Shown one piece after another: positions 1-64,000 of a stretch of 64,000 nt of DNA. How positions within the stretch are numbered: the first letter of the stretch is position 1; each line of letters starts with the position of its first letter. The DNA is taken from the NCBI GenBank assembly GCA_002344785.1, contig DDUL01000006.1, positions 2,534-66,533 on the forward strand, read 5' to 3'. Source of the DNA: Bdellovibrionaceae bacterium UBA2339. GTDB lineage: Bacteria > Bdellovibrionota > Bdellovibrionia > Bdellovibrionales > JAMPXM01. Below the pieces are notes generated by a model. The model did not search any database. It was not told the origin of the DNA and was given only the letters and a program-made list of their open reading frames with translations. The position numbers and the translations under genes were made by a program.

Positions 1-189
1 GATGGTAATGAGTGGAAATTGTCGACCCTTGTGCTCGACATGATCTTCAACTCGAATTCGGGCCCGACCTTCGAGTGAGCGCACAAGCCGATGCAACGTC
101 ACCATTTCCGGCATTTTGCGTTCGAGTTCGCGTTCAAACGCGGGATCGTCGGCGAGAATTTGCAGAGCTGAGCGCGAAGAGTCCGACAT
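1..189 (-). CDS. hypothetical protein, N-terminal fragment (gene runs off the left edge)
   Basis: Absent from the ORF track because it has no in-window stop. Reverse-strand ATG at 189-187 has an AAAGGA-like SD upstream. The frame stays open for 63 codons to position 1 (MSDSSRSALQILADDPAFERELERKMPEMVTLHRLVRSLEGRARIRVEDHVEHKGRQFPLITI...). No family recognised. Confidence 0.4.
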   Translation of the reverse strand, partial: MSDSSRSALQILADDPAFERELERKMPEMVTLHRLVRSLEGRARIRVEDHVEHKGRQFPLITI

Positions 190-233
190 GTTCCTTTAGG
201 ATAAACATTTCTTTGACGAAGTGCTAGATCGGC

Positions 234-974
234 ATGGTGAGCCTTCAAATACTCTTTAAGAATGACGAGCTTCTTGCGGTCGCCAAACCCAGCGGCCTGC
301 CTTCGCAAGGCACTCGTGATCCGCGTCGGCCAAGTCTAGATGTGGTTTTGAGGCAACAGTTGTCTCTTGAAGAGCTCTATCCGGTGCACAGATTGGACGT
401 CGGCACTTCGGGCGTGATGCTATGGGCCCTCAACGCAGAGGCAGCCCGTGAGCTGAGCGAAGGCGTGCAAAGTCGCTCATGGACCAAAGTCTATTGGGCG
501 CTGGTCACTCGACAATCCCCGGCTTCACCAGGTTCTCGTCCAAAGCCAGCATCCTCAGCTTGGCCAGCTGATTTGTGGCGAGTTGAGAATCATCTCAAAT
601 TGACACGTTCCAGCCTCCGCGACTCGAAAAAGTCCGCGCGCAAAGTTTCATTGAATCTGCCCACCCGAAGCGGTGGGCAAAAGGCCATTACGGACTTTCG
701 CTGCCTGCTCAGCTCGGGCCGCTCCGCTCTCATTGAGGCTCGACCGCTCACCGGGCGCACCCATCAGATTCGCACGCACTTGGCGAGCTCTCACATGCCG
801 ATTCTGGGTGATGAAGCTTATGGCGGCGAGCCCGCATCGCGACTCATGCTGCACGCTTATCAACTGCGCTGGCCTTGGCGCGGGCAACTGATGGAGATCT
901 TCGCGGCGCCACCTGAGGAGTTTCAACTCGAGGCCGAGGCCCGTGGCCTCGATCTCAACGGCAAGAGCTGTTGA
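234..974 (+). CDS. RluA-family pseudouridine synthase (short form, no S4 domain)
   Basis: 246-aa ORF starting at ATG 234. Carries the catalytic-Asp motif HRLDVGTSGVMLWA and the GRTHQIRTHLA motif typical of RluA/RsuA-type synthases. Confidence 0.85.
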   Translation: MVSLQILFKNDELLAVAKPSGLPSQGTRDPRRPSLDVVLRQQLSLEELYPVHRLDVGTSGVMLWALNAEAARELSEGVQSRSWTKVYWALVTRQSPASPGSRPKPASSAWPADLWRVENHLKLTRSSLRDSKKSARKVSLNLPTRSGGQKAITDFRCLLSSGRSALIEARPLTGRTHQIRTHLASSHMPILGDEAYGGEPASRLMLHAYQLRWPWRGQLMEIFAAPPEEFQLEAEARGLDLNGKSC

Positions 975-1002
975 GATCTTGAAAATGTGAAGGTCTTCTG
1001 AA

Positions 1003-1251
1003 TTAGAGCTGCAACTTCCCTGCTTCAAGTGCGGCGACGAGATCCGTGTAGCCACCGATGAATTCATCGTTGATCAAAATCATCGGCACCGTCGCATGCC
1101 CGTAGTGGTCTTTGAGTCTCAAGAGCTCATCAATTTGATCGGTGAGATCGATTTTCTCAAACTGAAGTCCACGCGATTTAAACAACGCCTCAGCGCGATC
1201 GCAGTAGGGGCATGGCTTCTTAACGTACATTCGAATTTTAGGTTGGGACAA
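1003..1251 (-). CDS. grxC: glutaredoxin (Grx3-like)
   Basis: 82 aa with the CPYC active site (MYVKKPCPYCDRAEALF), TVPMILINDEFIGGYTDL and the GG motif. Lies directly downstream of mutM on the same strand. Confidence 0.85.
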   Translation of the reverse strand: MSQPKIRMYVKKPCPYCDRAEALFKSRGLQFEKIDLTDQIDELLRLKDHYGHATVPMILINDEFIGGYTDLVAALEAGKLQL

Positions 1252-1362
1252 TTTCGCCTCCCTCGCGTTGCGAGTTGATCGTTCGCCATTCTATCACAAA
1301 CCGCGAGCCCGAACGCGGCTCTCGTGAGCGGTTCAGGAATTGCCGCACTCAAGCCCGTATCG

Positions 1363-2208
1363 TCAACTTTGACAGGTCGGACACCAAAATGTGGAGCGCC
1401 CGCCCATCACTTGCGCTTTGATCACGCTCTTACACACTCGACACGCTTCGCCCGCCCGATCGTAAACGAAGTGGCGCTGTTGATACTCGCCGACTCTTCC
1501 GTCGGCCCCTCGATAGTCGCGAATTGTCGATCCACCTGAATCGATGGCCTCACTCAATACCTGTCGTACGGCCAGAATCAGCGCTTGAAGATCTTCTCGC
1601 TTCAGACTTCGCGGACGTCGACTGGGCCTGAGGCCCGCGCGAAACAGAGCTTCGCTCGCGTAGATGTTGCCTACGCCCACGACCACTCGAGCATCCATCA
1701 GCAAAACTTTGATGGGCACTTTGCGTGCTTGCCCCTGACGAGTTCGCAGCGCCGCCCACAACGCGTCGACATGAAAGTCTTCACTGAGTGGCTCAGGCCC
1801 CAAGTGACGCAAAAAACTTTGTTTGGCTTCTTGATCGACGGGATACCAATCCACAAACCCAAAGCGCCGCGGATCGTGAAAGACCAATGCGCGTCCATCA
1901 TCAAACTCCAGGCGCAAATGATCATGCTTGAGGCGCTGACCATCGTCGACCCGCCAAGATCCCGTCATACCGAGATGCGAGAGCAGCACGCCATGTTGTG
2001 TGTCGATCAGCAAGTATTTGGAGCGGCGGCGGATTCCAAGTATGCGCGCACCTTGAATTTCACGAACGAGCTTACGAGGAATGGGAAAGCGCAGATCCGC
2101 TCGGTGAAGCTTCAGAGCCTTCACCGTGACGGGCTGCTGGCGTGGCGGCGACAAGATGATCGGCACCAGCTCGCGCCGCAGGCTTTCGACTTCTGGTAGT
2201 TCGGGCAT
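1363..2208 (-). CDS. mutM: formamidopyrimidine-DNA glycosylase
   Basis: 281 aa. N-terminal MPELPEVE (catalytic Pro2/Glu3), an H2TH-like centre, and a C-terminal zinc finger CRVCKSVIKAQVMGGRSTFWCPTCQ. Confidence 0.93.
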   Translation of the reverse strand: MPELPEVESLRRELVPIILSPPRQQPVTVKALKLHRADLRFPIPRKLVREIQGARILGIRRRSKYLLIDTQHGVLLSHLGMTGSWRVDDGQRLKHDHLRLEFDDGRALVFHDPRRFGFVDWYPVDQEAKQSFLRHLGPEPLSEDFHVDALWAALRTRQGQARKVPIKVLLMDARVVVGVGNIYASEALFRAGLRPSRRPRSLKREDLQALILAVRQVLSEAIDSGGSTIRDYRGADGRVGEYQQRHFVYDRAGEACRVCKSVIKAQVMGGRSTFWCPTCQS

Positions 2209-2255
2209 ACAACTCCCCTATTTGGCCTCTACATGAGGCGGGAGTCAGCGCGAGG

Positions 2256-2657
2256 TCAAGTCGAGAGACGGGTCACAATCACCCAGACAATCCACATGTG
2301 AGTCAGGTGATGGAACATCTGATCAAATCCAAGGGCCACCCAGAACGGAGTTCGGGTCATGTCGGAATATCGACCCAAATACCGAGGACCGGCTTTGACT
2401 CGATCCATAAGAAAATGACTGACAAAATCCACGAGCGAAAGCCACCAAAGACTCGGCTCCATATAGAGGACAATCGCCAAAGTCATCGCGGAGTGAACGA
2501 AGCAATGCAGCGCCAAAGGCGGAACAAAGTCCCAGCCTGACTTCGTCTTTTTCAGCATGTAACGAGTTTGTAGAGGAAAGTCGGCAAGGAAGTGTTTCAC
2601 TTGAAACACTCCTAACAATACAAAGGCGATGAGTAATTGACTCTGTTGCCCTGCCAA
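2256..2657 (-). CDS. DUF3307-like small membrane protein
   Basis: 133 aa with several hydrophobic helices and the motif VKHFLADFPLQ characteristic of DUF3307. The start is TTG and is uncertain. Confidence 0.55.
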   Translation of the reverse strand: MAGQQSQLLIAFVLLGVFQVKHFLADFPLQTRYMLKKTKSGWDFVPPLALHCFVHSAMTLAIVLYMEPSLWWLSLVDFVSHFLMDRVKAGPRYLGRYSDMTRTPFWVALGFDQMFHHLTHMWIVWVIVTRLST

Positions 2658-2735
2658 GCCGCGGCTCCCTCGATGCCCATCAAGTTGTCACTAATGACTC
2701 ATCGTCATTTCATCGTCGGTGAATTAACTGAACCT

Positions 2736-3308
2736 TCACTTTGTACCCAAAACCTTTCGCTCCGGAGCGACATCTGGTTTTAGGTCGAGTTCCCGATAAG
2801 CATCGACGCGATCCAAGCGATCCGCCAAATCGCGCAGCAATTCGCGCTTATGCACATATCTGCGTCGGCGGGCCTCTTGGCGTCGCTCGCGACCCTCCAC
2901 CCGCTGCTGATCTCGGGCCTCGAGCCGCTCGGCTCGCGCCATCGAATAAACCACACGCGTTCGAAGATGTGCTTGGCGCGCAGCCTCGCGCTCAGCTTCT
3001 AAACGTTGTCGCTCAAGTTTGATCTGCTCAATCGACTCCCGCTCACGAGTGGGTCGCTTCGAGCGCATTTGCAGAAAACTTTGAAAATCATAGTTACGCT
3101 GACTCAGGCGGCGCGATTCTTCAGTGAGTGAGTTGGCGTCGATCGCATCGGTCTCCGACGCATAAGTCTCAACGACGTCCGTCTGCGAGGCGTAAGAGTC
3201 GGCCGACAGAACGAAGCCACCGAGGATCACAATGGCCCAGAGCCCCAAGCCCCAAACTCGGCATCGGACCTCAAACTCCCTTTGTCGACTTCGAAGTTCG
3301 CGATTCAT
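2736..3308 (-). CDS. hypothetical membrane-anchored Arg/Glu-rich coiled-coil protein
   Basis: 190 aa. One N-terminal TM or signal anchor (VWGLGLWAIVILGGFVLSA) is followed by a highly charged R/E-rich helical sequence. No family recognised. Confidence 0.5.
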   Translation of the reverse strand: MNRELRSRQREFEVRCRVWGLGLWAIVILGGFVLSADSYASQTDVVETYASETDAIDANSLTEESRRLSQRNYDFQSFLQMRSKRPTRERESIEQIKLERQRLEAEREAARQAHLRTRVVYSMARAERLEARDQQRVEGRERRQEARRRRYVHKRELLRDLADRLDRVDAYRELDLKPDVAPERKVLGTK

Positions 3309-3410
3309 AGGCGCAAGCCTCCCCGCTTAGCTTTTCGGCAAGACCCGAGGTGGCATTGATGAAAGCCCTGCCCTGAAGTTCCAAGCCCTACGAAACTAGA
3401 CTCTCGTCCA

Positions 3411-4574
3411 ATGGACCAAGGTCGGAGGATCGACGAATCTCGAGTCATGAGTTCATTCACTGATACGCTGCTGAAGTCGCTTGCCGAAACCGTCGTCCCG
3501 GAAACGCTACAGTTTCTTCTCACCTTGCTCATCCTCGGCGTGTTTTTACTGGGCATGATCGTCGTGGTGAGCGGCTTCTTTGCTCAACAACAAGCCCAAG
3601 CGCGTAGCTTTCGACGAATGAAAGGTCAGCTGTGGGCGAGATCCCTGAACGATGAATGGCATGAGCGTAAGCGCAGTCTCGAATCTCTCTTCCTTTCGAA
3701 GCGCGAGTGGAAAGAGCGCGAAAAGGCGGATCGCGATGAGGAAAAGCGCCGCGATCAAGATGGGCTTGCCGCTCGATCTCGCGTTTGGGTGCTCGAATTT
3801 GAAGGTGATCTGGAAGCCACAGCCGTTGAAAAGCTGCGCCACGAAATCACCGCCGTGCTCGAGGTCGCCACAGCAGATCGCGACCAAATCGTGCTTCGCC
3901 TGAACTCGCCGGGCGGCACAGTGACTGGCTACGGACATGCCGCCGCGCAATTGGAGCGCGTGCGCCGCGCGGGCTTAAGGCTGACGGCCACTGTCGACGA
4001 AATCGCAGCCAGCGGCGGCTACATGATGGCGTCGGTGGCCGATCGAATCGTCGCAGCCCCCTTTGCAATTCTAGGCTCAATCGGGGTGATCGCCGAACTC
4101 CCCAATCTCAACCGCCTGTTGAAGCGTGCCGATGTCGACTGGTATCAATTCACAGCGGGCGAGGCCAAGCGACCCCTCAGTGTTTTCGGCGAAGTGAAGC
4201 CTGAAGGCATTGCGATTTTCCGAGCGCAAATCGAATCGACGCACAAACTTTTTCAGGATCATGTGCGTCGCTATCGTCCACAGTTGGACTTGGCCAAAGT
4301 GGCCACCGGCGAGATTTGGCATGCCCGCCAAGCTCAGGAACTGGGGCTGATCGACGAAATCAAAACCAGCGACGAGCTGCTCACCGAACTTCGTCGTGGT
4401 GGCCCGTCACTGCCTGGAGCTGAAGTCTTCGCCCTGGAGTGGCGGCCGCATTTGTCGTGGAAAGAGCGCTTCGGACCTATGCTCTCGCGTGGACTGATCC
4501 GCCTTCTCCGCTCGGCATGGCAGCGCGGAATGCTTTCGCAGCCCGCACTTCTCAAAGCTCCCGAGAAATTTTAA
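3411..4574 (+). CDS. sohB: S49-family inner-membrane peptidase, SohB-like
   Basis: 387-aa ORF with an N-terminal TM (LLTLLILGVFLLGMIVVV). S49 motifs LNSPGGTVTGYG and ASGGYMMASVADRIVAAPFAILGSIGV are present. The start could be ATG 3411 or ATG 3447. Confidence 0.8.
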   Translation: MDQGRRIDESRVMSSFTDTLLKSLAETVVPETLQFLLTLLILGVFLLGMIVVVSGFFAQQQAQARSFRRMKGQLWARSLNDEWHERKRSLESLFLSKREWKEREKADRDEEKRRDQDGLAARSRVWVLEFEGDLEATAVEKLRHEITAVLEVATADRDQIVLRLNSPGGTVTGYGHAAAQLERVRRAGLRLTATVDEIAASGGYMMASVADRIVAAPFAILGSIGVIAELPNLNRLLKRADVDWYQFTAGEAKRPLSVFGEVKPEGIAIFRAQIESTHKLFQDHVRRYRPQLDLAKVATGEIWHARQAQELGLIDEIKTSDELLTELRRGGPSLPGAEVFALEWRPHLSWKERFGPMLSRGLIRLLRSAWQRGMLSQPALLKAPEKF

Positions 4575-4945
4575 TCGCGCCGAGGAAACAGCCTGTCCAC
4601 TTCGGCCTGCATGCGACCGGTGAGCATCAGGCGAAACATCCGCCAATCACCTCGTAGACTGAGCCATGGCGCCTTGAAGGTCGCCGGGCGATTGCCCTCG
4701 ACCACGAAATGCCCCAGCCACGCAAAGAAATAGCCCGCGACGGGCGCTGCCAATAAAAGCCGAAAGTCTTGCGTGATGAGAGCCAGTAGAATCACCGTCA
4801 GAGCCAGGGCTGAACCCACAAAGTGCAGCTGTCGGTTGAGAGGTCGAAGGTGTTCCCCCACGTAAAAGGGCCAAAACTTTTCAAAGCTCTGCCGATCCAT
4901 GGGGTAGCTCGAGTTCACTGTGGATTGAGTCGACTTTTCAGGCAT
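4571..4945 (-). CDS. DUF962 (Mpo1-like) membrane protein
   Basis: 124 aa. FWPFYVGEHLRPLNRQLHFVGS plus GHFVVEGNRPATF match the DUF962 pattern. The stop overlaps the sohB stop convergently by 4 nt. Confidence 0.6.
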   Translation of the reverse strand: MPEKSTQSTVNSSYPMDRQSFEKFWPFYVGEHLRPLNRQLHFVGSALALTVILLALITQDFRLLLAAPVAGYFFAWLGHFVVEGNRPATFKAPWLSLRGDWRMFRLMLTGRMQAEVDRLFPRRD

Positions 4946-5380
4946 ACCACCCCCTCTACAAAGAAGTTATTGACGACGCTTGGCCTGTCAGCGATTTAGT
5001 GAACTCATGTCACGTAGCCCCGCGCTTACATCGAATTGGCCAAATTGGGTCGCCGCTCGCTCTTATGCTAGTGGCGCGGCCTCAATTTCTCCAAGCGCTA
5101 AACCCATGGGTACGGCGACACTTCAACATGCCTTAGCGATTGCGAGCATGATGTTGGCACTTTGGGCTTTGGGCCGCATGCCGATGCCGTCGACGATGAA
5201 ACTCGAAGACACCAAAATCACCGACGAAGTTGTGACCGAAGGCTCGTTCGTTCCCCCGCAACAGGGCGAATGGATTTCAGATTGCGCCTCAACAACTGAT
5301 CAAAGCGACCGCTGCCAATAAGTTCGAGCGCAAAGCGACTCGACGGCAATTCCCACTCTAAATTCTTTCCCACTCAAAAT

Positions 5381-7705
5381 TTAAGGCAGTCCCAGACGGC
5401 GAGGCTCGATCATTTGCGCCGAGCGAATGAGGTCGTCTTGCGGAGTCTCTGCATCTCCACCGCTTCCTGATCGCGACAACAACTGCTTCAGTTCGCTCGA
5501 GATGGGGCGCCACTGAGGCGCGTACCACGAGCCCTTAAGTCCCCAAACAAGATGGCGAGCCGCCGGATAGTCGGCTGTAATTTCTTGGTCGACCTCGGCC
5601 AGCCGTGAAACTGAACCGCGTGACGACAAGGTCACGCGACCGACCCCTTGCCCCAAGGTCATCTGCAGTTTGTCCCAACGAAAGCCTTCGTTCTCAATCG
5701 TGCCACGCAGTTGCACATCTTGGGCTTTCAAAAATTCACGACCCCCGGGACCTTCCCATCCCAACAACGCCGGTCGCAAATTCTGAAAGCTCGTGCCGCT
5801 TCGGCGAAACGCGAGATCCGAGGCCTTGGCCACCACACGCACTTGCGGCGGACCCTTTCCAGCGACGGCCTCGCGCCCACGTGAAGCTTCAAGCTCCAAG
5901 CGCGGCGCTTCGAACTCGTCCAAATTGAGTTCTCGAGCTTCGATCTGGGCCTGCACATCAACCAATCCCAAGTCACGCAAGGCAAACTCAATTTGGCCCT
6001 TGAGTTTCGCCACCGGTCCACCCCACATGACGCGTTCCACGCGCGGGCTCAAGCGAAGCTGTGAAAAGTTCATTTGCAACCGACCGTTCTGCAAGCTTCG
6101 ATCAAATGACCAAGCGATCTGACCGCTGAACTCACCCTCTTCCAGAGCGATCTCACTGAGTTCACCCTGCCAGCCTCGCGGCGAAAGCTCGGCGCGCGTC
6201 TTCAGCTGCTGGAGTTTTTGTTGCACATGCTGGCCACGCGCTTGCACGGCCAGATGCAGCCGCGTCCACTGTCCCTCGAGCACCGCCGCTTGCGGACCTG
6301 AGACCACAACTTGACCATCGAACTGACCTGGGTCTTGAACGACACCTTTGGGGACTTTCAAATCAAAGGTCTCAATCAATCGTGCAAGCGACACAGCTTG
6401 AATCTTCATGGTGAAGGGCGACCAACTGCCGCTTGGCAAGCGCAGCGCCTCATCGACGCGAATGCGGCCCAACTGCCCGCTCACTTCGCAAGCACGAATC
6501 TTCACCGGCTGCTCCACCAACATTTTTTGAAACAATCCCGCCACCGAAGCCTGGCAATCCAACCAAACGAACTTCGGTTGAAATGCACCCTCGACGATGG
6601 AGGCTTTGTGAAACAGCGGCGTCAAAATCGACAGCGGCAAATTCTTCAGCTCAACAACGACTTCGCTCAACAAATCACGCTGCGCTTTGAGTTCGACAGG
6701 CTTGAGTTGCGCTCGCGCGCTGAGGCTTCCTTCATTGAGTTCAGCGCGGACATCCAACTCCGCGATGCTGGCGCGAACATCGCCCTGAATTTGAAATGGT
6801 GGCAAGTTTTCCCCGTACACGGTCGGCGGCGGCAAGCGAAGCCGAGTCTTGAGCTGAAAGCCGGGCTCTCCGCCCGCATACTCTCGCCAATTCAGCTGCA
6901 AGTCCTCGATCACCACACTCTTGCTTCGACGTTCAAAGATCACCTCGGCGCGATCAATCCGAATGCCCTGAATGCGCGGGCGAATTCGATCGAAGTCTTC
7001 AGTTCGCCAAAACTTCGAGGCCTGAGTGGTCGCGGCGGCCTCTTCAACGGGAAGCGCACTCAGCGTATCGCGAACAGTTTCGCCCGTGGCGCGTAGCACT
7101 TGGCGGATCGTGACGGGCGAAGGCCCCGCACCGCTCGCAGCGTTCGCGCCTGACACTGGCGACGCGCAGGAGCGCTTCACTTCATCCACATCAATGACGA
7201 AATCCTCGAGGGCGACTTCACCGAGTGCCAAAGCCGAGGCAAAATCACCCTCGATTCCAGATCTCAAAAGCGACCCTACGGAGAGAGGCAAGCGAATCGA
7301 CTTCGCACGCACCGGCACAAATTCAGGGCAAGTTTGCGGGGCCTGCCATTCAATTCGCTCAAAGACCAAAGCGAACTCTGGCCACGCGCCTTTGGCGAGC
7401 GAGAGTCGCGCTGATGCGAATTGAATGCCTTTGAGCTCAGGCGAGGCCTCTGCGATTCGTGTGAGGGCTTCTTCGGCGATCGCTTTCACCTGCTTGGGCG
7501 ACAGAGCCGCGCGAAACGACCAACCCAAGCCCATGGCCACCAAGAGCGCGAGAAAAAACCAACGAAGACCATTTTGCTGGCTCACTTCATCATGGCCAGC
7601 GGCATTTCGTCGCGACCTGCGACGCTGCAACTCCGTGAGCCGAGCGTTTGCCGGTGATCTGCGGTTATTTTCCGGTGGGCGTCGCGAATTCATAGCTTCG
7701 ATCAC
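5381..7705 (-). CDS. large envelope protein with N-terminal membrane anchor (possibly AsmA-like)
   Basis: 774-aa ORF. A basic N-terminus is followed by one TM (WFFLALLVAMGLGW) and then a long beta-rich, Cys-poor body. The AsmA-like call rests on architecture only, not on a recognised motif. Confidence 0.45.
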   Translation of the reverse strand: MIEAMNSRRPPENNRRSPANARLTELQRRRSRRNAAGHDEVSQQNGLRWFFLALLVAMGLGWSFRAALSPKQVKAIAEEALTRIAEASPELKGIQFASARLSLAKGAWPEFALVFERIEWQAPQTCPEFVPVRAKSIRLPLSVGSLLRSGIEGDFASALALGEVALEDFVIDVDEVKRSCASPVSGANAASGAGPSPVTIRQVLRATGETVRDTLSALPVEEAAATTQASKFWRTEDFDRIRPRIQGIRIDRAEVIFERRSKSVVIEDLQLNWREYAGGEPGFQLKTRLRLPPPTVYGENLPPFQIQGDVRASIAELDVRAELNEGSLSARAQLKPVELKAQRDLLSEVVVELKNLPLSILTPLFHKASIVEGAFQPKFVWLDCQASVAGLFQKMLVEQPVKIRACEVSGQLGRIRVDEALRLPSGSWSPFTMKIQAVSLARLIETFDLKVPKGVVQDPGQFDGQVVVSGPQAAVLEGQWTRLHLAVQARGQHVQQKLQQLKTRAELSPRGWQGELSEIALEEGEFSGQIAWSFDRSLQNGRLQMNFSQLRLSPRVERVMWGGPVAKLKGQIEFALRDLGLVDVQAQIEARELNLDEFEAPRLELEASRGREAVAGKGPPQVRVVAKASDLAFRRSGTSFQNLRPALLGWEGPGGREFLKAQDVQLRGTIENEGFRWDKLQMTLGQGVGRVTLSSRGSVSRLAEVDQEITADYPAARHLVWGLKGSWYAPQWRPISSELKQLLSRSGSGGDAETPQDDLIRSAQMIEPRRLGLP

Positions 7706-7746
7706 CTGCCTTCAGCTTTGCTGAAGTCGAAGTCTGCAATTTCGGA

Positions 7747-8274
7747 TTACTGAAACTTCAATCCCGTGATCTCCAGCTCACGATCACCTTTGGGCGAACG
7801 CACTGTGACCACATCACCGACTTTTTTTCCGATCATCGCACGGGCGATCGGCGAAAGAATTGAGATCCGGCCCTCTTTCACATCGGCTTCATCGACGCCG
7901 ACGATTTGCACCTTCATCACTTCTTCGGTTTCGGTATCAATCGTTTCCACAAAGGCGCCAAAGATCACGCGGTCGCCACCCAAAGTGGAAGGATCCACGA
8001 TCTCAGCTCCCGCCAGGCGACCTTGGATCTCCGCAATTCGCCCTTCAACAAGGGCCTGGCGCTCCTTGGCCGCATCATATTCCGCATTTTCAGAAATATC
8101 GCCGTGAGCTCGAGCCTCTTCAATGGCGCGAATGACCGACGGACGCTCGACAGTGATCAAGCGCTTCAATTCTTCTTCGAGCTTTTGCTTGCCACGAATG
8201 GTGATCGGCAGTCGTTCGGGTAAGCCGCCGTTTTTGCTATCCTGCTCGGCCATGTTGCCGGCTCCTTTGTTCAT
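7747..8274 (-). CDS. greA: transcription elongation factor GreA
   Basis: 175 aa. ITIRGKQKLEEELKRL, the signature HGDISENAEYDAAKERQ, and the C-terminal ISILSPIARAMIGKKVGD. The start is either 8274 or the MAEQD Met at 8253. Confidence 0.93.
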   Translation of the reverse strand: MNKGAGNMAEQDSKNGGLPERLPITIRGKQKLEEELKRLITVERPSVIRAIEEARAHGDISENAEYDAAKERQALVEGRIAEIQGRLAGAEIVDPSTLGGDRVIFGAFVETIDTETEEVMKVQIVGVDEADVKEGRISILSPIARAMIGKKVGDVVTVRSPKGDRELEITGLKFQ

Positions 8275-8712
8275 TACGCAAAAATAAACCAGCGTGACCG
8301 TTGTGCGGCCACGCCTTGTCTTGCTTCTCTATTTTTCTTCAGCACCTCGTAATTCGCAATCGCTGCAAATTACCTTGGCCGGATCAGCCCTGCCCACTTC
8401 ACAGCGACATCCGGATGCCAGACCGACTCGCCACTCGCCCTAAGTCGAGCGCAGACCAGCCTTAAGCCGTCCCACGCTAGTTTCAATTTCCAGTTTTGTC
8501 AGCAGCCGCTCGGCAAACAGCCGACAAGTTTCACATTTAACGCGTCGCAAGCAACACGAACGATGAGCCCATCGACCACACTCTGTATCCTATTTCGAGG
8601 TCGCGCCAGATTGAGGACGCTTCAGGTCGCGCCACGCAATCCGGCCTCTTGGACATGAAAATCCGTGTTGGCCGCAGAGATTCACGAAGCGCAAAGCGAG
8701 GAGATTGCTTCC

Positions 8713-9759
8713 ATGCCACCCTCATCGGCTCAGGTGACGTCCCCATCCGATCGATCCGCGCCGCAGAAGCTGGTGCAGAGCATTCGCCAAGCGCAGAACA
8801 TTTGGCTGACAACACATCGTCAAGCCGATGGCGACGGCTTAGCTTGTCAGGCCGCTCTGTTCTCAGCGCTCACCTCGCTGGGCAAGTCCGCCAAGATTTT
8901 GAATTTTGAAAATCCGGCGCGCAAATATCGCTTCCTCTTCGAGGACGCCGCACCTCGCATCTTCGATGCGGACCTCAATCCCGATCCCCCTGAACTCATC
9001 ATTGTGTTCGACACCAATGATCCGCGCTTGGTTTCGCCGCTGGCCGAATGGGCCACGCAGCGCCAGGTGCCGCTGGCGATGCTCGATCATCACCAGGCCC
9101 TCAGCGTGCCCGTCGCAGGTTTTGATCCGGAACTTTCTTGGATTGATGTTCAAGCCGCGTCCACCGGCGAAGTGACGCTGGCTCTCATCGACGAACTGGG
9201 CATCGAACTGACACCCAAGATCGCCACTGCCCTCTATGCAAGCTTGGCTTTCGACACGCAACTCTTTCGCTTTGTGCGCGGCTCGCCCCGATCGCATTTG
9301 ATGGCGGCTCGACTTTTGCCGCTCGTTGACGATCCCGCGCGCGTGCAGGAGTCTCTGTTTGCCAATCTCACGCCCAGCAAATTGCACTTTATGGCCGAGG
9401 CCCTCGCGGCTTTGCGCATCGAACACGAAGGCCAGCTGGCTGTGGTGATTCTGCGTCGCACGCTCTTTGATCGCACGGGTGCCGAGGCCTCGGACTCCGG
9501 CGACGTCGTCGATCTCGCACTGAATGTGGAATCGGTGCGAATCGCCTTGCTTCTTCGCGAAGAAAAGGAAGGCTTCTGGAAGATTTCTCTGCGCAGCAAA
9601 CGCAACGTGAGCGTCTCCGAAATCGCCGAAGCCATGGGCGGAGGCGGCCATCGACATGCCGCCGGCGCCAGCGTGAAGGGTCAAGCCAGCGAAATTGAAG
9701 CGCGGCTTCGTCCGTTATTGATTGAACAGCTTCGCAAAGCCAATCTCGAGCACGGGTGA
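8713..9759 (+). CDS. nrnA: DHH/DHHA1 phosphoesterase, NrnA-like (oligoribonuclease / pAp phosphatase)
   Basis: DHH-family motifs HRQADGDGLAC, FDTND and MLDHHQ, plus the DHHA1 motif GGGGHRHAAGA. I chose ATG 8713 (GAGGAG SD 9 nt upstream) over the TTG/GTG ORF-track start at 8665. Confidence 0.85.
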   Translation: MPPSSAQVTSPSDRSAPQKLVQSIRQAQNIWLTTHRQADGDGLACQAALFSALTSLGKSAKILNFENPARKYRFLFEDAAPRIFDADLNPDPPELIIVFDTNDPRLVSPLAEWATQRQVPLAMLDHHQALSVPVAGFDPELSWIDVQAASTGEVTLALIDELGIELTPKIATALYASLAFDTQLFRFVRGSPRSHLMAARLLPLVDDPARVQESLFANLTPSKLHFMAEALAALRIEHEGQLAVVILRRTLFDRTGAEASDSGDVVDLALNVESVRIALLLREEKEGFWKISLRSKRNVSVSEIAEAMGGGGHRHAAGASVKGQASEIEARLRPLLIEQLRKANLEHG

Positions 9760-9763
9760 GCCA

Positions 9764-10075
9764 GTGAATTCCGACTCTCGTTCACCCAAATCTCCGCATC
9801 GACGTCCCGACTCTCGCGATCCTCGCACGCGAGCGGAGCGTGAATGCGACGAAGAGGTGATATGCCTCTGCAATGAAGTCCAGCGCCAAACCATTGAGAA
9901 GGCCATTCGCGACGGCGCACACAGCATGAACGAAATCTTTGATCAGACGACAGCCGGAGTTGGACCCTGTGGAGGGAGCTGCCGTCGAATTCTACAGCCG
10001 CTGCTCGAGGGCTACCTTCGCGATGGGAAATTTCCCGAGGGACAACTGCGCCGAGGCAAAGGCCGCAAAGCTTAG
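9764..10075 (+). CDS. bfd: BFD-like [2Fe-2S]-binding protein (bacterioferritin-associated ferredoxin type)
   Basis: Cys pattern C-x-C ... C-x-x-x-C (VICLCNEVQ ... GVGPCGGSCRRIL) with a helical linker, typical of the Fer2_BFD domain. The start is uncertain: TTG 9722 overlaps nrnA, GTG 9764 is annotated here, and GTG 9857 would give a canonical protein of about 72 aa. Confidence 0.7.
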   Translation: MNSDSRSPKSPHRRPDSRDPRTRAERECDEEVICLCNEVQRQTIEKAIRDGAHSMNEIFDQTTAGVGPCGGSCRRILQPLLEGYLRDGKFPEGQLRRGKGRKA

Positions 10076-10536
10076 CGTGCCTCGCAGCGAAAGCGAATCC
10101 AGGCTTCCACATCGGGCCGACAAGTTCCGCAACTTGTACTGGCCGTCGTCGCACGTGAAACTTCACGTGGCGAATGACAGCCCGACACAACGGCCCGATC
10201 AACCTGAGCCGTCGTGACCACTCGACAATGACACATTTCAGTTTCCGCAAATGGCGGCGTGAACTGATCGCGAAGCTTCAGCGACACTTCGCGAACAAAC
10301 ATCTCGGCGTGGCCTCGCCCTTCGGGCCCCTCAAGGACTTGACCTGCTCGCAAACAGTCTTGAATCCAAACTTGCAAAGCTTGGCGAACCTCGGAGCAAA
10401 TCACCGCCATTCGCAACTCCATCGCCTGCAAGCGCGGCGATGAGGTTTGCGACTCCCAACGCGCCTCGATCTCGACCTGATCGCGGCCCAGCCAGTCCAC
10501 TTCGATGTTTTTGATATGCGCGGGCGGAACTTGCAT
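10072..10536 (-). CDS. protein with C-terminal BFD-like [2Fe-2S]-binding domain
   Basis: 154 aa. The C-terminal MCHCRVVTTAQVDRAV...STSCGTCRPDV has the same CxC...CxxC pattern. The N-terminal roughly 95 aa is unrecognised. The stop overlaps the bfd stop by 4 nt in convergent orientation. Confidence 0.6.
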   Translation of the reverse strand: MQVPPAHIKNIEVDWLGRDQVEIEARWESQTSSPRLQAMELRMAVICSEVRQALQVWIQDCLRAGQVLEGPEGRGHAEMFVREVSLKLRDQFTPPFAETEMCHCRVVTTAQVDRAVVSGCHSPREVSRATTASTSCGTCRPDVEAWIRFRCEAR

Positions 10537-10758
10537 AGCCTACCTTGAGTTGCCGTTAGGCCTATCGATCTTGAAGGTTCAGCAGTGGGTGCGTGAACAT
10601 TCCACGCCCTACTCAAAGCATGGAACAACACACACTTTGACTCAAAGACTTTCGGCTCGCCACAAAGCCAAGCGGCGTCTAGACTTGGGTCGAAGAGCTG
10701 CATCGCTTTTGACCCACGGATCAGGACCAGAATTTATGCGCAAAAAAGAAGGCCTTCG

Positions 10759-11757
10759 ATGAATCCACGCTGGAGCGGCGCTGCTCTCGTCTTGGCCTTG
10801 GTGCTACTTTCCCACGCGGCAATCTTCATCCGCATGGCCGAAGCCCACGCGCTCGCAATTCTGTTTTGGCGACTGCTGATGGCCTGGCCCATCATGGCCC
10901 TCATCGTCTTCAATGAAGTTCGCTCGTCCACAAAATCGAACTCCGAAGCGCCAATCAGCAAGTTGCCCCCGACCCATGCTCACCCTCATGGGCCACCTCG
11001 TGCGCCACTCTTGAACCTTGCCGATCGCTTCGCGATCTGGTCAGCCGGTGTTTTGCTCTTCATTCACTTTGTGAGTTTCTTCGTGGCCGTCCAGCGCACA
11101 AGTGTGGCCGCCAGTAACATTTTGTTCACGCTGAACCCCGTCACCACGGCCGCAGGCGCCTGGCTTCTCCATCGACATGGCCTGCAACTTCGCTTGGCGG
11201 CCTCGATGGCACTTGGAATTTTGGGCGTGCTCGCACTCTTTGGTCCATGGCTATGGAGTGAAAGTTCCGCGTTTGATCTGTGGGGCGGATTGATGGGGGT
11301 CCTCAGCGCCGTGAGCTTTTCGGCGTACCTACTCACCAGTCGACAAGTTCGCCGACGCTTGAGCAATCCTCGGTTCACACTTGAGCTATGGTCTGTGGCG
11401 CTGATCCTCGCTGGCGTCAGTATGCTGCTCTTCAACGTCCCCTTCTTTGGCTACTCCGAAAAAACTTGGTGGGCCTTCTTGGCTCTGGCTTGGCTTCCGA
11501 CTCTCCTCGGACACGCGATCTTCACTTGGTGTTTGAATCACTTTGATATCAACGCGCTCAGTTGCGCCACACTCAGCGAACCCATCATCGCCGCCGCTGT
11601 CGCCTACTGGCTCTTCGGTGAAAATTTGAGTTTCGCCGAGGTCTTGGCGTTCCTGCTCACTTCCGCCAGCATCGCGCTTCTCACTTGGCCTTGGTTGCGC
11701 GGCCAATGGCATCGACGCCTCGGCGCAATCCGATCTCGATCCGAAGCTCAACATTAG
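10759..11757 (+). CDS. EamA/DMT-family transporter
   Basis: 332 aa with about 10 hydrophobic helices in two halves, the typical DMT layout. There is a Pro/His-rich loop insertion after TM2. Confidence 0.7.
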   Translation: MNPRWSGAALVLALVLLSHAAIFIRMAEAHALAILFWRLLMAWPIMALIVFNEVRSSTKSNSEAPISKLPPTHAHPHGPPRAPLLNLADRFAIWSAGVLLFIHFVSFFVAVQRTSVAASNILFTLNPVTTAAGAWLLHRHGLQLRLAASMALGILGVLALFGPWLWSESSAFDLWGGLMGVLSAVSFSAYLLTSRQVRRRLSNPRFTLELWSVALILAGVSMLLFNVPFFGYSEKTWWAFLALAWLPTLLGHAIFTWCLNHFDINALSCATLSEPIIAAAVAYWLFGENLSFAEVLAFLLTSASIALLTWPWLRGQWHRRLGAIRSRSEAQH

Positions 11758-11758
11758 G

Positions 11759-12496
11759 GTGAACATGCACATTCAGACACTTCGCTGCCTCAAAGACAAT
11801 TGGACCTTCGTGGTGGAACATGGCGATGCCCGTGTCGTGATTGATCCGGGCGAGTTCACGCAGGAATTAGAGCTTCGCCTCGCCAACAAACAGGTCCAAG
11901 CTGTCTTGCTCACTCACCATCATCATGACCACATCGGTGGCGTTGAAGATCTGCTGCGAGCCCACCCCGAGACGCGAGTTTTCGCATCGGCTCGAGACGT
12001 GCAAAGACTCAAGTTCCTCAATCAAGCACCGCTCCAGTTCGACGAATTCAAAGCCGCACTCGGCGCTGAAATTCAATTTCAGCACCACGCCATCCCAGGG
12101 CACACGCAAGGACAAGTCGCCCTGATGTTTCGCGATGCCAGCGGCACGCCGTCCCCCCTGAACATGTTTGTCGGCGACACGCTCTTTGCGTTCGGTTGCG
12201 GGCGCTGCCTCGAAGGAACTCCGGAAGAACTCTTTCAGAGTCTGCAGTTCATCAAGTCGCGCCCGCCTGAAACTTTGATTTACTTCGGCCACGACTATGA
12301 GGTCCGCAATGCCGAGTTCTGGAAAACTTGGCGCGACGAAGCCGGCCCAAGCTTGGTTTCCGACGCGGACTTAAGCTCCGCACAACCTGGACGCGCCTTT
12401 GCTCGGCTCGATTTTGAAATGCAACGCAATCCCTTCCTCAAGCTTCGCGACGTCGAAAGCTTTCGACTCTGGCGCGACCGACGCAATCACTTTTGA
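11759..12496 (+). CDS. gloB: hydroxyacylglutathione hydrolase (glyoxalase II), MBL fold
   Basis: LLTHHHHDHIGG (HxHxDH), GHTQGQV, GDTLFAFGCGR, and C-terminal NPFLKLRD. The start is GTG 11759 or ATG 11765. Confidence 0.85.
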   Translation: MNMHIQTLRCLKDNWTFVVEHGDARVVIDPGEFTQELELRLANKQVQAVLLTHHHHDHIGGVEDLLRAHPETRVFASARDVQRLKFLNQAPLQFDEFKAALGAEIQFQHHAIPGHTQGQVALMFRDASGTPSPLNMFVGDTLFAFGCGRCLEGTPEELFQSLQFIKSRPPETLIYFGHDYEVRNAEFWKTWRDEAGPSLVSDADLSSAQPGRAFARLDFEMQRNPFLKLRDVESFRLWRDRRNHF

Positions 12497-12858
12497 TCGC
12501 GTTCGCTGTATTTCAAATTCGATCCGCGCGCTAAATCGACGGGATATTTGAGCGCGTTTTTTGCGAGCTTGCGCCGGAAGGCTTGCGACAAATCCACGTT
12601 GGCTCGACTTGAAAATCTCAAAAGGAAAAACAGCACATCGGCGAGCTCATCTTCAATGGCTTCTCGCCTTTCACTTTGCGAAAGCAAGGCGCTCGATTCC
12701 TCGTCAGTTTTGAAACGGAACATCTGCAGCAACTCATTGCTCTCTGTACTCAGACCGATCGCCAGGTCTTTGAGACCGTGAAACTGATCCCAATCGCGGT
12801 CCTGGCAAAATTGATCCGCCAGCATTTGCAATTCCGCAAGTCGCTTGTCGTCTGCCAT
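12487..12858 (-). CDS. MazG-like nucleotide pyrophosphohydrolase (single-domain, DCTPP1-like)
   Basis: Start at ATG 12858 (MADDKRLAELQMLADQF...). All-alpha NTP-PPase motifs ESNELLQMF and EDELADVLFFLL are present. The longer ORF-track version (to 13224) would overlap cysQ and is rejected. Confidence 0.8.
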   Translation of the reverse strand: MADDKRLAELQMLADQFCQDRDWDQFHGLKDLAIGLSTESNELLQMFRFKTDEESSALLSQSERREAIEDELADVLFFLLRFSSRANVDLSQAFRRKLAKNALKYPVDLARGSNLKYSERDQK

Positions 12859-12859
12859 G

Positions 12860-13861
12860 TTACCTTTTCTCCTCTCGAGCGCGATCGCGCTCCGATTTGA
12901 TTCGCGACGCCTCGGCCACAATTTCAGAAGCGCGTTCGGCGCTCCGAAGCGCCAGAAATCCGCCTCGATTTTCCCAGTCCGATTTAAAATAGGTGAGGCG
13001 CTTTTGCGTGGAGAGATCCCAAAGCCCGCCGCCTGTGGCCTCGAGCAGCGCTTGCCCTGCGGCCGTGTCCCATTCGGACGTTGGACCAAAGCGCGGATAA
13101 ACTTCCGCATCCCCCATCGCAAGACGTGCAAATTTGATCGCTGAGCCCAAGCGCTCCACCGGCGGATTTTCGCCAAGGCCAAGATGTGTCGAAAGGGCCT
13201 GCAGCCTCTCGATCGCCATGCCACGCGAACCCAGCACGCGCCACTGTGCCGGCAAAGCTAAGCGGCTTTGTTGTGACCAAACCCCATTGCGTCGCGACCA
13301 CAACTCCTGGGTTTGCACCCAGCCGATCCACACTTCATCGGTCGGCGGATGCCAAATCAAGCCAAACTCCGGCGAGTATTGGCCATCATCCCGACGACGA
13401 AGCTCACCGGCGACAATTGCAAAACTCAACTCACCGCGAATCAAATCGCGCGTGCCATCGAGAGGGTCAATGAGCCAAAAGTTCTCACGTTGAGTCTTGA
13501 GACATTCCTCGGCGGCGGGTCGCGTGAGAGCTTCTTCAGAAATCAAGTGGTCCCATTTGAGCTTCGCAAATTCCTCATGGGCCGCTAAATCGGCCGAAGT
13601 CACAGGCGAAGAGTCAGACTTCAATTGAACTTGTAAGTCGCCGCGAGAACGGACGTCTTCGATGCGCCGTGCGGCCTGTTCTGCCGCCTCATAAATCCTT
13701 CTTTGCTCGAAAGTCAGGCGATCAAAAGGTGGCTCGGATGGACGGCCCAAAGACGCCCCCGAAGTCGGCCCCGAATGAGTTTTTGGCGCTCCTGAAAACA
13801 CATTTGAAGACGACATTAGAGACTCGAATCCATCAGCACTTCCCGACTCACGATGATGCAC
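12860..13861 (-). CDS. cysQ: 3'(2'),5'-bisphosphate nucleotidase (inositol monophosphatase family)
   Basis: WLIDPLDGTRDLI and GSAIKFARLAMGDAEVYPRFGPTSEWDTAAGQALLEATGG are CysQ-type motifs. The N-terminus is about 50 aa longer than usual, so the true start may be internal. The stop lies 1 nt from the mazG-like start. Confidence 0.8.
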   Translation of the reverse strand: MHHRESGSADGFESLMSSSNVFSGAPKTHSGPTSGASLGRPSEPPFDRLTFEQRRIYEAAEQAARRIEDVRSRGDLQVQLKSDSSPVTSADLAAHEEFAKLKWDHLISEEALTRPAAEECLKTQRENFWLIDPLDGTRDLIRGELSFAIVAGELRRRDDGQYSPEFGLIWHPPTDEVWIGWVQTQELWSRRNGVWSQQSRLALPAQWRVLGSRGMAIERLQALSTHLGLGENPPVERLGSAIKFARLAMGDAEVYPRFGPTSEWDTAAGQALLEATGGGLWDLSTQKRLTYFKSDWENRGGFLALRSAERASEIVAEASRIKSERDRAREEKR

Positions 13862-13973
13862 GTCACCTCAGCTCCCGCTGTTTGGAACAAAGGCTCAGCG
13901 ATGGAAGGCTTGGGGGTTGCCAATCAACATCTCCTCCGCTACACCTAGTCTCCACAATTGAATTGTCCAATCA

Positions 13974-14048
13974 GGGCGCGTAACTCAGCGGTAGAGTACC
14001 ACCTTCACACGGTGGGAGTCAGAGGTTCAAGTCCTCTCGCGCCCACCA
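13974..14048 (+). tRNA. tRNA-Val (anticodon CAC)
   Basis: Folded by hand into a cloverleaf. Acceptor GGGCGCG/CGCGCCC, D stem ACTC/GAGT, anticodon stem CCACC/GGTGG with loop TTCACAC. The variable loop is 5 nt, the T arm is AGAGG-TTCAAGT-CCTCT, the discriminator is A, and CCA is encoded. Confidence 0.93.
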
Positions 14049-14093
14049 AGTTTCTCCTTGATCGACTTGCCACCAAAACTTGCCCGCCAAAAC

Positions 14094-14969
14094 CTACGAA
14101 GACTTTTCTGAACTCATCCAACGATGGATCCAGGATGATGTGAATTCCGTAGTCAGCGGCAAGAGCGCCACCGCATAGGCCCAGAAGAAGTTGATTTCCA
14201 AAAACCACCAGACGCTGGCATGAAATCCGAGCGCGAGAATCGCCGCCACTGGCCGAGCCCTACGCGACCAAAGCGCCCAGCCGACACTCACTTCAAAGAG
14301 CAAAATCCCGCTCGCCGCCAACATCCAAATTGGCGACTCCCAGCTGCTTTCACGAAGCCACAAATTGATGGCCGACTCAGCTCGTGGAGTCAGTCGGTGG
14401 AACTCCTGAAATGCCACCCACAGACGTTCACCATCAACCCAGTCGGCGCCGTACACGCGAAGCTTCTCTACGGCCGCCAAAAAGTAAGTCAGCCCTGTGA
14501 TTCCAGAAATGCACTGTAGCAGGGAGGCCGAATGTTCTTCGGCTCTCGACCATAGTGTTGCAACCCCAAGCACGAGAAGTGGCAGCACATGCACATGCGA
14601 ATGATAGCCGTGAATGGGGTGATAGGAGATCGAAGCCCAAAGTCCCGCCAACAAGGTGACGGCGATCAGGGCCATGAGCATCCAAAGCTGGCGTCGGACT
14701 TGATCGATCAGCGCGGCGCTCAAAAGAAAAAATGCAAGCGCGTGCAAACCCGCGCCTTGCCCCTCAGCCACCCAAGTCCATCCTAGACTTCGCAAGAATG
14801 GATTCACGCGCTCCATCGAGGGCGGCGCCCCCGTCGTCACCAAAACAATGAGCCAAGCACCAAGAACCCAAACCCGAGGATCTTGAAGCTCGGCCATCAG
14901 CTTCGATCGGAAGACGGAAAAAAATCCTGGCGGCGACGCGGATGCCGATGCCGACTGCAAAGGCGTCAT
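14094..14969 (-). CDS. polytopic membrane protein (weakly HTTM/DoxX-like)
   Basis: Start at ATG 14969 (MTPLQSAS...), forming an ATGA overlap with the upstream gene's stop. About 8 hydrophobic helices. The segment LTYFLAAVEKLRVYGADWVDGERLW resembles the HTTM-type Y..aG..Kl....W..G pattern, but only weakly. The longer ORF-track start (15338) is rejected. Confidence 0.55.
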   Translation of the reverse strand: MTPLQSASASASPPGFFSVFRSKLMAELQDPRVWVLGAWLIVLVTTGAPPSMERVNPFLRSLGWTWVAEGQGAGLHALAFFLLSAALIDQVRRQLWMLMALIAVTLLAGLWASISYHPIHGYHSHVHVLPLLVLGVATLWSRAEEHSASLLQCISGITGLTYFLAAVEKLRVYGADWVDGERLWVAFQEFHRLTPRAESAINLWLRESSWESPIWMLAASGILLFEVSVGWALWSRRARPVAAILALGFHASVWWFLEINFFWAYAVALLPLTTEFTSSWIHRWMSSEKSS

Positions 14970-16207
14970 GGCAACTCCTCCTCGCGAAGCAAAATCGTCT
15001 CCGTCGGAGTCACGCGATAAAGTCGGTAAGCCTTCGCCCACTGGCCGGAGGTCTCTCGTTGCCAGCGACGCATTTGCAGAATCAAACTTCGAAGCGCCAC
15101 ATCGTCGCGCTTTTCCCACATCGACGCCAGCACCGGCAGCAAAGTTCGCGGCGCCTCCCGACGGGCCGCCAAAGCATGGCCCTCGGCATCGATGAACTCG
15201 ACGCGATAGAGGCCGATGTTCTCTGAGTCGCGACGATCCGCAAACATCGTGTAACGCACCAGCGGCCAATTGGAGCGCTCTCGCCAAGCCGGCACCAGCA
15301 ACACCGCGAGCGCTCCGACGGCGACGACGCCTCGCCAAGGGCGGCTTCGCAATACTCCGTCGAAGATTTCACAAACACGCTCGCGCCAGCGCTCGACCAC
15401 AAACCAGCCCAGTGGCGAAAAGCTAGCGACCAGCATCAACGCCACAAACTGCGAATAGGCGAACTCTTGCCACCGGAAAAGTACATTCAACGCGCCGAGG
15501 ACGAACCCCTGAACGAGCTGTCGAGCCCGCGCCTCAGGAGCCGTGCGCGGATCTGTGAACATCAAGACCATGTAGAGCAGACCTTCCGTGCCGAACTCAG
15601 GTAAGAACAGCCGCTTCCATTCTGCATCGGGGCTGAGGCTTGCCAGAATCCAACTCATTACGGCCGAGGCGACAAGATACGCTCCGGTCGCGTGAAAACG
15701 CCGAACTCGCCACAATGCCAAGCCGCCGAACACGAGCACAACAAGGCTTGCGATCAATGATCCGTTAAATTGATCACCGCGCACAAACACATCATCGGGA
15801 AAAATGGCGATACTCAGTAAGATCGCAAGACCCGTGGGATTGTAGATGTGCTGATTCTTTGAATTGCGAATCAAGTGCTTGCCGAAAATCGCGAGGCCTC
15901 CCGCAAAGGCGTAGAACCAGGGCAAACGTGAACTGAGAATGATCAAGAGTCCGAGGGCGATGATGAGGGCTGACTTGATTCGATCAAGATTGAAACTCCA
16001 AGTCTGCCGCCAAGCGCGATTCCAGATCAGCTCCAAGATCACGACAGTCAGAATGCAACTTGTGATTTGCACGGGCCCGCGAAGCATCAAACTCAGTGTT
16101 AAGCCAATGCCCAACAGCAAAGTGTGATTGATCAACACAAAGTGCCGCGGATCAATTCCCCGTAGCAATTCTAGGCCACGTATCACTCGGACTTGAAGCG
16201 CACTCAT
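14966..16207 (-). CDS. RnfD/NqrB-like polytopic membrane protein with extra C-terminal TM plus soluble domain
   Basis: 413 aa. [30 protein letters not shown] parallels RnfD [41 protein letters not shown] parallels RnfD/NqrB GAFF(I/M)(L/A)TDPVT. No SGAT-type flavinylation loop is seen. There are ATGA overlaps with both flanking genes. Confidence 0.6.
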   Translation of the reverse strand: [413 protein letters not shown]

Positions 16208-18003
16208 CGTGAACTCCCCGTGCCTTCTTGAATTCTGTGATACGCATTGTGATGAGTCAGCTGAAAGACTTCACGAACACCCTTGCGCCATTGCACCTCA
16301 ACTTCAAATGGCCCTTTGGCGTCACCAAGTCCAAAATGCAAACGCGGATCGGACTGAGAGTTGAAGGTGTTGGTCGGATAAGCCAGTGCAACACGCTTCC
16401 ACCCGTCGGCGCCGCGAAGCTCGACAAGACTTCCCCAAGTGGCAGGACGCCCCGCCCGATTGCGAAGCTCGACGCCGAGCCAATCTCCCACCTGCTGAGT
16501 TTGGTTCACATACAACATGACGGGTGCGGCACGATTGACGACCACTAAGTCCATCCGCCCATCGTGATTGAAATCAAGCGAGGCAACACCGTAACCATCT
16601 TCAAGATCTGTTACGCCTGAGGCGCGCGCATGATCCTCAAAGCGTCCGCCATCCTGCTGAACGAACAAACAGCTCGCTTGGAAGCTTGAGAGTTGGCGTC
16701 TCGCCGTGGACGGATAATCAATGCTCGGATCCAAGGCGCGCAAAAATGCCGGGATGTCGGTGGCCATCGCGCGCGCATGCCAGAGTGAGCCCGCCTGAGC
16801 TTCAGTCGCACCACGACCGCGAAAGCGGCCATTCACCACAAACAAATCCAAACGCGAATCATTATCGAAGTCGGCCCAGCGTCCCGACCACGTCCACCCG
16901 CAGTTTCCCGTTCCTGTAGAGCGCGAAGCATCGAAGAACCCGCCCTCAGAAGATCGAGTCCACAGCACATTGTTATAGGCCATAAACGGAGGCGCAGAGA
17001 TGTTGCCAACGTACAAATCCAACAATCCATCGCCGTTCCAATCGCCGACATCCGTATTCATGCCGTTGAGGCCATGAAAACGCCTTGGGATGTACTGATC
17101 CGTCACGTCGATGAAGCCCTCTGGGCGATTCAACACCAAACGATCAAACTGATAATCATTGGCTTGATAGAAATCCAGTCGCCCGTCCGCATCGACATCA
17201 AAGAGACTAAAGTTGTTGGCGTAGCTACGAGGCAGATGAGCGATGCTGCGATGTGCTTCCGCGGCGGCTCGAAACTTTCCCGTGCCATCCCCCCACAAGA
17301 TCTGACTCTGTCCTCCCGTCTGTGAAAGCCAAGTCGATCGAAGACGCGGAGTTCGTGGAATTTTCTCCCGCAAATCATCTTCGAACCAATAATTCGCAAG
17401 CATCACGTCCAGGTGGGAATCGCCATCCAAATCGCCGACGTTCAGTCCAACCGCATTGGAGCACACGCCGCCAAATGCGTCGGGAATTTCAGCAAACTGC
17501 GGTGGACCAGCTCGCTGAACTTGCACGAACACTTGATGGCATCCATAGCGCGACATCAGCAGATCAGCTCGTCCATCGCCATTGACATCCGCCGCGATCA
17601 CTCGGGAAACCATGTCACCGGCGCTGAGCCGCCAAGCTCGCGTCACATCTTGCCAGCGTCCGCTGCGTGAACCTTGAAAGATCCGCACTCCAACTTCTTG
17701 ATCGGGACTTGTGAGCACCAGATCTAACTCACCGTCCCCATCTAAATCCGCGACAGCGACGGAAGGATAAATCGCATTGAACTCGAGCACGGCCCGAGGT
17801 GCGTGAGGATTCGGAAAAGCCAGTTGGTGAGTGAAGTGCAATCCGCTTGGCGCCGCCATCTCGGCGAAACTCAAATGTGAAACTTGAGCCGGTCTTCGCG
17901 GACCACCTCCGCCCGGCACATCACGAAGCGCTTCGCGCCCCCAAAGAGTGGCAATGAGACTCAAACCCACGAGCGCCGGTAAGAAGATATCGCGTATTGC
18001 CAC
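16204..18003 (-). CDS. CRTAC1-family protein (FG-GAP/VCBS repeats plus ASPIC/UnbV domain), secreted or anchored
   Basis: 599 aa with an N-terminal signal or anchor. At least six D-x-D/N-x-D-G repeats (ADVNGDGRADLLM, GDLDGDSHLDVMLAN, FDVDADGRLDFYQAN, GDWNGDGLLDLYVGN, ADFDNDSRLDLFVVN, LDFNHDGRMDLVVVN). The C-terminal WLGVELR...GSLVELR...NSQSDPRLHFGLG matches an UnbV_ASPIC pattern. GTG start. Confidence 0.85.
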   Translation of the reverse strand: MAIRDIFLPALVGLSLIATLWGREALRDVPGGGGPRRPAQVSHLSFAEMAAPSGLHFTHQLAFPNPHAPRAVLEFNAIYPSVAVADLDGDGELDLVLTSPDQEVGVRIFQGSRSGRWQDVTRAWRLSAGDMVSRVIAADVNGDGRADLLMSRYGCHQVFVQVQRAGPPQFAEIPDAFGGVCSNAVGLNVGDLDGDSHLDVMLANYWFEDDLREKIPRTPRLRSTWLSQTGGQSQILWGDGTGKFRAAAEAHRSIAHLPRSYANNFSLFDVDADGRLDFYQANDYQFDRLVLNRPEGFIDVTDQYIPRRFHGLNGMNTDVGDWNGDGLLDLYVGNISAPPFMAYNNVLWTRSSEGGFFDASRSTGTGNCGWTWSGRWADFDNDSRLDLFVVNGRFRGRGATEAQAGSLWHARAMATDIPAFLRALDPSIDYPSTARRQLSSFQASCLFVQQDGGRFEDHARASGVTDLEDGYGVASLDFNHDGRMDLVVVNRAAPVMLYVNQTQQVGDWLGVELRNRAGRPATWGSLVELRGADGWKRVALAYPTNTFNSQSDPRLHFGLGDAKGPFEVEVQWRKGVREVFQLTHHNAYHRIQEGTGSSR

Positions 18004-18057
18004 GACTCCATCTCAAATCGACTTCGCAAAGTGGTCAAGTCGCAACGAAATCTAAAC

Positions 18058-21000
18058 TTAGAGTGAACCGTCCGGGCTGATCTCCCTGAGATAGAGCGCA
18101 TTCTGACCTCGATAAGTCGTGAACACTCCACCGCAGGTCAGACGCGAAGCCGACGCATTCCAACCCAATGCGTACACCGTCGAGTTAAATCCATTCGCAC
18201 CACTCGCGGGACTGAGTGTGGTGTCGAGACTTCCGTCATCCAAGCGAACTCGCGCCAGCCGGTTGGCCGCCTGTCCACGATAAGTGGTGAACTGCCCGCC
18301 CACGTAGAGATGCGTGCTATCCAAATCCAGCGTCCAGGCCGTCGCGGCCACGCCATTGCCTCCGCTCGCAGGATTGAAAACGAGATCGACACTACCATCA
18401 GAGCGATGAATCTTCGCCACGCGATTCGCCGTAACACCTCGGTAAGTCGTGAAGGCACCGGCCAAATACAACCAGTCACCCGAGCGGCGAATGGCATACA
18501 CGATGCCGTTGGCCCCTGTGGTGACGGAGTGGAAAGTCGCGTCCAGAACTCCGCTCGTCGAATTCACTTTTGCCAGACGAGTCACAGCCGTGCCGCGATA
18601 GTTTCCGAAACTTCCACCGATGTAAAGATCAGCACCATCGAGCCAGAGCGAGTAGACAATGTTGTTCGTGCCATTGCCGCCACTTGCCGGATTGAAACTT
18701 GTATCCAGGACACCTGTCTGCGCATGAACTTTGGCGACACGATTGGCCGTCGCGCTTCTGTAACTGGTGAAATTCCCGCCCACATAGAGGGTCAGGCCGT
18801 CGGCACTCAGCTGCAAGGCCCGAACTTCTCCACTCGTTCCATTGCCTCCGCTCGATGGGTTGAACGTCGTATCAAGCGCCCCTGTACTCAAACTGACTTT
18901 GGCCACGCGATTCGCTACTGACCCACGGTAACTCGTGAACGCGCCTCCTAAGTACACCGCGTCTCCTGAAGCCGAGAGAGCGTAGACGGTGTTATTGGTT
19001 CCATTCGCTCCCGACTGGGGAGAGAAAGTCGTGTCGACGGATCCGTCGGCGGCTAAGCGCGCGATGTTTCGCGCCGTGATCTCAGGTGGACCCGCTGTAA
19101 ACGGGCCACCCACAAAGATCTCGTCGTCCGAGGCCACGCGACTCAAATCCATCGCGTACACCGCATTGTTCACCAAGGTGGCCCCGCTTGCGGGCGAGAT
19201 GTTGAGATCCGCATCGCCCGTCGCCGTGTCGATTCGCGCCAGGTAGCTGGCTGCGGCTCCACGATAGGCGACGAAAGTTCCGCCAATCCAAAGCGAACTT
19301 CCCTCTAAGCCCATAGCGTAAACTCCGCCTGAACTCAGACCGTTGCCTCCGGTCGCGGGATTGAAAGTCGCATCGACGGAGAAGTCCGCGCGTGAGATCT
19401 TCGTCAATCGATTGACCGTGGTGCCTCGATAAGTCGTGAAATCCCCGCCCACAAATAAATGCGTGGCATTGATGGCGAGCGATCGAACGTTATTGTTCAC
19501 GCCATTTCCGCCCGTGCCAGGATTGAAGCTGGTGTCCAATGCACCCGTGATCCCGTCAATCTTCGCCAAGCGATTCGCCACCAAAGTTCGATAGGCGGTG
19601 AAGCTTCCACCGATGTAGACATCACGGCCATCCAACGCAATCGCCAAAACCGTGTTGGCCGCGCCATTGTCACCGCTCTGCGGGCTAATCGTCTGATCAA
19701 GAGCGCCTGTGTCTCGGTGCACTTTGGCGACTCGATTGGCAATCAGACCATGATAGGCCGTAAACGCTCCGCCGAGCCAAATCGAGGTTCCGTCCATAGC
19801 CAAAGTGTTGACTGTACCACCGGCACCATTTGCACCTGTTTGCGGTGAGAACGTGGCATCAATTTGGCCCGTCGCCAGACTAATCTTGGTCACTCGATTG
19901 GCGATCGCACCACGATATCTTGTGAAGGCACCGCCCAACCAAACGCTATCGCCATCGACGAGGATCGCGTTGACGGTGTTATTCGTTCCGTTGGCGAGAT
20001 ATTGCGAATTGAAACTCAAGTTCAAGGACCCATCGGCATTGATCAGCGCGATCCGGTTCGCAATGAGACCTCGGTAGGTTGTAAACGCCCCACCCACTAA
20101 GACTTGTCCACTGCTCAATCTGACAACGGCATTCACCGTGCCGTTGAATCCGCTGCTATACCCGGACTCTATGCGCGACCCATCACTGGGTTTGATTTTC
20201 GCGATATAGCGTGTGGTGTAGCGACTAAAGCCGCTAAACGATCCACCTACCAATTTGCCGCCGTCTGTAAGGTTCAAGACCGACCACACTGTGCCGTGCG
20301 CGAATTGATCCAGCAACAGATCGTAACTCACTTGCGCCGTGATCGTACCAAACAAACCGTCATCCATAGAGAGTTCAACTTCGCGCGTGCCATTCGCGCC
20401 AAAGCTGGTCGCCGCAAATCGATAGGTGCCGTTGGGTTCGCAAACGATCGCCGTCGGACCGCCCACATCACCGGTGTAACTGATGTTGATCAATCTCCCA
20501 GCCTCACATGCGCCAATGATGGGCTGATCAATTTCGGTCGTCACTAAACCATTGGCCGGCGATGTGATCGTCAAAGTCGGCGCCGCAATGTCCACAAGCC
20601 ATCCGGTCGCATGCGGAACCACCACAGTGTTGCCTGCGAAGTCTCGGACTCGCATATGCAAATAGTAAGTTGCGCCAATGCTAAGACTCAAACCCGTTAC
20701 CTGAAAGGGGGACGAGCCCGCTTCGGTCCATGTCACCACATCCGATTGCGCCGCACCTGATGTGCCGGTACCGATCGCGTACTCATAAGTGTCGACACCA
20801 CTTTCATCGTCGACTGCATCCGCATTGAATGTGACCCAAGGTGAGGCCGTCGTCGAATTGTAAGTCGCCGGGTAGCTTGCGCCAACAGTCCAAGTCGGAG
20901 CCAACGTGTCGTGCCAAATGTCGTCCGACACGCAAGCCGACTCATTTAGAGCTGCGTTCCTAAACTTCACATAGACTTCATTGAGCGAATTCGTCGAAGG

Positions 21001-23592
21001 CAAGGTCCACGCACGCGAAGTTGCATAAGCCTGCCAAGTTCCGCCGCCGCCACAACCCGCGGTGTTGGTCACATACATCTGCGTGGCACCGGACGCCGCA
21101 AGTGTGAGCGTGACGGAAGTGCTCGTCACCGCCTCAGCTCCCGCGGCAATCGAAAGACTCACGCTCGTCGGCACGGCCGTGTCCTTCACGAAACTTCGCG
21201 ACGCGCTTCCCACGTTGCCGACTAAGTCCGTTTGCGAAGCGGTGAGCGAAACCGTGCCATCTGCAACGCCGGAGAGATCCAGTACAACACTATAGCTTCC
21301 CGAACTACAGGTCGTCGTCGCGCTGATGGCGCCGCTGATCGCGACACTGCTGCCCGATTCACTGCATGTTCCGGCCAAAGTAAATGCCGAGGCCAATGCA
21401 ACGTTGATCGTACTGCCCGCGGCCGGCGAAGCGATGGAGAGCGTGGGGGCAACCGTGTCCTTGGTGAATGCGCGCGTTGTGGAACTTGAATTGCCAGCAT
21501 CATCCGTCTGCGAAAGCGTTAAACTCACGTTGCCATCGGCGACACTCGTAAGATCCAAAGTCGAGCTCATCGTGCCGCCAATGCAAAGCGCCGAGGTCGA
21601 GAGCGCACCTGAGACACTCACGCTCAGACCAGCTTCGCAACTGGCCTCGACGGCAAATGCCGCCGCCTCGCTCGCGTCCATGGCGGTTCCCGCCAGCGGT
21701 GAAGTCCAAGCCAACGAAGGCGCGAGCGTGTCTTTCGAGTAAGTGCGGGACACACTCGTTGAGTTCCCAGCGGCATCCGCATGCGCAACGTTCACCGTCA
21801 CGCTGCCATCCGCTGATCCTGACAAATCAAGATTGGCCGACCAAGCCCCGCTCATGCAGGTGACACTGCCCGAGGCCGCGCCCGAGAAGCTCACATCACG
21901 ACCGTTTTCCGAACAGCTTCCGCTCATGATCCAGTTCGATGCATTGGCGGAATTGATCCAAGCGCTCGCTAAGGGTGCCGCGATCGAGAGTGTCGGCGCG
22001 CTGACATCCTTGTTGAAGCTGCGACTCGCACTGCCGCTATTCCCTGCAACATCCGACTGCGTGAAGTTCAACGTCACATTGCCATCGCTCACCGAGGTGA
22101 GATTCAGATCCACCGACCAAGTTCCCGAATTACAAGTCGTCGACGAAGTCACCGCACCCGTCACACTCACGCTGCGCCCGGACTCCGAGCAGGTGCCACT
22201 GACAGTGAAAGCCGCCACGTTCGATGGCGTGATCCAAGATCCAGAGGCTGGCGAACCCACCGCCAACGTCGGCAGCACGGTGTCCTTTGTGAAATTGCGA
22301 CTGACGGGATCTGCCGCTCCACCCGATGCATAGCTGTGATTCACAGTCAGTGAAATCAGGCCGTCGCTCACGCCACTGAGGTTCAGAGAACTCGACCACT
22401 GCCCTGATGAACAAGTCGCTGAAGCCGACACGGCACCCGAGATCAACACCGGCTGACCTTCGGCACCACAATCACCGCCGACCGTCCACGCGGTGGCATT
22501 GGTCGCGTTCACGTAAGTTCCGGCTGAAGGCAAAGTGAACGTCAGCACAGGCTGAGCTTGATGAACAAAATTTCGTGTCGCCGTCGCCGACGAGTTCCCC
22601 GCCGCATCCTGCTGAATCGCCGAAATGCTCACGCTGCCGTTCGGTGCTGAACTAAAATCCAAATTCAACGACCAGCTTCCGCTTGAGCAAGTCGCCGTTC
22701 CCGCCGCGTCGCCTGTGATCACCACAGTTCCATCTTCCGAACACGTGCCACCGACCGCAAAAGCCGCGTGCTGAGTTTGGTCGATCACAGTTCCTGCGGC
22801 TGGCGAAGTGATCGCCACCGTCGGCGCGACCGTATCCTTTTGCAGTTCGCGCGTGATCACACTCGCGGCATTCCCCGCCGCATCGACATGACGAAACTCC
22901 AAATTCACCGCGCCGTCCGTCGCCGACGAAACATCGACAGCCCAAGTGAAACTTCCCGAGTTGCAAGGCACTGAGCTTGATCCCTGCGGACCTACCACAC
23001 TGACGTAGCGTCCGCTTTCGCTACAAGTTCCACTCACCGCCAAGGCCGTCGCATTTCCCGAGTTCACCCAAGACGATTGCACCGGCGTGCTGACACTCAA
23101 CGTGGGCGCGATGTTGTCGTGAGTGATGTTCACCGACAGACAATCTGAAGTCGGTCCACCAAAGCCACCGTTGCGAAACTGCGCGTAGAGGGTGTTCACC
23201 GCGTTGGCTTGCGTGAGCGTGTACTCAAAGGGCGATCGAATTTGTTGCCAAAGCCCCCCGCGCGTACATCCAGGGATCGTGGTCACGTACATCTCGGTCA
23301 TGTTGGCACCGGTGATTTGCACCAGCACGTTCAAACTCTGCGTGTAGTAAACACCTTGCTCGAGTTTGCCGTTTTCAAGTTTGACGTTGGCGCGAAACGG
23401 AGCGGGCAAGGCCGGACCGTCTTGAGGCGCTTCTTCCTCTTGGTAACAGCCGGTCAAAGAAGCCAAGAAAAGCAGGCCGAGCCAAAGGGCGCGCGCGTGA
23501 AGAGAAAATAATGGGCAAATTGGGCGGCGGATGGCGCAAGCCAAAGCCTGGGAAGCTGTCGTGAAATCGAAAAACGGACCGCGTGACGACAT
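18058..23592 (-). CDS. giant surface lipoprotein/adhesin: Ig-like repeat array plus FN3-like module plus delta-60-repeat beta-propeller region
   Basis: 1844-aa uninterrupted ORF with lipobox LASLTG|C at aa 43-49. Seven tandem modules of about 92 aa have a conserved pattern (SP..G.W.N..N...F.VSGTCSE.G..V.V.GA......C.SG.WS..L.LS...DG.V.......D.AGN......R.F.KDT.AP). About 14 C-terminal units of about 52 aa match the delta-60 repeat pattern (G.NG.V.A......(L/V)(Y/W).GG.FT.YRG..ANR.AK......G.LD..F.P). Confidence 0.85.
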   Translation of the reverse strand: MSSRGPFFDFTTASQALACAIRRPICPLFSLHARALWLGLLFLASLTGCYQEEEAPQDGPALPAPFRANVKLENGKLEQGVYYTQSLNVLVQITGANMTEMYVTTIPGCTRGGLWQQIRSPFEYTLTQANAVNTLYAQFRNGGFGGPTSDCLSVNITHDNIAPTLSVSTPVQSSWVNSGNATALAVSGTCSESGRYVSVVGPQGSSSVPCNSGSFTWAVDVSSATDGAVNLEFRHVDAAGNAASVITRELQKDTVAPTVAITSPAAGTVIDQTQHAAFAVGGTCSEDGTVVITGDAAGTATCSSGSWSLNLDFSSAPNGSVSISAIQQDAAGNSSATATRNFVHQAQPVLTFTLPSAGTYVNATNATAWTVGGDCGAEGQPVLISGAVSASATCSSGQWSSSLNLSGVSDGLISLTVNHSYASGGAADPVSRNFTKDTVLPTLAVGSPASGSWITPSNVAAFTVSGTCSESGRSVSVTGAVTSSTTCNSGTWSVDLNLTSVSDGNVTLNFTQSDVAGNSGSASRSFNKDVSAPTLSIAAPLASAWINSANASNWIMSGSCSENGRDVSFSGAASGSVTCMSGAWSANLDLSGSADGSVTVNVAHADAAGNSTSVSRTYSKDTLAPSLAWTSPLAGTAMDASEAAAFAVEASCEAGLSVSVSGALSTSALCIGGTMSSTLDLTSVADGNVSLTLSQTDDAGNSSSTTRAFTKDTVAPTLSIASPAAGSTINVALASAFTLAGTCSESGSSVAISGAISATTTCSSGSYSVVLDLSGVADGTVSLTASQTDLVGNVGSASRSFVKDTAVPTSVSLSIAAGAEAVTSTSVTLTLAASGATQMYVTNTAGCGGGGTWQAYATSRAWTLPSTNSLNEVYVKFRNAALNESACVSDDIWHDTLAPTWTVGASYPATYNSTTASPWVTFNADAVDDESGVDTYEYAIGTGTSGAAQSDVVTWTEAGSSPFQVTGLSLSIGATYYLHMRVRDFAGNTVVVPHATGWLVDIAAPTLTITSPANGLVTTEIDQPIIGACEAGRLINISYTGDVGGPTAIVCEPNGTYRFAATSFGANGTREVELSMDDGLFGTITAQVSYDLLLDQFAHGTVWSVLNLTDGGKLVGGSFSGFSRYTTRYIAKIKPSDGSRIESGYSSGFNGTVNAVVRLSSGQVLVGGAFTTYRGLIANRIALINADGSLNLSFNSQYLANGTNNTVNAILVDGDSVWLGGAFTRYRGAIANRVTKISLATGQIDATFSPQTGANGAGGTVNTLAMDGTSIWLGGAFTAYHGLIANRVAKVHRDTGALDQTISPQSGDNGAANTVLAIALDGRDVYIGGSFTAYRTLVANRLAKIDGITGALDTSFNPGTGGNGVNNNVRSLAINATHLFVGGDFTTYRGTTVNRLTKISRADFSVDATFNPATGGNGLSSGGVYAMGLEGSSLWIGGTFVAYRGAAASYLARIDTATGDADLNISPASGATLVNNAVYAMDLSRVASDDEIFVGGPFTAGPPEITARNIARLAADGSVDTTFSPQSGANGTNNTVYALSASGDAVYLGGAFTSYRGSVANRVAKVSLSTGALDTTFNPSSGGNGTSGEVRALQLSADGLTLYVGGNFTSYRSATANRVAKVHAQTGVLDTSFNPASGGNGTNNIVYSLWLDGADLYIGGSFGNYRGTAVTRLAKVNSTSGVLDATFHSVTTGANGIVYAIRRSGDWLYLAGAFTTYRGVTANRVAKIHRSDGSVDLVFNPASGGNGVAATAWTLDLDSTHLYVGGQFTTYRGQAANRLARVRLDDGSLDTTLSPASGANGFNSTVYALGWNASASRLTCGGVFTTYRGQNALYLREISPDGSL
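18061..20295 (-). repeat. intragenic tandem array: about 14 delta-60-type repeats of about 156 bp (aa about 1100-1844)
   Basis: Recurring GGxFTxYRGxxANR(V/L)AK(I/V)...G(A/V)LDxxFNPxxGGNG in the translated ORF. Confidence 0.8.
21175..23115 (-). repeat. intragenic tandem array: 7 Ig-like modules of about 276 bp (aa about 160-806 of the adhesin)
   Basis: Periodic recurrence of KDT(V/L)APT(L/V)...SGTCSE...DGxV...AGN in the translated ORF. The array is flanked on both sides by a related module of about 78 aa (..MYVT....GC..GG.WQ... at aa about 84-160 and about 822-900). Confidence 0.8.
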
Positions 23593-23957
23593 TACAAATA
23601 TCTTATCAGCGTTTGATGAAGATTTATTTAATAAAACTGAGTCATTTCATGCACTTGTGCCACTTTGAGACGCTTTTATCCGAAGCCATCGACCGCCTCG
23701 CCTGGCCGATCAACCTCGAGCCCCCCGAAGCCGGGGTTTTGCATCGAAATGAAACAGTCTTCCGCCCCATTGCGAGATTTTCTTTTCAGCGCCCACGGCC
23801 CTGTGTTAAGACCTCGAGTTCGTTTGAATTGCTGCAAAAGCTGCCTTTGCGCGTTGGACATCAAAACTCGCATGACAAAGTGGGCAATGCAGCCGACTAA
23901 CTCAGTCGAGAGCTTGGCCGAGAGCCAAGTTTGAGACGAAAAATTTCGGAGAGTCTC

Positions 23958-24137
23958 ATGGCAAAGAAGGGCAAAGTTCGAATCATCACGCTGGAGTGCA
24001 CTGAGGCCCGCAAAGAAGGCAAATCGCCCAGCCGTTACACCACAAAGAAGAACACGCAGACTCACCCGGAGCGTCTCGAAAAGAAGAAGTACAATCCGAG
24101 CTTGCGTCGTCACACCATGCATCGCGAATTGAAGTGA
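23958..24137 (+). CDS. rpmG: 50S ribosomal protein L33
   Basis: 59 aa: [59 protein letters not shown]. Start at ATG 23958, internal to ORF-track entry 23931. Confidence 0.95.
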
Positions 24138-24177
24138 TGTGAATCGCTGAGAGCCAAAAACTCAGCGGACGCGTTTC

Positions 24178-24211
24178 AAAAATCCCAGCCACAGCGGCTG
24201 GGATTTTTTTT
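24178..24211. terminator. bidirectional rho-independent terminator between rpmG (+) and the methyltransferase gene (-)
   Basis: Perfect 9-bp stem ATCCCAGCC / GGCTGGGAT (24182-24190 / 24196-24204) with a 5-nt loop. It is flanked by an A-run upstream and a T8 run downstream. Confidence 0.85.
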
Positions 24212-24226
24212 GGAGTTCGCACCTCT

Positions 24227-25345
24227 CTAGGGTTTTCGGGCCACGCAAAGCTTCGCAAAGAATCCCGTGCCCGACTCAGAGTCCTGCACTTCAAAGCCTG
24301 CCTCGGCGACAAGCTTCGCCAATGGTTCAGCCAAGTAGCTCTTGTAGAATGGCTCGTGATACTGGATCGGAAATTCGTCGAGCGCTTGTTGAAGTTCGGG
24401 CCGATCTCCCGTTTGCAAGCTATCGACGATGGCTAAGACGCCTCCGCTTCGCAATACGCGATAGGCTTCAGACAAAACGCGACGTCGTTCCTCCAAGGGC
24501 AATTCATGAAAGAGAAAGACCGAGGCCACGGCATCGAAGCTGGCGTCGCGAAACGGAGTCGCTGCCGCATCGGCCTGCACATAATCAATCCCATCAAAGT
24601 TTTGCCAAGGCAGATCCTTCAAGTTCTGAGCAGCGACACGCAAATACGGCGAACTCAAATCCAGTGCCGTCAGCTGAGCCTGCGGCAAAGCCATGCGCAA
24701 AAAGCGCGTGCTGCGTCCCGTTCCCGCGCCAAGTTCTAGAACTCGCGTCGGCTTGGCGCGCACAAGCGGCGGCAACAGCAGTCTGCGCATGGCATCCGCC
24801 GCCCCAGCGAACAAGACCTCCACTTGGTGATCGTAAAGTTCAGCGGACTCGCGCGACAAATATCCATCGATTTGAAAATGGAAATTTCGACGATAGTACT
24901 CAGGCACATTCTCGGCCAGAGCTTGTGCTGCGGGAGAAAAGGCTTTCGATTCGCGCTGATGCTTCTGACGTCGACTCTTGAATCCGGTCCAAAACAGTTT
25001 CGGCATTCGCGCCAAGTGCGAACGCGGGCTTTCAGGAAGTAACACCTGCCACGGATAGACTTGCTCGCGAATATTTTGAAGATCCTTTTCGAGAAGCTCC
25101 ACCAGCGCTCGGCGAGCCGCGCGAAACAATTCGGGTCGATCCGTCGGTAGCGGAGGTCGCTGGCCAGATGCCAAGAATTCCACAATCGGTAAAAAGCCGC
25201 CTTCGAGGGTGAAAACCAGAGATCGGCCATGCGCCCATGCACGAAGCGCTTGTCCCCAGCCTGCCTGCAAATTTTCACGAAGTTGAGGCGTCGCCTCGCC
25301 GCTCAGCCACTTTCGAGCCCGCGCCTGTGTTTCCACTTTTGGCAT
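24227..25345 (-). CDS. class I SAM-dependent methyltransferase
   Basis: 372 aa. SAM motif I VLELGAGTGRSTRFL, post-I LDLS, and motif LRSGGVLAIVD. The N-terminal roughly 190 aa is helical with YYRRNFHFQIDGYLS. Confidence 0.85.
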   Translation of the reverse strand: MPKVETQARARKWLSGEATPQLRENLQAGWGQALRAWAHGRSLVFTLEGGFLPIVEFLASGQRPPLPTDRPELFRAARRALVELLEKDLQNIREQVYPWQVLLPESPRSHLARMPKLFWTGFKSRRQKHQRESKAFSPAAQALAENVPEYYRRNFHFQIDGYLSRESAELYDHQVEVLFAGAADAMRRLLLPPLVRAKPTRVLELGAGTGRSTRFLRMALPQAQLTALDLSSPYLRVAAQNLKDLPWQNFDGIDYVQADAAATPFRDASFDAVASVFLFHELPLEERRRVLSEAYRVLRSGGVLAIVDSLQTGDRPELQQALDEFPIQYHEPFYKSYLAEPLAKLVAEAGFEVQDSESGTGFFAKLCVARKP

Positions 25346-25509
25346 TTGCGCCCTCCCTTTGAAGCACCTTGAAAGCCCTCAATAGCTCCTGGATGTTGAT
25401 TTTATCCGAGTTCGCGGCCCTCGACCAAAACTTCAACCCGAGGTGACTTTTTCGTAAAGTTTTGCTGAACTTGGAGGCGGGACCTCAAGTCCATCCTGAG
25501 GAGGATCAA

Positions 25510-26181
25510 ATGTCGAAATGTCGCTTGGCCGCGATGGCCCTCGCTTCGATTTCCATAGGTTTAGTGGCCGGTCCGCTCACGGCCAATGCAGCAACGCCAA
25601 GTGCTGCGGCTAAGCCAGCTCTGAAAACGGGTCTTGATGCTCAGATTCCTCAGGGAGTCGCCGCCACGGGTCGCCCAACTTCTCCCTTTTCGTGCGCGGA
25701 TGTTCGCCGAGCTGCGATGCGACTCTCCGCCCACGCGACGAACTTGGCCAATCGGAACACCACTCGGACACCCACGGGCGGCCCCTACAAGCGCCTGGAG
25801 GTCAGCTGCGCCGTGGCCGGTGGCGCCTTCTGCAGCGTGGAACAAAAAAGCGAACTTCGCGTGGCCTATGACCCCAAACACCCTGACGCGGATGGCACGG
25901 GCTATGTTCGCTTCCCTGTCGTGAACGTCGGAACTGAATTCGCGGGCGTCAACTCCGCAGCCACCGAACTGAAGCTGCTCTCCAGTCAAAATGTTTGCGG
26001 CACCGCGAGCATCTCACAAGGCAATGGCGTGTTGATCCGCTACCTGCCCGACTTCGATGTGATCAGCGACACCATCGCCTTTGGGGCCGATGGCAAAATC
26101 GTTTCGTGGACGCGCCTGAACAAGGACGGAAAAATCACGAACATGGCTTTCAACGCCGACGGCAGCATCTCGGGGTTTTAA
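25510..26181 (+). CDS. secreted FlgC-like (flagellar rod protein-like) domain protein
   Basis: ATG 25510 lies 6 nt after GAGGAGGA. Sec-type signal MSKCRLAAMALASISIGLVAGPLTANA|A. The core carries RLSAHATNLANRNTTRTPTGGPYKR and YDPKHPDADGTGYVRFPVVNVGTEF, matching FlgC-type rod-protein motifs. This is followed by a non-FlgC tail of about 55 aa. Confidence 0.6.
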   Translation: MSKCRLAAMALASISIGLVAGPLTANAATPSAAAKPALKTGLDAQIPQGVAATGRPTSPFSCADVRRAAMRLSAHATNLANRNTTRTPTGGPYKRLEVSCAVAGGAFCSVEQKSELRVAYDPKHPDADGTGYVRFPVVNVGTEFAGVNSAATELKLLSSQNVCGTASISQGNGVLIRYLPDFDVISDTIAFGADGKIVSWTRLNKDGKITNMAFNADGSISGF

Positions 26182-26226
26182 TTTTTGCGACCGAAGAATT
26201 GTGGCTCATGAGTCACAACTTCGGCG

Positions 26227-27051
26227 TCAAAAACGATACGCGACACTGAAGCGCCCCAGCGTCCAACGTGGAAATAGTCTCACCACGCGAATCGCTTGTT
26301 CGACGGACTCGCGATCCTCGCGATCCGTCACGGCGTCTAGAAATGGCGCCGAATTCTTCGTGGTGATCAGCGGCTGAGCCCAACTGAAAAGATCAACGCC
26401 CCAACCCCAATGTGCCTGCTGCAAATTTCCCCAAAGTCGGCGATAGCCGATGCTTCCCACAACTCCCAGGGTCTGCAAATCCACCACATCAAGGCTCGGA
26501 TACACTCCACCGCTCAGTCGACTCAGCAGCGCATCGCCAAGGCGAATTTGAAAGCTGTTAAGGCTCAAGCCCCAGCGAAAATTCCAACCTTGAAGCGCAT
26601 TCGCCGATTCACCAATCGGACTGATGAAGTTCAGCTGCAGACGCTTTTCCGACATCGAACCCAAATCTTTCAAAATCCAAGGAACACTCACGCTGGCGCT
26701 GGCGTAATCCAACTCGACAGTTTCCCCCAGGACTTGCCCCTGCACGGCGACGCCCCACTTGCTCGGCAACAGCAGATCCAATGGAGCATACTGCAGGCGT
26801 ACAGCGCGCATAGATTCCATTTTGTTCGAGGCCACAGGCGGCTGAGAGGACGTGTCCACCGCCTCGCTTGCGGGCTCAGATTGCGCCGCCCCCGCCACAG
26901 TTACCAAACTCAGCGCCGAAGCAGTGAGCATCGCCATCATCACCAAGGCGAAGAACTGCTCGCCGCTTCTCAGGTATCGATTTGGGCTTCGATCATGGTT
27001 TTGAATTTTTCGAAGTTGTGTTTGTTGTCGCATGAGCTGGGATGAGGTCAT
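26227..27051 (-). CDS. hypothetical secreted protein, probable small outer-membrane beta-barrel
   Basis: 274 aa. Signal or anchor FFALVMMAMLTASALSLVTVAGAAQ. Alternating hydrophobic pattern and a C-terminal OMP-type signature ...FSVAYRF (terminal Phe). Confidence 0.5.
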   Translation of the reverse strand: MTSSQLMRQQTQLRKIQNHDRSPNRYLRSGEQFFALVMMAMLTASALSLVTVAGAAQSEPASEAVDTSSQPPVASNKMESMRAVRLQYAPLDLLLPSKWGVAVQGQVLGETVELDYASASVSVPWILKDLGSMSEKRLQLNFISPIGESANALQGWNFRWGLSLNSFQIRLGDALLSRLSGGVYPSLDVVDLQTLGVVGSIGYRRLWGNLQQAHWGWGVDLFSWAQPLITTKNSAPFLDAVTDREDRESVEQAIRVVRLFPRWTLGRFSVAYRF

Positions 27052-27188
27052 CGAGTGGGGCTCCTCCGTTGAGTCAGGAGAAGCTCTCAGGTCACAGCAC
27101 CAACTGGCAACCTCTTCTCAAAGCGTCAGGCCGCCCTCAGGCGGCCCGCTCAGAAACCCAAACTCTCATCTCGAGAATGCGAACTCGC

Positions 27189-28493
27189 TCACTGAGAAGC
27201 CGGAGCGCGCGCCGCCTCAGACTTCGCAGCCTTCTTTTGAGGCGAGGCTTGCCTTTGCGCCTTCGGTGCAGCGGGAGACTTCATCTGGATGGCCTCGACC
27301 GTCTCGCCTTGCGGACCAAACCAGACATCGACGACCTGCACGGACTTACCCTTGACGATCGCCGTACTTCGCTCGCGAAGTTCGGCGCGCGCGGCAACCG
27401 GAGTCACGATGTTCTTTTCATACTTCAATGAAATTTCCGTCAGCCCCTCGTCGGCCAAACTCTTAAGCTCTCCCGGATCTGAAACGCCGTTGGCGTTCGC
27501 GTCGCGCCAGAGCAGAAGCTTGCCGTAATTTTTGTCCTTCGAACTGATCTTTCTGTCTTTGTTGGAATCCAGCTTCGCCAGCGCATCAAAGCCATTGGCG
27601 ATCTTTCGCGACTCGTCCTCACCAAACAGCTCGTCTTTCTCCGAAATTTTGCCATCACCGTTTCGATCCATCGCCAAGATGGCCCAGTTTCCTGCCTCAG
27701 GCCAGTAGATGCTGCCTTTGGTGGGGCTCAAAGGAAAGCGGCTCACGGAAGTGAACTGCGGTCGCTCGTCGCCAAAGAAAACCATGATCGGCGAGAAGTA
27801 TCCGCCACAGAAACCGGTTTGCCCGGGGAAGGCCGAGCGAATTTCAAGTGAAGAGTGATCCGAGCTCAAAGCCCAAGTGGTTGACGACGACAACGGGCCT
27901 GTGTTGGCCATGTAAGTGCCGCCACTCACTCCTTCTTGAAAGAACGAAATCGAGCGAACTGGATGCGCCTGCGCCTTGATGGTCACTTCACCTTTTTCGG
28001 AAAGCGATTCTGTCACGCGAATACCGTCAGGGATCACCATGCTGATCACATTTCCCGCACGCGTGGCCCGAAGACCTGAAGTGCTCAGACCCGTCGCCGT
28101 AATCGGCACGCTTTGCTCGGTGTTGTCAGCCGTTGGAACGACCAAATCACCTTTGAACTGAACTTCGACCGACGCATCTTTGTCGTCGTTGGTTTTCAGA
28201 CCAATCGTCATCTTCACATTCGCATCGGGAGAAAGTGGATTCGCCACACTTCTCAAATTAGTGCCGAAGCAAGATGCATAGAAGCGCACCTGCAACGTCT
28301 TGGTCGCGTCATAGCTTCGCGCCAAGCTGCCATTCATGACGATGTCACTCATGTTCGCCGAAGGCGCCGGAAGCACATCACCGGCCCAAGATTTTTGACT
28401 GAAGTAGAATGAGGCCAAGAGCCCGGCGCTCATCAAGAAAAAGCGGAGCCAAACCATGCCACGCGAATCGATCGCGACTTGCACTTTCGCCAT
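27189..28493 (-). CDS. secreted protein with three EF-hand-like Ca-binding loops
   Basis: Start at ATG 28493 (GGGGGA SD 5 nt upstream) with signal VWLRFFLMSAGLLASFYFSQKSWA. Loops are DRNGDGKISEKDE, DSNKDRKISSKD and DANANGVSDPGELKSLADEGLTEISL...VDVWF. The C-terminus is a Lys/Ala/Pro-rich tail. Confidence 0.7.
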   Translation of the reverse strand: MAKVQVAIDSRGMVWLRFFLMSAGLLASFYFSQKSWAGDVLPAPSANMSDIVMNGSLARSYDATKTLQVRFYASCFGTNLRSVANPLSPDANVKMTIGLKTNDDKDASVEVQFKGDLVVPTADNTEQSVPITATGLSTSGLRATRAGNVISMVIPDGIRVTESLSEKGEVTIKAQAHPVRSISFFQEGVSGGTYMANTGPLSSSTTWALSSDHSSLEIRSAFPGQTGFCGGYFSPIMVFFGDERPQFTSVSRFPLSPTKGSIYWPEAGNWAILAMDRNGDGKISEKDELFGEDESRKIANGFDALAKLDSNKDRKISSKDKNYGKLLLWRDANANGVSDPGELKSLADEGLTEISLKYEKNIVTPVAARAELRERSTAIVKGKSVQVVDVWFGPQGETVEAIQMKSPAAPKAQRQASPQKKAAKSEAARAPASQ

Positions 28494-28521
28494 ATTGTCC
28501 CCCACGTCGCTTTCCACGAGC

Positions 28522-29493
28522 CTAAGGCCGTTTTCGGAAAGTGACTTCATAAGAAAGAATAGCAAGGTTCGTCGCTCGCCGACGAATTATCAGTTGCTCA
28601 ATATCGACACCGACCACCATGGGCGATTGAAAAGCTGAATTAGTCCAAGTACTTCGCACCAATTCGTAAGTTCCTTTAACAGACGCGCGTTCGCGCAAAG
28701 TGTATCGAACTGGTACAACTTTCGTCGCCATCATCATCACCGAAGCACCGCCCACAGGAGGCGCGAGTCGTAAAAACCGATCGGGATCCTGAGCCGAGAC
28801 TTGATCAATCGGAAAACGATAATCAAACACCCCACCCAAATTATTGGCGAGCAAGGTGTTGCCATCGTGAATGCCCAACCAAGATGGCTGGCGAGGCGGA
28901 ACTGTGGGGTCTTGGGTTTTGCCGGCGGGCTTCAACCACACAGGGGCAAATAACAAAAAGGCGTCGCCCTTCACCCAATGCGACCCAAACAGATTTTTCA
29001 TATAATCCAAGTACTGAAAGCCGCGAAACTCCAACTTCCCTGAAGTTCCAAGCGCCGTGGGCGGCTGACTTAAGTACATCGCGGCCGGATCGATCATCTT
29101 AAGTGGCGCATCTGTCGGCGAAGTCAGAAACGTGACTTCCTTAATCTTGCTGGTGGGAGAAATCGTCAAAGTTCTGGTTCGCAAATTCGTCGGAATGTTG
29201 GAGATCTCCGCATCCATATACAGATCAAAGAGATCTCGCCCCTCATCGTCCTTGATCGTCAGTGCCCCAAATGAAAGTGCAGCCTGACTCAAGTCGCGCC
29301 ACAAAAACTGGTCGATCACCACACCCGTCATGCGATCTTCAAGCTTGGCCGTAATGTTGCGAACCCGCTGTGTGTTGTCCAAAAACATATACATCAGAGC
29401 CACGACCACAATGAGGCCAATTCCAGTGGTCATCACCACTTCGGTGAGCGTGACGCCTCGCCGTGACCTGATCGGCAATGCGAACTTCATCAT
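28522..29493 (-). CDS. prepilin-type N-terminal domain protein (PilW/GspJ-like minor pseudopilin)
   Basis: 323 aa. N-terminus MMKFALPIRSRRG|VTLTEVVMTTGIGLIVVVALMYMF has Gly-1, Glu+5 and a hydrophobic helix. Its start makes an ATGA overlap with the upstream gene's stop. Confidence 0.7.
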   Translation of the reverse strand: MMKFALPIRSRRGVTLTEVVMTTGIGLIVVVALMYMFLDNTQRVRNITAKLEDRMTGVVIDQFLWRDLSQAALSFGALTIKDDEGRDLFDLYMDAEISNIPTNLRTRTLTISPTSKIKEVTFLTSPTDAPLKMIDPAAMYLSQPPTALGTSGKLEFRGFQYLDYMKNLFGSHWVKGDAFLLFAPVWLKPAGKTQDPTVPPRQPSWLGIHDGNTLLANNLGGVFDYRFPIDQVSAQDPDRFLRLAPPVGGASVMMMATKVVPVRYTLRERASVKGTYELVRSTWTNSAFQSPMVVGVDIEQLIIRRRATNLAILSYEVTFRKRP

Positions 29494-29936
29494 GAACCAC
29501 CACCGATGATGTAAGTGTAGTCGCGAGCCTCTTCACCGATTGACGGATGCTTGATGCGAACTCGTAGCCGGTAAGCACCCGGCACGAGCGCGTGGGGCTG
29601 CAACACAAAGCCGAGTCGACCCGCGCAATCCGGACACTGATCGACAGGCAATACGCGATCATCATCCCAGGCCCAAGGCAGCTTTGCCGGGTCCAAGAGA
29701 TTTGAAACATGCGTTTCCGATGTGTCGAAGTTCACCTGATACGAAGGCGCGTTCTTGATGATCGTTTGCAGCACGGACTGTAGGGCCTTTTCTCGACCCC
29801 GCGTCGCATTCACTTTTGAAGCTGCACTCAGCGTGGTCTGCGCCGAGGAGATCATCACGAAAATGGCGATACCCGAAATCGCCAAGGCCATAAGAAGTTC
29901 AACCAAACTCAATCCTCTCCGCGAGCGCCAGTTCAT
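29490..29936 (-). CDS. prepilin-type N-terminal domain protein (small minor pseudopilin)
   Basis: Start at ATG 29936 (MNWRSRRG|LSLVELLMALAISGIAIFVMI, Glu+5), with an ATGA overlap to the upstream 870-aa gene. The longer ORF-track start (30089) is rejected. Confidence 0.75.
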   Translation of the reverse strand: MNWRSRRGLSLVELLMALAISGIAIFVMISSAQTTLSAASKVNATRGREKALQSVLQTIIKNAPSYQVNFDTSETHVSNLLDPAKLPWAWDDDRVLPVDQCPDCAGRLGFVLQPHALVPGAYRLRVRIKHPSIGEEARDYTYIIGGGS

Positions 29937-32548
29937 AGCACCACCTCGCTGGAGAGAAACTTGATCTTGAGCCGCTGCGGTCGGCTCTTGCACGACGTGG
30001 CCGAAGCTCCTGGCAACAATCCACAGTCCGGATCGACGGTCGACCATTGCATAGGATTGGACTTGTCGCGCAGAGAGATCGGCAAACAACGGTACTGATC
30101 CGCCAATCGACTGAGATTGGGATAGGGATGCCAGAGCGGATTGTTGATATCAATGCCCGGGCAAGCGCTCGTGGTGCCATACAAAATTCCGAGTCGGCGC
30201 AACTCATCGATCGCCGACTGATTGTGAATGGAGCTCATCGTGATCCCGTGCCGCAGAGCCGAGTCATCAATGACCGAATTGAGCGCAATAATGGTCCCGA
30301 TGATTCGAAGCGGCCGATCCCGAGGCTCGATGGTCAGCAAGTCGCAAGTGAAAAAGCCCGCGACGACCTCGGCCGAGGCTTTGATTCGACACTCCGTCAC
30401 CGTGGAGTAAATCAAGAAGTCGCGCTTCGCCACCGGCGTCGCACTGGAATTGGCCGCATCCAATTCGAGGATGCCGTCGATGGGTCGATATCGCCACGAG
30501 TGCCGACTGGCCGCCGCAAAGGAAACATCCCAGGCCACTGGCGAGAACGAGCTCACCGGCGAACTTGGCGCGCAGGCTTCGTTCAAGGCCGCGTAGTCTT
30601 CGATGACATCCAAAGTTTCCGGAGGCACAGGAAGTTTGCCATCGGTGCGGGCAAAGCTTGTGGGCACGCCGTACTCTTTTTCGATAGTTCCAAAATCATA
30701 GGCGGAGTTACTGTCTTTATAATTGAGCGTGAGTGCGTTGTTGTAGCGAGATTTCGCCGGCTCTTTGTTCAAGTCGCGATTCTGATGGCCCTTGCTGAAC
30801 CCCACATCCAAGCCCCAGACTCGAGCGCGAAATCCCGTCAGCATGTTGAACTGATTCTCAACGCTCACCCTAACATCCACTTGATGCGGCTGATCCTTCA
30901 TATTGAAGACGACTTTAAAGACTTCAATGCGGATGCGCGGCGGATCCTTCTCGGCGGCAATCGCGCGATCGCGAAGCACCTTGAGATCATTGATCTCTTT
31001 GTTGATCGCGTTGATCTGCTTTTCCAAGGCCTCAGCCTTTTTGGGATCCTTTTCGTCTTCGAGTTTGTCTTTGAGTTTGTCTCGATCCTCTTCAAGGTCA
31101 TCAATGCGCTTGATGTAAATGTCTTTGTCCAAAAACTTCGGCGTCAGCACCACCGAGCCGCCGCGCCCTAAGTCCACGCGGACTCGCGCATTCTCGGCTT
31201 TGCTGGGATCCTTGGCGTATTGCTTCACGTAATTTTCATTGAAGCTTTCGATCTCGACGGTGGTCACGTAGTCCCCGCCTTTGACGATCGTCGGCTCCTG
31301 AACATGCGCGGAGTTCCCTCCGCTCTTATGATTGTGATCCACTTTGTGAGGCGTGGTCTGCTCACTGAAGAAATTCAATTCGGTCCAACTGAGTCGGAAA
31401 GTTTCCTGCGACATGTTCGAGGACATCGACTTCCACACCAGCGAAGAGTTGTCCGTCGCCGACAAATTGCTCAGCACTTGGTTTCGCCGAATGCACATTT
31501 GCAGAAGCGACGGATCCGGATTGTAGGCCGGGATGTCGCCGATCAAGGCCTGCAGACCGCGATCGAACTCACCATCTCGCTCCACGCCCGCCAACAAACC
31601 CGAATAGCCGCGAATCGAGGCGAAGTAGTCGTCTCCGGCGCCGCCAGCGGTTTGCGTGGCAAATGGCTGATCACCTCGGCGCAAGATGCCATTTCCAAGC
31701 ACGAGTTTTTCGACAAACGTCGCCGTCGGCGTGCGAAGTTCCTTCTCGATCGGAATATGCACGTCACGATTCACATACACGGGACTTTCAAAGCGAATGC
31801 CCCGCACTTGCGAGCGCTCATAGCCGACAACGGGAAACACATGATTGCCCGGCTTCAAATCCAAGGGCACGGGGCGATCCAAGTACAAATCGCGAGGCAA
31901 AATGAGCGTAAACGCCGATAGCTCTCGTGGCATGACCGCAAACTGCGTGACCAAAGTGACCTTTCGTTCTTCGGTACTTTCCGCATCGGCGATGGTGCCT
32001 GTGACCGTCAGCCGCACATAGCCCTCGCGCCCGCGAATCGGAAGGCGCAAATCCGACGTGCGCTGCACTTTGATTTCGAGTTTTGAAAGCTTACCGGCAC
32101 CTGACTGTTGCAGCGCCGAGGCCAAAGGATGTGAAACAGGAAGCGCTGAAGGCGTCAGTACCGTTGAGAATTCATCCAGCGTCACCGGGCTTCCCAATTT
32201 CAAATCGGGATTGGCGACCTTCAATTCATTGATGTAGGCCACCTGCGGTGGCGTCAGCAAAAGTCTTTCCGTGCTGCGAGGATGATCGAGCAAGCAAATC
32301 TCATCGCGCACCCAATTGTCCGTAAAGCACCAGCGCCGCTTCATACCGGCCGCGGTGTAATTCGCGACACTTTCCAAAACCGCTCGCGACAAAATCAAGT
32401 CGCTTCCGCGCTCGGCCGTATTCTTCAACGACGTCATGGTCTGCAACATCATATTGCCCGCGAAGATCGCGACGCCGGCGATCACCACAACTATCGGCAA
32501 CACATTGGCACGTTTGGATTTCAAACTCGCACGCGCCGCCTCGGTCAT
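29933..32548 (-). CDS. large envelope protein with pilin-like N-terminal anchor (PilX_N-like) and central charged coiled coil
   Basis: The 915-codon ORF is open from TTG 32680. I place the start at ATG 32548 (MTEAARASLKSKRANVLPIVVVIAGVAIFAGNMMLQTM...), which is uncertain. It has a single N-terminal hydrophobic helix without the G-x-x-x-x-E prepilin motif. A KED-rich segment IKRIDDLEEDRDKLKDKLEDEKDPKKAEALEKQINAINKEINDLK is present. It is the first gene of the pseudopilin operon. Confidence 0.6.
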   Translation of the reverse strand: MTEAARASLKSKRANVLPIVVVIAGVAIFAGNMMLQTMTSLKNTAERGSDLILSRAVLESVANYTAAGMKRRWCFTDNWVRDEICLLDHPRSTERLLLTPPQVAYINELKVANPDLKLGSPVTLDEFSTVLTPSALPVSHPLASALQQSGAGKLSKLEIKVQRTSDLRLPIRGREGYVRLTVTGTIADAESTEERKVTLVTQFAVMPRELSAFTLILPRDLYLDRPVPLDLKPGNHVFPVVGYERSQVRGIRFESPVYVNRDVHIPIEKELRTPTATFVEKLVLGNGILRRGDQPFATQTAGGAGDDYFASIRGYSGLLAGVERDGEFDRGLQALIGDIPAYNPDPSLLQMCIRRNQVLSNLSATDNSSLVWKSMSSNMSQETFRLSWTELNFFSEQTTPHKVDHNHKSGGNSAHVQEPTIVKGGDYVTTVEIESFNENYVKQYAKDPSKAENARVRVDLGRGGSVVLTPKFLDKDIYIKRIDDLEEDRDKLKDKLEDEKDPKKAEALEKQINAINKEINDLKVLRDRAIAAEKDPPRIRIEVFKVVFNMKDQPHQVDVRVSVENQFNMLTGFRARVWGLDVGFSKGHQNRDLNKEPAKSRYNNALTLNYKDSNSAYDFGTIEKEYGVPTSFARTDGKLPVPPETLDVIEDYAALNEACAPSSPVSSFSPVAWDVSFAAASRHSWRYRPIDGILELDAANSSATPVAKRDFLIYSTVTECRIKASAEVVAGFFTCDLLTIEPRDRPLRIIGTIIALNSVIDDSALRHGITMSSIHNQSAIDELRRLGILYGTTSACPGIDINNPLWHPYPNLSRLADQYRCLPISLRDKSNPMQWSTVDPDCGLLPGASATSCKSRPQRLKIKFLSSEVVL

Positions 32549-32899
32549 CGATCGCACGAATCCGAGGAGGACCGCTGAGCGCAAACGGCGCGCTTCAGCT
32601 CGCTGCTTGACGCGTTGATAAACTGCTGAGTTCAAAGCTGCTCCCCAAATGCAAATACATGCATTCGGACCCGCCGCCAAACGAGTCCACGTTCGACCTG
32701 TCCCTCTATCCTATGCATCTCTTTGCAGGAGGAAAACCCTACGACTCAAAATAAGACTCGACCTTCGTCGCAAGAGCCATAGAGCACTCGGCGGCCCGGC
32801 CTCGGGGCCTGATGTTTGTCTCTTTCATCGCCGTGAACGCAATTCGCCGCGATTTACCTTGGCGGCTTGAAACTTTGCCCGCTAGCTTTGAATCTCAAA

Positions 32900-34207
32900 A
32901 TGAAACAAGCCACAATTTCTCCATATTCCAAGACCTCTCACTTGGCGCGAATCGCAAGTCACGCGGCCACAGTCTTCGTGCTCTCCGCCGCAAGCTCCGC
33001 CCCAAGTTCATCAGCAAGCGGCGCGGAAGTCGCGCCGGAGTTTCAAAGCTTCCCCACTTGGCGCGCGATGCAACTTGCGGATCCGCGACTCATCGACTCC
33101 GAATACCAAAGCGACATTGAAGCCTACGCCGAGTCGCCACTTCGCCGCTCATTCCTGAACAACAAAAATTTCTTTTCCGTCTCTGCGGGCAGCCTCTCCG
33201 CGACACAGTTCGACTCACGCCTCCAAGCCCAACTCAAGACGCAGCTTTCTGATCGCTACGAGTTTCGCTTTCACCGCGTCGAACATGAAAATTACGAAGA
33301 GGCACTTCGCGCAAGCCTCATCGAATTGGCCTATCGACTGGATCAAGAGTGGTGGCTCTCCGCCTATGGCAGCTTGGAGCGATTCAAGAAAGAAGACGAT
33401 CTCGGCGTCGCCTTGATTTGGCGACAGCAAGACGCCTTCACGAGCGGCGCAAGCAACGATTCATCATCTCCCCACGAAACCTTGGCGCAGGAATTCCGAC
33501 TCTTCGCCACGCAAGTGGACTTCACACGCTCGGAACGCAGCGACTCCGGCGACACCTTCGCGCAAGGCAAAGCGCCTTGGTCATTCGGCTACGTGTACCG
33601 CACGCCCAACTTGGAAAATTATCTTCGCCGCGAAAGCAAAACCGAGTGGATCTCACCTGCCGACGACCGGCGCATGACCCACGAAAAGACCGCCTTCGGT
33701 CACACTCAGCGCGATTCCAACCGAAAGCACGCTGTGCGACTCTTCGCCGATCGCCTCACGCAAAGTCTCACCACAATTTCCAGCGCCACAACTCGAAGCC
33801 TTCGTCGCGATCGCCTCGAGGCTGAATACCGTCGTCGATATTCGCTCGAGGCCACAGGCTCACAAATCGAAGTTGGCCTCAGTTGGGTGCGCCGAGAATG
33901 GCAAAATGAGCTTGATGCACGCATGATTCACACACAAACATCGCCGCTGATCTCTTGGCTAGAAAACGGCGACTCTCCCGGCTGGGAAATCGCTTACGGC
34001 GGCACTTGGTTTCGCGCTTCGGAAGATCTGAGCTTGGGCGCCGCCAATTTGAAGTCAGCAGCTTGGGAGTCTCGATTGAATCTTCGTCGCCTCATCGCAT
34101 TTGATACCCGAGGCCGCCTGGAACTTGCGCTCACATTCGATCTCGATGGCGGCGGCGAGTTCGGAACCTTCGAAGGTGGCCACGGACAGTTTGTCGTGGA
34201 GTTTTGA
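32900..34207 (+). CDS. hypothetical secreted protein, probable outer-membrane beta-barrel
   Basis: Start at ATG 32900 (MKQATISPYSKTSHLARIASHAATVFVLSAASSAPSSSASG). The body is beta-rich with many short alternating segments. The C-terminus ...GHGQFVVEF has the terminal-Phe OMP signature. Divergent from the pseudopilin operon. Confidence 0.5.
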   Translation: MKQATISPYSKTSHLARIASHAATVFVLSAASSAPSSSASGAEVAPEFQSFPTWRAMQLADPRLIDSEYQSDIEAYAESPLRRSFLNNKNFFSVSAGSLSATQFDSRLQAQLKTQLSDRYEFRFHRVEHENYEEALRASLIELAYRLDQEWWLSAYGSLERFKKEDDLGVALIWRQQDAFTSGASNDSSSPHETLAQEFRLFATQVDFTRSERSDSGDTFAQGKAPWSFGYVYRTPNLENYLRRESKTEWISPADDRRMTHEKTAFGHTQRDSNRKHAVRLFADRLTQSLTTISSATTRSLRRDRLEAEYRRRYSLEATGSQIEVGLSWVRREWQNELDARMIHTQTSPLISWLENGDSPGWEIAYGGTWFRASEDLSLGAANLKSAAWESRLNLRRLIAFDTRGRLELALTFDLDGGGEFGTFEGGHGQFVVEF

Positions 34208-34292
34208 ACTGTGGTGTTTTGAACTGCGGTGTTTTGATCTGTGAGGTTTTGATTTTGGGTGCTTGGAAATGCGGAGGATTGATCTGTGGAGG
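34201..34292. repeat. six degenerate tandem repeats of about 15 bp (TTTTGAWCTGYGGWG-like)
   Basis: Units: ttttgaactgtggtg / ttttgaactgcggtg / ttttgatctgtgagg / ttttgattttgggtg / cttggaaatgcggagg / attgatctgtggagg. The array begins on the stop codon of the 32900-34207 gene. Confidence 0.75.
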
Positions 34293-34347
34293 ACTGATCG
34301 ACAAAGATCCGCAGGCCTACGCGCACTCTTGGTTTGGTTTTGGGCAT

Positions 34348-34531
34348 CATCCGCGCTGGCGCGGGTCACGGCGCGTTGTTTGAAGTTCGCCGTTGAGAGT
34401 TGGTGACGCGCAGAACTCGGACCTCATCCGCGCTGGCGCGGGTCACAGTGCGTTGTTTGAAGTTCGCCGTTGAGAGTTGGTGACGCGCAGAACTCGGACC
34501 TCATCCGCGCTGGCGCGGGTCACAGTGCGTC
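34348..34531. repeat. 77-bp tandem repeat, 2 full copies plus a third copy of about 30 bp
   Basis: The unit catccgcgctggcgcgggtcac(gg/ag)(c/t)gcgttgtttgaagttcgccgttgagagttggtgacgcgcagaactcggacct starts at 34348, 34425 and 34502. Copies 1 and 2 differ at only 2 positions. Confidence 0.9.
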
Positions 34532-34575
34532 GTGTTTCACCCACCGACTTCCGACAAATGATTACACCGATATTT

Positions 34576-34682
34576 TGGCGCCTGCTCGCGACTGCACAAT
34601 CAAAGAGGGCGCAGAGGCAGGTTCCGTCCAACCTGCCGCCACTTCAGTGGCGCCTGCTCGCGACTGCTCGCAGAGGCAGGTT
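34576..34682. repeat. direct repeat pair (tggcgcctgctcgcgactgc ... cagaggcaggtt) whose second copy abuts the tRNA-Cys 3' end
   Basis: The 20-mer occurs at 34576-34595 and 34648-34667. The 12-mer occurs at 34612-34623 and 34671-34682. Between them lies a perfect hairpin GGCAGGTT-ccgtcc-AACCTGCC (34616-34637). Confidence 0.85.
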
Positions 34683-34755
34683 GGAGGTGGTAGAGGGATT
34701 CGCACCCCCGTACGCGGATTTGCAGTCCGCTGCCTAACTCCTCGGCCATACCACC
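34682..34755 (-). tRNA. tRNA-Cys (anticodon GCA)
   Basis: The reverse complement folds by hand. Acceptor GGTGGTA/TACCACC, 3-bp D stem GCC/GGC, anticodon stem GCGGA/TCCGC with loop CTGCAAA. The T arm is GGGGG-TGCGAAT-CCCTC (one G-U pair), the discriminator is U as expected for tRNA-Cys, and CCA is encoded. Confidence 0.9.
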
Positions 34756-34814
34756 GTTAGACTTGGTCTCGATCAGCTCCGGGCAAAACAACAAAGAGCT
34801 GGGACCTTGAGTCC

Positions 34815-36605
34815 TCACAATGTAGGGGCTTCGCCGTCTGAGGTCAAATCCGTCCTCGCCAGAGTTGCCCAGGGACTTGGCAGTTCACGCCGCCCCAGCT
34901 CCGCAAAACTCAGAACCGTCCAAAGCCTGGCCTCTAGGCGATGCTCCTCGCCCACCTCCTCACACTGATCCAGATCTGCGAGGGCTCGGGCGACTCTTTC
35001 CTGAGCCCAAGCCCTTCGCCCCTGAGACAAGATCAAAGCTTGCGCCTGCTGCTCCGCCTTCGCCCTCCACATCGCCTTGGCCTCGGCCCCCTCACCCATT
35101 TCCGACTCAATCCGCTTTCGACGAAACTGCAGTCCGGCGACACACAGCGAACGAAGCTCAGCCAGAGAATACAAACAGTCGTGATGACGACCGCTCGATG
35201 GCGAACTGGCCACCACATCCGTTGGCTGCAGTTGAAGTCCACTCGGCAGGCCCAGCATCACGAAGTGATCCATCACCGGCGATCGCCAAGTTTGCTCTCG
35301 CAAGGAGCGAAGGCGTGAAGGACATCGACAGGCTGAGCTGAGACTCAAGTCGCTTTGTCCGCACGCGCACAGGCTACCCGACGCCAAGATCTGCGATTCA
35401 AACTTCCAACGCCTTCGCTGCGTAGAGCGTGAGATCTCCCAAGAGCCTTGCGCCATCGGCGCCATCAGACTGAGTCGCACATTTTCATTCCATCGCTCCC
35501 ATTCTTCCAGCAGCAGACACCCACCACGCACTCGCGCCAAAGCTCCGGCTCGAGGCGAGCTTCCTCCACCTAAGAGCCCGGCGATGGTCAGCGGTGAAGT
35601 CGGCGCCTCAAGCGGCAGCTTCGGCCAACTTTGTTCGTCGCCCTCGGCACTCGTACCGCGCTCGGCGCGTAGCTCGGCACTCGACTCCGCGAACTCGGCA
35701 AAGGATCGCAAATCGTGAACCAACCGAAGCAGCGAAGCTAAGCCCATCGAATGCGGCCCCAACACCAAGGTGTGAAAGCGCCCGAGCGCGGATGCGATCA
35801 CAAAGCGTGCGGCTCGACGATTCAAACTCAGTCCCGCCCAAGCCTCACTACACTGAGCTTGAGGATCCCCATGACCGAGTTCACGGGATCTCTGCCTCGA
35901 ACTCACAGCGCTCGAACTGCGATGGGCATCGTGAAGTCGCTGCGTTTTCTGTAACAGCTCCGTGAGATCCGCAAGTTCACTGAGCCGAGCCGGGCCGAAG
36001 CATCGAAATCGCGAACTTGCGGAATCGCCTGGTGCGACCTCGTGCTCATAGCCCATTGAAAGAAGGCCTTGGAGGTCAGTCGCCATCGGCTCAGGCAAAA
36101 TGAAGCTGGGCCAGATCTTCGCACGCCGAGAGGCCTCGACGGCCTTTGCCTCAGCATCCGCCTCCCCAAGATCCTCCAACAACCCCATTTCCGACACTAA
36201 CTGTCGCGCAAGTTCCGTCGCACTTTGATCGCGAACTTCCGGCATTTTGACTTCACCACCCAGACTCAGATCACCCCAGACCCAAGGCTCGGCACCCAAA
36301 GCTTCAGCTCCCTTCACTTGTTCCGTGAGCCACAAAACACCCAGTGCAACGGGCAAATCCAAGCCACACATACTGATGCGTTCGGCACGCGGAGAAATAT
36401 CCACAAGCAGCTTCAAGCCGCGAGGAAAGCGAAATCCAAGCGAGCGAATGGCCGACTTCACTCTCAAGGCCACGTCGCGAAGTGCGGGATCTCGCCCCCC
36501 TAAAAACACGATTTGCGGTAGTCCCGGAACCCACCGCATCTCCAAACGAATGGCCTTCCAAGCATCAGCTTGTTTCACCCAAGTTCTCATTGTGATCATC
36601 GACAT
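34815..36605 (-). CDS. ComM/YifB (Mg-chelatase-like) family paralogue with degenerate ATPase motifs
   Basis: 596 aa. The N-terminus (IRLEMRWVPGLPQIVFLGGRDPALRDVALRVKSAIRSLGFRFP...LLVDISPRAERISMCGLDLPVALGVL) is colinear with the Lon-like ChlI domain of ComM. The Walker A position reads LVLGPHSMGLAS instead of GPPGSGKT, and the Walker B position reads LLLEE instead of FLDE. The downstream ILASGSLCACG...CRCPSRL region is colinear with NPCPCG...C.C. Confidence 0.65.
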   Translation of the reverse strand: MSMITMRTWVKQADAWKAIRLEMRWVPGLPQIVFLGGRDPALRDVALRVKSAIRSLGFRFPRGLKLLVDISPRAERISMCGLDLPVALGVLWLTEQVKGAEALGAEPWVWGDLSLGGEVKMPEVRDQSATELARQLVSEMGLLEDLGEADAEAKAVEASRRAKIWPSFILPEPMATDLQGLLSMGYEHEVAPGDSASSRFRCFGPARLSELADLTELLQKTQRLHDAHRSSSAVSSRQRSRELGHGDPQAQCSEAWAGLSLNRRAARFVIASALGRFHTLVLGPHSMGLASLLRLVHDLRSFAEFAESSAELRAERGTSAEGDEQSWPKLPLEAPTSPLTIAGLLGGGSSPRAGALARVRGGCLLLEEWERWNENVRLSLMAPMAQGSWEISRSTQRRRWKFESQILASGSLCACGQSDLSLSSACRCPSRLRSLREQTWRSPVMDHFVMLGLPSGLQLQPTDVVASSPSSGRHHDCLYSLAELRSLCVAGLQFRRKRIESEMGEGAEAKAMWRAKAEQQAQALILSQGRRAWAQERVARALADLDQCEEVGEEHRLEARLWTVLSFAELGRRELPSPWATLARTDLTSDGEAPTL

Positions 36606-36925
36606 TTCCCAAAACCTCCCAGTGCCTCAGCCCCACCGAGAGCTCGCAATTCGAGGTCCATTTTGGGTGCGTTCAGAAGCCCGCCGTGAAAGCTCTTCAA
36701 GTCCGATCGGCGGACGGCCCACCTAAAGCATCCCCGCGGGCCAATGCGCTGGCCCCGATCTTTGCAAAGCCGAATCAATGATCGTCATAAGAATTTCGAA
36801 TGTTGCGCTTTTGTGTAGGGTCGTCGGTCCCAACCGACACGCCCCCACCGCAAGCCTTCACCACCGTGATGATCTGCCCCTGTTCTAAACAAAGGGCAAA
36901 AAACTTTGTGAGCGAGGAAAGAAAC

Positions 36926-37774
36926 ATGATCGTCGCACCACGCCTGACTCAGCAGCTTCAACAGCGCCGCATTCTCATGCGAGCACTTCTCTTCATCTCC
37001 TTGCTGCTCGCCTCGTCGCTGATCATTTCGCTGCTCTCGCTCTCCGCCAACGCGCAAACACCTCACGCACCCGCCGATGCCGCTAGCCAAGAAAGTGCGC
37101 GCCGAAGCTTCTGCCAGCTTCGCGAGTTTCGAATGGTGAACGCCAGCTCCATCCGCTCAGCGGTCACGACGATCGCCGCCCTCGACGTTCGCGGCGAGGC
37201 CCGCTTTCAGCGCATGCTTCCCGCACTCTGCCCGGGCGCGCAAACACAACACGAAGCTCAACTCTTCACTGCACTTCGCGCTGGATTCTTGAGCGGAGCC
37301 CTGACTGAAGATCTCGGCATTCGCACTTTGCTTGAAATGCTGGGAACACAAGGCCTCAAAGAGCTGAGCCCTTCGGCTGTCGCCACCAACCTGATCATGG
37401 CGGTTGCTGAACTTCGCCTGTGGGAAAAGTCGCCCGACGAATTGGCTCAACTTCGCCGTCGTCCCGCGCAGTTCGAACAAGTCATGCGAACAGCCAGCGC
37501 GATTTTGCAAAGCACAGCCGCGGCACGCGATCAGCTCATCAACGGTGAACGTGAGCTTTCGACCGAGCCCACAGCACCCGGCGCAAGTCTCGCACTTCCA
37601 AGTCTTGCCAATCCCGCGCGCCCGACGCTTCTGCCAGGTCGCAGTGATCAAGAAATGCATCGCAGCCGGCAGCTTGGCGCTCGTCTCAACGCGACTCCCA
37701 ACACACTTCGTCGCGAAGCATGTGAGCAGGAAAAGCAAGCTGGTCGCCTGCCCGCCGACACGATCTGCCGCTAA
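36926..37774 (+). CDS. hypothetical secreted helical protein
   Basis: Start at ATG 36926 after GAGGAAAG. Signal peptide MRALLFISLLLASSLIISLLSLSANA|Q. The body is Ala/Leu/Arg-rich and helical. No family recognised. Confidence 0.5.
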   Translation: MIVAPRLTQQLQQRRILMRALLFISLLLASSLIISLLSLSANAQTPHAPADAASQESARRSFCQLREFRMVNASSIRSAVTTIAALDVRGEARFQRMLPALCPGAQTQHEAQLFTALRAGFLSGALTEDLGIRTLLEMLGTQGLKELSPSAVATNLIMAVAELRLWEKSPDELAQLRRRPAQFEQVMRTASAILQSTAAARDQLINGERELSTEPTAPGASLALPSLANPARPTLLPGRSDQEMHRSRQLGARLNATPNTLRREACEQEKQAGRLPADTICR

Positions 37775-37831
37775 GTTCTGACGCCAGGTGATTTCAACAC
37801 CGTGCGTGCCGCTTCGGCGATCGCCTAGATC

Positions 37832-38755
37832 TTAGGTCTTGGACTGTCTTTCACTCGCCAGCGGATGATGCGAGATCGCTTCCACCAGCGCCGGTGTCGC
37901 CACGCTGGTGTAGATCTGCGTAGTTTGAATCGACGCATGTCCCAGCAAAATTTGAATACTGCGTAGATCCGCACCTGACTCAAGAAGTGCCGTGGCACAT
38001 CCATGACGGAAGCGATGCGGATGCACGGTTTCCGCAAAGCCGGCCGTCTCCGACCAACTGGCCAGCCAGCGCCACACATCCACGCGCGAAGGCCTGTGGC
38101 CTCGATCATTCAACAACAGCGCTTCCGCCTCACCGGTCTTGCGCACAAGCTCCGGGCGAATGCGCTGCAAATAGGTGCGAAGCTCATCGGCCAAGCCTTG
38201 GGTAAGCGGCACGGCCCGCTCTTTGTCGCCCTTACCGAGGATCGAAAGCCACGCATCAGTGTCGTGAAAGTCGCGCAGATTCAGTCCACACAACTCACTC
38301 ACGCGACAACCCAATCCGTAAAGAAGATAGAGCGTCAGTCGATTGCGACCGCGGCGAATGGGATCTTCAACACTTTCCGCCGCCGCAAGCAGCTGATCAA
38401 ACTCCGCGGGCATCAAGGGCTTTGGCAGCCCCGCTTTGACTTTGGGCGGACGAAGTTCTTTGAGCTCGGGAGCTGTAAAGCCTTGTGCCTCGCAAAAGCG
38501 GAAGTAGGTGCGTAACGAAGAGATCACGCGCGCCTGCGATCGCGTCGAAAGTCCCTGCTCTTTCATGAATTGATAGAAGCCCGACACGCTTTGGTTCTTC
38601 GCGCGATAAGCCTCCCAGAGTTCCAGATCGCGACGATAGGCCATGACGGTGTTTTGCGATCGACCTCGCACATGCTGAAGGTCATCGAAAAATTCCACCC
38701 ACAATCGCAAAGCCGGCCGATCCGTCGACGTGCTCACTGACTCGCGCAATGCCAT
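37832..38755 (-). CDS. xerD: tyrosine site-specific recombinase, XerD-like
   Basis: 307 aa. N-terminal SQNTVMAYRRDLELW (XerD-type AYRRDL), GLGCRVSELCGLNL, GKGDKERAVPL, and catalytic HPHRFRHGCATALLESGADLRSIQILLGHASIQTTQIYTSV ending in HHPLA. No phage or IS genes are adjacent, so it reads as the housekeeping dimer-resolution enzyme. Confidence 0.75.
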   Translation of the reverse strand: MALRESVSTSTDRPALRLWVEFFDDLQHVRGRSQNTVMAYRRDLELWEAYRAKNQSVSGFYQFMKEQGLSTRSQARVISSLRTYFRFCEAQGFTAPELKELRPPKVKAGLPKPLMPAEFDQLLAAAESVEDPIRRGRNRLTLYLLYGLGCRVSELCGLNLRDFHDTDAWLSILGKGDKERAVPLTQGLADELRTYLQRIRPELVRKTGEAEALLLNDRGHRPSRVDVWRWLASWSETAGFAETVHPHRFRHGCATALLESGADLRSIQILLGHASIQTTQIYTSVATPALVEAISHHPLASERQSKT

Positions 38756-38796
38756 GCGGAAATCAGAGCAGAACTCGGGCGCGGACGCAACAGCTC

Positions 38797-38843
38797 GAAA
38801 AAGAAAACGGCGGTACCGAGCCCATCTCGATACCGCCGTTTTT
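38797..38843 (-). terminator. rho-independent terminator downstream of the 212-aa lipoprotein gene
   Basis: 9-bp stem ACGGCGGTA / TACCGCCGT (38807-38815 / 38831-38839). A T-rich tract on the minus strand corresponds to plus-strand cgaaaaagaaaa. A T5 run on the plus side also makes it look bidirectional. Confidence 0.75.
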
Positions 38844-38882
38844 GGAAGGGGATTGGGGACTAAAGACTAACCGATCACTAAA

Positions 38883-39521
38883 TTAGAGCGAGAAGATGAA
38901 TTCGTCGGGATACATACAGCCCGCCATCGAGTTCACCTGCGAGAAACCGTTCAGAGAGAACGGGAACTGTCGTCCATCAACAGCCACCGCCGCCGGCATC
39001 GCCGAGTTCAACCAGTTGTTGTAAAGGTTCAGCGTCAACTGAGTTGGACCATTGGCCTGCAGCTGCAAGTTCCAGAAGCTCTGCATGTTCCACTGGCCCG
39101 GCACCAAAGTGGTGACCGAATAATCGCCTGCGGGGATGTTGCAGAGATTGTTCTGTGTCGCCTGACGCACGCGCAGTGTGCCGACCGCGACCACGTTGCC
39201 GGAGTACGACGGAATCGCACCCGCCATCACTTGCCCAGCCTGCTGCAAGTAAGCCGCGTCACCGCGGAACTCCAAAGTGAGCTCAGCCTTCAACACTCCA
39301 CCTGAGTAGTGGCGACCTACAGCCGAAGCGAGCAACGAAGTGTTCGCCGGACAGTTCACACAAGCCGGGTTGACTGGACCCGGAGGTGTTGCGGCGCCAC
39401 CGCCATTGTTCTTTGATCCGCAGGCCGTGAAGACCATGGCCGAGGCCACAGCGACCATCGAGATCGCGCTGCCCTTCATCCACCAGCGGAGATTCATCCA
39501 CCAAGGTTTAAAGTGTTTCAT
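38883..39521 (-). CDS. hypothetical lipoprotein
   Basis: 212 aa. Lipobox AMVFTA|C followed by GSKNNGGGAATPPGPVNP. The body is beta-rich with 4 further Cys. No family recognised. Confidence 0.55.
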   Translation of the reverse strand: MKHFKPWWMNLRWWMKGSAISMVAVASAMVFTACGSKNNGGGAATPPGPVNPACVNCPANTSLLASAVGRHYSGGVLKAELTLEFRGDAAYLQQAGQVMAGAIPSYSGNVVAVGTLRVRQATQNNLCNIPAGDYSVTTLVPGQWNMQSFWNLQLQANGPTQLTLNLYNNWLNSAMPAAVAVDGRQFPFSLNGFSQVNSMAGCMYPDEFIFSL

Positions 39522-39570
39522 ACTAAGCTCCCTTCCCTATTCCTCATTCAAACTTCTGTTTTGACGATTC

Positions 39571-40359
39571 TCACAATCCAGCGGCTGAGCGGGACAATCC
39601 CACAAAGTCGCCGAGTTTCTGATAGTTCACCGTGCGAGTTTCACCTTTGTTGTTCGGATACAAGCTCGAGGTCATGCTCACCGTTCCGCCTGCGCCACCG
39701 GGCACGATGAAGGTGCGGCAATCATAAGGACCGTAAGTGATCTGCCAGCACATCAAGTTCGGACCCTGCATCGGATTATTCGGATAACCATTGTCGAAGT
39801 TCTGGAAGTACACAGATCCACCGACATAGGCCGCGGGTGTTCCGTCACCTGTGTTGATCGTCTTATCGATCACCAACACCACCGCACCGTACTGGTCTTG
39901 GAAGAAGCCCTTGTACACAGGTGTAGAATTGTGGCTCACCCATCCATTGTAGGATTCGTTGGTCACGCCCGAGTAAGGATGAATGACACCCAATCCCGCT
40001 TCGATCACGCGTCCGCCATCGACGAAGCTGATCACCACGACATCAGATTTACGATTGATGTCGACATTGATTGTGACCTGCTGCGGATTATTCGGATGCG
40101 AATTGAAGAACATCTGCGCCAACGCACCAGCTGAAGCCGTCAGTGTCGCCGTCGCACCGGAGTAGCCACCGCCACCAGGAATAGGTGTTGGATTGGTTCC
40201 TCCACCAGGAGGAGGAGTAGGAAGCGTACATGCAGTGCGGCTGCAGTCAGGTACCCCACCTAAATTCACATTGTCTTGCGGCGGGTTCGCGGGCTTGCTC
40301 TCTTTCGCGCAGCCGGACAACGCCAGCAGTGCGGTAAAGAGTAAAGTTGCGCGTTTCAT
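39571..40359 (-). CDS. hypothetical lipoprotein
   Basis: 262 aa. Canonical signal plus lipobox MKRATLLFTALLALSG|C, a Pro/Gly-rich linker (PTPPPGGGTNPTPIPGGGG), then a beta-rich domain. No family recognised. Confidence 0.6.
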   Translation of the reverse strand: MKRATLLFTALLALSGCAKESKPANPPQDNVNLGGVPDCSRTACTLPTPPPGGGTNPTPIPGGGGYSGATATLTASAGALAQMFFNSHPNNPQQVTINVDINRKSDVVVISFVDGGRVIEAGLGVIHPYSGVTNESYNGWVSHNSTPVYKGFFQDQYGAVVLVIDKTINTGDGTPAAYVGGSVYFQNFDNGYPNNPMQGPNLMCWQITYGPYDCRTFIVPGGAGGTVSMTSSLYPNNKGETRTVNYQKLGDFVGLSRSAAGL

Positions 40360-40655
40360 GACTCATCCCCGTTTCTCGGTCTGTTGGTCGACCGCCACCT
40401 TCCGCAGGACTTCAAATGCGAAGGCAGTGCCGAGTGTCTCAAGACGAGAGCGCGAGAATCAAAATCGCGAAACTTCAGGTGAATTCAGGAAGTGTCTCAA
40501 AGTGAGACAGCTCGAGAAGGATTACAGGGTGACGTTTTGTGCTCGCGAATGTGTCAAAGTGCGCCAAAAAGCGGCGCCGAAATCGCGAAATGAGGAAAGT
40601 TTCCAAGGGACTTGTCGGCGGCTATTCCAATGTGGCGGCGGCCATTGCTCGACGC

Positions 40656-41996
40656 CTATTCCAATGTCGCCGTGGCTTGCGCCAGCCCACCCTCGACAGA
40701 ACCACGAATGGAGTAGCGCGGATAGTAGTGAGCTAAGATCTCTTCGGCCGACTTACCCTTCTCCGCCAAGTGCCGAGCTCCCCATTGGCAAAGCCCCACA
40801 CCGTGGCCAAATCCCCGCCCTTGAAACTGAATGCCAGCGGACTCGCCCTCAAAGCTGTAAGCCAACATCTCAAATCGCGTGCTTTTCAATGCGCCATAAC
40901 CCAAAGCCGAGCGCAGGCGTTCGCCACTGAATTCAACTTCACGCCCATCGCTGAGCTTCACCCGAATTCGCCGGGCCCGATCGCTGGCGTCGCGCTCAGC
41001 CACCACCATCGAGACCACTTGGTCATCGCCCTTGAGCACACCTTCGCGTTTCAACTCGCGCGCAATCACAGAAAGTCGACGCACCAAGCTCCAGCGCGCC
41101 TTTGGATTCTGGGGACAAGCGGCGTCGACAGCCGTACCGCCAAAATTCCCACCGCCCCACACATCTTGAGTTCGCGACGTCGCCCCGCCGCAGTCGGAGT
41201 GATAAAAGGCCATCGCCACACGGCCTTGTGGATCCACCAACACGCGACCTTGTGTGGCCTCTACGGCTTGGCGAGATCGCGTGGCCACATGCTGATGCTC
41301 AAAAACTTGATCGAGAATCGTGGACTTGAGTTCCGGTGACAAACCGAAGCGGCCTCGATCTGCCAAACGCGCCAAAGTGAAACTTCGAACTGCGATGGCT
41401 TGGGCTTTGAGCATTTCCATGGGCCAATTCGCAGGCGCTTCGCTGGACACCACGCCGGCCACATAGCGTTCCAGATCAAACAAGCCCAGCACGTCGGTTT
41501 CGCGGCCGACGGCTCCGCGCAGTATCATTCTCTCCGGCGCTTTTTCATTGGCCAACTGAAGCTTCTCGCCACGAATTTCCACTTCGTGACCCGAGGCCTC
41601 GGCCAACACAGCCCCCGTCGACGCATCCAAAAGATGCCAAAGTGGACGCCCATCGGCTCGCGAAAAGCGGGCACGGAATCGTCGCGCCGAAGTCTTCGAC
41701 AAGCTGAGTTCCGCAAATTGCAAGCTCTCGGCTCGCAAACTCAACTCATGACTGCGATGCGCTTTCAAGTGCACGCGAACAGATGCGGTTTCAATTTCGG
41801 AAACGCCAGGGTCCGCGTTTTTTTGCGAGTTGGGCAGGTCTGCCAAATTTGGCATGATCGCCGCCGACGCCGACGGACCCGCAAGCAGGATCAGACCGCT
41901 CGCGACGGCGAAGCTTGTGACCACTCGCCTGAGGCGACGAGCGGTCGCATGAAGAGGATATAAAGGATGTTGAAGATCGATGTTGTCCAGTCCCAC
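40656..41996 (-). CDS. SpoIID/LytB-domain protein (peptidoglycan lytic transglycosylase / amidase enhancer type)
   Basis: 446 aa with a signal peptide. Motifs EMLKAQAIAVRSFTLARL, AMAFYHSDCGGATS and GRGFGHGVGLCQWGARHLA. GTG start immediately adjacent (0-nt gap) to the SPFH gene's stop. Confidence 0.85.
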   Translation of the reverse strand: MGLDNIDLQHPLYPLHATARRLRRVVTSFAVASGLILLAGPSASAAIMPNLADLPNSQKNADPGVSEIETASVRVHLKAHRSHELSLRAESLQFAELSLSKTSARRFRARFSRADGRPLWHLLDASTGAVLAEASGHEVEIRGEKLQLANEKAPERMILRGAVGRETDVLGLFDLERYVAGVVSSEAPANWPMEMLKAQAIAVRSFTLARLADRGRFGLSPELKSTILDQVFEHQHVATRSRQAVEATQGRVLVDPQGRVAMAFYHSDCGGATSRTQDVWGGGNFGGTAVDAACPQNPKARWSLVRRLSVIARELKREGVLKGDDQVVSMVVAERDASDRARRIRVKLSDGREVEFSGERLRSALGYGALKSTRFEMLAYSFEGESAGIQFQGRGFGHGVGLCQWGARHLAEKGKSAEEILAHYYPRYSIRGSVEGGLAQATATLE

Positions 41997-42746
41997 TTAG
42001 GACTTATTCGACGTCATCGCTTTCAACAAATCAATAGGCACGGGAAAGATAATCGTGCGCGTGTTGTCGTTATTGGAGATCTCCGACAGCGTCTGCAAGT
42101 ACGCCAGCTGCAAGGCGGACGGCGATGCGGCCAACTTATTGGAGGCTTCGGCCAACTTTTCAGCTCGCTGCAATTCGCCTTCGGCTGAAATCAATTTGGC
42201 GCGACGTTCGCGCTCGGCTTCAGCTTGGCGAGCGATGGCCGATTGCATTTCCTTAGGCAGATCGATGTTTTTCACTTCGACGGCGGAAACCTTTACGCCC
42301 CAGGGCTCGGTTTGCTTATCGATCAATTCCTGCAGTCTATGATTGATCTTCTCGCGTTGATCGAGAATTTCATCCATTTGAAACTGACCCAACACGCTTC
42401 GCAATGTCGTCTGTGCCAATTGGCTGGTCGCATACAAATAGTCGGTGACTTTCGAGATCGCCTGTTCGGCATCCGTCACACGAAAGTACACCACCGCATT
42501 CACCTTCAGCGAGATGTTATCTTGCGTGATCACATCTTGCGGAGGCACATCCATCGTCACCGTTCGAAGATCCACACGATACAAGCGATCGATGAAGGGA
42601 ATGACAAACACCAGGCCCGGACCACGTGCGCCAATGCTTCGTCCCAGACGCAAGATCACACCCTTTTCCCATTCACTCAAAACCTTGATCGCAGAAAAAA
42701 TCAGCGAGGCGCCAAACACCAGCGCAAACATCAACAGTGAACCCAT
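41997..42746 (-). CDS. SPFH/Band-7 (stomatin-like) protein
   Basis: 249 aa. N-terminal TM, then VILRLGR...[13 protein letters not shown]...[21 protein letters not shown], followed by [20 protein letters not shown]. Confidence 0.9.
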
Positions 42747-42778
42747 AACGACACTTCTCCTCGTTCAGTTGTAGAGTC

Positions 42779-44206
42779 CTAAGCTTTTTTAACTTTCAAC
42801 TTAAGTCCTTCGCGGCCGATCACTTTCACGGACTCACCGACGGACAAGACTTCGTCACACTCCACTTGCCAAATTTCTCCGCGAATCGTGACGGACCCTT
42901 GGCGCGAGGCCAAGCCGCCGCCAACTTTCACTTCATCGATGCTGGCAATCGCCCCCACAAAATCATCCTCCGCCAAGCTCGCGCCTCGTCGCCGAAGCGG
43001 TGCAAACACAAAGTAGCCAAAGGCGAGAAGCGTGATGCCAAACACCGCCGGCACGCCGAGCGAAAGCCAAGGTGAAAGCTGCAGCCCCCCGCTTGCGGGA
43101 TCAAAGAGAAAGACGGAGCCGATCCCGATCGCCACAATGCCGCCGACACCCAGAGCGCCAAAGCTGGGTATGAAAGCTTCGGCAATCAGGAATCCGACGC
43201 CCAGGCCGATGAGACCCACGCCACCCCACACGACATCGAGTTTGTGAAAGGCGACTAACGAAATGATCAGCAGCACAGCACCTGCGACACCGGGGACAGT
43301 GGCGCCCGGATGCGTGATTTCAAAATACAAAAGCCCGAGTGCCGCCAAAAACAAGAGATACGCCAACTCAGGATCGGCAAATAGACTCAAAACCTTCTCG
43401 CGCAGATCCTGCTGCAGTCTCTCCACCGGCAGCACTGCAAGATTCTTGAGCACAAGTTTTTGTTCCCCCGGCATCATGACACTTCGGCCTTCGGCGCGAT
43501 GAAGAAACTCCTCGCGACCCACAACAACCAAGTCCAATCCGCCAGCGCGAAGCGCGGCCTCGGCATCAAGGCTTTGCGCTTCGGTGACGATTTTCTCCGC
43601 GAACTCGACACTTCGACCGCGAAGTTTGGCAAGGCCGGCTGAGAAGCTTCGCGTGTCCTCGACCATCTTCTTTCGCAAGTCATCGGAAAGCGCTTGGCCA
43701 TTTCCCAGAATCGGCGTGGCCGCTCCGAGATTTGTCGCGCGAACGGCGCCCGCCACATGACAAGCTTGCAGAATGAGAGCACCGGCACTTCCCGCATGTC
43801 CTCCAGCAGGTGCGACCAGACACAACACCGGGCGAGACGACGCCAATATGCGCTCCACAATTCTTCGCGTGGTCTCCAGCGATCCGCCCGGCGTATTGAT
43901 CTCCAGCAGCAGAGCTTCGCAGCCTTTCATCTCAGCTTGGCGCTCGCCGCGCTCGATGAAATCCAAAGTCGCAGCCGTGATGGCGCCATGAACTGGAATT
44001 TCATAAACACAGTTGGCGTGGGCGAGACTTTGCCCCATCGCCGCAAGCCCCAGGCTGAACCAAACCAAAGCGGCCCAAAGTCTCCGGCCACTCAGCCAAG
44101 ACCCAAATGCTGGATTAACATGCGACTCTGAGTGCAGCTCTGAGTGCGACGTTGGGTGAGACGCTGGATTTGAAATTGGCGTGAGTAGCTTCGCAAGACC
44201 GAACAT
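42779..44206 (-). CDS. NfeD-family membrane-bound ClpP-class serine protease
   Basis: Start at ATG 44206 (GGAGGA SD 7 nt upstream). ClpP-like region LLEINTPGGSLETTRRIVERI...AGSAGALIL. Four or five TM helices follow, then a C-terminal NfeD OB-fold (VTIRGEIWQVECDEVLSVGESVKVIGREGLKLKVKK). It forms the classical nfeD-SPFH gene pair. Confidence 0.85.
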   Translation of the reverse strand: MFGLAKLLTPISNPASHPTSHSELHSESHVNPAFGSWLSGRRLWAALVWFSLGLAAMGQSLAHANCVYEIPVHGAITAATLDFIERGERQAEMKGCEALLLEINTPGGSLETTRRIVERILASSRPVLCLVAPAGGHAGSAGALILQACHVAGAVRATNLGAATPILGNGQALSDDLRKKMVEDTRSFSAGLAKLRGRSVEFAEKIVTEAQSLDAEAALRAGGLDLVVVGREEFLHRAEGRSVMMPGEQKLVLKNLAVLPVERLQQDLREKVLSLFADPELAYLLFLAALGLLYFEITHPGATVPGVAGAVLLIISLVAFHKLDVVWGGVGLIGLGVGFLIAEAFIPSFGALGVGGIVAIGIGSVFLFDPASGGLQLSPWLSLGVPAVFGITLLAFGYFVFAPLRRRGASLAEDDFVGAIASIDEVKVGGGLASRQGSVTIRGEIWQVECDEVLSVGESVKVIGREGLKLKVKKA

Positions 44207-44362
44207 CACCAAGTCCTCCAAAGTCAGCAGCCTTGATCGCTCGCTCAAAGCAGAAGAAAAGTCGCCGAGCATGCAGCCGCCGGATCTCACCGACATCAGA
44301 GCTCAACTCTAGTCCCTGGACTTTAGGCCAAACAAATCAGATGCAATGCAGTATGAAGCAAA

Positions 44363-44869
44363 TCAGATTCGCGATCGCGGCGAACAAACCGAGCGGATAT
44401 CCTGCCATGCTTGTTTTTTAAGCTGCGGACTTTGATGAAGTTCAGCCAAAGAAGGCAAAAGCTTAAGCTGATAACCCAGCTTTGCCGCATTTGCTGAAGC
44501 CTGCGCTGTCGCGCCAAAGCCCAGCACCCAATCCCCTGAGTGGACCTGCGGCGCTTCGCCCGGCTTCGGCCACCACTGTAGCTGAGGTGAAGCCTCGATT
44601 CCCGTCCACAGCTGCGCGATCGCCTGCTCCAACTTTTCAGCCATCTCGCGAAGCTTGAGAAGATTCGGCCCTGACTTTTCAAGATCACCACTGAAGTCCC
44701 AAAGCCAAATCCGCGCGCGCGGCGCTTGCCCAGGTCCAACAGCGAAAGTCGCATCCGCACTCGGTCCGGATTCCTGACCCGCAGCTAAGACTTCCGTCGA
44801 GAGACGCTCAAGTCCCAGCACTCTCTCCAAATAGTTTTGCAGATCGCTTCGCAGCTCATGAAGTCGCAT
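44363..44869 (-). CDS. hypothetical protein
   Basis: 168-aa ORF with no signal peptide and no recognised motif. Called on ORF length and on the absence of a better alternative on the other strand. Confidence 0.4.
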   Translation of the reverse strand: MRLHELRSDLQNYLERVLGLERLSTEVLAAGQESGPSADATFAVGPGQAPRARIWLWDFSGDLEKSGPNLLKLREMAEKLEQAIAQLWTGIEASPQLQWWPKPGEAPQVHSGDWVLGFGATAQASANAAKLGYQLKLLPSLAELHQSPQLKKQAWQDIRSVCSPRSRI

Positions 44870-45055
44870 GCCGCTTGTCTTAACGAGCCCTCACTCACGC
44901 GGCAAATTTTTCCTCTCGAGTTCAAGACCCAGTGCGCCGAAAGAGTGATTGTGCACATCGGCGAAAGCCTCCGAAGGACTCGGTCAGCTTCAGCCCTAGC
45001 GCACGAACGAGCGGCCAACGCTCAGGTCGAACTTGAACAGCCAGCAGGAGGACAC

Positions 45056-45322
45056 ATGGCCAACGACAACATCATCCGACGCGCACCCGATACACCCACA
45101 CCCCAATTAGAAACTCAAATTGCGCCAAGCGATTCTCCCTTCAGCCGTCGCGAAGAATTTCTCCGCGATCAGCTGCAATGCTGTCTCTGCGGCGAACACC
45201 TCGCCTTCACTCACAAAGTCGAATTGAGCGAGGACGCTTCACCCATCATGATCATGCGCGAAGAGGCTCACTGTCCAACTTGTCGCATCCCGCTTCGGCG
45301 CGAGCGCCACGCGATTCAGTAA
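45056..45322 (+). CDS. small zinc-ribbon-like protein
   Basis: ATG 45056 follows AGGAGGA. 88 aa with two Cys pairs (CCLCGEHL ... HCPTCRIPL). The longer ORF-track start (44837) is rejected. Confidence 0.5.
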   Translation: MANDNIIRRAPDTPTPQLETQIAPSDSPFSRREEFLRDQLQCCLCGEHLAFTHKVELSEDASPIMIMREEAHCPTCRIPLRRERHAIQ

Positions 45323-45364
45323 GACAAGCACGACTTCAACTTGCGACGACAACAGGCTTCAAAC

Positions 45365-46051
45365 ATGGTGAAATTCATTTCCAGCTTAGCACTCGCCATC
45401 TTCCTTCTCGGAAGCTCTCTGTCTTGCAGCAAAGGCTTCAAGGCGGACGACACCTGCTCGCCGCGCGTGGCACAAGGCGAAGATCAAATGGATGATCAAA
45501 AGTGGGCCGAGGCCGAAGCGACTTTACTTCAGGCACTCGATCACTGCCGCAAGGTTCGCCAAGGCGGCACTTATCCGTCGATGACTCTGGCCACGCTCTA
45601 CTTTCGCCAGCGCCGCTACGCCGACGCCGTTCCTCACTTCGAGGCCGCCATTCAATTGGATCCACAACTCGCCTTGGCGCATGTGAATCTTTCGGCCAGC
45701 TTGCTCGAGGCCAAGCGCTACGATGAGTGCATTCGCTCCGCGCAACGCGGCCTTAAAATTCTCCAGCATCAGCCCGGCGCCGAGGCCAGCAAAGGCAAAC
45801 TCAACTTCAACATTGGCCTCGCCATCTATGATAAATTTGCTGATCAACAGCCCCGACGTGTGCGCCAAGCTGAGCCCTACTTGAAAGAAGCTTCGCGATT
45901 GCTGCCGGACTTTGGCGGCGCCGATTTTCTATTGGGCACGATTGCCGAGGTCATTCACGAAGACGCGGATCTCGCTCGCTCGCACTTCAGCAAAGCTTGC
46001 GATCGTGGCGACAAAAGCGCGTGCACAGCAAGCCGCCGCCCCACCAACTAA
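45365..46051 (+). CDS. TPR-repeat lipoprotein
   Basis: ATG 45365. Signal plus lipobox MVKFISSLALAIFLLGSSLS|C. TPR-like helical pairs (AEATLLQALDHC..., YADAVPHFEAAIQLDPQLALAHVNLSASLLEAKRYDECIRSAQRGL). The stop overlaps the cyclase stop convergently. Confidence 0.7.
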   Translation: MVKFISSLALAIFLLGSSLSCSKGFKADDTCSPRVAQGEDQMDDQKWAEAEATLLQALDHCRKVRQGGTYPSMTLATLYFRQRRYADAVPHFEAAIQLDPQLALAHVNLSASLLEAKRYDECIRSAQRGLKILQHQPGAEASKGKLNFNIGLAIYDKFADQQPRRVRQAEPYLKEASRLLPDFGGADFLLGTIAEVIHEDADLARSHFSKACDRGDKSACTASRRPTN

Positions 46052-48795
46052 ACCTGTGTGGACAGTTTCTCCCCCAACAAGCGTCGGCAAGGACCATCTT
46101 GGGGATGCCGCTTGGCAAACTCCATCAACAACTGTCGCGCCTCATCCTTCGCACCTTTTTCCGACGCCTGCAAAGCTCGCTCAAAGAGCTTGAGATCCTC
46201 ATCCGTGAACGAATGTCGATCGCCATACTCGGGATGATCCAAAAGTTCATAGACCTGCACAGCGTCCTGCTTGCCTCGCAAAGTGACGTGCTCGATTCGC
46301 CGCACTCGGAACCGAGAATCAAGCCGCAGAAGTTGCGCGTAGGTGCCTTGGCTAATGAGAACTCGCGCACCGTACTCTTTGGTGAGATCTTGAATGCGAG
46401 CTGCAGTGTTCACGCCGTCACCCATGATGGTGTAATTTCGAAGTCGCTCCGAGCCGACGTTCCCCACGGCCATGTCACCGGAATGCAAGCCAATTCCGAT
46501 CTCAAGACTCGGCAGACCTTCTCTCACAAATTTCTCGTTCACTCCGCGCAGCCGACTCAAAGACTCCAGCGCACACCGGGCCGCTCTCACCGCGTGATCG
46601 TCTTGCCGACCTGGCGCACCAAAGAACGCCATGATGCCATCGCCGAGAAATTTATCTAAAGTTCCGCCGTTGGTGAAAATCACTTCCGTCATCGGCTCAA
46701 AGTAAGAGTTCAACATCTCAACCAGTCTGGCGGGATCCAAATGTTCCGACAGGCTGGTGAACTGCCGAATGTCAGAGAAAAACGCCGTCAGCTCGCGCTT
46801 TTCTCCGCCCAATTCCACTTGCCGTCCCTCACTCGTCAATAGCTCCACAACACTTGGCGCCACGTAGCGCGAGAAGGTGGCGCGAATCGTTTTCGTTCGG
46901 GCCGATTCAATTGCAGTTTTGAATAACAACAGGGCAAAGGCACTCATCCCGATTTGCAGCATCACCGGCAGCAAAGTGGTCTCAGCATGCATGTGGCGGA
47001 ACAGCCAAGCGACATCAATCACCCAAAGAGCGCCAACCAAAAACGTCGAAACCCCGAGAAGCACAAAGCCCCCCGACTTCCACGCCGTCCAAGTCAAAAG
47101 CAAACCAATCAGCAAACTCGCCGAGAGCAGAATCCATGCCTCGGTCTTCAAGGATCGCAATCCGTCGCCGCTCAAAAGATTATCGAGCGCGTGCGCATGA
47201 ATCTCGACCCCAGGAAAATCTTTGAGAAAGGGAGTCGGGCGCAAATCGTAATTGCCAATGGCGGTGACGCCCAAAATGACGATCGCATCTTCAAGGAGTG
47301 CGCGCTGATCTTCGCCAACTGCATCTGTCGAACCCACTCGATGTACGGTCACCGACTTACGCTCTCGCAAAAGATCCGAGGCCTGCAGATGCGGAAACGA
47401 ATAGCGAGAGCCGCGCCAATTCAGACGCAAGCTACCCTGCACATCCGTATCCATAGGTTCGCCTCGCTCAAAGCCCTCGTCCGCCCGCGCCACCTTCACT
47501 TGACCAATTCCGCGCACACGATCTTGGCGCTGTTGAAACTCCACGCGCCATTGGAGGTCGCGCAACAAACTAAAGACCTTCGAGGCCAAAGGCAAAACGC
47601 CTTGGTCACCAATGAGGAAGAACAAAGGGTAGCGTCGGCACTGGCCGTCTTGATCCAACTCAAGATTGAACATGGCGTGATGCCGGGCCACCTCAGCGAT
47701 CCGAGTCACATTGGGCACGAGTTCGGAATACACGGGATAGAGCAGCTCTCCGGAAAGCTCTTTGAACTTTTCGATACTTTCACGCGCCGGAAGCGACTGC
47801 AGCAGTTGATGCTCCGGCGTCTTCTCCCGCCCGACCAAGACCGACCAATCCTTCAACCAGACGTTTTCAAAATACGGGTCAGCTAAGCCCAGCTCGACAC
47901 TCTCCGCATCCGGTGCCCGCAAGAAGCGTCGGCAGTATTCGGCCCAAGTTCTTCGTCGCCGATCGATGCTCTCCGAGCGACCTTGGTCACGAAAGATATC
48001 TTGGAAGTAACGATCAAAATAGACGCGGTATTCGATGCTCTGCCAAAGCTGCACGCTCAAATGATCTAAATCCGCCATCATCAATGCCGCGGCCGGATCC
48101 GCCGAGGTGGCGGCGACGAAGCAAGGAATCTTGTAGGCCGGTTCATTTTGCGCGCCCAAGAATGTATTGCCGAGCACGATTTTGTCTTTGTGCTTTTCGA
48201 TCACCCGTCGCAGTTGTTCGTCGCCATCGAGGCGTTGCAATTCTTCCGGCGTGAGTTTCAATCGCTCAGGACCCACCACGGATTTCAGACGTTCAACCGG
48301 ATTGTGCTCCTCTTCGCTGAAGGTCATGTCCAGGGCGATGATCTTTGGATTGTAAAACGCAATTCGTTCGATGAGCTCAGCCACCATGGCACGCGGCCAA
48401 GGCCAACGTCCTTGATCGCGTACCGACTCATCATCGATCGCGACAATGCGAATCTTGTGTCGGTCATCGGTTGGAGCGCGAAATTCCTTGCGATAAATGT
48501 AGGCCCAATCCTCAAGTTGTCTGAGCCAAGCTCGGCGCGGATGCCCCGAATCTTCTTGCAGACTCCACCCCAATCCGAGGCAGCTGATCAGGGTCAAAAA
48601 CAAACCCACGCTCAGAATCGTCCACCGTTCCGTCAGCTGATTGAGTTTTGATCTTGAGTCCGTCCGCGAAGAGCGCGAGGTGACGCCAGAACGGCCAGAA
48701 CCAGATCCACCAAGCGCGCCTTGCTGGAGCCTTGAGAAGGCACCGATCACTTGCTGACCGAGTTTCCCGAACCTCGACAAGCCAATCCCCCTCAA
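46048..48795 (-). CDS. CHASE2-sensor class III adenylate/guanylate cyclase with C-terminal helical (TPR-like) tail
   Basis: 915-codon ORF. The periplasmic CHASE2-like region (IVAIDDESVRDQGRWPWPR...) is followed by 3 TM helices. The cyclase core has LTAFFSDIRQFTSLSE, GDGIMAFFGAP and IGLHSGDMAVGNVGS...YTIMGDGVNTAARI. The TTG start is uncertain. Confidence 0.85.
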   Translation of the reverse strand: MRGIGLSRFGKLGQQVIGAFSRLQQGALGGSGSGRSGVTSRSSRTDSRSKLNQLTERWTILSVGLFLTLISCLGLGWSLQEDSGHPRRAWLRQLEDWAYIYRKEFRAPTDDRHKIRIVAIDDESVRDQGRWPWPRAMVAELIERIAFYNPKIIALDMTFSEEEHNPVERLKSVVGPERLKLTPEELQRLDGDEQLRRVIEKHKDKIVLGNTFLGAQNEPAYKIPCFVAATSADPAAALMMADLDHLSVQLWQSIEYRVYFDRYFQDIFRDQGRSESIDRRRRTWAEYCRRFLRAPDAESVELGLADPYFENVWLKDWSVLVGREKTPEHQLLQSLPARESIEKFKELSGELLYPVYSELVPNVTRIAEVARHHAMFNLELDQDGQCRRYPLFFLIGDQGVLPLASKVFSLLRDLQWRVEFQQRQDRVRGIGQVKVARADEGFERGEPMDTDVQGSLRLNWRGSRYSFPHLQASDLLRERKSVTVHRVGSTDAVGEDQRALLEDAIVILGVTAIGNYDLRPTPFLKDFPGVEIHAHALDNLLSGDGLRSLKTEAWILLSASLLIGLLLTWTAWKSGGFVLLGVSTFLVGALWVIDVAWLFRHMHAETTLLPVMLQIGMSAFALLLFKTAIESARTKTIRATFSRYVAPSVVELLTSEGRQVELGGEKRELTAFFSDIRQFTSLSEHLDPARLVEMLNSYFEPMTEVIFTNGGTLDKFLGDGIMAFFGAPGRQDDHAVRAARCALESLSRLRGVNEKFVREGLPSLEIGIGLHSGDMAVGNVGSERLRNYTIMGDGVNTAARIQDLTKEYGARVLISQGTYAQLLRLDSRFRVRRIEHVTLRGKQDAVQVYELLDHPEYGDRHSFTDEDLKLFERALQASEKGAKDEARQLLMEFAKRHPQDGPCRRLLGEKLSTQV

Positions 48796-48887
48796 GTCAC
48801 GCTTCGCCTCTGAAGCGTTCGTAGAATCTCATTGCAACCTGTTCATCCCCGCAGCTCAAGACGCAGCGCTTTGGTCATCCGCCAAGC

Positions 48888-50840
48888 TCAGACTTCATCT
48901 TCAGAGTCGGGACCCGTTACTTCATCTGAAGCCGAATCAAGATGTCGGGCGTCCCGCAAAAACTCCAGCAGCGCCTCAGCCGATGGACGATTGAATCCAG
49001 GCAGCTCCAAGAGCTCTTCGACATCCGCCGCCCGAATTTCATCAATCGACTTGTATCGAGTCAGCAGCGACTTCTTGCGCTGTGGACCGAGGCGCGGAAC
49101 CGAGTCCAGCTCGCTTTCGATGGAGCTGGCCTCGCGAAGTTTCCGATGAAACTGAATGGCGAAACGATGAGCCTCGTCGCGAAGGCTCACCAAGATTCGA
49201 AAAGCTTCACTCCCCGGTCGAAACACAACGGGATTCTGTCGGCCAGGCAAGAAGAAACGTTCCTCGGTGGCTTTCACTTCGCTGGACTGGAAATCACCTT
49301 GAGTTCGCGCTTTGGCCAAACCGACCACGGGCAGATCGCTACGGCGAAGCTCTTTGAGCACCTCGGTCGCCACCGCAAGCTGCCCTTTGCCGCCATCGAC
49401 GACGATGAGCTGTGGGTCCTCCCACTCCACGTGCGCCAAGCGACGAGAGAGCACCTCGCGCATAGCTGCAAAGTCGTTGACGCCATCGACGGAACGAAGC
49501 TTGTAACGCCGATATTGATCCTTATTGGGGACTCCATCTTCAAACACAACCTGGCTTGCAACGGTTTCGGCGCCTTGAAAATTGGAAATATCAAAGCACT
49601 CAATGCGCGTCGGTCGATGCGGCAACTTCAATCGCTCTTGGATCTCATCCAATGCGGCCTCTTTATCGCGCGATTTGGACACATGTTCGGCAAAATGCTT
49701 CTGCGCGTTTTGCTGGGCCAATTCCAGCAAGCGATGCCCGACCGGCGTCGTCGGAAACTTCACTCTGACCTTCTGCCCGCCTGACCGCTCGGCTAACAAA
49801 TCTTCGAGTAAGGCCATGAGATCCCGACCCAAGTCGACCGGCAGCCAAACTTCGTCGGGAATGAATTCTTCATCGTAATATTGATTGATGAAACTCACCA
49901 GCCACTCGCGCGGATCCTCATCGGATGACTGCGGATCCAAGAGCGGCAAAAAGTGACCTCGGGTTCCGATCACTCGTCCCGCCCGAATGTGCAAAGTCTC
50001 AATCAAGGTGCCGCGCTCATCACCAGCAAAGCCCAACACATCCTGATCCAATTCGCTGGTGTCGTTGACCACCGACTGACGCTCCAAGATCTTTTCAATC
50101 GCTTGGATCGAATCTCGCAAGCGGGCCGCCGCCTCATAGCGCTCTTCGGTGCTCGCAAGCTTCATGCGACGGCTCAACTCCTTGAGTGTTTGCTTGTCGC
50201 GTCCGCGCAAAAACTGCACGGCTTGTTTCACGTCCTCGCCATACTCAGTCGGCGAGACAAGATCCACGCAGGGCGCCGTGCAGCGACCAATCTGATGCGT
50301 GAGACAAGGTCGACGTCTCGACGCCATGAAGGCGTCCTTACAATCGCGAAGCTGAAAAGTGTGATTTAAGAATCGAATCGTTCCCCACACGGCTTGCCCA
50401 CTCAGATACGGGCCAAAATAGAGCGAGCCGTCCTTCTTCACCTTACGAGCCAGATACAGACGCGGGAACTGATCTGTCATCGACACACGTATGTAAGGAT
50501 ACGACTTATCGTCCTTTAGCCGAATATTGTACCGCGGCCGATACTTCTTAATGAGCGACGCTTCCAGCAAAAAGGCTTCGACCTCCGTCTTCGTCAAGAT
50601 GGTGTCGATGCTGTGAATCTGCCGAACTAACAGCTTGGTCTTCGGCGAGTGATCTTGTGAATCGGAAAAATAGCTGCGCACCCGAGCGCGCAAATTCTTG
50701 GCCTTGCCGACATAGATGATTTTCTCAGCCTCACTCTTCATCAAGTAGACGCCAGGCAGCTGAGGGAACTCCTTGATGAGTTCGCGAAGATCCTCGCTGC
50801 GTGGGTTTTTCGATTTAGAGTTCGGCTTCGAGTCTGTCAT
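48888..50840 (-). CDS. uvrC: excinuclease ABC subunit C
   Basis: 650 aa. GIY-YIG (PGVYLMKSEAEKIIYVGKAKNLRARVRSYF), a UVR domain, an Endo-V-like region (IECFDISNFQG) and a C-terminal (HhH)2. The ATG makes an ATGA overlap with the upstream gene. Confidence 0.95.
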   Translation of the reverse strand: MTDSKPNSKSKNPRSEDLRELIKEFPQLPGVYLMKSEAEKIIYVGKAKNLRARVRSYFSDSQDHSPKTKLLVRQIHSIDTILTKTEVEAFLLEASLIKKYRPRYNIRLKDDKSYPYIRVSMTDQFPRLYLARKVKKDGSLYFGPYLSGQAVWGTIRFLNHTFQLRDCKDAFMASRRRPCLTHQIGRCTAPCVDLVSPTEYGEDVKQAVQFLRGRDKQTLKELSRRMKLASTEERYEAAARLRDSIQAIEKILERQSVVNDTSELDQDVLGFAGDERGTLIETLHIRAGRVIGTRGHFLPLLDPQSSDEDPREWLVSFINQYYDEEFIPDEVWLPVDLGRDLMALLEDLLAERSGGQKVRVKFPTTPVGHRLLELAQQNAQKHFAEHVSKSRDKEAALDEIQERLKLPHRPTRIECFDISNFQGAETVASQVVFEDGVPNKDQYRRYKLRSVDGVNDFAAMREVLSRRLAHVEWEDPQLIVVDGGKGQLAVATEVLKELRRSDLPVVGLAKARTQGDFQSSEVKATEERFFLPGRQNPVVFRPGSEAFRILVSLRDEAHRFAIQFHRKLREASSIESELDSVPRLGPQRKKSLLTRYKSIDEIRAADVEELLELPGFNRPSAEALLEFLRDARHLDSASDEVTGPDSEDEV

Positions 50841-52600
50841 CGCGCCTGACCTTCGCTTGAGGCTTCAGCCCACAGATCGGACAAAGTTTGAGCCACGAGC
50901 TGATGACCAACTTCACTCAAATGCAAGTCCCAAGGCCGCTTCTGATCCCAGTAGTAAGCATCAAGACGGCGCCCCGTTTTCGCGCGATCACGTCGCCAAG
51001 CTTCATCCAGATTGACAAAGCGAAGTGGCGGATCCGCATCATGCGCCGCTCTCATCAAGGCTTCATTGAGATCCTTTAAGCGCACCGAGAGCGAGACTTC
51101 CGGTCGAACGCGCGACGGCGGGTAGCCCATGAGGATCAGTTCTGTGTGATTCGCCACGGACGAAGCCCGCATCCACTCCCAAAGCTTCAAGATCATCATT
51201 CGCGTCTTTGAACCGATGAGCTGATTGTCCGCCCTGATCCAAGTCGTTCTCAAGACGGCTTGGACGTCCCGGCTCTCTTGCCGAATTCGCTTGGACCATT
51301 CTTCCTCAAGGGCTGAGCGAAGCGGCCCGTGCATTTCGTGCATCAAACGATTGAGCAGCAAAGTTCCCTCAAATGAAGTGGGGTTCGCGCGCCGATGCAC
51401 AAACAACACATCTAGCTTCTCTCGCCAAGTCGATCTTCGCGCCGACACGTGCATCGCCAATCGGCCCCAAGCCGGCTCGCGCCGCCACACATTCTCAAGT
51501 TCGTCCGCCGAGATCTTCTCCCATGCGGGCCCCTCGTCCCAAGCCCGGGAAGGCAAAGTTCCGCGGAGCCAAAGCTGAATTGCCGGGTCATTGATCCCCG
51601 CTCGCTGAAGCGCCTGCAACCAAGGTCTCCACATGAGTGGCAAATTCGGCGGCTCACTTGATGACGATTCCGCGCCGAAGGCCTTCAACTCTTCGACGGC
51701 CGCTTGATCATTTTGAAGATCCGCAAACTGCAACATCGACCTCGCCATCGCCACAAGAGCCGGATCCCAAACTTGCCTGCCCGATGAATCACGAAGCAAA
51801 GCTTCGGCCGTCTCGCGATCCAATTTTGAACTTTGATCCAAGCTCGAAGTCGATCGACGTCGCAACAATGTCTCTTCCAGAATAGTAAATCCAAGCCATG
51901 CCCGCACTCGAGCCCGCGGGTCATCAATCCACTTCAAAGCACTCAGCCGCCCCTGCGTCTCGCTCAAAGCAACCGCCTCATGCTGATCCAAAGTTGACTG
52001 CGACAAAGACTGCGTCTCCGCATCTTTTGACGAAGCATGAACCCAACCCGCCTCCGCCGACACATCCTGCAAGTCATCCCGAGTTCGACGCCAATCAAAA
52101 ATCAAAATCTCCAGCATACGCGCGAGCCGAGAATATTCAGCAAGCCATGCCAATCCGCTGACCTCGGACTCAACATCCAACAATGAGTAAGTGTCATGCA
52201 GCCCCGTCCACAGCAAAACCTGTGTTGGCCGATGAAGTTCAATCAGGCTTGGCGCAATCTTGAGTTGTTGAGCTGTTGACCAACCTGGCCGGCCCTCATT
52301 CAACACGCGCACAGACTCAGCTCCCTTCAACCGACGGCGCAGGTCTTCTTCCAGTAAATAGGTGAAGCGTCTCTCCACCGGCACTTCCGCTCCCAAGGTG
52401 AGCGAATGACCGAGTGCCAGGACTCTGAGCCCCGAGGGGTCTAGCTTTGCAGCTGTTCCGGCCGCCAGCTGTTCCGGCCGCCAGCGATTCCTCTGTGCCA
52501 AAGCCCAAGACTGCGCAATGGCCTCTGCCACAAGCGGAAGACACAAACTCAAAAGCAGCCACAATCGCCAATTTCTTCGTAGGCTCAATCCGAATTTCAA
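50837..52600 (-). CDS. secreted SGNH/GDSL-like hydrolase-fold protein with a large helical insertion
   Basis: 587 aa with signal [24 protein letters not shown]-like blocks: [14 protein letters not shown] (GHS in place of GDS), [42 protein letters not shown]. Blocks III and V are separated by about 380 aa of helical sequence. The TTG start overlaps the uvrB stop (TTGA) and the stop overlaps the uvrC start (ATGA). Confidence 0.55.
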
Positions 52601-54798
52601 GTCGGTCGCTCCGGCTTCTCTGAACCCTCACCGCGATCCGCTTGCGCCTCGGCCGCTTCGCCAAGACCCGAATCCAGCAGCGAAAGCTGCACCATCTGCA
52701 AGCGCTTCACTTCATCGCGAAGCTTTGCGGCCTCTTCAAACTCAAGGCTTTCCGCATGTGAGCGCATCTTTCTTCTAAGTCGCTGCACTTCTTTGTCGAT
52801 CTTTTTGGGATCAAGTCCTTGCTGCAAGGCTTGGTAAACAGCTTCAGGCGAACCGAGCTTGGAAATTCCGCCCGCACCGCCGCCCGCACCGCCACGGCCT
52901 CGCGCTTGCGGCGCCTGGACTGCATCTGGATTCCCATAGATCTCAATCAAAGATTCGCGAACTCGCTTTTTGATCGTCTCAGGCGTGATGCCATGCTCGC
53001 GATTGTACGCCTCTTGCTTCGCGCGCCGACGCGCGGTTTCGTCCATGGCTTTTTGCATCGAATCCGTCACGCGATCCGCGTATAGGATGACCTGGCCATT
53101 CGCATTTCGCGCCGCCCGCCCTATGGTCTGAATCAAAGATCTCTCACTTCGCAAGAAGCCTTCCTTGTCCGCATCGGTGATCGCCACCAGCGACACTTCC
53201 GGAATATCCAAGCCCTCGCGAAGCAAATTGATGCCAATCAACACATCGAATACGCCCAATCGCAGATCCCGAATGATCTCCGTCCGCTCCACCGTATCGA
53301 TATCAGAGTGAAGGTACTTCACTTTGATACCCAAGCCCTCATAGTACTCCGTCAAATCTTCCGCGCTTCGCTTGGTGAGCGTGGTGATCAGCGTACGCTC
53401 TTTGCGCGCAATTCGATCCCGCACCTCTTTGAGCAAATCATCGACCTGAAACTTAGCCGGCCTGACTTCAATACCCGGATCCAACAGCCCCGTGGGACGA
53501 ATGATCTGTTCGACGATCAAGCCCTCCGACTTTTTCATCTCGTATTCGCCAGGGGTAGCCGAAACATACACAACGCGATCCACGAGTTTTTCGAACTCCT
53601 GAAAATTCAAAGGCCGATTGTCGAGCGCGCTCGGCAAGCGGAAACCATGCTCGACGAGCGTCAACTTCCGCGCTCGATCGCCTCGGTACATGCCGCCAAT
53701 TTGCGGAATGGTGACATGCGACTCATCGACAAAACAAAGAAACTCAGCGGGAAAATACTCCAGCAATGTCGGCGGCGGCTCACCCGGCTGCCGCCCCGTC
53801 AAATGTCGGGAGTAGTTCTCAATGCCTTGGCAAAAGCCCAACTCTTCCATCATCTCGATATCGTAATAAGTCCTCTGTTCGAGCCGTTGCGCCTCCAGCA
53901 ACTTCATTTGCGAATTGAGTTCGACCAAACGTCCGCGAAGCTCGTCTTGAATCGTTTGAATCGCCGTCTTCGCCCGACCTTCACTGGTGACGTAATGCGA
54001 GCCAGGATAAATCGCGATCTGATCCATCTCCGCGAGCACCTCGCCTCGGAGCGGATCAATCCACGTCAACCGATCCACAAAATCGCCAAAGAACTCCACC
54101 CGAATTACGCGATCCTCTTCGTAAGGAGGATGCACATCGACCACATCGCCGCGCACGCGAAACTTCCCGCGATGAAAATCAATGTCATTGCGCGTGTACT
54201 GAATCCGCACAAGCTCACGCAAAAAGTGATCGCGCTTCATTTCCGCGCCGACCACAACCTGAATCATCATGCCTTCATAAGCTTCTGGAGATCCCAAACC
54301 ATAAATGCACGACACCGAGCTCACGATCAAAACATCGCGACGCTCGAGAAGCGAACGCGTGGCCGAGTGGCGCATGCGATCAATCTGCTCGTTGATCGCC
54401 GAGTCTTTCTCGATGAAGGTGTCGGTCGAGGGAATGTAAGCTTCAGGCTGATAATAATCGTAGTAACTGACGAAATACTCGACGGCGTTTTTCGGAAACA
54501 GCTCCTTGAACTCGGCATAAAGCTGCGCGGCGAGGGTCTTATTGTGTGCCAGCACAAGCGTCGGCATGTTCAGCTCCGCAATGACGTTCGCCATAGCGAA
54601 GGTCTTGCCGGTGCCGGTCGCACCCAACAGCACTTGATGTTTCACGCCACTACGCAAATGCGACAGCATTTCGGCAATGGCCCGCGGCTGATCGCCGGCC
54701 GGCTTCATTTCACTGACGAGCTCGAACTGACCGATTGGTTGCCGGCGCCGAGGATCCCTCGGCGTCGGAACCTTTGAGGCTACTTCGCCACTTCCCAT
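52597..54798 (-). CDS. uvrB: excinuclease ABC subunit B
   Basis: 733 aa. [17 protein letters not shown], Walker [14 protein letters not shown] box, beta-hairpin region, helicase motifs, and a C-terminal UVR domain ([14 protein letters not shown]). The annotated ATG overlaps the cysS 3' end by 19 nt. Confidence 0.95.
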
Positions 54799-56240
54799 CG
54801 GGATCCTTCCGCCGTGTCTTGCAGTGCAATTCCCATTTGCACCAATTCGTCGCGCAGCCGATCACTCTCCGCCCAATTCTTCGCATCCCGAAACGCGCGT
54901 CGCTCCGCAACCTTCGCGTCGATCGCCGCTCGATCCAATCCTTTTTGTTTGAGCAACATATCATCGAGTTTGCGCAAGAAGGCCTCAGCCGGCTGCTCAA
55001 AGAGCGACAACAACTCACCCCAGCTCGCAAAAAATTGGCGAACCGCCATCGCATTGGCGAGCGAGTCCGCCGTGACTTTTCCGGGCTTGAGCGACGCATT
55101 GAAAGCCCGCACCACATTGAACAACTCGGCAAACACTTCAGGCGTGTTGAAGTCATCCGCCATCGCCAAACGAGCCTTTTGATCGGCCGCCTCAATGGCC
55201 TTCGCCAGCGAAGCCTGCGGTGCCGTTCCAACAGCGGACCCGGCTTGGATCACACGATCCACGGCCGCAAGCGCTGAGTACACTCGCGCAAGTCCCGCCA
55301 CGGCTCGCTCAATTCCATCTTCGGAAAAGTCGCTCACCGATCTGTAGTGCACCGACAGAATCATCCACTTATAAATTTCCGCTTCGTAGGAGGAAAGAAA
55401 CTCGCGAGCCGTGCGCACATTGCCGATCGACTTCGACATCTTCTTATCGCCGAAGTTGATCATGTTCCAATGCACCCAATACTTGACGAAGTCTTTGCCA
55501 AAGCTTCCTTCGCTTTGCGCCACTTCGTTTTCGTGATGCGGGAAGATCAGATCCATGCCGCCGCCGTGAATGTCGATCTGCTCGCCAAACAAGGCCGCGA
55601 CCATCGCCGAACACTCAATGTGCCAACCCGGTCGACCCGCACCCCAAGGCGAAGGCCAAGACGGCTCGCCGGGTTTAGCCGGCTTCCAAAGCGCGAAGTC
55701 GAGTGGGTCGCGTTTTTTCTCGCCGGGCTGAATGCGCGATCCGCTTCGCAGATCATCAATGTCGCGCTTTGAGAGTTTGCCATAACCCTCAAAGGACCGA
55801 ACCGCATAGAGCACTTCGCCGTCTTCAGCGACATAGGCTTTACCTCGCTCGATGAGTTTTTCGATCATCGCCACGATTCCCGCCAAGTGCTCAGTGACTT
55901 TGGGGTTAGCCGATTGCGGCCTTAGTCCAAGCGTCGCATAGTCGCGGCGATACTCATCAATATAGCGTTCGCTGATCACCAGCGAATCCACTTTCTCACG
56001 CAAGGCTCGATCGATAATGCGATCATCGATGTCGGTGAAATTGGAAACGTACGTGACTTTGAAGCCATTCGACTCAAACCAATTTCGGATCATGTTGAAG
56101 ACAACAGGACCGCGAAAATTTCCGACATGCAAAAAATCGTAAACGGTCGGTCCACAAACGTAGATCGACACTTCGCCGGACTTGAGCGGGACAAAAATTT
56201 CCTTTTGCTTCGTCAGCGTGTTGTAAATTCGCTGTTCCAT
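54780..56240 (-). CDS. cysS: cysteine--tRNA ligase
   Basis: 486 aa. [15 protein letters not shown] (HIGH-type), [16 protein letters not shown] and KMSKSIGN. Confidence 0.95.
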
Positions 56241-56247
56241 CCGTCAC

Positions 56248-57702
56248 CTATCCAAGTTTTTCCGCACGACCGATCAACGAACTCTTCTTCATCATCGGCA
56301 CCAAAAGCTTCACTTCCGTGCCCTGCGGCTGACCGATCACCGCCACGCGAATCGGCTGGAACAAATGTTTGCCCTTAACACCCGCCAAATCTTTCACGCG
56401 ATCCTGAAGCGCCAAAAAATCAGCTTCGCTGAGCTTCTCACCCGGAAAGGCCCGCAGTTCTTGAAGCCAAGCTTGCCAAACTTTCTTCGCCTCGGGCCAC
56501 GCACAAACTTCCTGCGCTTCAGGCTTCACGCTAAAGGCCGAATCATCGAGCAATCGGTACAGCGGCACGGCGTCCGCCAAGGTCTGCATGGAAGTCTTAA
56601 AAGCATTCAGCGTTTGCTCTCGCCACGCCTGATTTTCAGCCTGCGGCAAGCTGAGCCCCGCTTCACGCAAGAAAGGCTCCACGCGCGCCCAAAGCTCTTC
56701 GGTCGGTAAGGCCCGCAGATAAGTGGCGTTCATCCACAAAAGCTTCGTCTCATCAAACACCGCCGGCGCGGGATTGAATCGCTCATGAGTGAAGAGCTGA
56801 ATCTGCTCATCGCGCGACAAGATCTCGCGTCCATCCGGCGACGACCATCCGCTCAGCAAAATGAAATTGTTGAGCGCCTCCGGCAAGTAGCCACGCAAGC
56901 GGAAGTCATTGCACGAGGTCGCACCATGGCGCTTGGAAAGCTTTTGCTTATCCGGCCCCAAGATGAACGACAAATGTCCAAACTGCGGCAACGGAAATTT
57001 GAGCGCTTCATAGATCATCATCTGGCGCAAGGTATTGGAAAGATGCTCCTCGGCGCGGAACACATGCGTGATCTGCATCAAAGCATCATCGATCACGCAG
57101 CAAAAGTTGTAGACGGGCATGCCGTTTGAGCGCACCAGAACAAAGTCGCCGACCATGTCTGAAGGAAATCGCACTTCGCCGCGCACCAAATCCTGCACGA
57201 AGTAATCGCGCTTTTCCGCCACGCGAAAGCGAATCGCTCCCGGCTCGCCTCGCGCGATTCGTGCGCGCGCTTCAGCCGGAGCGACGATCGTCGGCGGAGC
57301 TTCGATCTGAGGTGGCTTCCCTGCCGCAATCAACTTCTCTTTGATGACCTCAAGCTCGGCATCCGTACGAAAATCGTAATACGCCAAGCCTTCGTCCACG
57401 AGACGCTCGGCATACTGGCGATAGATGTCTTTTCGCAAACTCTGACGATAAGGTCCGTGTGGTCCTTGATCTTGCAGTGAATCCGGATGAGGCCCCTCGT
57501 CCCACAAAATTCCAAGCCACTTCAGATCGGCGATCTGCATGCGCATCGCCTCTTCGGTCGAGCGCTCCAAATCCGTATCTTCAATTCGCAAAATGAACTG
57601 ACCGCCATGCCGGCGAGCGTACAAAAAATTGTAGAGGGCCGTGCGAGCACCACCCACATGCAAGTAACCCGTCGGACTTGGAGCAAAGCGAACACGTACC
57701 AT
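56248..57702 (-). CDS. gltX: glutamate--tRNA ligase
   Basis: RFAPSPTGYLHVGGARTALYN (HIGH-type) and KLSKRHG (KMSKS-type). I chose ATG 57702 (MVRVRFAPSPTG); the ORF-track start at 57732 is also possible. Confidence 0.92.
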   Translation of the reverse strand: MVRVRFAPSPTGYLHVGGARTALYNFLYARRHGGQFILRIEDTDLERSTEEAMRMQIADLKWLGILWDEGPHPDSLQDQGPHGPYRQSLRKDIYRQYAERLVDEGLAYYDFRTDAELEVIKEKLIAAGKPPQIEAPPTIVAPAEARARIARGEPGAIRFRVAEKRDYFVQDLVRGEVRFPSDMVGDFVLVRSNGMPVYNFCCVIDDALMQITHVFRAEEHLSNTLRQMMIYEALKFPLPQFGHLSFILGPDKQKLSKRHGATSCNDFRLRGYLPEALNNFILLSGWSSPDGREILSRDEQIQLFTHERFNPAPAVFDETKLLWMNATYLRALPTEELWARVEPFLREAGLSLPQAENQAWREQTLNAFKTSMQTLADAVPLYRLLDDSAFSVKPEAQEVCAWPEAKKVWQAWLQELRAFPGEKLSEADFLALQDRVKDLAGVKGKHLFQPIRVAVIGQPQGTEVKLLVPMMKKSSLIGRAEKLG

Positions 57703-57858
57703 AATTGCCCTCGCCACAGTTTGTGGCTTCATCGACTTTCCTGAAATTCTCGCAGTTCAAACACAAAAACTGCGACCCTAGGCATGCGCCGCAAGGAGCC
57801 GCCACAGCCTCAGCCGTTAAGGTTGATAGGATAGCCCGATCCACCGAGCTTCAGGAAC

Positions 57859-57886
57859 GAAAAAACCCGCCGAGAACTCGGCGGGT
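57859..57886 (-). terminator. rho-independent terminator of the carD-like gene
   Basis: Inverted repeat ACCCGCCGAG / CTCGGCGGGT (57865-57874 / 57877-57886). On the minus strand it is followed by a T6 run (plus-strand aaaaaa, 57860-57865). It lies about 70 nt downstream of the stop at 57955. Confidence 0.85.
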
Positions 57887-57954
57887 TACCCCTTAGGAGC
57901 GCGACCCTTCTGAACTCTGGATTCCAACTCCCGAGTCCAACCCCTAAAACCAAA

Positions 57955-59067
57955 TTAAAGACCCAAAATCGCCTTCACTTCACCCTCTTGCTCCAGCTGA
58001 TCGCGCCCCGTGGCGAGGATCAGTTCTTTGATCAAGAGGCTGCGAGCCGTATCGAGCATCTTGCGCTCGCCAAAACTCAGCTCTTTGTCGACTTTGAGCA
58101 GGAAAAGATCCCGCAAAACTTCAGCGATCTCGCGAACGCCTCCGGTTTTAATCTTTTCCATGTACTCACGATAACGGCGGTTCCAAGTCTGATTGTCGAT
58201 CTTGACGTTGGTTTGCTTCAAGATGCCGATGACTTCTTCAGCCTCGGTCTTGGAGATGATGGGCCGTAGGCCTACGCTCTTCACGTTGCCCTGCGGGACC
58301 ATGATCTTCATGCCCGTTTCCAAAATTTGGATCGAGTAGAACGTGAGCTTTTTGCCCGCGATCTCCTTGCATTCGATCGCATTCACGCGACCAACACCAT
58401 GTCCCGGGTATACGGCGTTATCGCCCACCTTGAACTCGATCAACTCATCCCAATTGGCCGGCCGCTTCGCCACGATGGGCTGACGCGGACCTTTGGGCTG
58501 CGGAATTGGAATATTCTTAAATTCATCATCTTGTTGAGTCTGCTTCATGATCTCCGGCGAGAGCATGCTCTCCTCGTCGGACTCAACCGGCGAAGCCGTC
58601 TCCACCACCGACGTCGTCAACTCAGCCTGAACTGTCGTTTCACTGAACGAAGCCTGAATGGGCGCGGCTTCTGCCGCCACTCGAGCCGAGTTCGCCTTGG
58701 GTTTGATGTTTCGAACGACGGTCTTCACAACAGTCTTAACTGTCGCTTTCATCGCCGTATTCATGAGCTGTGTGGCCAAAGCCTCAGCCGAATCAAATGC
58801 CGCCTGTGCTGCCGACTTCGCCTTGGCTTGAGCCGACTGCGTAGTTTTGGAATTCAATGCCGAAGCCGATTTCGCATTTTTAATCGTGGACTTCGAATTC
58901 GACGCCGTTGCCGACTTCGCCTTCGACGCCAAGGCCTTCGACGTCTTAGATGACGACTTAGCTGGTGTCTTTGCAGGTTTCGAAGTGACCTTCGAAATAG
59001 CCGTAGGCTTTTTCGCGGACTTCGGGCTCGTTTTGACGGAGCGTTTTGAACTCACGCCATCCTCCAT
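57955..59067 (-). CDS. carD: CarD/CdnL-family transcriptional regulator with a 210-aa N-terminal Lys/Ala/Ser-rich (histone-H1-like) plus acidic extension
   Basis: The C-terminal 159 aa (FKVGDNAVYPGHGVGRVNAIE...NQTWNRRYREYMEKIKTGGVREIAEVLRDL...LSFGERKMLDTARSLLIKELI) is a full CdnL-type module. The same frame stays open upstream through KRSVKTSPKSAKKPTAISKVTSKPAKTPAKSSSKTSKALASKAKSA... and an acidic patch SPVESDEESMLSPEIMKQTQQDDE. I placed the start at ATG 59067; GTG 59184 is also possible. Confidence 0.75.
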   Translation of the reverse strand: MEDGVSSKRSVKTSPKSAKKPTAISKVTSKPAKTPAKSSSKTSKALASKAKSATASNSKSTIKNAKSASALNSKTTQSAQAKAKSAAQAAFDSAEALATQLMNTAMKATVKTVVKTVVRNIKPKANSARVAAEAAPIQASFSETTVQAELTTSVVETASPVESDEESMLSPEIMKQTQQDDEFKNIPIPQPKGPRQPIVAKRPANWDELIEFKVGDNAVYPGHGVGRVNAIECKEIAGKKLTFYSIQILETGMKIMVPQGNVKSVGLRPIISKTEAEEVIGILKQTNVKIDNQTWNRRYREYMEKIKTGGVREIAEVLRDLFLLKVDKELSFGERKMLDTARSLLIKELILATGRDQLEQEGEVKAILGL

Positions 59068-59311
59068 GGATCTGCCCCACCGCGCGAAAGCGTTTGGACA
59101 CAATCCCTTTTGGTTTTCCCAAGAAGGCGCGGATCGCATTGCGAACAACTCGTTCGCTTTGCTCTTCGCACCTTCATCGACCACTTCACATCGACCTAAC
59201 GAATCGGCGCGCCGTCGGCCTCACAGATTGAGGCTCAGAACTTATGCAGCGCGTTTCGCTCCAAGAAGGCATCGGCGATCTCGACCGCAATCTCACCCGC
59301 GATACCTTTCG

Positions 59312-59386
59312 CTCTCAGACCGGTCACTCTCAGACCGGTCACTCTCAGACTGGTCGCTCTCAGACCGATCGCTCTCAGACCGGCTT
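59312..59386. repeat. five tandem 15-bp repeats (CTCTCAGACCGGTCA-like)
   Basis: Units: ctctcagaccggtca x2, ctctcagactggtcg, ctctcagaccgatcg, ctctcagaccggctt. Located in the intergenic region about 245 bp upstream of the carD-like start and downstream of the S8 protease gene. Confidence 0.9.
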
Positions 59387-59662
59387 TTTGAGGGCCGCCC
59401 TAAAAGTCCCAAACTTCACCCACAAAGGAGCAAAGTTCGGCTGAGCGCAGGACGGAGTTTTACCACCGATGACACTGTCCATCAAGAAACGGGGCCACTT
59501 TACGGCAGCCTCATCCAAGAATTTCAGGGAATTTAAGATGACGAGGCCTCAATCCAAATGAGAGGCCTCTCGCATAATGCGCTGTGTAAATAGGTCAGGG
59601 GTGAGACTGACGAAATACGCCAGACCCTTGAGGAAACGAGGGGCCGGCCGCCCCTCTCGAGT

Positions 59663-61897
59663 TCACTCGGCTGTCACAATCAAAGCATAGGGCTGCTGAC
59701 CCATGGGCACATTCGCCCCTCGCACTTCGATGCGATAGTCGCCGGGATTAACCTGGAGACTCATGAACTCGTGATTGTTGGCGCGATCCTGACGATCAAT
59801 GCGCGGCCCGCTCACCGACACCAGCGACAAGTCCAAATCATTGACCAGCGCTTTGGCGGCTCCGGCGGCCCCAGGCGCATCCGTGTACACCAAGGTTGCC
59901 GTCAATCGGGCCGACTTCATCAAGCGAATGGGATAGGCGTGCACTTCACCGACGGCCAATCCTTTTCGCTCATCGATCAGCATCGAAGTTTCCAAACGCG
60001 TCGCCTGATCCGCATTCACGCGTCCAAAGCCTTGATCCATGTTGGGTCGCTCGGTGAGAAGCTCTTGCCCACGCGATGCTCCCACAGCGCCGAACTGGCC
60101 CGGAAACAAATCTTCGCTGGTATGCATGAGAATACCTTTAACCAAGGCCGCCGAGGGCTGTGTCAGCTGACGCTCCTTGCGCAGATACTCGCGCACAATC
60201 GCCGCAGCTCCCGCCACCAGTGGCGTCGACATCGAAGTTCCGCCCGACCAAGCATACAGCGAATTGTACAATCCCCAGAGCGGATCTGATTTGGGATGCT
60301 GAGACTTCAGCGACAAAATGTTCGTGCCGGGGGCAACGACCTCAGGCTTCAAGCGACCATCTTTAGTTGGTCCACGGCTTGAGAACGGCGCCAGTCCCCG
60401 CTCATTGTCCGAGAGCATTGAGCTCGCGAGCGGTTCAACGCCCCACTTCTCTTGGCCGATTTTCAACTCAATGAGCTTTCGTTGAATGCCGCCATTTTTC
60501 ACAAAGTTTTTGCTCGATCCCACAGTGAGCACGTTTTTCGCCGTGCCGGGCGACGAGATCGAGTTGCCGTCGATGCGCCCGTCTTTGTCGGCATCTTCAC
60601 CGTTGTTGCCCGCCGCGAACAGTAGCAAGAACTCGGGATTCTGGTGCATGTACTCATCCACTTGTTGGGCCATGGCATCGTAGTTTCCGAAGCCCGCGGC
60701 CGCACCCCACGAATTGGAGTGAATGCGCGCGCCCGCAGCTTGGGCTTTGCCGAACATGTCTTTGAGTTTGGAAGGCACACTCAAGTTGTCGAGCATCGGG
60801 CTCCACATCGACTGCGGAATCAGATGCGAAAGCGGAGCGGCGCCAGGAATTCCGGTGGCCGAGGCCGCACCATCACCGCCAATGGAACCGCCGACATGCG
60901 TGCCGTGACCCATCGGATCTTCCCAGCTTTTGGAGAAGAGTCCGTGGATGAAGCCTTGAGGAATTCGGCCATTCACATCTTGATGCACATTTTGCGTGTC
61001 GCCGCGATCAAAGCCGGTGTCGGCGAATGCGGCGATCTCGCCTTGGCCGCGAAGGCCTCGGGCCCACACGGCGTCGAGCTTCATGAGCTTCGTGCCTGAT
61101 TCAAAGCCTGTGAGATCTGAATAGTCTCCGGGAGTGGAGAGGAGACCGAAGCGCAAGTAGTCGTCCTTGAACCAAGGCAACTCAAGTTGCGCGAGAGGTT
61201 CGACCCATTCCACTTCGCTTTGCTTCACCAAGTCGTAGAGCGCACTTCGGCGCGCCTCAACGACCAGCGAACGTCCGGAGTTATCAAGAACTTTGATGTT
61301 CTTTGGCAGCTTGCCGATTCGCGTTTGTCCAGGGAACAGTCGCACCAACGCCCGCAGGCTCGGATCACCGCTGAAAATCGAGCTTGTGCCCAGCTCAGGC
61401 GCAAGTTTCCACCAAGGTTGATAAGGAACAAGCGCGTGAATTCGCGGCGAGGACTTGGACAGCACTTGCGCATCTTTCGGCGCCACTGAAATCACCAGCG
61501 CGTGATCCGGCAGATAACGAAGCACTTTCACTTTGAGACTGGCCAAGTTCTTCAGATCTTCGCGTTTGATGGTGTCGCGCATTTGCACGACGTAAACTTG
61601 CAGGCCCTTTGCCGGAGCACGCTTGGCTGGACGCTTTTCGCGTGTGCCCACCCAGCTGATGCCTGTGGCCTCGAGCTGCGTATCAAACATTGGCAGAGAA
61701 AAGCTCTGTGCGCTTTGGCTATGCAGATCGCGGAGATTCAAGTCGCCACCGCGCAATCGAAGCAAGGGCTCTTCGGCATGGGCGCCCCATCCGAGTAGCA
61801 GACCCAGAGACAGAACCAGGCCGATGCGTCCTGCCCGAGACAAACGATGCAATGCATTGCGTGCTTGTGAAATCACGAGGTGACCTCCCGAAGTCAT
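59663..61897 (-). CDS. secreted subtilisin-like (S8) serine protease with N-terminal propeptide-like and C-terminal beta domain
   Basis: Catalytic triad contexts AFADTGFD (Asp), HGTHVGGSIGG (His) and GGTSMSTPLVAGAAA (Ser). Signal RIGLVLSLGLLLGWGAHA. Start candidates are ATG 61897 (used here), GTG 61876 (GGGAGG SD 7 nt upstream) and TTG 61951. Confidence 0.85.
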   Translation of the reverse strand: MTSGGHLVISQARNALHRLSRAGRIGLVLSLGLLLGWGAHAEEPLLRLRGGDLNLRDLHSQSAQSFSLPMFDTQLEATGISWVGTREKRPAKRAPAKGLQVYVVQMRDTIKREDLKNLASLKVKVLRYLPDHALVISVAPKDAQVLSKSSPRIHALVPYQPWWKLAPELGTSSIFSGDPSLRALVRLFPGQTRIGKLPKNIKVLDNSGRSLVVEARRSALYDLVKQSEVEWVEPLAQLELPWFKDDYLRFGLLSTPGDYSDLTGFESGTKLMKLDAVWARGLRGQGEIAAFADTGFDRGDTQNVHQDVNGRIPQGFIHGLFSKSWEDPMGHGTHVGGSIGGDGAASATGIPGAAPLSHLIPQSMWSPMLDNLSVPSKLKDMFGKAQAAGARIHSNSWGAAAGFGNYDAMAQQVDEYMHQNPEFLLLFAAGNNGEDADKDGRIDGNSISSPGTAKNVLTVGSSKNFVKNGGIQRKLIELKIGQEKWGVEPLASSMLSDNERGLAPFSSRGPTKDGRLKPEVVAPGTNILSLKSQHPKSDPLWGLYNSLYAWSGGTSMSTPLVAGAAAIVREYLRKERQLTQPSAALVKGILMHTSEDLFPGQFGAVGASRGQELLTERPNMDQGFGRVNADQATRLETSMLIDERKGLAVGEVHAYPIRLMKSARLTATLVYTDAPGAAGAAKALVNDLDLSLVSVSGPRIDRQDRANNHEFMSLQVNPGDYRIEVRGANVPMGQQPYALIVTAE

Positions 61898-62030
61898 TTC
61901 AGTTTTCTGCACTTTACGAAAGCATGAGGGCCTTCGACTTGGAAAGCGCAAAGTGCGTAACGCAGAGTTTCTTGGTTCGTTTATTTGGTCGTTTATTTGG
62001 TCGTTTCGTTTCGCATTTCAATTGAGGAAC

Positions 62031-64000
62031 TCAGCCGATTCCCGCCAGCGAAGTGGGGCCATGCGCACGCAAGAGTTCACGTCGCAATGAAGCGTGTTCT
62101 TTAAGGCGCAGACTCGGGTCGCGCTCAAACACTTCAAATGCGGCCTCGCGCGCCATCTGCAGAATGCGGGCATCGCGCACAAGATTGGCGAGTTTAAATC
62201 CGGGTAGACCGGACTGGCGCGCGCCAAGAAATTCACCGGGTCCACGAATCTCCAAGTCACGTTCGGCGATCACAAAGCCGTCGGTGGACTCTTCCATGAT
62301 CTTGACTCGATCGCGGGCCTCTTCGCTCACCGCATAGCCCAGCATCAACAGGCAATAGCTTTTGTGTTCACCGCGACCCACGCGCCCGCGAAGCTGATGC
62401 AATTGCGAAAGCCCAAAACGCTCAGCATGTTCAATCACCATGATGTTCGCGTTGGGCACATCCACACCGACTTCGATGACTGTGGTCGAGACAAGAATTT
62501 GAAATTCACCGGCGCGAAAGCGGCGCATGACTTGGTCTTTTTCGTCGGGCTTCATGCGACCGTGCAAAAGTCCAAGCTGATATTCGGGAAACTGCTTTTG
62601 CAAATCTTCAAAGGCCGTGACGGCATTCTTCAGATCAATCTTCTCGCTTTCGGCAACGAGCGGGTAAACAAAGTAGGCTTGGCGCCCCTTGGTGATTTGC
62701 GCGCGCACGAACTCCAGCATTTTCCCACGATGCGATTCAAACCCGACACGAGTTTGGATGGGCGAGCGACCTTTAGGCAACTCATCGATCACCGACACAT
62801 CCAAGTCGCCATAGACCGTCATCGCCAAAGTTCGCGGAATCGGCGTCGCCGTCATGATGAGAAAGTGAGGTGATTGGCCTTTGCTCTTGAGTCGAGCGCG
62901 CTGCTCAACACCGAAGCGATGTTGTTCGTCGATGATCACAAGTCCTAGATTTTTGAAGTGAACGGCGTCTTCAATCAAAGCGTGTGTGCCGATGAGCAGA
63001 TGGATCTCGCCTCGCTCCAGCAAGGCCAAAGCTTGCGCACGTTCGCGCGCCTTCAGCGAGCCGGTGAGCAGTCCCACCTTCAGGCCCAGTGGCTCCAACA
63101 GGCGGCGCGCCGTTTGATCGTGCTGTTCGGCTAAAATTTCCGTCGGCACCATCAGTGTGGCTTGATAGCCCGAGGCCACAGCCACCAAGGCCGCCATCAG
63201 TGCAACCATCGTCTTACCGCTGCCGACATCTCCCTGCACGAGGCGATGCATAGGCCGAGCCGGATCACGATCGCACAGATCCGCAACGATTTCTTGAAAG
63301 GCGCGCTTTTGCGCACCCGTCAGTTCAAAGGCGAGATTTCGCACCAATGCATCGACCAAACTCAAATCGCGACGCATTTTGATTCCGGCCTCGCGCGCCA
63401 CTTCTTGTTTTCGCGACGCCAACCAAAGTTCAAGCCAGAAGAATTCTTCGAAGATGAGTCGCCGATGCGCAGGAGTTTTGAACTCGGCAAGCTCGGGACC
63501 CGAGTCTTTGTGCGGGCGATGCGCTTGCAAAAGCGCCTCATAGCGAGGCGGCAATTCATAGCGCGTGCGCATCCATGCGGGTAGAAGTTCCAGCTGATCT
63601 CGCTCAGCCACTAGACCCGTCAGCGCCTCTTGAATCATTTTTCGCAGTTGCCGATTGGTGACACCTTCGGTTTCCGGATAAATCGGCACGATGACATCGT
63701 CATCGGCGTAAGTTTCTGGCGTGTCGTCTTGCAGGTCGGGATGATGAAACTCGATGCGACCTCGGTAATTGAGCACGCGGCCAATCACGCGAACTTTTTG
63801 ATTGGGCTGAAAGCGCTCGAAGTAGCCTTTGTAAGGCACGCGGAAGTATTTGCAGTGAATCTTGCCTGTGCCGTCGCGTACGACAATGTCCCAAATCTTG
63901 CGGCGGCTCTTTCCCATCGCAAAGCTCGTCACGCCGATCACTTCAGCTCGCAGACTCACCAATTCCCCGGGTTGGAGTGAATCGATGGATCTGGCCGCAC
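62031..64000 (-). CDS. recG: ATP-dependent DNA helicase RecG (5' end beyond the window)
   Basis: Wedge/OB region (VRDGTGKIHCKYFRVPYKGYF), TGAQKRA, Walker A GDVGSGKT, DEQHRFGV, TATPIPRT and HGRMK...VIEVGVDVPNA...QLHQLRGRVGRG. The ORF-track TTG at 63962 is not the start: the frame remains open to position 64000. Confidence 0.93.
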   Translation of the reverse strand, partial: AARSIDSLQPGELVSLRAEVIGVTSFAMGKSRRKIWDIVVRDGTGKIHCKYFRVPYKGYFERFQPNQKVRVIGRVLNYRGRIEFHHPDLQDDTPETYADDDVIVPIYPETEGVTNRQLRKMIQEALTGLVAERDQLELLPAWMRTRYELPPRYEALLQAHRPHKDSGPELAEFKTPAHRRLIFEEFFWLELWLASRKQEVAREAGIKMRRDLSLVDALVRNLAFELTGAQKRAFQEIVADLCDRDPARPMHRLVQGDVGSGKTMVALMAALVAVASGYQATLMVPTEILAEQHDQTARRLLEPLGLKVGLLTGSLKARERAQALALLERGEIHLLIGTHALIEDAVHFKNLGLVIIDEQHRFGVEQRARLKSKGQSPHFLIMTATPIPRTLAMTVYGDLDVSVIDELPKGRSPIQTRVGFESHRGKMLEFVRAQITKGRQAYFVYPLVAESEKIDLKNAVTAFEDLQKQFPEYQLGLLHGRMKPDEKDQVMRRFRAGEFQILVSTTVIEVGVDVPNANIMVIEHAERFGLSQLHQLRGRVGRGEHKSYCLLMLGYAVSEEARDRVKIMEESTDGFVIAERDLEIRGPGEFLGARQSGLPGFKLANLVRDARILQMAREAAFEVFERDPSLRLKEHASLRRELLRAHGPTSLAGIG

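What the first reader, a model, noticed from the sequence alone, without database searches (positions are those of the whole stretch)
14094..23592. Co-directional cluster: giant adhesin, CRTAC1-type FG-GAP/ASPIC protein, orphan RnfD-like membrane protein and an HTTM-like membrane protein
Four minus-strand genes occupy 9.5 kb. The adhesin and the CRTAC1-type gene are separated by 54 nt. The last three genes are linked by ATGA overlaps at 16204-16207 and 14966-14969, implying co-translation. The combination is odd. Two extracytoplasmic beta-propeller-type proteins (delta-60 repeats and FG-GAP/ASPIC) are coupled to two integral membrane proteins. One of these resembles the flavin/quinone-handling RnfD/NqrB core. 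The other weakly resembles the HTTM (vitamin-K-dependent carboxylase-like) membrane fold. As a speculative inference, the membrane pair could supply a redox or lipid-linked activity that modifies or anchors the secreted partners. I know of no described system with this composition.
Basis: partly seen in the sequence, partly recalled or inferred. Interest (0 to 1): 0.65.

Follow-up and report, generated by a model that had tools for sequence, protein, structure and literature searches.

The report
Propeller, flavin-loop-less RnfD, mini-HTTM operon
A predatory-type bacterium (Pseudobdellovibrionaceae) carries a conserved three-gene operon of unknown function that pairs a secreted calcium-binding propeller protein with two unusual membrane proteins, and its middle gene belongs to a large, undescribed family of stripped-down relatives of the respiratory subunit RnfD.

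Summary
Four co-directional minus-strand genes lie at the stated coordinates, with both ATGA overlaps, and all four domain assignments are reproduced.

Only three genes form a conserved unit. B (CRTAC1-type FG-GAP/ASPIC propeller), C (RnfD-like) and D (short HTTM-like) recur in that order, with overlapping reading frames. I found this in at least four further lineages at 30-46% identity, each in a different surrounding. The giant adhesin occurs only in ~90%-identical relatives and is a neighbour, not a component.

C belongs to a large undescribed family of about 270-aa stand-alone RnfD/NqrB-fold proteins (1013 cluster representatives). The family lacks the ~85-aa loop that carries the covalent-FMN threonine. 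Its near-invariant residues are mostly those that bind non-covalent riboflavin in NqrB and RnfD.

Family members are fused or adjacent either to FG-GAP/ASPIC propellers or to DUF2330 proteins.

D keeps the catalytic lysine and the naphthoquinone-pocket residues of vitamin-K carboxylase but lacks its lumenal domain. D accompanies only the subfamily in which C has an extra helix plus a small C-terminal domain.

Best reading: a membrane/periplasm complex of a propeller with a riboflavin-type quinone-linked membrane module, plus an HTTM-type accessory enzyme. It is not an Rnf pump. The mechanism is inferred, not shown.

The parts
16204..18003 (-). Gene B. CRTAC1-type protein of 599 aa: an N-terminal hydrophobic export/anchor segment, seven FG-GAP Ca-binding blades and a UnbV_ASPIC domain.
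   Evidence: Pfam FG-GAP_3 1.5e-38 and UnbV_ASPIC 7.7e-12. NCBI names it 'CRTAC1 family protein', HRK08470.1. Orthologues at 40-46% identity sit immediately upstream of every C orthologue. Hydrophobic segment at residues 2-20.
15350..16207 (-). Gene C, core (residues 1-286). A minimal RnfD/NqrB-fold membrane domain without the covalent-FMN loop. It keeps K110, H120, N123-P124 and D219-P220.
   Evidence: PF03116 43 bits. The family profile hits RnfD 8ahx_D at E 1e-14 in two stretches that skip RnfD residues 143-228. AF2 model pLDDT 87.4, with RnfD/NqrB as top Foldseek hits. Residue conservation across 233 sequences.
14966..15349 (-). Gene C, C-terminal extension (residues 287-413 plus stop). 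One extra TM helix and a roughly 100-aa alpha/beta domain with an invariant P-x3-Y-x-M-F motif. Found only in the subfamily that also has gene D.
   Evidence: AF2 secondary structure, H290-309 then beta-alpha-alpha-beta-beta. Alignment of 7 extensions. Absent from the ~270-aa family majority. No Pfam or PDB match.
14094..14969 (-). Gene D. Short HTTM-like membrane protein of 291 aa, about 8 predicted helices by AF2 (low-confidence model). It has invariant K169 (codon 14463-14465), W177 and F249-H250, and no lumenal domain.
   Evidence: PF05090 27.1 bits against cut-off 27.7; 3 of 5 orthologues hit HTTM. The D profile hits a DCC-HTTM protein at E 8e-4 in a database of 5.8 billion sequences. hhalign to human GGCX residues 202-309, prob 73%, E 3e-5, with K169 aligned to K218. 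NCBI names it 'HTTM domain-containing protein'.
16204..16207 (-). ATGA overlap of the B stop and the C start.
   Evidence: ORF coordinates. B-C overlaps of 4-20 nt in relatives.
14966..14969 (-). ATGA overlap of the C stop and the D start, preceded by GAGGAGG.
   Evidence: Sequence read. C-D overlaps of 4-11 nt in relatives.
18058..23592 (-). Gene A. Giant surface protein of 1844 aa with a lipobox-like LTGC, about 7 Ig-like Ca_tandemer repeats and DUF5122 propeller repeats. It is a co-directional neighbour, not a conserved part of the module.
   Evidence: Pfam and NCBIfam. Homologues found only in the ~90%-identical loci L001 and L002. Other lineages have YacG, a fatty-acid hydroxylase or a carbamoyltransferase cluster upstream of B.
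13974..14048 (+). tRNA-Val(CAC), convergent with gene D. It marks the downstream boundary of the operon.
   Evidence: ARAGORN.

Best explanation
B, C and D are one translationally coupled operon encoding a cell-envelope complex. Gene A is only a neighbour.

**Shown**
- C is a pared-down RnfD/NqrB-fold membrane protein that has lost the periplasmic loop carrying the covalent-FMN threonine.
- The near-invariant residues of C's family are mostly those that bind the buried, non-covalent riboflavin in NqrB and RnfD.
- In other lineages the same membrane domain is fused, through one extra TM helix, to an FG-GAP/ASPIC propeller like B. Alternatively it is fused or adjacent to a DUF2330 protein.

**Inferred**
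- B docks on the periplasmic face of C.
- C acts as a generic membrane module that couples a periplasmic partner protein to the membrane quinone pool through a bound flavin. This corresponds to the riboflavin-to-quinone half of NqrB without the rest of the pump.
- D is a minimal HTTM-type enzyme that keeps the catalytic lysine and naphthoquinone pocket of vitamin-K-dependent carboxylase but has no substrate-recognition domain of its own.
- D was recruited only in the subfamily where C gained an extra helix and a small, presumably periplasmic, domain. D therefore probably binds C and uses a quinol to modify or mature B, or something B holds.

The complex is not an Rnf/Nqr ion pump. It has no identifiable cytoplasmic electron-input subunit.
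For: **Conserved gene order.** B-C-D with overlapping frames occurs in the window and L001-3, in L004/L089, in L086 and in L087. L005 and L088 are truncated but consistent. Identities are 30-46% for B and C and about 19-26% for D, and the flanking genes differ.

**Rosetta-stone fusions.** 9 of the 150 best family representatives are RnfD-like::FG-GAP/ASPIC fusions. Another representative is fused to DUF2330 and another to TPR. Of 80 metagenome loci, 41 have DUF2330 and 7 have FG-GAP/ASPIC fused or adjacent.

**Fold.** The AF2 model has pLDDT 87.4. Its best Foldseek hits are RnfD/NqrB, E 2e-6, TM 0.64.

**FMN loop absent.** The profile alignment skips RnfD residues 143-228. The NP-to-DP motif spacing has a median of 95 aa, against 143 aa in NqrB (N203 to D346). 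NqrB T236 lies in the missing stretch.

**Riboflavin-pocket conservation.** The NqrB riboflavin ligands are G198, N200, N203, A205, F342 and D346. In RnfD they are N124 and D248 (papers read). These map onto C as follows:
- N203 maps to N123, conserved in 231 of 233 sequences.
- D346 maps to D219, conserved in 226 of 227.
- N200 maps to H120, conserved in 227 of 233.
- F342 maps to position 215, which is F in 153 of 227.

**D.** K169, A165, W177, F249 and F262 align to GGCX K218, A214, W223, F286 and F299. These are the catalytic base and the menaquinol pocket. K169, W177 and F249 are invariant in 5 orthologues.

**D tracks the C extension.** D is present in all 4 full-length extended loci and in 0 of 80 non-extended loci. 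The two fused-form loci examined have no HTTM neighbour.
Against: - No cofactor binding, interaction or modification has been shown. Everything rests on sequence and one predicted structure.
- The conserved NP and DP motifs are also helix-breaking structural elements. They were earlier proposed as a Na+ site, so their conservation does not prove flavin binding. N200 is replaced by His throughout the family.
- Neither B nor DUF2330 has a recognised redox cofactor or a flavinylation motif, and no electron donor is evident.
- D's Pfam score is just below the gathering threshold. Its N-terminal half, including the GGCX H160 region, could not be aligned.
- D's AF2 model was unusable (pLDDT 42).
- The fused forms work without any HTTM partner, so D may be peripheral.
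- The periplasmic location of C's extension is inferred from the architecture of the fused forms, not tested.
Confidence: 0.4

Rival explanations
1. Channel or transducer model. C carries no redox cofactor. It is a minimal ion or small-solute conduit (the RnfD/NqrB core resembles Amt/Rh/urea channels) that supplies, senses or energises its periplasmic partner. D is an unrelated accessory.
For: After RnfD/NqrB, the next Foldseek matches are Rh, Amt and urea transporters. The conserved Asp/Asn site has also been proposed as the Na+ site in RnfD. Neither the partner proteins nor any cytoplasmic donor shows a redox cofactor.
Against: Mutagenesis and high-resolution structures of NqrB assign these very residues to riboflavin binding, not to Na+ kinetics. 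The Rh/Amt matches are weak, E of 0.025 or higher and TM about 0.33.
Confidence: 0.2
2. Passive anchor model. C merely tethers or stabilises B at the inner membrane, and the conserved residues are purely structural.
For: The fusions show that the propeller is tethered to the RnfD-like domain. No catalytic partner is obvious.
Against: A roughly 10-helix domain with near-invariant buried K, H, N and D residues across more than 200 divergent sequences is far more than an anchor needs. B already has its own N-terminal hydrophobic segment.
Confidence: 0.1
3. The membrane pair C and D modifies or anchors both secreted proteins, including the giant adhesin A.
For: A is co-directional, 54 nt upstream of B, with no terminator-like site between them. 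The same arrangement occurs in the ~90%-identical relatives.
Against: A has no homologue next to B-C-D in any divergent lineage. Fused RnfD-like::propeller genes stand alone.
Confidence: 0.05
4. Split HTTM enzyme. C's extension (one TM helix, the Y-x-M-F motif and a small domain) is the detached TM9, linker and lumenal domain that D lacks, so C and D together rebuild a complete vitamin-K-carboxylase-like enzyme.
For: D ends after the helix aligned to GGCX TM8. In GGCX, the linker after TM9 (Y395, S398, M401, M402 in 'YGYSWDMM') completes both substrate pockets. C's extension has an invariant Y-x-M-F directly after a TM helix, followed by a beta/alpha/beta domain. The extension and D co-occur strictly.
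Against: hhalign of the extension profile against GGCX 358-608 gives probability 0.1%. There is no Pfam or PDB sequence match. Genuine HTTM proteins can end at the same point, as in the DCC-HTTM protein P0155.
Confidence: 0.1

Closest known systems
RnfD / NqrB, the membrane subunits of the Rnf and Na+-NQR redox pumps (PF03116)
   Same: Homologous over both halves of the membrane core and the same predicted fold. It conserves the K...N-P and T-D-P motifs, including the riboflavin ligands N203 and D346 of NqrB and N124 and D248 of RnfD.
   Different: - It lacks the ~85-aa periplasmic loop with the flavinylated Thr (NqrB T236).
- NqrB N200 is replaced by His throughout the family.
- No other rnf, nqr or apbE genes are nearby.
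- Its partners are a CRTAC1-like propeller or DUF2330.
- It scores far below the NCBIfam RnfD and NqrB cut-offs: 27.8 against 207 and 24.5 against 350.

NCBI's product name 'RnfABCDGE type electron transport complex subunit D' is therefore misleading.
Two-subunit 'Nqr/Rnf-like' complexes (Huang et al., mSystems 2024, PMC11334425, citing that group's earlier study; read)
   Same: An NqrB/RnfD-like membrane domain that lacks the flavinylation Thr and is paired with a single membrane-anchored extracytosolic subunit. A non-covalent flavin site is proposed in the membrane subunit.
   Different: Those complexes have a cytosolic NAD-binding domain (PF00175) fused to the membrane domain and a flavinylated NqrC/RnfG-like partner. 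Here there is no NAD-binding domain and no FMN-binding partner. The partner is an FG-GAP/ASPIC propeller, and one subfamily adds an HTTM-like protein.
Vitamin-K-dependent gamma-glutamyl carboxylase (GGCX) and the HTTM domain family (PF05090)
   Same: D aligns to GGCX TM5-TM8 with the catalytic base K218 and the pocket residues A214, W223, F286 and F299 conserved. The D profile reaches a bona fide bacterial DCC-HTTM protein.
   Different: D has only 291 aa. It has no TM9, linker or lumenal propeptide-binding domains. Its N-terminal half is not alignable, so the H160 equivalent is unknown. Its Pfam score is 0.6 bit below the cut-off. No Gla-type substrate is evident.
CRTAC1 / ASPIC family (FG-GAP propeller plus UnbV_ASPIC)
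   Same: B has the full architecture and is named accordingly by NCBI.
   Different: B and its orthologues are always encoded with, or in other lineages fused to, a minimal RnfD-like membrane domain. My literature searches found no report of this association.

Membership tests
RnfD/NqrB (PF03116; subunit of Rnf/Nqr pumps) | Pfam PF03116 match above the gathering score | tested here: met
   43 bits against 27.7, although for this protein the match covers only profile positions 174-285. The family profile aligns to both halves of RnfD.
RnfD/NqrB (PF03116; subunit of Rnf/Nqr pumps) | RnfD/NqrB membrane fold | tested here: met
   AF2 pLDDT 87.4. Foldseek ranks 1-15 are all RnfD or NqrB chains, best E 2e-6 and TM 0.64.
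RnfD/NqrB (PF03116; subunit of Rnf/Nqr pumps) | Periplasmic loop with the covalently flavinylated Thr (S/T-G-A-T; NqrB T236) | tested here: not met
   The alignment skips RnfD residues 143-228. Only 12 residues separate 'FP' from the next helix. The NP-to-DP spacing has a median of 95 aa. The tetrapeptide occurs sporadically, in 9 of 152 sequences, and at unrelated positions.
RnfD/NqrB (PF03116; subunit of Rnf/Nqr pumps) | Riboflavin-pocket residues (NqrB N200, N203, D346; RnfD N124, D248) | tested here: met
   N123 in 231 of 233 and D219 in 226 of 227 sequences. N200 is replaced by H120 in 227 of 233. The roles of the residues come from the papers read.
RnfD/NqrB (PF03116; subunit of Rnf/Nqr pumps) | Encoded with the other rnf (A, B, C, E, G) or nqr (A, C, D, E, F) genes | tested here: not met
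   None in the scanned parts of the window or in up to 10 kb on each side of relatives. NCBIfam RnfD and NqrB scores are far below their cut-offs.
Nqr/Rnf-like two-subunit complex (Huang et al. 2024) | NqrB/RnfD-like membrane domain lacking the flavinylation Thr | tested here: met
   Definition read.
Nqr/Rnf-like two-subunit complex (Huang et al. 2024) | C-terminal cytosolic NAD-binding domain (PF00175) on the membrane subunit | tested here: not met
   Pfam finds only PF03116 in C. The C-terminal extension has no Pfam match.
Nqr/Rnf-like two-subunit complex (Huang et al. 2024) | NqrC/RnfG-like flavinylated extracytosolic partner | tested here: not met
   The partners are FG-GAP/ASPIC or DUF2330. 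No FMN-binding domain occurs among the neighbours.
HTTM / vitamin-K carboxylase-like (PF05090) | Pfam PF05090 match above the gathering score | tested here: inconclusive
   27.1 bits against 27.7 for the window protein. 3 of 5 orthologues match at E below 1, best 1.3e-6. The close relative P0004 carries a precomputed PF05090 hit. The D profile hits the DCC-HTTM protein P0155 at E 8e-4.
HTTM / vitamin-K carboxylase-like (PF05090) | Catalytic lysine (GGCX K218) in the Y-F-x-A-x-x-x-K ... D-W motif | tested here: met
   K169 aligns to K218 by hhalign, prob 73-75%, E about 3e-5. It is invariant in 5 orthologues and in P0155.
HTTM / vitamin-K carboxylase-like (PF05090) | Naphthoquinone-pocket residues (A214, W223, F286, F299; H160) | tested here: inconclusive
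   A165, W177, F249 and F262 align to A214, W223, F286 and F299. The N-terminal half, including H160, is not alignable.
HTTM / vitamin-K carboxylase-like (PF05090) | Lumenal or periplasmic substrate-binding domain after the membrane domain (as in GGCX) | tested here: not met
   D ends about 19 residues after the helix aligned to GGCX TM8. This domain is not universal among bacterial HTTM proteins, as P0155 shows.
CRTAC1/ASPIC | FG-GAP repeats followed by a UnbV_ASPIC domain | tested here: met
   Six FG-GAP_3 stretches plus UnbV_ASPIC at residues 524-588. Seven D-x-D-x-D-G-type motifs are visible in the sequence.

The most novel reading that the evidence does not exclude
B-C-D is a self-contained bacterial counterpart of the vitamin K cycle. 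In this reading, the HTTM-type enzyme D uses menaquinol and O2 to drive a covalent modification of the periplasmic propeller B, or of a client that B holds. The modification could be carboxylation or something similar. The riboflavin-binding RnfD-like protein C serves as the membrane quinone reductase that recycles D's cofactor, taking the place of VKOR. More broadly, the roughly 270-aa RnfD-like proteins would be a new class of stand-alone, riboflavin-dependent membrane redox modules serving non-flavinylated periplasmic partners such as CRTAC1-like propellers and DUF2330 proteins.
Probability: 0.1. Interest if true: 0.85.

Novelty: new variant of a known kind. Interest (0 to 1): 0.6.

Why it matters
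**An unrecognised family.** At least 1013 cluster representatives are RnfD/NqrB-fold proteins that are neither Rnf nor Nqr subunits, yet public annotation calls them 'Rnf subunit D'. They keep the riboflavin pocket but not the covalent-FMN loop. They are consistently coupled, by adjacency or fusion, to secreted proteins of unknown function. This gives a first functional handle on bacterial CRTAC1/ASPIC proteins and on DUF2330.

**A small system for studying HTTM.** Bacterial HTTM proteins are still poorly understood. This operon offers a three-gene system in which an HTTM-type protein with an intact catalytic lysine has an obvious candidate client and an obvious candidate partner.

**Evolution of the redox pumps.** If C does bind riboflavin and quinone, it would be a minimal version of the final electron-transfer step of Na+-NQR. 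That would be useful for understanding how the Rnf and Nqr pumps evolved.

Tried and rejected
1. **Word-index homologue searches.** Searches with C, with D and with the D profile returned only 3, 1 and 3 proteins. The exhaustive profile search was needed to find the family.
2. **Genome-collection scan.** It found a single relative, in a Bdellovibrionales MAG on a truncated contig.
3. **Structure of D.** With only 4 admissible sequences the model had pLDDT 42 and was unusable, so I ran no fold search on it.
4. **D against PDB sequences.** Neither D, its profile, nor the bridging protein P0155 gave a relevant hit. The link to GGCX had to be made by hhalign against GGCX segments, whose sequence I verified in the PDB.
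5. **Split-HTTM hypothesis for C's extension.** Not supported by hhalign, Pfam or PDB sequence search.
7. **Literature.** No paper in the library contains DUF2330, HTTM together with RnfD, or HTTM together with FG-GAP. The only 'RnfD-like' literature concerns the different Nqr/Rnf-like complexes.
8. **Adhesin as part of the system.** Rejected on comparative grounds.
9. **Promoter and terminator scan.** Neither class exceeded the shuffled expectation: 1 promoter-like site against 3.7 expected, and 9 terminator-like sites against 12.2 expected.
Full report
**Observation**

The region holds four minus-strand genes:
- A: 18058-23592, 1844 aa
- B: 16204-18003, 599 aa, GTG start preceded by GGAG
- C: 14966-16207, 413 aa
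- D: 14094-14969, 291 aa

The mechanical ORF list extends D upstream to a TTG at 15338. The ATG at 14969 is the real start. It follows GAGGAGG and forms the ATGA overlap with C's stop. It also matches the 288-291-aa relatives and NCBI's own call.

The A-B gap is 54 nt with no terminator-like hairpin. A convergent tRNA-Val lies 45 nt beyond D.

- A: DUF5122 at 1e-44, plus Ig-like/Ca_tandemer repeats
- B: FG-GAP_3 at 1.5e-38 and UnbV_ASPIC at 7.7e-12
- C: PF03116 at 43 bits against 27.7
- D: HTTM at 27.1 bits against 27.7

Identical proteins are on record from a Pseudobdellovibrionaceae MAG. NCBI names them 'CRTAC1 family protein', 'RnfABCDGE type electron transport complex subunit D' and 'HTTM domain-containing protein'. 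The rest of the window is ordinary core chromosome: UvrB, UvrC, RecG, GreA, CysS, GltX and CarD, with no rnf, nqr or apbE genes.

**What is conserved**

Relatives at about 90% identity keep all four genes. Divergent relatives keep only B-C-D, always in that order and always with overlapping reading frames:

| Locus | Gene upstream of B | Downstream of D |
|---|---|---|
| L004/L089 | 313-aa unknown protein and a carbamoyltransferase cluster | CHASE4 histidine kinase |
| L086 | YacG | 350-aa propeller-like protein |
| L087 | divergent fatty-acid hydroxylase | three unknown ORFs, then an ABC transporter |

In L004/L089, B is 42% identical to the window protein, C 40% and D 23%.

Two truncated contigs are consistent with this pattern. 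One is from a Bdellovibrionales MAG. The adhesin has no homologue in any of these loci. The functional unit is therefore the triad, and A is a lineage-specific neighbour that may or may not be co-transcribed.

**The family behind gene C**

An exhaustive profile search of 1.84 billion cluster representatives found 1013 relatives at E of 1e-3 or better.
- Only about six share C's full length.
- Most are stand-alone proteins of about 270 aa that match C residues ~15-270.
- Nine of the best 150 are long proteins in which this domain, followed by one extra TM helix, is fused to an FG-GAP/ASPIC propeller.
- One is fused to DUF2330 and one to TPR repeats.

A metagenome scan confirmed 399 relatives, of which I analysed the best 80 loci.
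- 41 have a DUF2330 gene fused or immediately downstream.
- 7 have an FG-GAP/ASPIC gene fused or adjacent.
- None has a D-like gene.

The two fused RnfD-like::propeller genes whose surroundings I inspected stand alone, with no HTTM neighbour.

The core unit is therefore a minimal RnfD-like membrane domain plus one extracytoplasmic partner. The B-C link is backed by independent gene fusions.

**What C is**

The family profile matches RnfD and NqrB chains in the PDB, with 8ahx_D at E 1e-14. The match comes in two stretches that skip RnfD residues 143-228. In NqrB that region holds the flavinylated T236, 19 residues after the 'YP' that aligns to C's 'FP'. In C only about 12 residues fill the gap.

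The spacing between the N-P and D-P motifs has a median of 95 aa in the family, against 143 aa in NqrB from N203 to D346. S/T-G-A-S/T tetrapeptides occur only sporadically and at unrelated positions. The defining covalent-FMN site is therefore absent.

An AlphaFold2 model built from 50 family sequences has pLDDT 87.4. Its 15 best Foldseek hits are all RnfD or NqrB chains. Rh, Amt and urea channels follow far behind.

Across 233 family sequences the near-invariant positions are K110, H120, N123, P124, D219, P220, T222, M216 and S79. With NqrB numbering verified, they map as follows:
- N123 = NqrB N203
- H120 = NqrB N200
- D219 = NqrB D346
- position 215 (mostly Phe) = NqrB F342
- K110 = NqrB K191

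N200, N203 and D346 are the residues shown by mutagenesis and flavin analysis to hold the non-covalent riboflavin of Na+-NQR (PMC9293633). Cryo-EM structures confirm them, together with G198, A205 and F342 (PMC10643135). In C. tetanomorphum RnfD the equivalent N124 and D248 flank the riboflavin (PMC9588780).

What the family has preserved is therefore the buried riboflavin site, with an Asn-to-His change. What it has lost is the periplasmic FMN.

C's subfamily adds a C-terminal extension. It consists of a basic linker, one TM helix (residues 290-309) and a roughly 100-aa beta-alpha-alpha-beta-beta domain with an invariant P-x3-Y-x-M-F motif. By analogy with the fused forms, where the same extra helix leads to a secreted-type propeller, I infer that this domain is periplasmic.

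**What D is**

Five orthologues align over their full length. The invariant residues include Y162, K169, D176, W177, E181, F225, E226, R239, F249 and H250. Three of the five hit Pfam HTTM. Their profile finds a bona fide DCC-HTTM protein at E 8e-4 in a database of 5.8 billion sequences.

Profile-sequence alignment to human GGCX pairs D 153-272 with GGCX 202-309, at probability 73% and E 3e-5. I confirmed the GGCX segments against PDB chains.

This alignment puts K169 on K218, A165 on A214, W177 on W223, F249 on F286 and F262 on F299. According to the 2025 GGCX structures, K218 is the catalytic base that hydrogen-bonds the menaquinol ring, and the other four residues line the naphthoquinone and isoprenyl pocket (PMC12589487).

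D's N-terminal half does not align, so an H160 equivalent is unproven. D ends just after the helix aligned to TM8, so it has no TM9, linker or lumenal substrate-binding domain. Its AF2 model, built from 4 sequences, was unusable at pLDDT 42.

**Linking D to C**

D occurs only where C has the C-terminal extension. All four full-length extended loci have D. None of the 80 non-extended loci do, and neither of the two fused-form loci examined has an HTTM neighbour. This strict co-occurrence is the main evidence that D works through C's extension.

I also tested the attractive idea that the extension is the detached TM9-linker-lumenal part of an HTTM enzyme. In GGCX the linker 'YGYSWDMM' completes both substrate pockets. 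Neither hhalign (probability 0.1%), Pfam nor PDB sequence search supports the idea. It remains only a structural possibility.

**Mechanism**

Shown:
- B, C and D form a conserved, translationally coupled triad.
- B-type propellers and C-type membrane domains occur as single polypeptides elsewhere.
- C has the RnfD/NqrB fold without the FMN loop but with the riboflavin-pocket residues.
- D keeps the catalytic lysine and quinone-pocket residues of vitamin-K carboxylase.

Inferred, with overall confidence of about 0.4:
- B sits on the periplasmic face of C.
- C binds a non-covalent flavin and connects its partner to the membrane quinone pool, as the riboflavin-to-quinone end of NqrB does.
- D docks through C's extension and uses quinol chemistry to modify or mature B or a B-bound client. 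This would fit the general role of HTTM-type proteins as membrane maturation factors for secreted proteins. Examples recalled from my own knowledge are GGCX, LMF1 and SdpB.

Weak points:
- No redox group is evident in B or in DUF2330.
- No electron donor is evident.
- The conserved motifs also have structural roles and were once proposed to bind Na+.

**Comparison with known systems**

The closest described systems are the two-subunit 'Nqr/Rnf-like' complexes of Huang et al. 2024. They also have an NqrB/RnfD-like membrane domain without the flavinylated Thr and one extracytosolic partner. They differ in carrying a cytosolic NAD-binding domain and a flavinylated NqrC/RnfG-like partner, both absent here.

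C should not be filed as an Rnf subunit. It fails the covalent-FMN test, the operon-context test and the NCBIfam thresholds. D is best described as a divergent, minimal member of the HTTM family. B is a regular CRTAC1/ASPIC protein.

My literature searches found no description of the triad, of the RnfD-like/propeller fusions or of DUF2330.

**Verdict**

It is right about the families, the linkage and a possible quinone/flavin theme. It is wrong to include the adhesin and to assume a flavin-attachment core.
- Novelty: a new variant of a known kind.
- Interest: 0.6.

Noticed in passing
L015, L019, L024, L036, L037, L044, L062, L067 and others; fusions in L033:169-2271, L047:3853-5853, L077:7983-10337: The commonest partner of the ~270-aa RnfD-like proteins is not a propeller. 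It is DUF2330, a secreted protein of about 450-500 aa with conserved Cys motifs including W-C-D-P-C. It is encoded immediately downstream or fused in 41 of 80 metagenome loci. No paper in the searched library mentions DUF2330.
   Followed up: partly
window 24227-25345 (-): A 372-aa SAM methyltransferase with a UbiE/COQ5-type match (PF01209, 50 bits) and a ~170-aa N-terminal extension lies about 630 nt upstream of the adhesin gene. It is kept in the ~90%-identical relatives. A quinone-type methyltransferase near a putative quinone-using module could be coincidence.
   Followed up: no
window 14001-18000: Plus-strand AT skew peaks over genes D, C and B: 0.247 at 14001-16000 and 0.141 at 16001-18000, against 0.1 or less elsewhere. 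This is probably the T-rich codon usage of membrane proteins on the minus strand.
   Followed up: no
window 34682-38755: tRNA-Cys (34682-34755, -) is followed by a Mg-chelatase/ComM-like gene (34815-36605). A XerC/D-type tyrosine recombinase lies at 37832-38755, with an ORF without Pfam matches on each side of it. I did not check whether this is a mobile element.
   Followed up: no
window 5381-7705 (-), 29933-32680 (-), 32867-34207 (+): Three large ORFs of 774, 915 and 446 aa have no Pfam match at E of 1e-4 or better.
   Followed up: no
window 27189-28565 (-), 26227-27051 (-), 28522-29493 (-): A run of co-directional ORFs upstream of the region has no Pfam family, apart from a sub-threshold EF-hand hit in the first one.
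   Followed up: no
L087:11932-13860 and L086:7987-9039: Genes following D differ between lineages. L087 has three overlapping ORFs of 153, 287 and 208 aa with no Pfam match. L086 has a 350-aa protein with a faint beta-propeller match. Some of these may be lineage-specific accessory parts or clients.
   Followed up: no
window 46048-48795 (-): A 915-aa CHASE2 sensor fused to an adenylate/guanylate cyclase domain.
   Followed up: no

Follow-up and report, generated by a model that had tools for sequence, protein, structure and literature searches.

The window analyzed here is the whole stretch of 64,000 nucleotides (64 kb), from a Bdellovibrio-like predatory bacterium. It contains an open reading frame for a 223-aa protein related to the flagellar rod protein FlgC, with the following features in and around it.

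23958..24137, plus strand: rpmG (ribosomal protein L33, from its translation), a conserved chromosomal landmark upstream
24227..25345, minus strand: divergent gene for a 372-aa SAM-dependent methyltransferase (Pfam Methyltransf_11, Methyltransf_25, and UbiE-like matches)
25444..25470, plus strand: conserved upstream motif TGAC-N15-TGCTGAAC, a putative promoter or regulatory site
25497..25504, plus strand: Shine-Dalgarno sequence GAGGAGGA, 5 nt before the ATG, read from the sequence
25510..26181, plus strand, stop codon included: coding sequence of the 223-aa Sec-type FlgC paralogue (long form), present as an open reading frame
25510..25590, plus strand: predicted signal peptide, aa 1 to 27 (MSKCRLAAMALASISIGLVAGPLTANA), with positive charges, a hydrophobic core, and an A-x-A motif
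25591..25686, plus strand: variable Ala/Pro/Thr-rich linker, aa 28 to 59, differing in length and sequence among orthologues (pLDDT <50)
25687..25998, plus strand: FlgC-like core, aa 60 to 163, with sequence, profile, and fold matches
25999..26178, plus strand: conserved C-terminal beta domain, aa 164 to 223, in long-form members only
26182..26233, no strand assigned: stable hairpin between convergent genes (RNA fold of -23.2 kcal/mol, z = -3.55)

The product has four parts, namely, signal peptide, variable linker, FlgC-like core (residues 60 to 163), and conserved C-terminal beta domain. An identical protein, HRK08474.1, is recorded as a "hypothetical protein" from a Pseudobdellovibrionaceae MAG. 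The 223-aa FlgC-like protein is under strong purifying selection (dN/dS of ~0.05); comparison with orthologues gave dN/dS values of 0.045 to 0.058 over the whole protein and 0.013 to 0.031 in the folded part, and the linker, at 0.12 to 0.20, lies above the folded part.

The strong Shine-Dalgarno sequence described in the initial annotation was found ahead of the gene, and its statement that no start codon separates the signal from the rod motif was upheld: in-frame ATG, GTG, or TTG codons of the ORF occur at positions 1, 6, 9, and 19, and the next one only at position 70. Because in-frame starts jump from codon 19 to codon 70, a signal-less product that keeps the invariant residues F60, C62, D64, and R66 is impossible. 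The orthologues likewise do not point to a start farther downstream; all of those examined have a hydrophobic, signal-like N-terminus, and their conservation begins at F60/C62, before any alternative start. Within the signal peptide, the candidate cleavage sites are after A20 or after A27, and AlphaFold returned pLDDT values of <50 across residues 1 to 27. A crude signal rule was passed by 116 of 139 noncanonical family representatives versus 2 of 11 canonical FlgC proteins. Judged from sequence, the FlgC paralogue appears to be periplasmic, delivered via the Sec route and not via the flagellum; its identity as an FlgC paralogue and its export route are both well supported.

FlgC is a stoichiometric subunit of the proximal rod, with six copies between FlgB and FlgF. 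The homology to FlgC suggested initially was confirmed as true homology, with a similarity well beyond chance. The core runs, in order, through C62, a helix (62 to 80) with N-L-A-N-x-x-T-T-R-T, GGPYKR, a C100...C108 beta-hairpin, YDPKHPDADGTGYVRFP, a second helix (140 to 159), and C163, and the rod signature N-[LIVM]-[AS]-N-x-x-[ST] is visible by eye as NLANRNT. The NCBIfam FlgC model TIGR01395 matched residues 69 to 151 over profile positions 15 to 112 of 137 (E = 6.3e-15), with a score of 55.6 bits that lies below the curated trusted cutoff of 102.1 bits; all 41 diverse family members matched it as well, the best at E = 2.7e-26. The Pfam side of the same check was negative, as a scan of the target had zero matches even at E ≤ 10, Flg_bb_rod (PF00460) and Flg_bbr_C (PF06429) included; among the 41 relatives, PF00460 was matched by 16 at E ≤ 0.01 and PF06429 by 6. 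Using phmmer, FlgC chains in the PDB were matched at E = 1.8e-9 and 2.1e-7, and hhalign of the family profile against the canonical FlgC profile gave a probability of 100% and E = 1.3e-41 across canonical columns 17 to 132 of 150.

Structure comparison led to the same protein. The long-form AlphaFold model (pLDDT of ~90 or more for residues 61 to 223) matched Salmonella FlgC from a solved rod (7cg0) in a Foldseek search of the PDB, with E = 4.6e-7, TM(target) of 0.63, and rmsd of 3.1 Å, and the predicted short-form model (mean pLDDT of 92.8) matched FlgC chains with TM of 0.63 to 0.69 and rmsd of 2.3 to 2.8 Å. FlgC chains of solved rods were the sole significant fold matches of either model. 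The long-form model also produced LolA alignments, which were borderline and very poor.

The hhalign alignment further shows that ~16 N-terminal and ~18 C-terminal FlgC residues are missing from the target. The C-terminal FlgC helix had been called not conserved; that holds for RxYEAN and the last ~18 residues, which are lost (the target has ATELKLLSSQ at the place of FlgC TRAYEANVSA), but not for the helix itself, which is retained in position at residues 140 to 159. Short-form relatives retain RxYE. What had been described as a Gly/Asp/Asn-rich tail turned out to be a conserved folded beta domain of 60 aa, predicted with pLDDT of >90. Six strands are predicted in it, all at pLDDT of ~90 or more, and Y178, D187, T188, F191, D194, G195, W200, R202, G207, F214, D217, and G218 do not vary among the long forms. 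This domain had no Pfam match, and its PDB sequence matches were all nonsignificant.

All four cysteines reported for the mature part are present, with plus-strand codons at 25693-25695 (C62), 25807-25809 (C100), 25831-25833 (C108), and 25996-25998 (C163). Across 41 diverse members, conservation is 90% or more for the first three and complete for C163; canonical FlgC has no cysteines. In both the long- and short-form models, helix 1 has the first cysteine in its opening turn, the last cysteine follows helix 2 by 1 to 4 residues, the two helices are equally long, and the middle pair flanks the hairpin turn. The two helices would pair antiparallel, as in the matched FlgC rod structures, and from the conservation of the cysteines and their position at helix and strand ends we infer the disulfides C62-C163 and C100-C108. 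With conserved cysteines at the start of helix 1 and just past helix 2, the helical hairpin would be locked.

The target is one of many such proteins. An exhaustive profile search returned 333 clusters at E ≤ 1e-10 and 1279 at E ≤ 0.001, and about 120 of the best 150 clusters combine a signal peptide with the cysteines. We define the family layout as a signal peptide, Cys1, 28 residues to GGPY, a C-x(3-7)-C hairpin, HPDA...GYV.(Y/F)P, a helix, and Cys4; every one of these elements is carried by the target, and for 101 representatives the median spacing from Cys1 to GGPY is 28. Members fall into two size classes, short (~122 aa) and long (170 to 240 aa), with mean column identity of 24% over 41 diverse members, and architecture varies further: there are C-terminal extensions that are helical, a variant with a lipobox (P0131), and, in L010, a neighbor gene from which the core is deleted. 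A genome scan with an 8-sequence alignment found long-form relatives only. A metagenome scan with a short-form alignment recovered mostly canonical FlgC, and since these swamped the matches (1 of 80 loci, L098, was Sec-type), it yielded no new context. All named family members come from Bdellovibrionota. There is no dedicated Pfam or NCBIfam model for the family, and literature searches on FlgC-like proteins, Bdellovibrio flgC, and FlgC with a signal peptide in Bdellovibrio turned up no such protein; the family is seemingly undescribed and, so far, confined to Bdellovibrionota.

Canonical FlgC is a different protein in this order. The Bdellovibrionales FlgCs are 145 to 147 aa long, 73 to 86% identical to each other, and encoded in an operon, flgB-flgC-fliE-fliF-fliG-fliH-fliI-fliJ, that follows a sigma-54 activator gene; such operons are common, as observed at the level of the order. 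Canonical FlgC (TIGR01395; PF00460 plus PF06429; Salmonella 7cg0 and 7bin) shares with the target the fold, a helical hairpin plus a beta-hairpin region, and the motifs SN(I/L)AN-x-x-TTRTP-x-GGPY(K/R) and Y-x-P-x-HPDA-x3-GYV-x-(F/Y)P. It differs in having no cleavable signal and a disordered N-terminus for flagellar type III export, whereas the target has a predicted Sec signal peptide, a C-x(3-7)-C hairpin in place of the FlgC variable insert, an extra C-terminal beta domain, and a location outside the flgB-flgC-fliE operon. The target is not an orthologous FlgC. Bdellovibrionales FlgCs are the nearest canonical sequences to the short forms, scoring 118 to 122 bits with short-form and mixed profiles versus 85 to 112 bits for the best canonical FlgCs of the exhaustive search; the long-form profile alone had as its best canonical match not a Bdellovibrionales FlgC but another FlgC, P0070.

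The absence of flagellar genes from the 64 kb was borne out, as none of ~40 large ORFs in the window matched a flagellar Pfam family, and no flagellar genes were found at ~15 distinct family loci; family genes are scattered in housekeeping contexts without flagellar linkage. The most widely conserved neighbor is the methyltransferase gene, which in 9 lineages lies next to the FlgC-like gene in divergent orientation, down to 42 to 52% identity of the target protein. In lineages without it, rpmG is the gene immediately upstream. Conservation of the surroundings was mixed: the pseudopilin/OMP cluster opposite the gene is kept among close relatives but not beyond. A functional link to this cluster was rejected for now, as its synteny is confined to relatives sharing 77% identity or more, apart from one gene in L017.

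The upstream motif, with the family consensus TGAC-N15-TGCTCAAC, occurs at 10 of 16 loci, representing 7 independent lineages, 45 to 85 nt before the start codon; shuffles gave an expectation of 0.12 loci. It has a single match in the 64-kb window with both strands scanned, and it was not found ahead of canonical flgB operons. It resembles an ECF sigma-E-type promoter, an assignment we do not claim. Neither a sigma-28 site (TAAA-N14-17-(G/C)CGA(T/A)A) nor a sigma-54 site (TGG(C/T)A-N6-7-T(T/G)GC) was found upstream of the 16 family genes, and a scan of the upstream region for a sigma-70 consensus was negative. The sequence TAAAGTTT in the upstream region of the window was considered as a sigma-28 site and rejected, having no matching sigma-28 -10 element. 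Downstream, the hairpin at 26182..26233 did not fit a simple intrinsic-terminator rule.

We favor a folded periplasmic mimic of a rod subunit over a polymerizing rod, with the function inferred. The sequence shows a predicted Sec signal peptide in place of the flagellar type III N-terminus, and both D0 helices are shortened; the C62-C163 bond would connect the beginning of helix 1 with the far end of helix 2, and C100-C108 would close the beta-hairpin that replaces the FlgC variable insert. In this proposal, the protein would fold alone in the periplasm, where it would be a soluble mimic of a rod subunit, locked in advance, and would not serve as a stoichiometric, type III-exported building block of the rod. 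Since nearly all conserved FlgC motifs are kept, its activity would most likely be binding to a partner that normally recognizes FlgC or the rod end; candidates are neighboring rod subunits, the MS-ring collar, and the rod cap or its cell wall hydrolase. It could thus serve the basal body of the predator itself as an accessory, cap, or regulator, e.g., during flagellum shedding and rebuilding. This whole account, from self-folding paralogue to basal-body accessory, is plausible but tentative, and the flagellar role in it is a guess. Because there is no linkage to flagellar genes and the upstream motif is absent at flgB operons, ancestry is the sole tie to the flagellum, and the conserved FlgC motifs may have been retained just as determinants of the fold. 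The more specific version, in which Sec-delivered rod mimics dock on an exposed rod end or emptied ring of the basal body and cap or plug it between shedding at prey entry and rebuilding, is a long shot.

The same molecule could instead have been co-opted away from the flagellum, either as a predation-related periplasmic or secreted factor, which, from within the periplasm of the prey, would target its envelope or its basal bodies, or as a general periplasmic scaffold or binding protein reusing the FlgC fold. We regard this as possible, if somewhat doubtful. The restriction of every named member to a predatory phylum is consistent with it, as are the great divergence of the family set against the near uniformity of canonical FlgC in the same order, the variety of architectures, the scattered housekeeping contexts without flagellar linkage, and a conserved upstream motif of the gene's own. 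Yet strong purifying selection and a stable position by rpmG would suit a housekeeping envelope protein better than an arms-race effector. A Sec signal by itself takes a protein no farther than the periplasm of the predator, with no outer-membrane secretion signal evident, and near-complete retention of FlgC motifs would be unneeded for an unrelated function.

The initial annotation had instead pictured a polymerizing rod module rerouted through Sec. On that reading, the protein would self-assemble into a periplasmic rod, ring, or filament. The spirochete FlaA, a structural protein of the flagellum that reaches the periplasm through Sec, offers a precedent, the predicted models have the fold of FlgC in the assembled rod, and the short forms retain most canonical helix residues, including EM..MI.A.R.YE. 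However, D0 helices drive rod polymerization, and here ~16 and ~18 of their residues have been cut; conserved cysteines at both hairpin ends would lock a closed unit, RxYEAN is lost in the target, AlphaFold predicts a compact, confident monomer (from shallow alignments), and no cap or scaffold partner genes lie nearby. The idea did not stand up in its simple form, and we consider it unlikely. That the gene is the genome's real flgC with a miscalled start, or a decaying copy of it, is almost certainly wrong. JGI pipelines do name several members FlgC, and canonical flgC is established for the order and not for this same MAG; but no in-frame start falls between codons 19 and 70, conservation begins upstream of any alternative start, the TIGR01395 score falls short of its cutoff with no Pfam rod-domain match, and both FlgC termini are missing. 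Moreover, more than 100 clusters share the signal-plus-cysteine layout, canonical FlgC is abundant in the same order as a different, highly conserved sequence in its own operon, and a pseudogene is excluded because dN/dS is 0.05.

Several periplasmic flagellar proteins (FlgI, FlgH, FlgA, FlgP, FlgT, and FlgY/MotE) are likewise exported by signal peptides and act around the rod, as is predicted for the target; FlgI requires an intramolecular disulfide. None of them shares homology with an axial rod protein, and the genes for most lie within flagellar clusters or close to them, whereas the target family descends from an axial protein and its genes stand apart from those of the flagellum. The target matched none of these periplasmic proteins by sequence or fold search. 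Signal peptides are borne by the E-ring proteins FlgY and MotE (PMC13023049). A possible parallel is the plug of gamma-proteobacterial flagellar relics, which fills the place of the rod after ejection, is argued not to be exported by the flagellar type III system, and for which the candidates named include rod proteins (PMC6424402). A Sec-exported rod mimic would fit that description in principle, but the plug occupies the P-ring, through which the distal rod protein FlgG passes and not FlgC, and it is seen in gamma-proteobacteria, where the Sec-type family was not found; the likeness is an analogy only. Were the plug reading true, the family would provide the first molecular candidate for a non-type III plug of flagellar relics.

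Axial flagellar proteins (rod, hook, and filament) are the standard example of substrates that cross the flagellar type III channel in an unfolded state and acquire their fold only as they assemble. A copy of a rod protein with a Sec signal and fold-locking cysteines would break this rule if export and disulfides are confirmed, and the FlgC fold is probably able to stand alone as an independent soluble module. If the basal body is where the protein acts, the family gives an entry point to flagellum shedding and rebuilding in predators and bears on how a decapitated motor is sealed or regulated; if it acts elsewhere, it is a clean case of co-option of a machine part. In either case, because pipelines call family members "FlgC" or "hypothetical protein" (several are labeled "flagellar basal-body rod protein FlgC" by the JGI pipelines), counts of flagellar genes in Bdellovibrionota genomes are distorted.

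The FlgC-like gene and the features around it lie in the window as follows.

25510..26181, + strand: ORF of 223 codons encoding the FlgC-like protein
25444-25470: motif TGAC-N15-TGCTCAAC upstream of the gene, conserved across 7 lineages
26182-26233: stable hairpin between the convergent genes (-23.2 kcal/mol, z = -3.55)
26227-32680, - strand: gene run convergent to the FlgC-like gene, syntenic only in loci L007 and L011 of relatives

The sequence GAGGAGGA occupies the Shine-Dalgarno position 5 nt before the ATG. In-frame start codons occur at 1, 6, 9, and 19, all within the hydrophobic N-terminus, and then not until 70; no signal-less product could therefore retain F60, C62, D64, and R66, which agrees with the initial annotation, where no start codon had been seen between the signal and the rod motif. 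NCBI lists an identical protein, HRK08474.1 ("hypothetical protein"), encoded by a MAG of the Pseudobdellovibrionaceae (NCBI taxonomy: Bdellovibrionales, Bdellovibrionota). Against orthologues at 94%, 87%, and 77% identity, dN/dS was 0.058, 0.045, and 0.047, respectively, with values of 0.013-0.031 in the folded part and 0.12-0.20 across signal and linker. Such values mark a functional gene under purifying selection.

The protein is FlgC-like, as several comparisons of its sequence, family profile, and predicted structure show. A Pfam scan gave zero matches even at E <= 10, so the suggested check against Flg_bb_rod (PF00460) and Flg_bbr_C (PF06429) found nothing; the NCBIfam FlgC model TIGR01395 did match, at E = 6.3e-15 (residues 69-151 on profile positions 15-112 of 137), but the score of 55.6 bits falls under its cut-off of 102.1 bits. 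The only significant phmmer matches in PDB sequences were FlgC chains (1.8e-9, 2.1e-7, and 6.9e-4), and hhalign placed a 41-member family profile on columns 17-132 of the 150 in a canonical FlgC profile, with a probability of 100% (E = 1.3e-41). An AlphaFold2 model built from 8 sequences (block-mean pLDDT 75-96, mostly at least 90, over residues 61-223) comprises a helix at 62-80, four strands within 95-136, a helix at 140-159, and then a six-stranded C-terminal domain. Its top Foldseek match in the PDB was Salmonella FlgC in the assembled proximal rod (7cg0; E = 4.6e-7, TM normalized to our protein 0.63, rmsd 3.1 Å, 109 columns); the FlgC homology first read from sequence motifs is upheld by profile, pairwise, and predicted-fold comparison. 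LolA and the other remaining Foldseek matches were set aside, with rmsd of at least 13 Å.

A word-indexed search gave only 8 relatives, whereas an exhaustive profile search of 1.84 billion cluster representatives gave 1279 matches at E <= 0.001, of which 333 reached E <= 1e-10 and 24 reached E <= 1e-30. A metagenome scan with the short forms returned mostly canonical FlgC. About 120 of the best 150 have a hydrophobic, signal-like N-terminus and two or more cysteines, roughly 15 are canonical FlgC (cysteine-free, with an N-terminus of the ...ISASGL... type), and the remainder are mostly fragments; a crude signal-peptide rule was passed by 116 of 139 non-canonical representatives versus 2 of 11 canonical FlgCs. 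There are two main architectures. Short forms (~120-135 aa) consist of a signal peptide, a Cys, a helix closing with SNIANVNTTRTPEGGPYKRK, a C-x3-5-C hairpin, YEPDHPDA-x3-GYV-x-YP-x-I, a helix with EM..MI.A.R.YE, and a final Cys; long forms (~170-240 aa), including the 223-aa protein, add a beta domain of ~60 aa past the fourth Cys, and in many of them a linker follows the signal peptide. Some variants carry helical C-terminal extensions with additional cysteines, and one member, P0131, has a lipobox. In 41 diverse members N78, N81, G90, H124, D126, G131, P136, and C163 are invariant and C62, T85, R86, G91, C100, C108, Y120, P122, A127, V133, and E143 are at least 90% conserved; the four cysteines noted earlier in the mature part are thus family features. 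The median spacing from the first Cys to GGPY is 28 residues among representatives. All 41 match TIGR01395, 16 match Pfam Flg_bb_rod, 6 match Flg_bbr_C, and a few weakly touch FlgG, FlgF, or FlgB models; nothing beyond rod-protein models was matched in Pfam and NCBIfam, and the family therefore has no dedicated model. The model of a short form, P0191 (30 sequences, mean pLDDT 92.8), likewise matched only FlgC chains significantly (TM 0.63-0.69, rmsd 2.3-2.8 Å).

All organism-named members are from Bdellovibrionota (Pseudobdellovibrionaceae, Bdellovibrionaceae, Bdellovibrionales, Bdellovibrio sp., or Bdellovibrionota MAGs), as are the long-form loci in GTDB species genomes (9/9 in Bdellovibrionales or Bdellovibrionaceae MAGs); no cultured-strain names appear among the matches listed. 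Short-form and mixed profiles scored Bdellovibrionales FlgC at 118-122 bits, above the best canonical FlgCs of the exhaustive search (85-112 bits), and with the long-form profile alone the top canonical FlgC was P0070, of unknown origin. Duplication of flgC within Bdellovibrionota is the likeliest history. Database labels for members read "FlgC," "rod C-terminal domain-containing protein," or "hypothetical protein," and full-text literature searches yielded no paper on a Sec-type FlgC paralogue; the sequences appear to represent an undescribed Sec-type family related to FlgC.

As the initial annotation had stated, flagellar genes are absent from the 64 kb: none of ~40 large ORFs matches a flagellar Pfam family, nor were flagellar neighbours present at ~15 distinct family loci. 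The region is chromosomal backbone, with, among others, greA, rpmG, uvrC, uvrB, cysS, gltX, carD, recG, and SPFH/NfeD genes. The long-form gene keeps its place just downstream of rpmG, and in 9 lineages, reaching down to 42-52% identity, a SAM-dependent methyltransferase gene is transcribed divergently from it, although this may be mere inherited gene order. Downstream in the window, the pseudopilin-like/OMP cluster is indeed convergent to the FlgC-like gene, but the cluster recurs only in relatives with 77% identity or more, apart from one gene also present in locus L017. The motif TGAC-N15-TGCTCAAC occurs 45-85 nt before the start codon in 7 independent lineages (the window and loci L003, L012, L013, L015, L016, and L017), versus 0.12 loci expected in shuffles; it is found once in the window and not in the upstream regions of flgB operons, which suggests that the gene is served by a conserved, putative control element of its own. 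The motif fits none of the sigma-70, sigma-28, and sigma-54 patterns tried, which gave no upstream consensus. The intergenic hairpin has its U-tract 5' and its A-tract 3' of the stem and so does not look like a simple intrinsic terminator in either orientation.

Canonical Bdellovibrionales FlgC is a cysteine-free protein of 145-147 aa (73-86% identity between MAGs), encoded in a flgB-flgC-fliE-fliF-fliG-fliH-fliI-fliJ operon behind a sigma-54 activator gene. It is a homologue of our protein, which nevertheless departs from it in five defining features of FlgC; that the latter is a misannotated true FlgC, or a pseudogene, is highly improbable. Compared with canonical FlgC, Sec-type proteins carry an N-terminal signal peptide, lack the first ~16 and last ~18 residues (the type III N-terminus and the outer portion of each D0 helix), and have a short Cys-flanked hairpin in place of the variable insert. 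In both the long- and short-form models the first Cys lies in the first turn of helix 1, the last 1-4 residues past helix 2, and the middle two on either side of the hairpin turn; the two helices are equal in length and would pair antiparallel, as in the matched FlgC rod structures. Predicted disulfides C62-C163 and C100-C108 would lock this fold in the oxidising periplasm. The D0 helices of axial proteins normally stay unfolded until assembly, and a shortened, prelocked hairpin would thus argue against ordinary rod-type polymerisation. The initial proposal of a polymerising rod-type module rerouted through Sec consequently looks unlikely.

We instead favour, tentatively, a periplasmic rod mimic: the protein would be exported by Sec, its signal peptide cleaved, two disulfides would form, and it would probably be a soluble folded monomer. 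Because almost every conserved FlgC motif is retained, it might bind something that recognises FlgC or a rod end, and could conceivably work at the basal body of the predator itself, as an accessory, cap, or regulator. Sec-exported periplasmic motor accessories share the proposed export route but no homology, and the gamma-proteobacterial relic plug, thought by its discoverers to be non-type III-exported and possibly rod-related (PMC6424402), is comparable by analogy only. The main rival, somewhat less probable, is co-option of the FlgC fold for a nonflagellar periplasmic or predation role; high divergence, variable architectures, and scattered loci speak for it, but it accords less well with the low dN/dS of orthologues and their stable synteny.

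Several further observations were made. At L010, a gene at 10366-10758 (+) overlaps and follows the short-form gene at 10001-10369; its 130-aa signal-peptide product retains the cysteines and both the N- and C-helices of the family without the FlgC core, carries a Cys-containing helical extension resembling those of P0084 and P0177, and only weakly matches the family HMM (E = 9e-5). PGPFG-x2-S-x-LL recurs between signal peptide and FlgC-like domain in long forms (L012, L013, L014, L017, L018, P0004, and P0015), with only a faint counterpart, ALKTGLD, in the 223-aa protein. The run at 26227-32680 (-) encodes a 274-aa outer-membrane-protein-like product ending ...AYRF, without a Pfam match; a 458-aa protein with a weak EF-hand-like match (PF26745 SPM in its orthologue); 323-aa and 915-aa proteins; and a 199-aa ORF with a prepilin N-methylation motif (PF07963). 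Relative to the order greA...inositol-phosphatase...rpmG of L003, the window has extra genes at 14966-23592 (-), for an RnfD-like membrane protein, a 599-aa FG-GAP/ASPIC protein, and a 1844-aa protein with Ig-like and DUF5122 beta-propeller repeats. A 915-aa CHASE2-sensor adenylate/guanylate cyclase (46048-48795, -) and a phage-integrase-family tyrosine recombinase (37832-38755, -) have no visible link to the FlgC-like gene. At L112, from a MAG of Bdellovibrio sp., a short-form gene (8001-8369) is accompanied by a 320-aa gene between carD and recG, inside a uvrC-uvrB-cysS-gltX-carD...recG block also present in the window at 48.9-64 kb; in the window (compared over 57955-63962) a 762-aa subtilase takes that slot and there is no short form.

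Follow-up and report, generated by a model that had tools for sequence, protein, structure and literature searches.

A four-gene cassette, A-B-C-D, is a conserved unit of the Bdellovibrionota. On balance it seems likely that this unit supplies accessory proteins for the tip, or for the priming, of a type IV filament that depends on PilD in these bacteria, most likely the type IVa pilus (T4aP). The initial annotation had seen here a real pseudopilin module standing apart from filament machinery, and that much of its reading is upheld. Full-text searches found no paper that describes the cassette, which so far appears undescribed.

The cassette lies in a 64-kb window, the whole stretch of DNA that was analysed. 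ORF analysis places four co-directional genes on the minus strand, as first annotated: A (29933-32548), B (29490-29936), C (28522-29493) and D (27189-28493). The A/B and B/C junctions are 4-nt ATGA start/stop overlaps, and gaps of 28 nt (C-D) and 137 nt (D to the next gene, E) follow, also in agreement with the annotation. Protein A, previously given as 870 aa, is 871 aa long from its ATG; B, C and D encode 148, 323 and 434 aa. A GC-rich hairpin (GGCCGCC-TGAG-GGCGGCC, 27129-27147, minus strand) is located 42 nt 3' of the D stop codon and was also flagged by TRF. It has no U-tract and the terminator scan did not report it; its position suggests a possible end of the operon. The remainder of the window consists of housekeeping genes (uvrB/C, cysS, gltX, recG, xerD). 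Inspection of the ORF translations revealed no filament machinery in the window, as the annotation had stated, and GspD/E/F/G/L/M were absent both from these translations and from the Pfam-annotated flanks of four other loci. Since the cassette has no ATPase, platform protein, secretin or peptidase, it would be an accessory set for a filament machine encoded elsewhere.

The gene set holds together in related genomes. The comparison covers about 75 Bdellovibrionota loci. In all 64 cassettes whose flanking sequence is long enough, A-B-C is kept with an adjacent D, in the order ABCD in 57 and DABC in 7. Each genome carries one to three copies, with tandem duplications at loci L033, L044, L047, L052 and L062. 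The neighbourhoods differ among loci and contain housekeeping genes without machinery, and the most frequent additional gene family is found at no more than 16 of the 78 loci. The cassette was found only in predatory Bdellovibrio-like bacteria.

The two flanking genes, E and F, had been annotated as outer-membrane proteins bracketing the module. Their endings are as described (...FSVAYRF and ...FVVEF), and both have signal-like N-termini and an alternating hydrophobic pattern before the C-terminal Phe. Neither matched a family in scans of the family libraries, and a rough amphipathicity test did not speak for or against a barrel. Among the 78 loci, homologues of E, F and a FlgC-like ORF occur only in the window and in an 82%-identical relative (L001), where E and F remain beside the cassette. 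The bracketing is not seen at other loci: these barrel candidates are lineage-specific neighbours and are not part of the module. The same comparison bears on the proposal that the six genes together make up an undescribed apparatus of their own, a surface filament or a secretion system, in which E and F are the outer-membrane components. The termini of E and F and their persistence in L001 would fit such an apparatus. However, other genomes place the cassette amid unrelated housekeeping genes, no additional family is present at more than 16 loci, and none of the four machinery components accompanies it. The comparative data largely refute the proposal, which we regard as extremely improbable.

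Protein A is a giant minor-pilin-like protein, with 285 family representatives at 50% identity that range from 871 to 1500 aa. It had been described as lacking a prepilin motif. This does not apply to the family, in which Gly occupies the -1 position in 102 of 103 aligned members; it is Glu at +5 that is absent from the alignment. The window protein is the sole exception at -1 (column counts G 102, A 1), where its cleavage region reads SKRA/NVLP (slash, predicted cleavage site) versus SLRG/NTLP in its closest relative, P0002. The codon concerned is GCC (Ala14), at 32507-32509 on the minus strand. With Ala at -1, prepilin processing of this copy may be inefficient or may not occur. No N_methyl match was found in the window protein or in the family. 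The N-terminus, with its predicted cleavage site, fits the Glu5-less GspK/PilX subclass of tip subunits. An AF2 model (pLDDT 88.6) begins with a long helix (residues 16-70, 55 residues) that leads into four beta-strands, an arrangement known from type IV pilins. Further helices lie at 475-534. A coiled-coil hairpin occupies the centre of the protein, which also has beta domains rich in Cys; ten Cys residues are conserved. The model has no significant Foldseek match in the PDB (GspK included) or BFVD.

Judged by their N-terminal sequences, B and C are prepilin-type proteins with a class III signal motif (Gly-1, Glu+5), and here the initial annotation was correct. Protein B (RRG/LSLVE), the smallest subunit, contains a CxxC motif and exceeds the cutoffs of both N_methyl (PF07963; 25.6 bits, cutoff 21.2) and TIGR02532 (20.7 bits, cutoff 16.3). 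Gly-1 is present in 71/71 members of its family and Glu+5 in 70/71, and its profile matches in the PDB are confined to the N-terminal pilin helix. The window copy of C scores below the N_methyl cutoff (13.9 bits against 21.2) although the motif is present (RRG/VTLTE). Within the C family, 70 of 71 members match N_methyl, 69 have Gly-1 and 70 have Glu+5. The globular part of C is large and has no assigned fold, and membership in GspJ or PilW was not found in family profile searches or with hhalign.

The composition of the cassette resembles that of the GspK-GspI-GspJ and PilX-PilV-PilW sets. A large subunit without Glu+5 is combined with a small and a medium subunit that carry Gly-1 and Glu+5, and the genes are translationally coupled. 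Like PilY1 in the pilus set, D is an adjacently encoded, non-pilin partner that is predicted to be Sec-exported and to bind calcium. The differences are considerable. Protein A measures 871-1500 aa compared with ~200-330 aa for PilX and GspK; there is no fourth pilin of the GspH/FimU type; the partner has an SPM fold rather than the beta-propeller of PilY1; and the cassette is unlinked to machinery and occurs in one to three copies. As the annotation had noted, the gene order (K-I-J-partner) is unlike that of the textbook operons.

Sequence similarity to the known tip sets is undetectable past the N-terminal helix. Models of GspH/I/J/K (T2SSI/J/K, TIGR01708/01707/01711) gave only sub-threshold matches to this helix. 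Aligned with their counterparts in E. coli GspG-K by hhalign, the globular portions of A, B and C reached probabilities below 3%, and profile searches of PDB sequences yielded no match to GspI/J/K. PilW (PF16074) matched one of 71 C members (E 0.18), PilV (type_IV_pilV, TIGR02523) matched the N-termini of 29 B and 8 C members weakly, and neither A nor D matched PilX_N (PF14341) or the PilY1/PilC propeller (PF05567). In sequence, the globular portions of the three pilin-like proteins resemble neither GspH-K nor PilV/W/X, nor any minor-pilin family in Pfam or NCBIfam. Orthology to the standard PilV/W/X/Y1 or GspH-K proteins was looked for by profile searches and hhalign, and the cassette proteins fall outside these families by sequence.

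Some B and C family members also weakly match proteins B and C of the Verru_Chthon cassette, again sub-threshold and in the N-terminal helix only. That cassette (proteins A-D; TIGR02596/02598/02599/02600) consists of four prepilin-type genes, one of them large, and occurs in several copies away from machinery. It belongs to another phylum, and an SPM-fold member is not known there.

These comparisons also bear on which machine the cassette serves. One alternative is that the cassettes encode alternative pseudopilus tips of the type II secretion system (T2SS), selecting or expelling different sets of hydrolytic enzymes during predation. One Glu5-less and two Glu5-bearing subunits follow the GspK/I/J logic exactly, B has weak, sub-threshold matches to the gspI and gspJ models, and GspK is known to bind calcium. 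However, the matches do not go past the N-terminal helix, and GspG/H and competence pilins match at least as well. Normally the gsp operon itself contains the minor pseudopilin genes; the cassette lies outside any such operon in the window and at the four other Pfam-annotated loci. In addition, a tip subunit of 871-1500 aa with an exposed coiled coil suits a filament that adheres outside the cell better than a piston in the periplasm. B. bacteriovorus does possess a T2SS according to the literature, where it is reported to have T4aP, T2SS and Tad machines with one common PilD peptidase. Altogether, a T2SS tip appears unlikely.

A second alternative is that the cassettes are tips of a Kil-like Tad pilus needed for prey invasion. 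In Myxococcus, the three-minor-pilin sets KilL/KilM/KilN (Tip1-4) of the Kil/Tad pilus are reported to be interchangeable pilus tips, in which a giant subunit combines a pair of long helices with a beta scaffold and numerous disulfides (Herrou et al. 2025, PMC12075869). The three pilins are predicted to assemble as a heterotrimer whose apex is the distal domain of the giant subunit. The cassette is similar in combining a giant two-helix pilin of this architecture with a short and a medium pilin, and in occurring as several paralogous sets dispersed in a predator genome; the likeness to KilN rests on its published description. Also, Flp1, the Tad pilin of B. bacteriovorus, is reported to be processed by PilD, which makes the type of signal motif compatible with Tad. 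On the other hand, KilL/M/N are TadE/F/G-like and their HMMs are reported to be restricted to Myxococcota (PMC12075869), whereas B and C carry N_methyl signals (GFTLxE-type) and not TadE/F-type N-termini. In the B and C families TadE matches were not recurrent, and Flp_Fap matched only one or two members at E >0.003. For Bdellovibrio, Herrou et al. proposed a tip (Bd0114/0115/0148) that is encoded at another locus, beside tad genes (PMC12075869), and the cassette adds a fourth, SPM-fold gene that is absent from the KilL/M/N sets. A Tad tip is considered distinctly unlikely.

Protein D has a signal-like N-terminus (predicted Sec export), an N-terminal beta domain (residues ~63-225), a calcium-binding domain and a disordered Lys/Ala/Pro-rich tail. 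Apart from the pilin motif, the initial annotation recognised no known family among these products. This requires revision for D, whose EF-hand-like loops belong to a domain resembling the self-processing module (SPM, Pfam PF26745) of FrpC. The domain spans residues ~230-395 (27309-27806, minus strand). D matches the FrpC SPM (6sjw/6sjx) with a phmmer E of 1.9e-11, and the family profile does so with an E of 4.5e-28. The AF2 model of D (pLDDT 79.5) aligns with 6sjx in Foldseek at E 2.6e-10 and TM 0.72 over 178 columns. All 82 D homologues carry a precomputed PF26745 assignment, and the full-length ones are named Bdellovibrio or Bdellovibrionales. Three EF-hand-like loops are retained (276-288, 309-320 and 331-342), and two invariant tryptophans, W264 and W329, align with the stacking FrpC residues W451 and W519. 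On the evidence of these models and profiles, the C-terminal half of D is an SPM fold of the FrpC/ApxIVA type, matched over the whole domain.

What differs is the residue pair at the presumed scissile site. In FrpC the scissile bond is Asp414-Pro415 (PMC7078468). To judge by the whole-domain fold match, the spacing to W264 and the FrpC numbering, the equivalent position in D is probably Ser234-Pro235 (codons at 27789-27794, minus strand). These two residues are invariant in 75 sequences within the segment FPGQTGFCGGYxSPLMVFF, and Asp never occurs at position 234. Unlike the three loops, the fourth, N-terminal calcium site of FrpC (D419/D421/D423/G424) is not conserved in D, where it is replaced by F239, a D/G position, a variable position and R244. 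D also differs from FrpC in that it has a Sec signal peptide and is encoded with pilins, not with a type I secretion system, and a family scan found no RTX repeats. Among the D homologues a single distant one, P0083, carries PF00353.

The domain could nevertheless be active, with calcium triggering cleavage at or near Ser234-Pro235 and thereby freeing the N-terminal domain or linking it covalently to the tip complex or the prey surface. The SPM fold is complete, and Ser234-Pro235 with the preceding GFCGGY segment is invariant in a family whose mean column identity is 27%. In other protein families, Ser residues are well known to drive autoproteolysis through an N-to-O acyl shift. In FrpC, the position equivalent to Ser234-Pro235 is the scissile bond itself, but SPM processing has been demonstrated only for Asp-Pro proteins (PMC7078468). 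Formation of the anhydride needs an Asp side chain, which D never has, and the N-terminal calcium site, to which the twisting of the scissile amide in FrpC is attributed, is the one that is not conserved. An active self-processing D is accordingly judged improbable.

If A-B-C-D is an accessory tip or priming set, the prepilin peptidase would process A, B and C, which would then bundle through their N-terminal helices. By analogy with GspK and PilX, A would be placed at the very top because it lacks Glu+5, and would present the coiled-coil hairpin, together with the beta domains rich in disulfides, as the surface that meets the prey. B and C, which bear Glu+5, would link A to the filament as GspI-GspJ and PilV-PilW do. 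D would be exported by Sec, would fold when its SPM-like domain binds calcium, a possible calcium switch, and would take a place in the complex like that of PilY1 in classical pili. The evidence here does not separate T4aP from T2SS or Tad as the machine used, and T4aP is the one that we infer. Several points count against a tip role: the lack of globular similarity, the lack of a Foldseek match for A, the missing fourth pilin, the atypical gene order and the Ala-1 of the window protein.

For the predator, the one to three paralogous cassettes per genome would provide interchangeable tips. A further proposal, decidedly improbable in our estimate, is that D is a new chemical variant of the SPM, in which extracellular calcium would trigger autoprocessing at the invariant Ser-Pro, an N-to-O acyl shift at residue 233/Ser234 being one conceivable route, and would release a domain or lock it covalently onto the pilus tip or a molecule on the prey surface. 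If this were true, autoprocessing of D would give the predator pilus a calcium-triggered covalent grappling hook.

The four genes of the cassette all run on the minus strand of the window, which is part of the chromosome of a Pseudobdellovibrionaceae MAG. Gene A (29933-32548; 871 aa counted from the first ATG) encodes a giant pilin-like protein, genes B (29490-29936; 148 aa) and C (28522-29493; 323 aa) encode a small and a medium prepilin-type protein, and gene D (27189-28493; 434 aa) encodes a secreted protein with the fold of the FrpC self-processing module (SPM). The A/B and B/C junctions are both 4-nt ATGA overlaps, and the gap between C and D is 28 nt. Gene E (26227-27051, minus strand; 274 aa) follows 137 nt after D, and gene F (32867-34207, plus strand) is divergent from A. 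The NCBI entry 'MAG TPA: hypothetical protein PLZ57_15680' is 100% identical to window protein A. A promoter and terminator scan was uninformative. Elsewhere in the window, the ORF translations read by inspection as housekeeping genes, with no machinery for pili or secretion among them.

Only four of these six genes form the conserved unit. The order F-A-B-C-D-E is kept in the locus L001, whose protein A is 82% identical, and in more distant genomes A-B-C-D alone is kept. Iterative HMM searches over every ORF of 78 loci recovered all four cassette genes throughout, while E, F and a neighbouring FlgC-like gene were found only in the window and L001. The autonomous apparatus with outer-membrane barrels proposed in the initial annotation is not supported. 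E and F both end in a C-terminal Phe with an OMP-like pattern. Neither has a family match, and a beta-strand amphipathicity test failed to tell them apart from cytosolic controls.

The cassette is also multi-copy and lineage-specific. A word-indexed homologue search with A, as a single sequence or as a profile, returned the query and one 82% relative and nothing more, probably because the low-complexity coiled coil swamped the candidates; the family was recovered by exhaustive HMMER search. Scanning the A-family pattern over one genome per GTDB species gave 75 loci, all labelled Bdellovibrionota except one 'Bacillota' MAG, and the cassette is restricted to predatory Bdellovibrionota. The exception (L026, JBLMWG010000042.1) is a contig with one complete A-B-C-D cassette; its label is probably a binning error, and lateral transfer into Bacillota may be an alternative. 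Among 64 cassettes flanked on either side by 1.7 kb or more, 57 have the order ABCD and seven DABC; D is present in every one. One to three cassettes are found per complete genome, and the whole cassette is duplicated in tandem at five loci (L033, L044, L047, L052 and L062). The Bdellovibrio bacteriovorus orthologues are 25-28% identical and are flanked by His_Phos and HSP20 genes; further copies lie in different housekeeping contexts. A conserved fifth gene was sought by clustering the flanking ORFs and was rejected, no additional family exceeding 16 loci. In one locus (L080, 11532-13916) the gene for a 519-aa D overlaps the next one, whose 794-aa product is a beta-propeller protein of the PQQ type. 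A propeller also forms the C-domain of PilY1, so this product might be an extra tip partner in that lineage.

The window has several other features. The FlgC-like gene is a 239-aa ORF (25462-26181, plus strand) with a signal-peptide-like N-terminus; it matches the flagellar rod protein FlgC below threshold (TIGR01395, E 7.7e-15, 55 bits versus a cutoff of 102), is away from flagellar genes and, among the loci examined, is conserved in L001 only. A 15-bp repeat (3.8 copies, 34196-34252) overlaps the stop codon of F, and a 77-bp tandem repeat (2.4 copies, 98% identical, 34347-34530) lies between F and a tRNA-Cys gene (34682-34755, minus strand). Beyond this, a 596-aa protein (34815-36605, minus strand) weakly matches the YifB/ComM Mg-chelatase-like ATPases (78 bits versus a cutoff of 362) and may belong to that family in degenerate or divergent form. 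On the other side, a 599-aa protein (16204-18003, minus strand) has many repeated D-x-D-G-D/N-type motifs that appear FG-GAP/VCBS-like by eye, and adjoins a putatively secreted 1844-aa protein (18058-23592, minus strand), in which numerous apparent Ig-like repeats occur together with a long repeat region of propeller-like appearance.

Protein A was initially annotated as having no prepilin motif, a description that fails for the family: 102 of 103 aligned members have a basic leader ending in Gly, the single exception being the window copy itself, with Ala at -1 (GCC, 32509-32507). A hydrophobic segment follows Gly-1, and position +5 is Gln, Leu, Met, Thr or Tyr; neither Glu nor Asp is among the eight commonest residues there in the alignment. 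A Glu5-less N-terminus is a hallmark of the tip subunits GspK and PilX, and to our knowledge A proteins would be the largest Glu5-less tip subunits. The AlphaFold model from a 78-sequence alignment (pLDDT 88.6, pTM 0.78) has an N-terminal helix of 55 residues (16-70) followed by four long beta-strands (126-207), which are consistent with a pilin core. Beyond these come beta regions of short strands, then a helical hairpin (475-534) and, towards the C-terminus, further beta domains. Protein A also has ten conserved Cys residues.

Proteins B and C are class III signal-peptide proteins. Gly-1 is present in 71/71 aligned B members and 69/71 aligned C members, and Glu+5 in 70/71 of each; N_methyl matches were found for 61/71 and 70/71, respectively. 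A CxxC motif (C101 and C104; CPDC in the window, where residues 101-104 correspond to 29625-29636) is nearly invariant in the B family. It would be unusual as a pilin D-region disulfide, and might be metal-binding.

Beyond the N-terminal helix, A, B and C resemble no known family. When all members were scanned against Pfam and NCBIfam, many pilin models gave scattered sub-threshold matches, and membership in a specific minor-pilin family was rejected since none emerged. Sequence-profile searches of the PDB matched only pilin N-terminal helices or coiled coils, Foldseek with the A model found no match in PDB or BFVD, and hhalign against E. coli GspG-K gave probabilities of 80-93% for the N-terminal helix, falling below 3% in the globular parts. 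Assignment of I/J/K-type roles is thus based on number, size and Glu5 status, not on homology.

Protein D has an N-terminal signal peptide, and residues 264-359 match the FrpC SPM (6sjw/6sjx, E 1.9e-11). The Pfam SPM model (PF26745) is found in 82/82 D homologues, and the family profile matches FrpC with E 4.5e-28. The C-terminal half of the AlphaFold model (pLDDT 79.5) superposes on the entire SPM (Foldseek E 2.6e-10, TM 0.72, 178 columns); for the N-terminal beta domain no structural match reached significance. All full-length homologues with an organism name are from Bdellovibrio or Bdellovibrionales. Database names for D are only 'EF-hand domain-containing protein' or 'hypothetical', and mapping through cluster members to B. 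bacteriovorus HD100 locus tags gave these names alone. In FrpC, the SPM folds on calcium, straining Asp414-Pro415, and the broken bond becomes an aspartic anhydride able to link to lysines (Kuban et al. 2020, PMC7078468). W264 and W329 of D match W451 and W519 of FrpC, and three EF-hand-like loops are kept. However, the scissile position is an invariant Ser234-Pro235, within the near-invariant segment FPGQTGFCGGYxSPLMVFF, and the fourth calcium site (FrpC D419/D421/D423/G424) is lost. These two changes exclude canonical anhydride chemistry in D, and the conservative reading is a calcium-dependent folding switch. Two distant SPM proteins outside the cassette also lack Asp-Pro; one (P0081, 615 aa) has Ser-Pro (PPSPILINF) and the other (P0083, 645 aa) has neither, so non-cleaving or differently cleaving variants may be widespread. 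In the literature searched, the fold is described solely in RTX toxins and proteins; its occurrence in Sec-exported, putatively pilus-associated proteins would give it a wider role, and the invariant Ser-Pro variant is a possible lead for SPM-based protein-ligation tools (NeissLock).

Prey attachment and entry by Bdellovibrio and related bacteria depend on type IV filaments. B. bacteriovorus has three such systems, T4aP, T2SS and Tad, and one PilD processes both PilA and Flp1 (bioRxiv 10.64898/2026.07.08.737194). The prey-contacting tips of the Myxococcus Kil pilus are interchangeable, scattered paralogous sets of three minor pilins, each including one giant subunit that combines two long helices with a beta scaffold and many disulfides (PMC12075869). 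Complex formation, localisation and the calcium switch are inferred for the cassette: by analogy, A, B and C would bundle their helices into a tip or priming complex whose apex is A, D would be a calcium-dependent, PilY1-like partner, and paralogous cassettes would supply alternative tips. T4aP is favoured as the machine served, since B and C have signals of the N_methyl type, which T4aP and T2SS pilins typically carry, and since the size and exposed coiled coil of A suit an extracellular filament, not a periplasmic pseudopilus; the machine may instead be the T2SS, which shares that signal type, or Tad. The Bdellovibrio 'Tip' proposed by Herrou et al. (Bd0114/0115/0148, PMC12075869) belongs to the Tad locus, and identity with the cassette was rejected because the locus is different.

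Full-text literature searches found the cassette nowhere described, and the literature searched describes no T4aP or T2SS minor-pilin or adhesin set of Bdellovibrio, the Tad-locus tip alone having been proposed. Minor-pilin tip complexes as such are already known; new here are the protein families of all three pilins, the giant Glu5-less subunit, the SPM-fold partner and the restriction to predatory Bdellovibrionota. For the globular domains of its three pilin-like families, no relatives could be detected. The cassette is a candidate for the prey-touching part of the filament, and its paralogous copies are a candidate basis of prey-range differences between sets.
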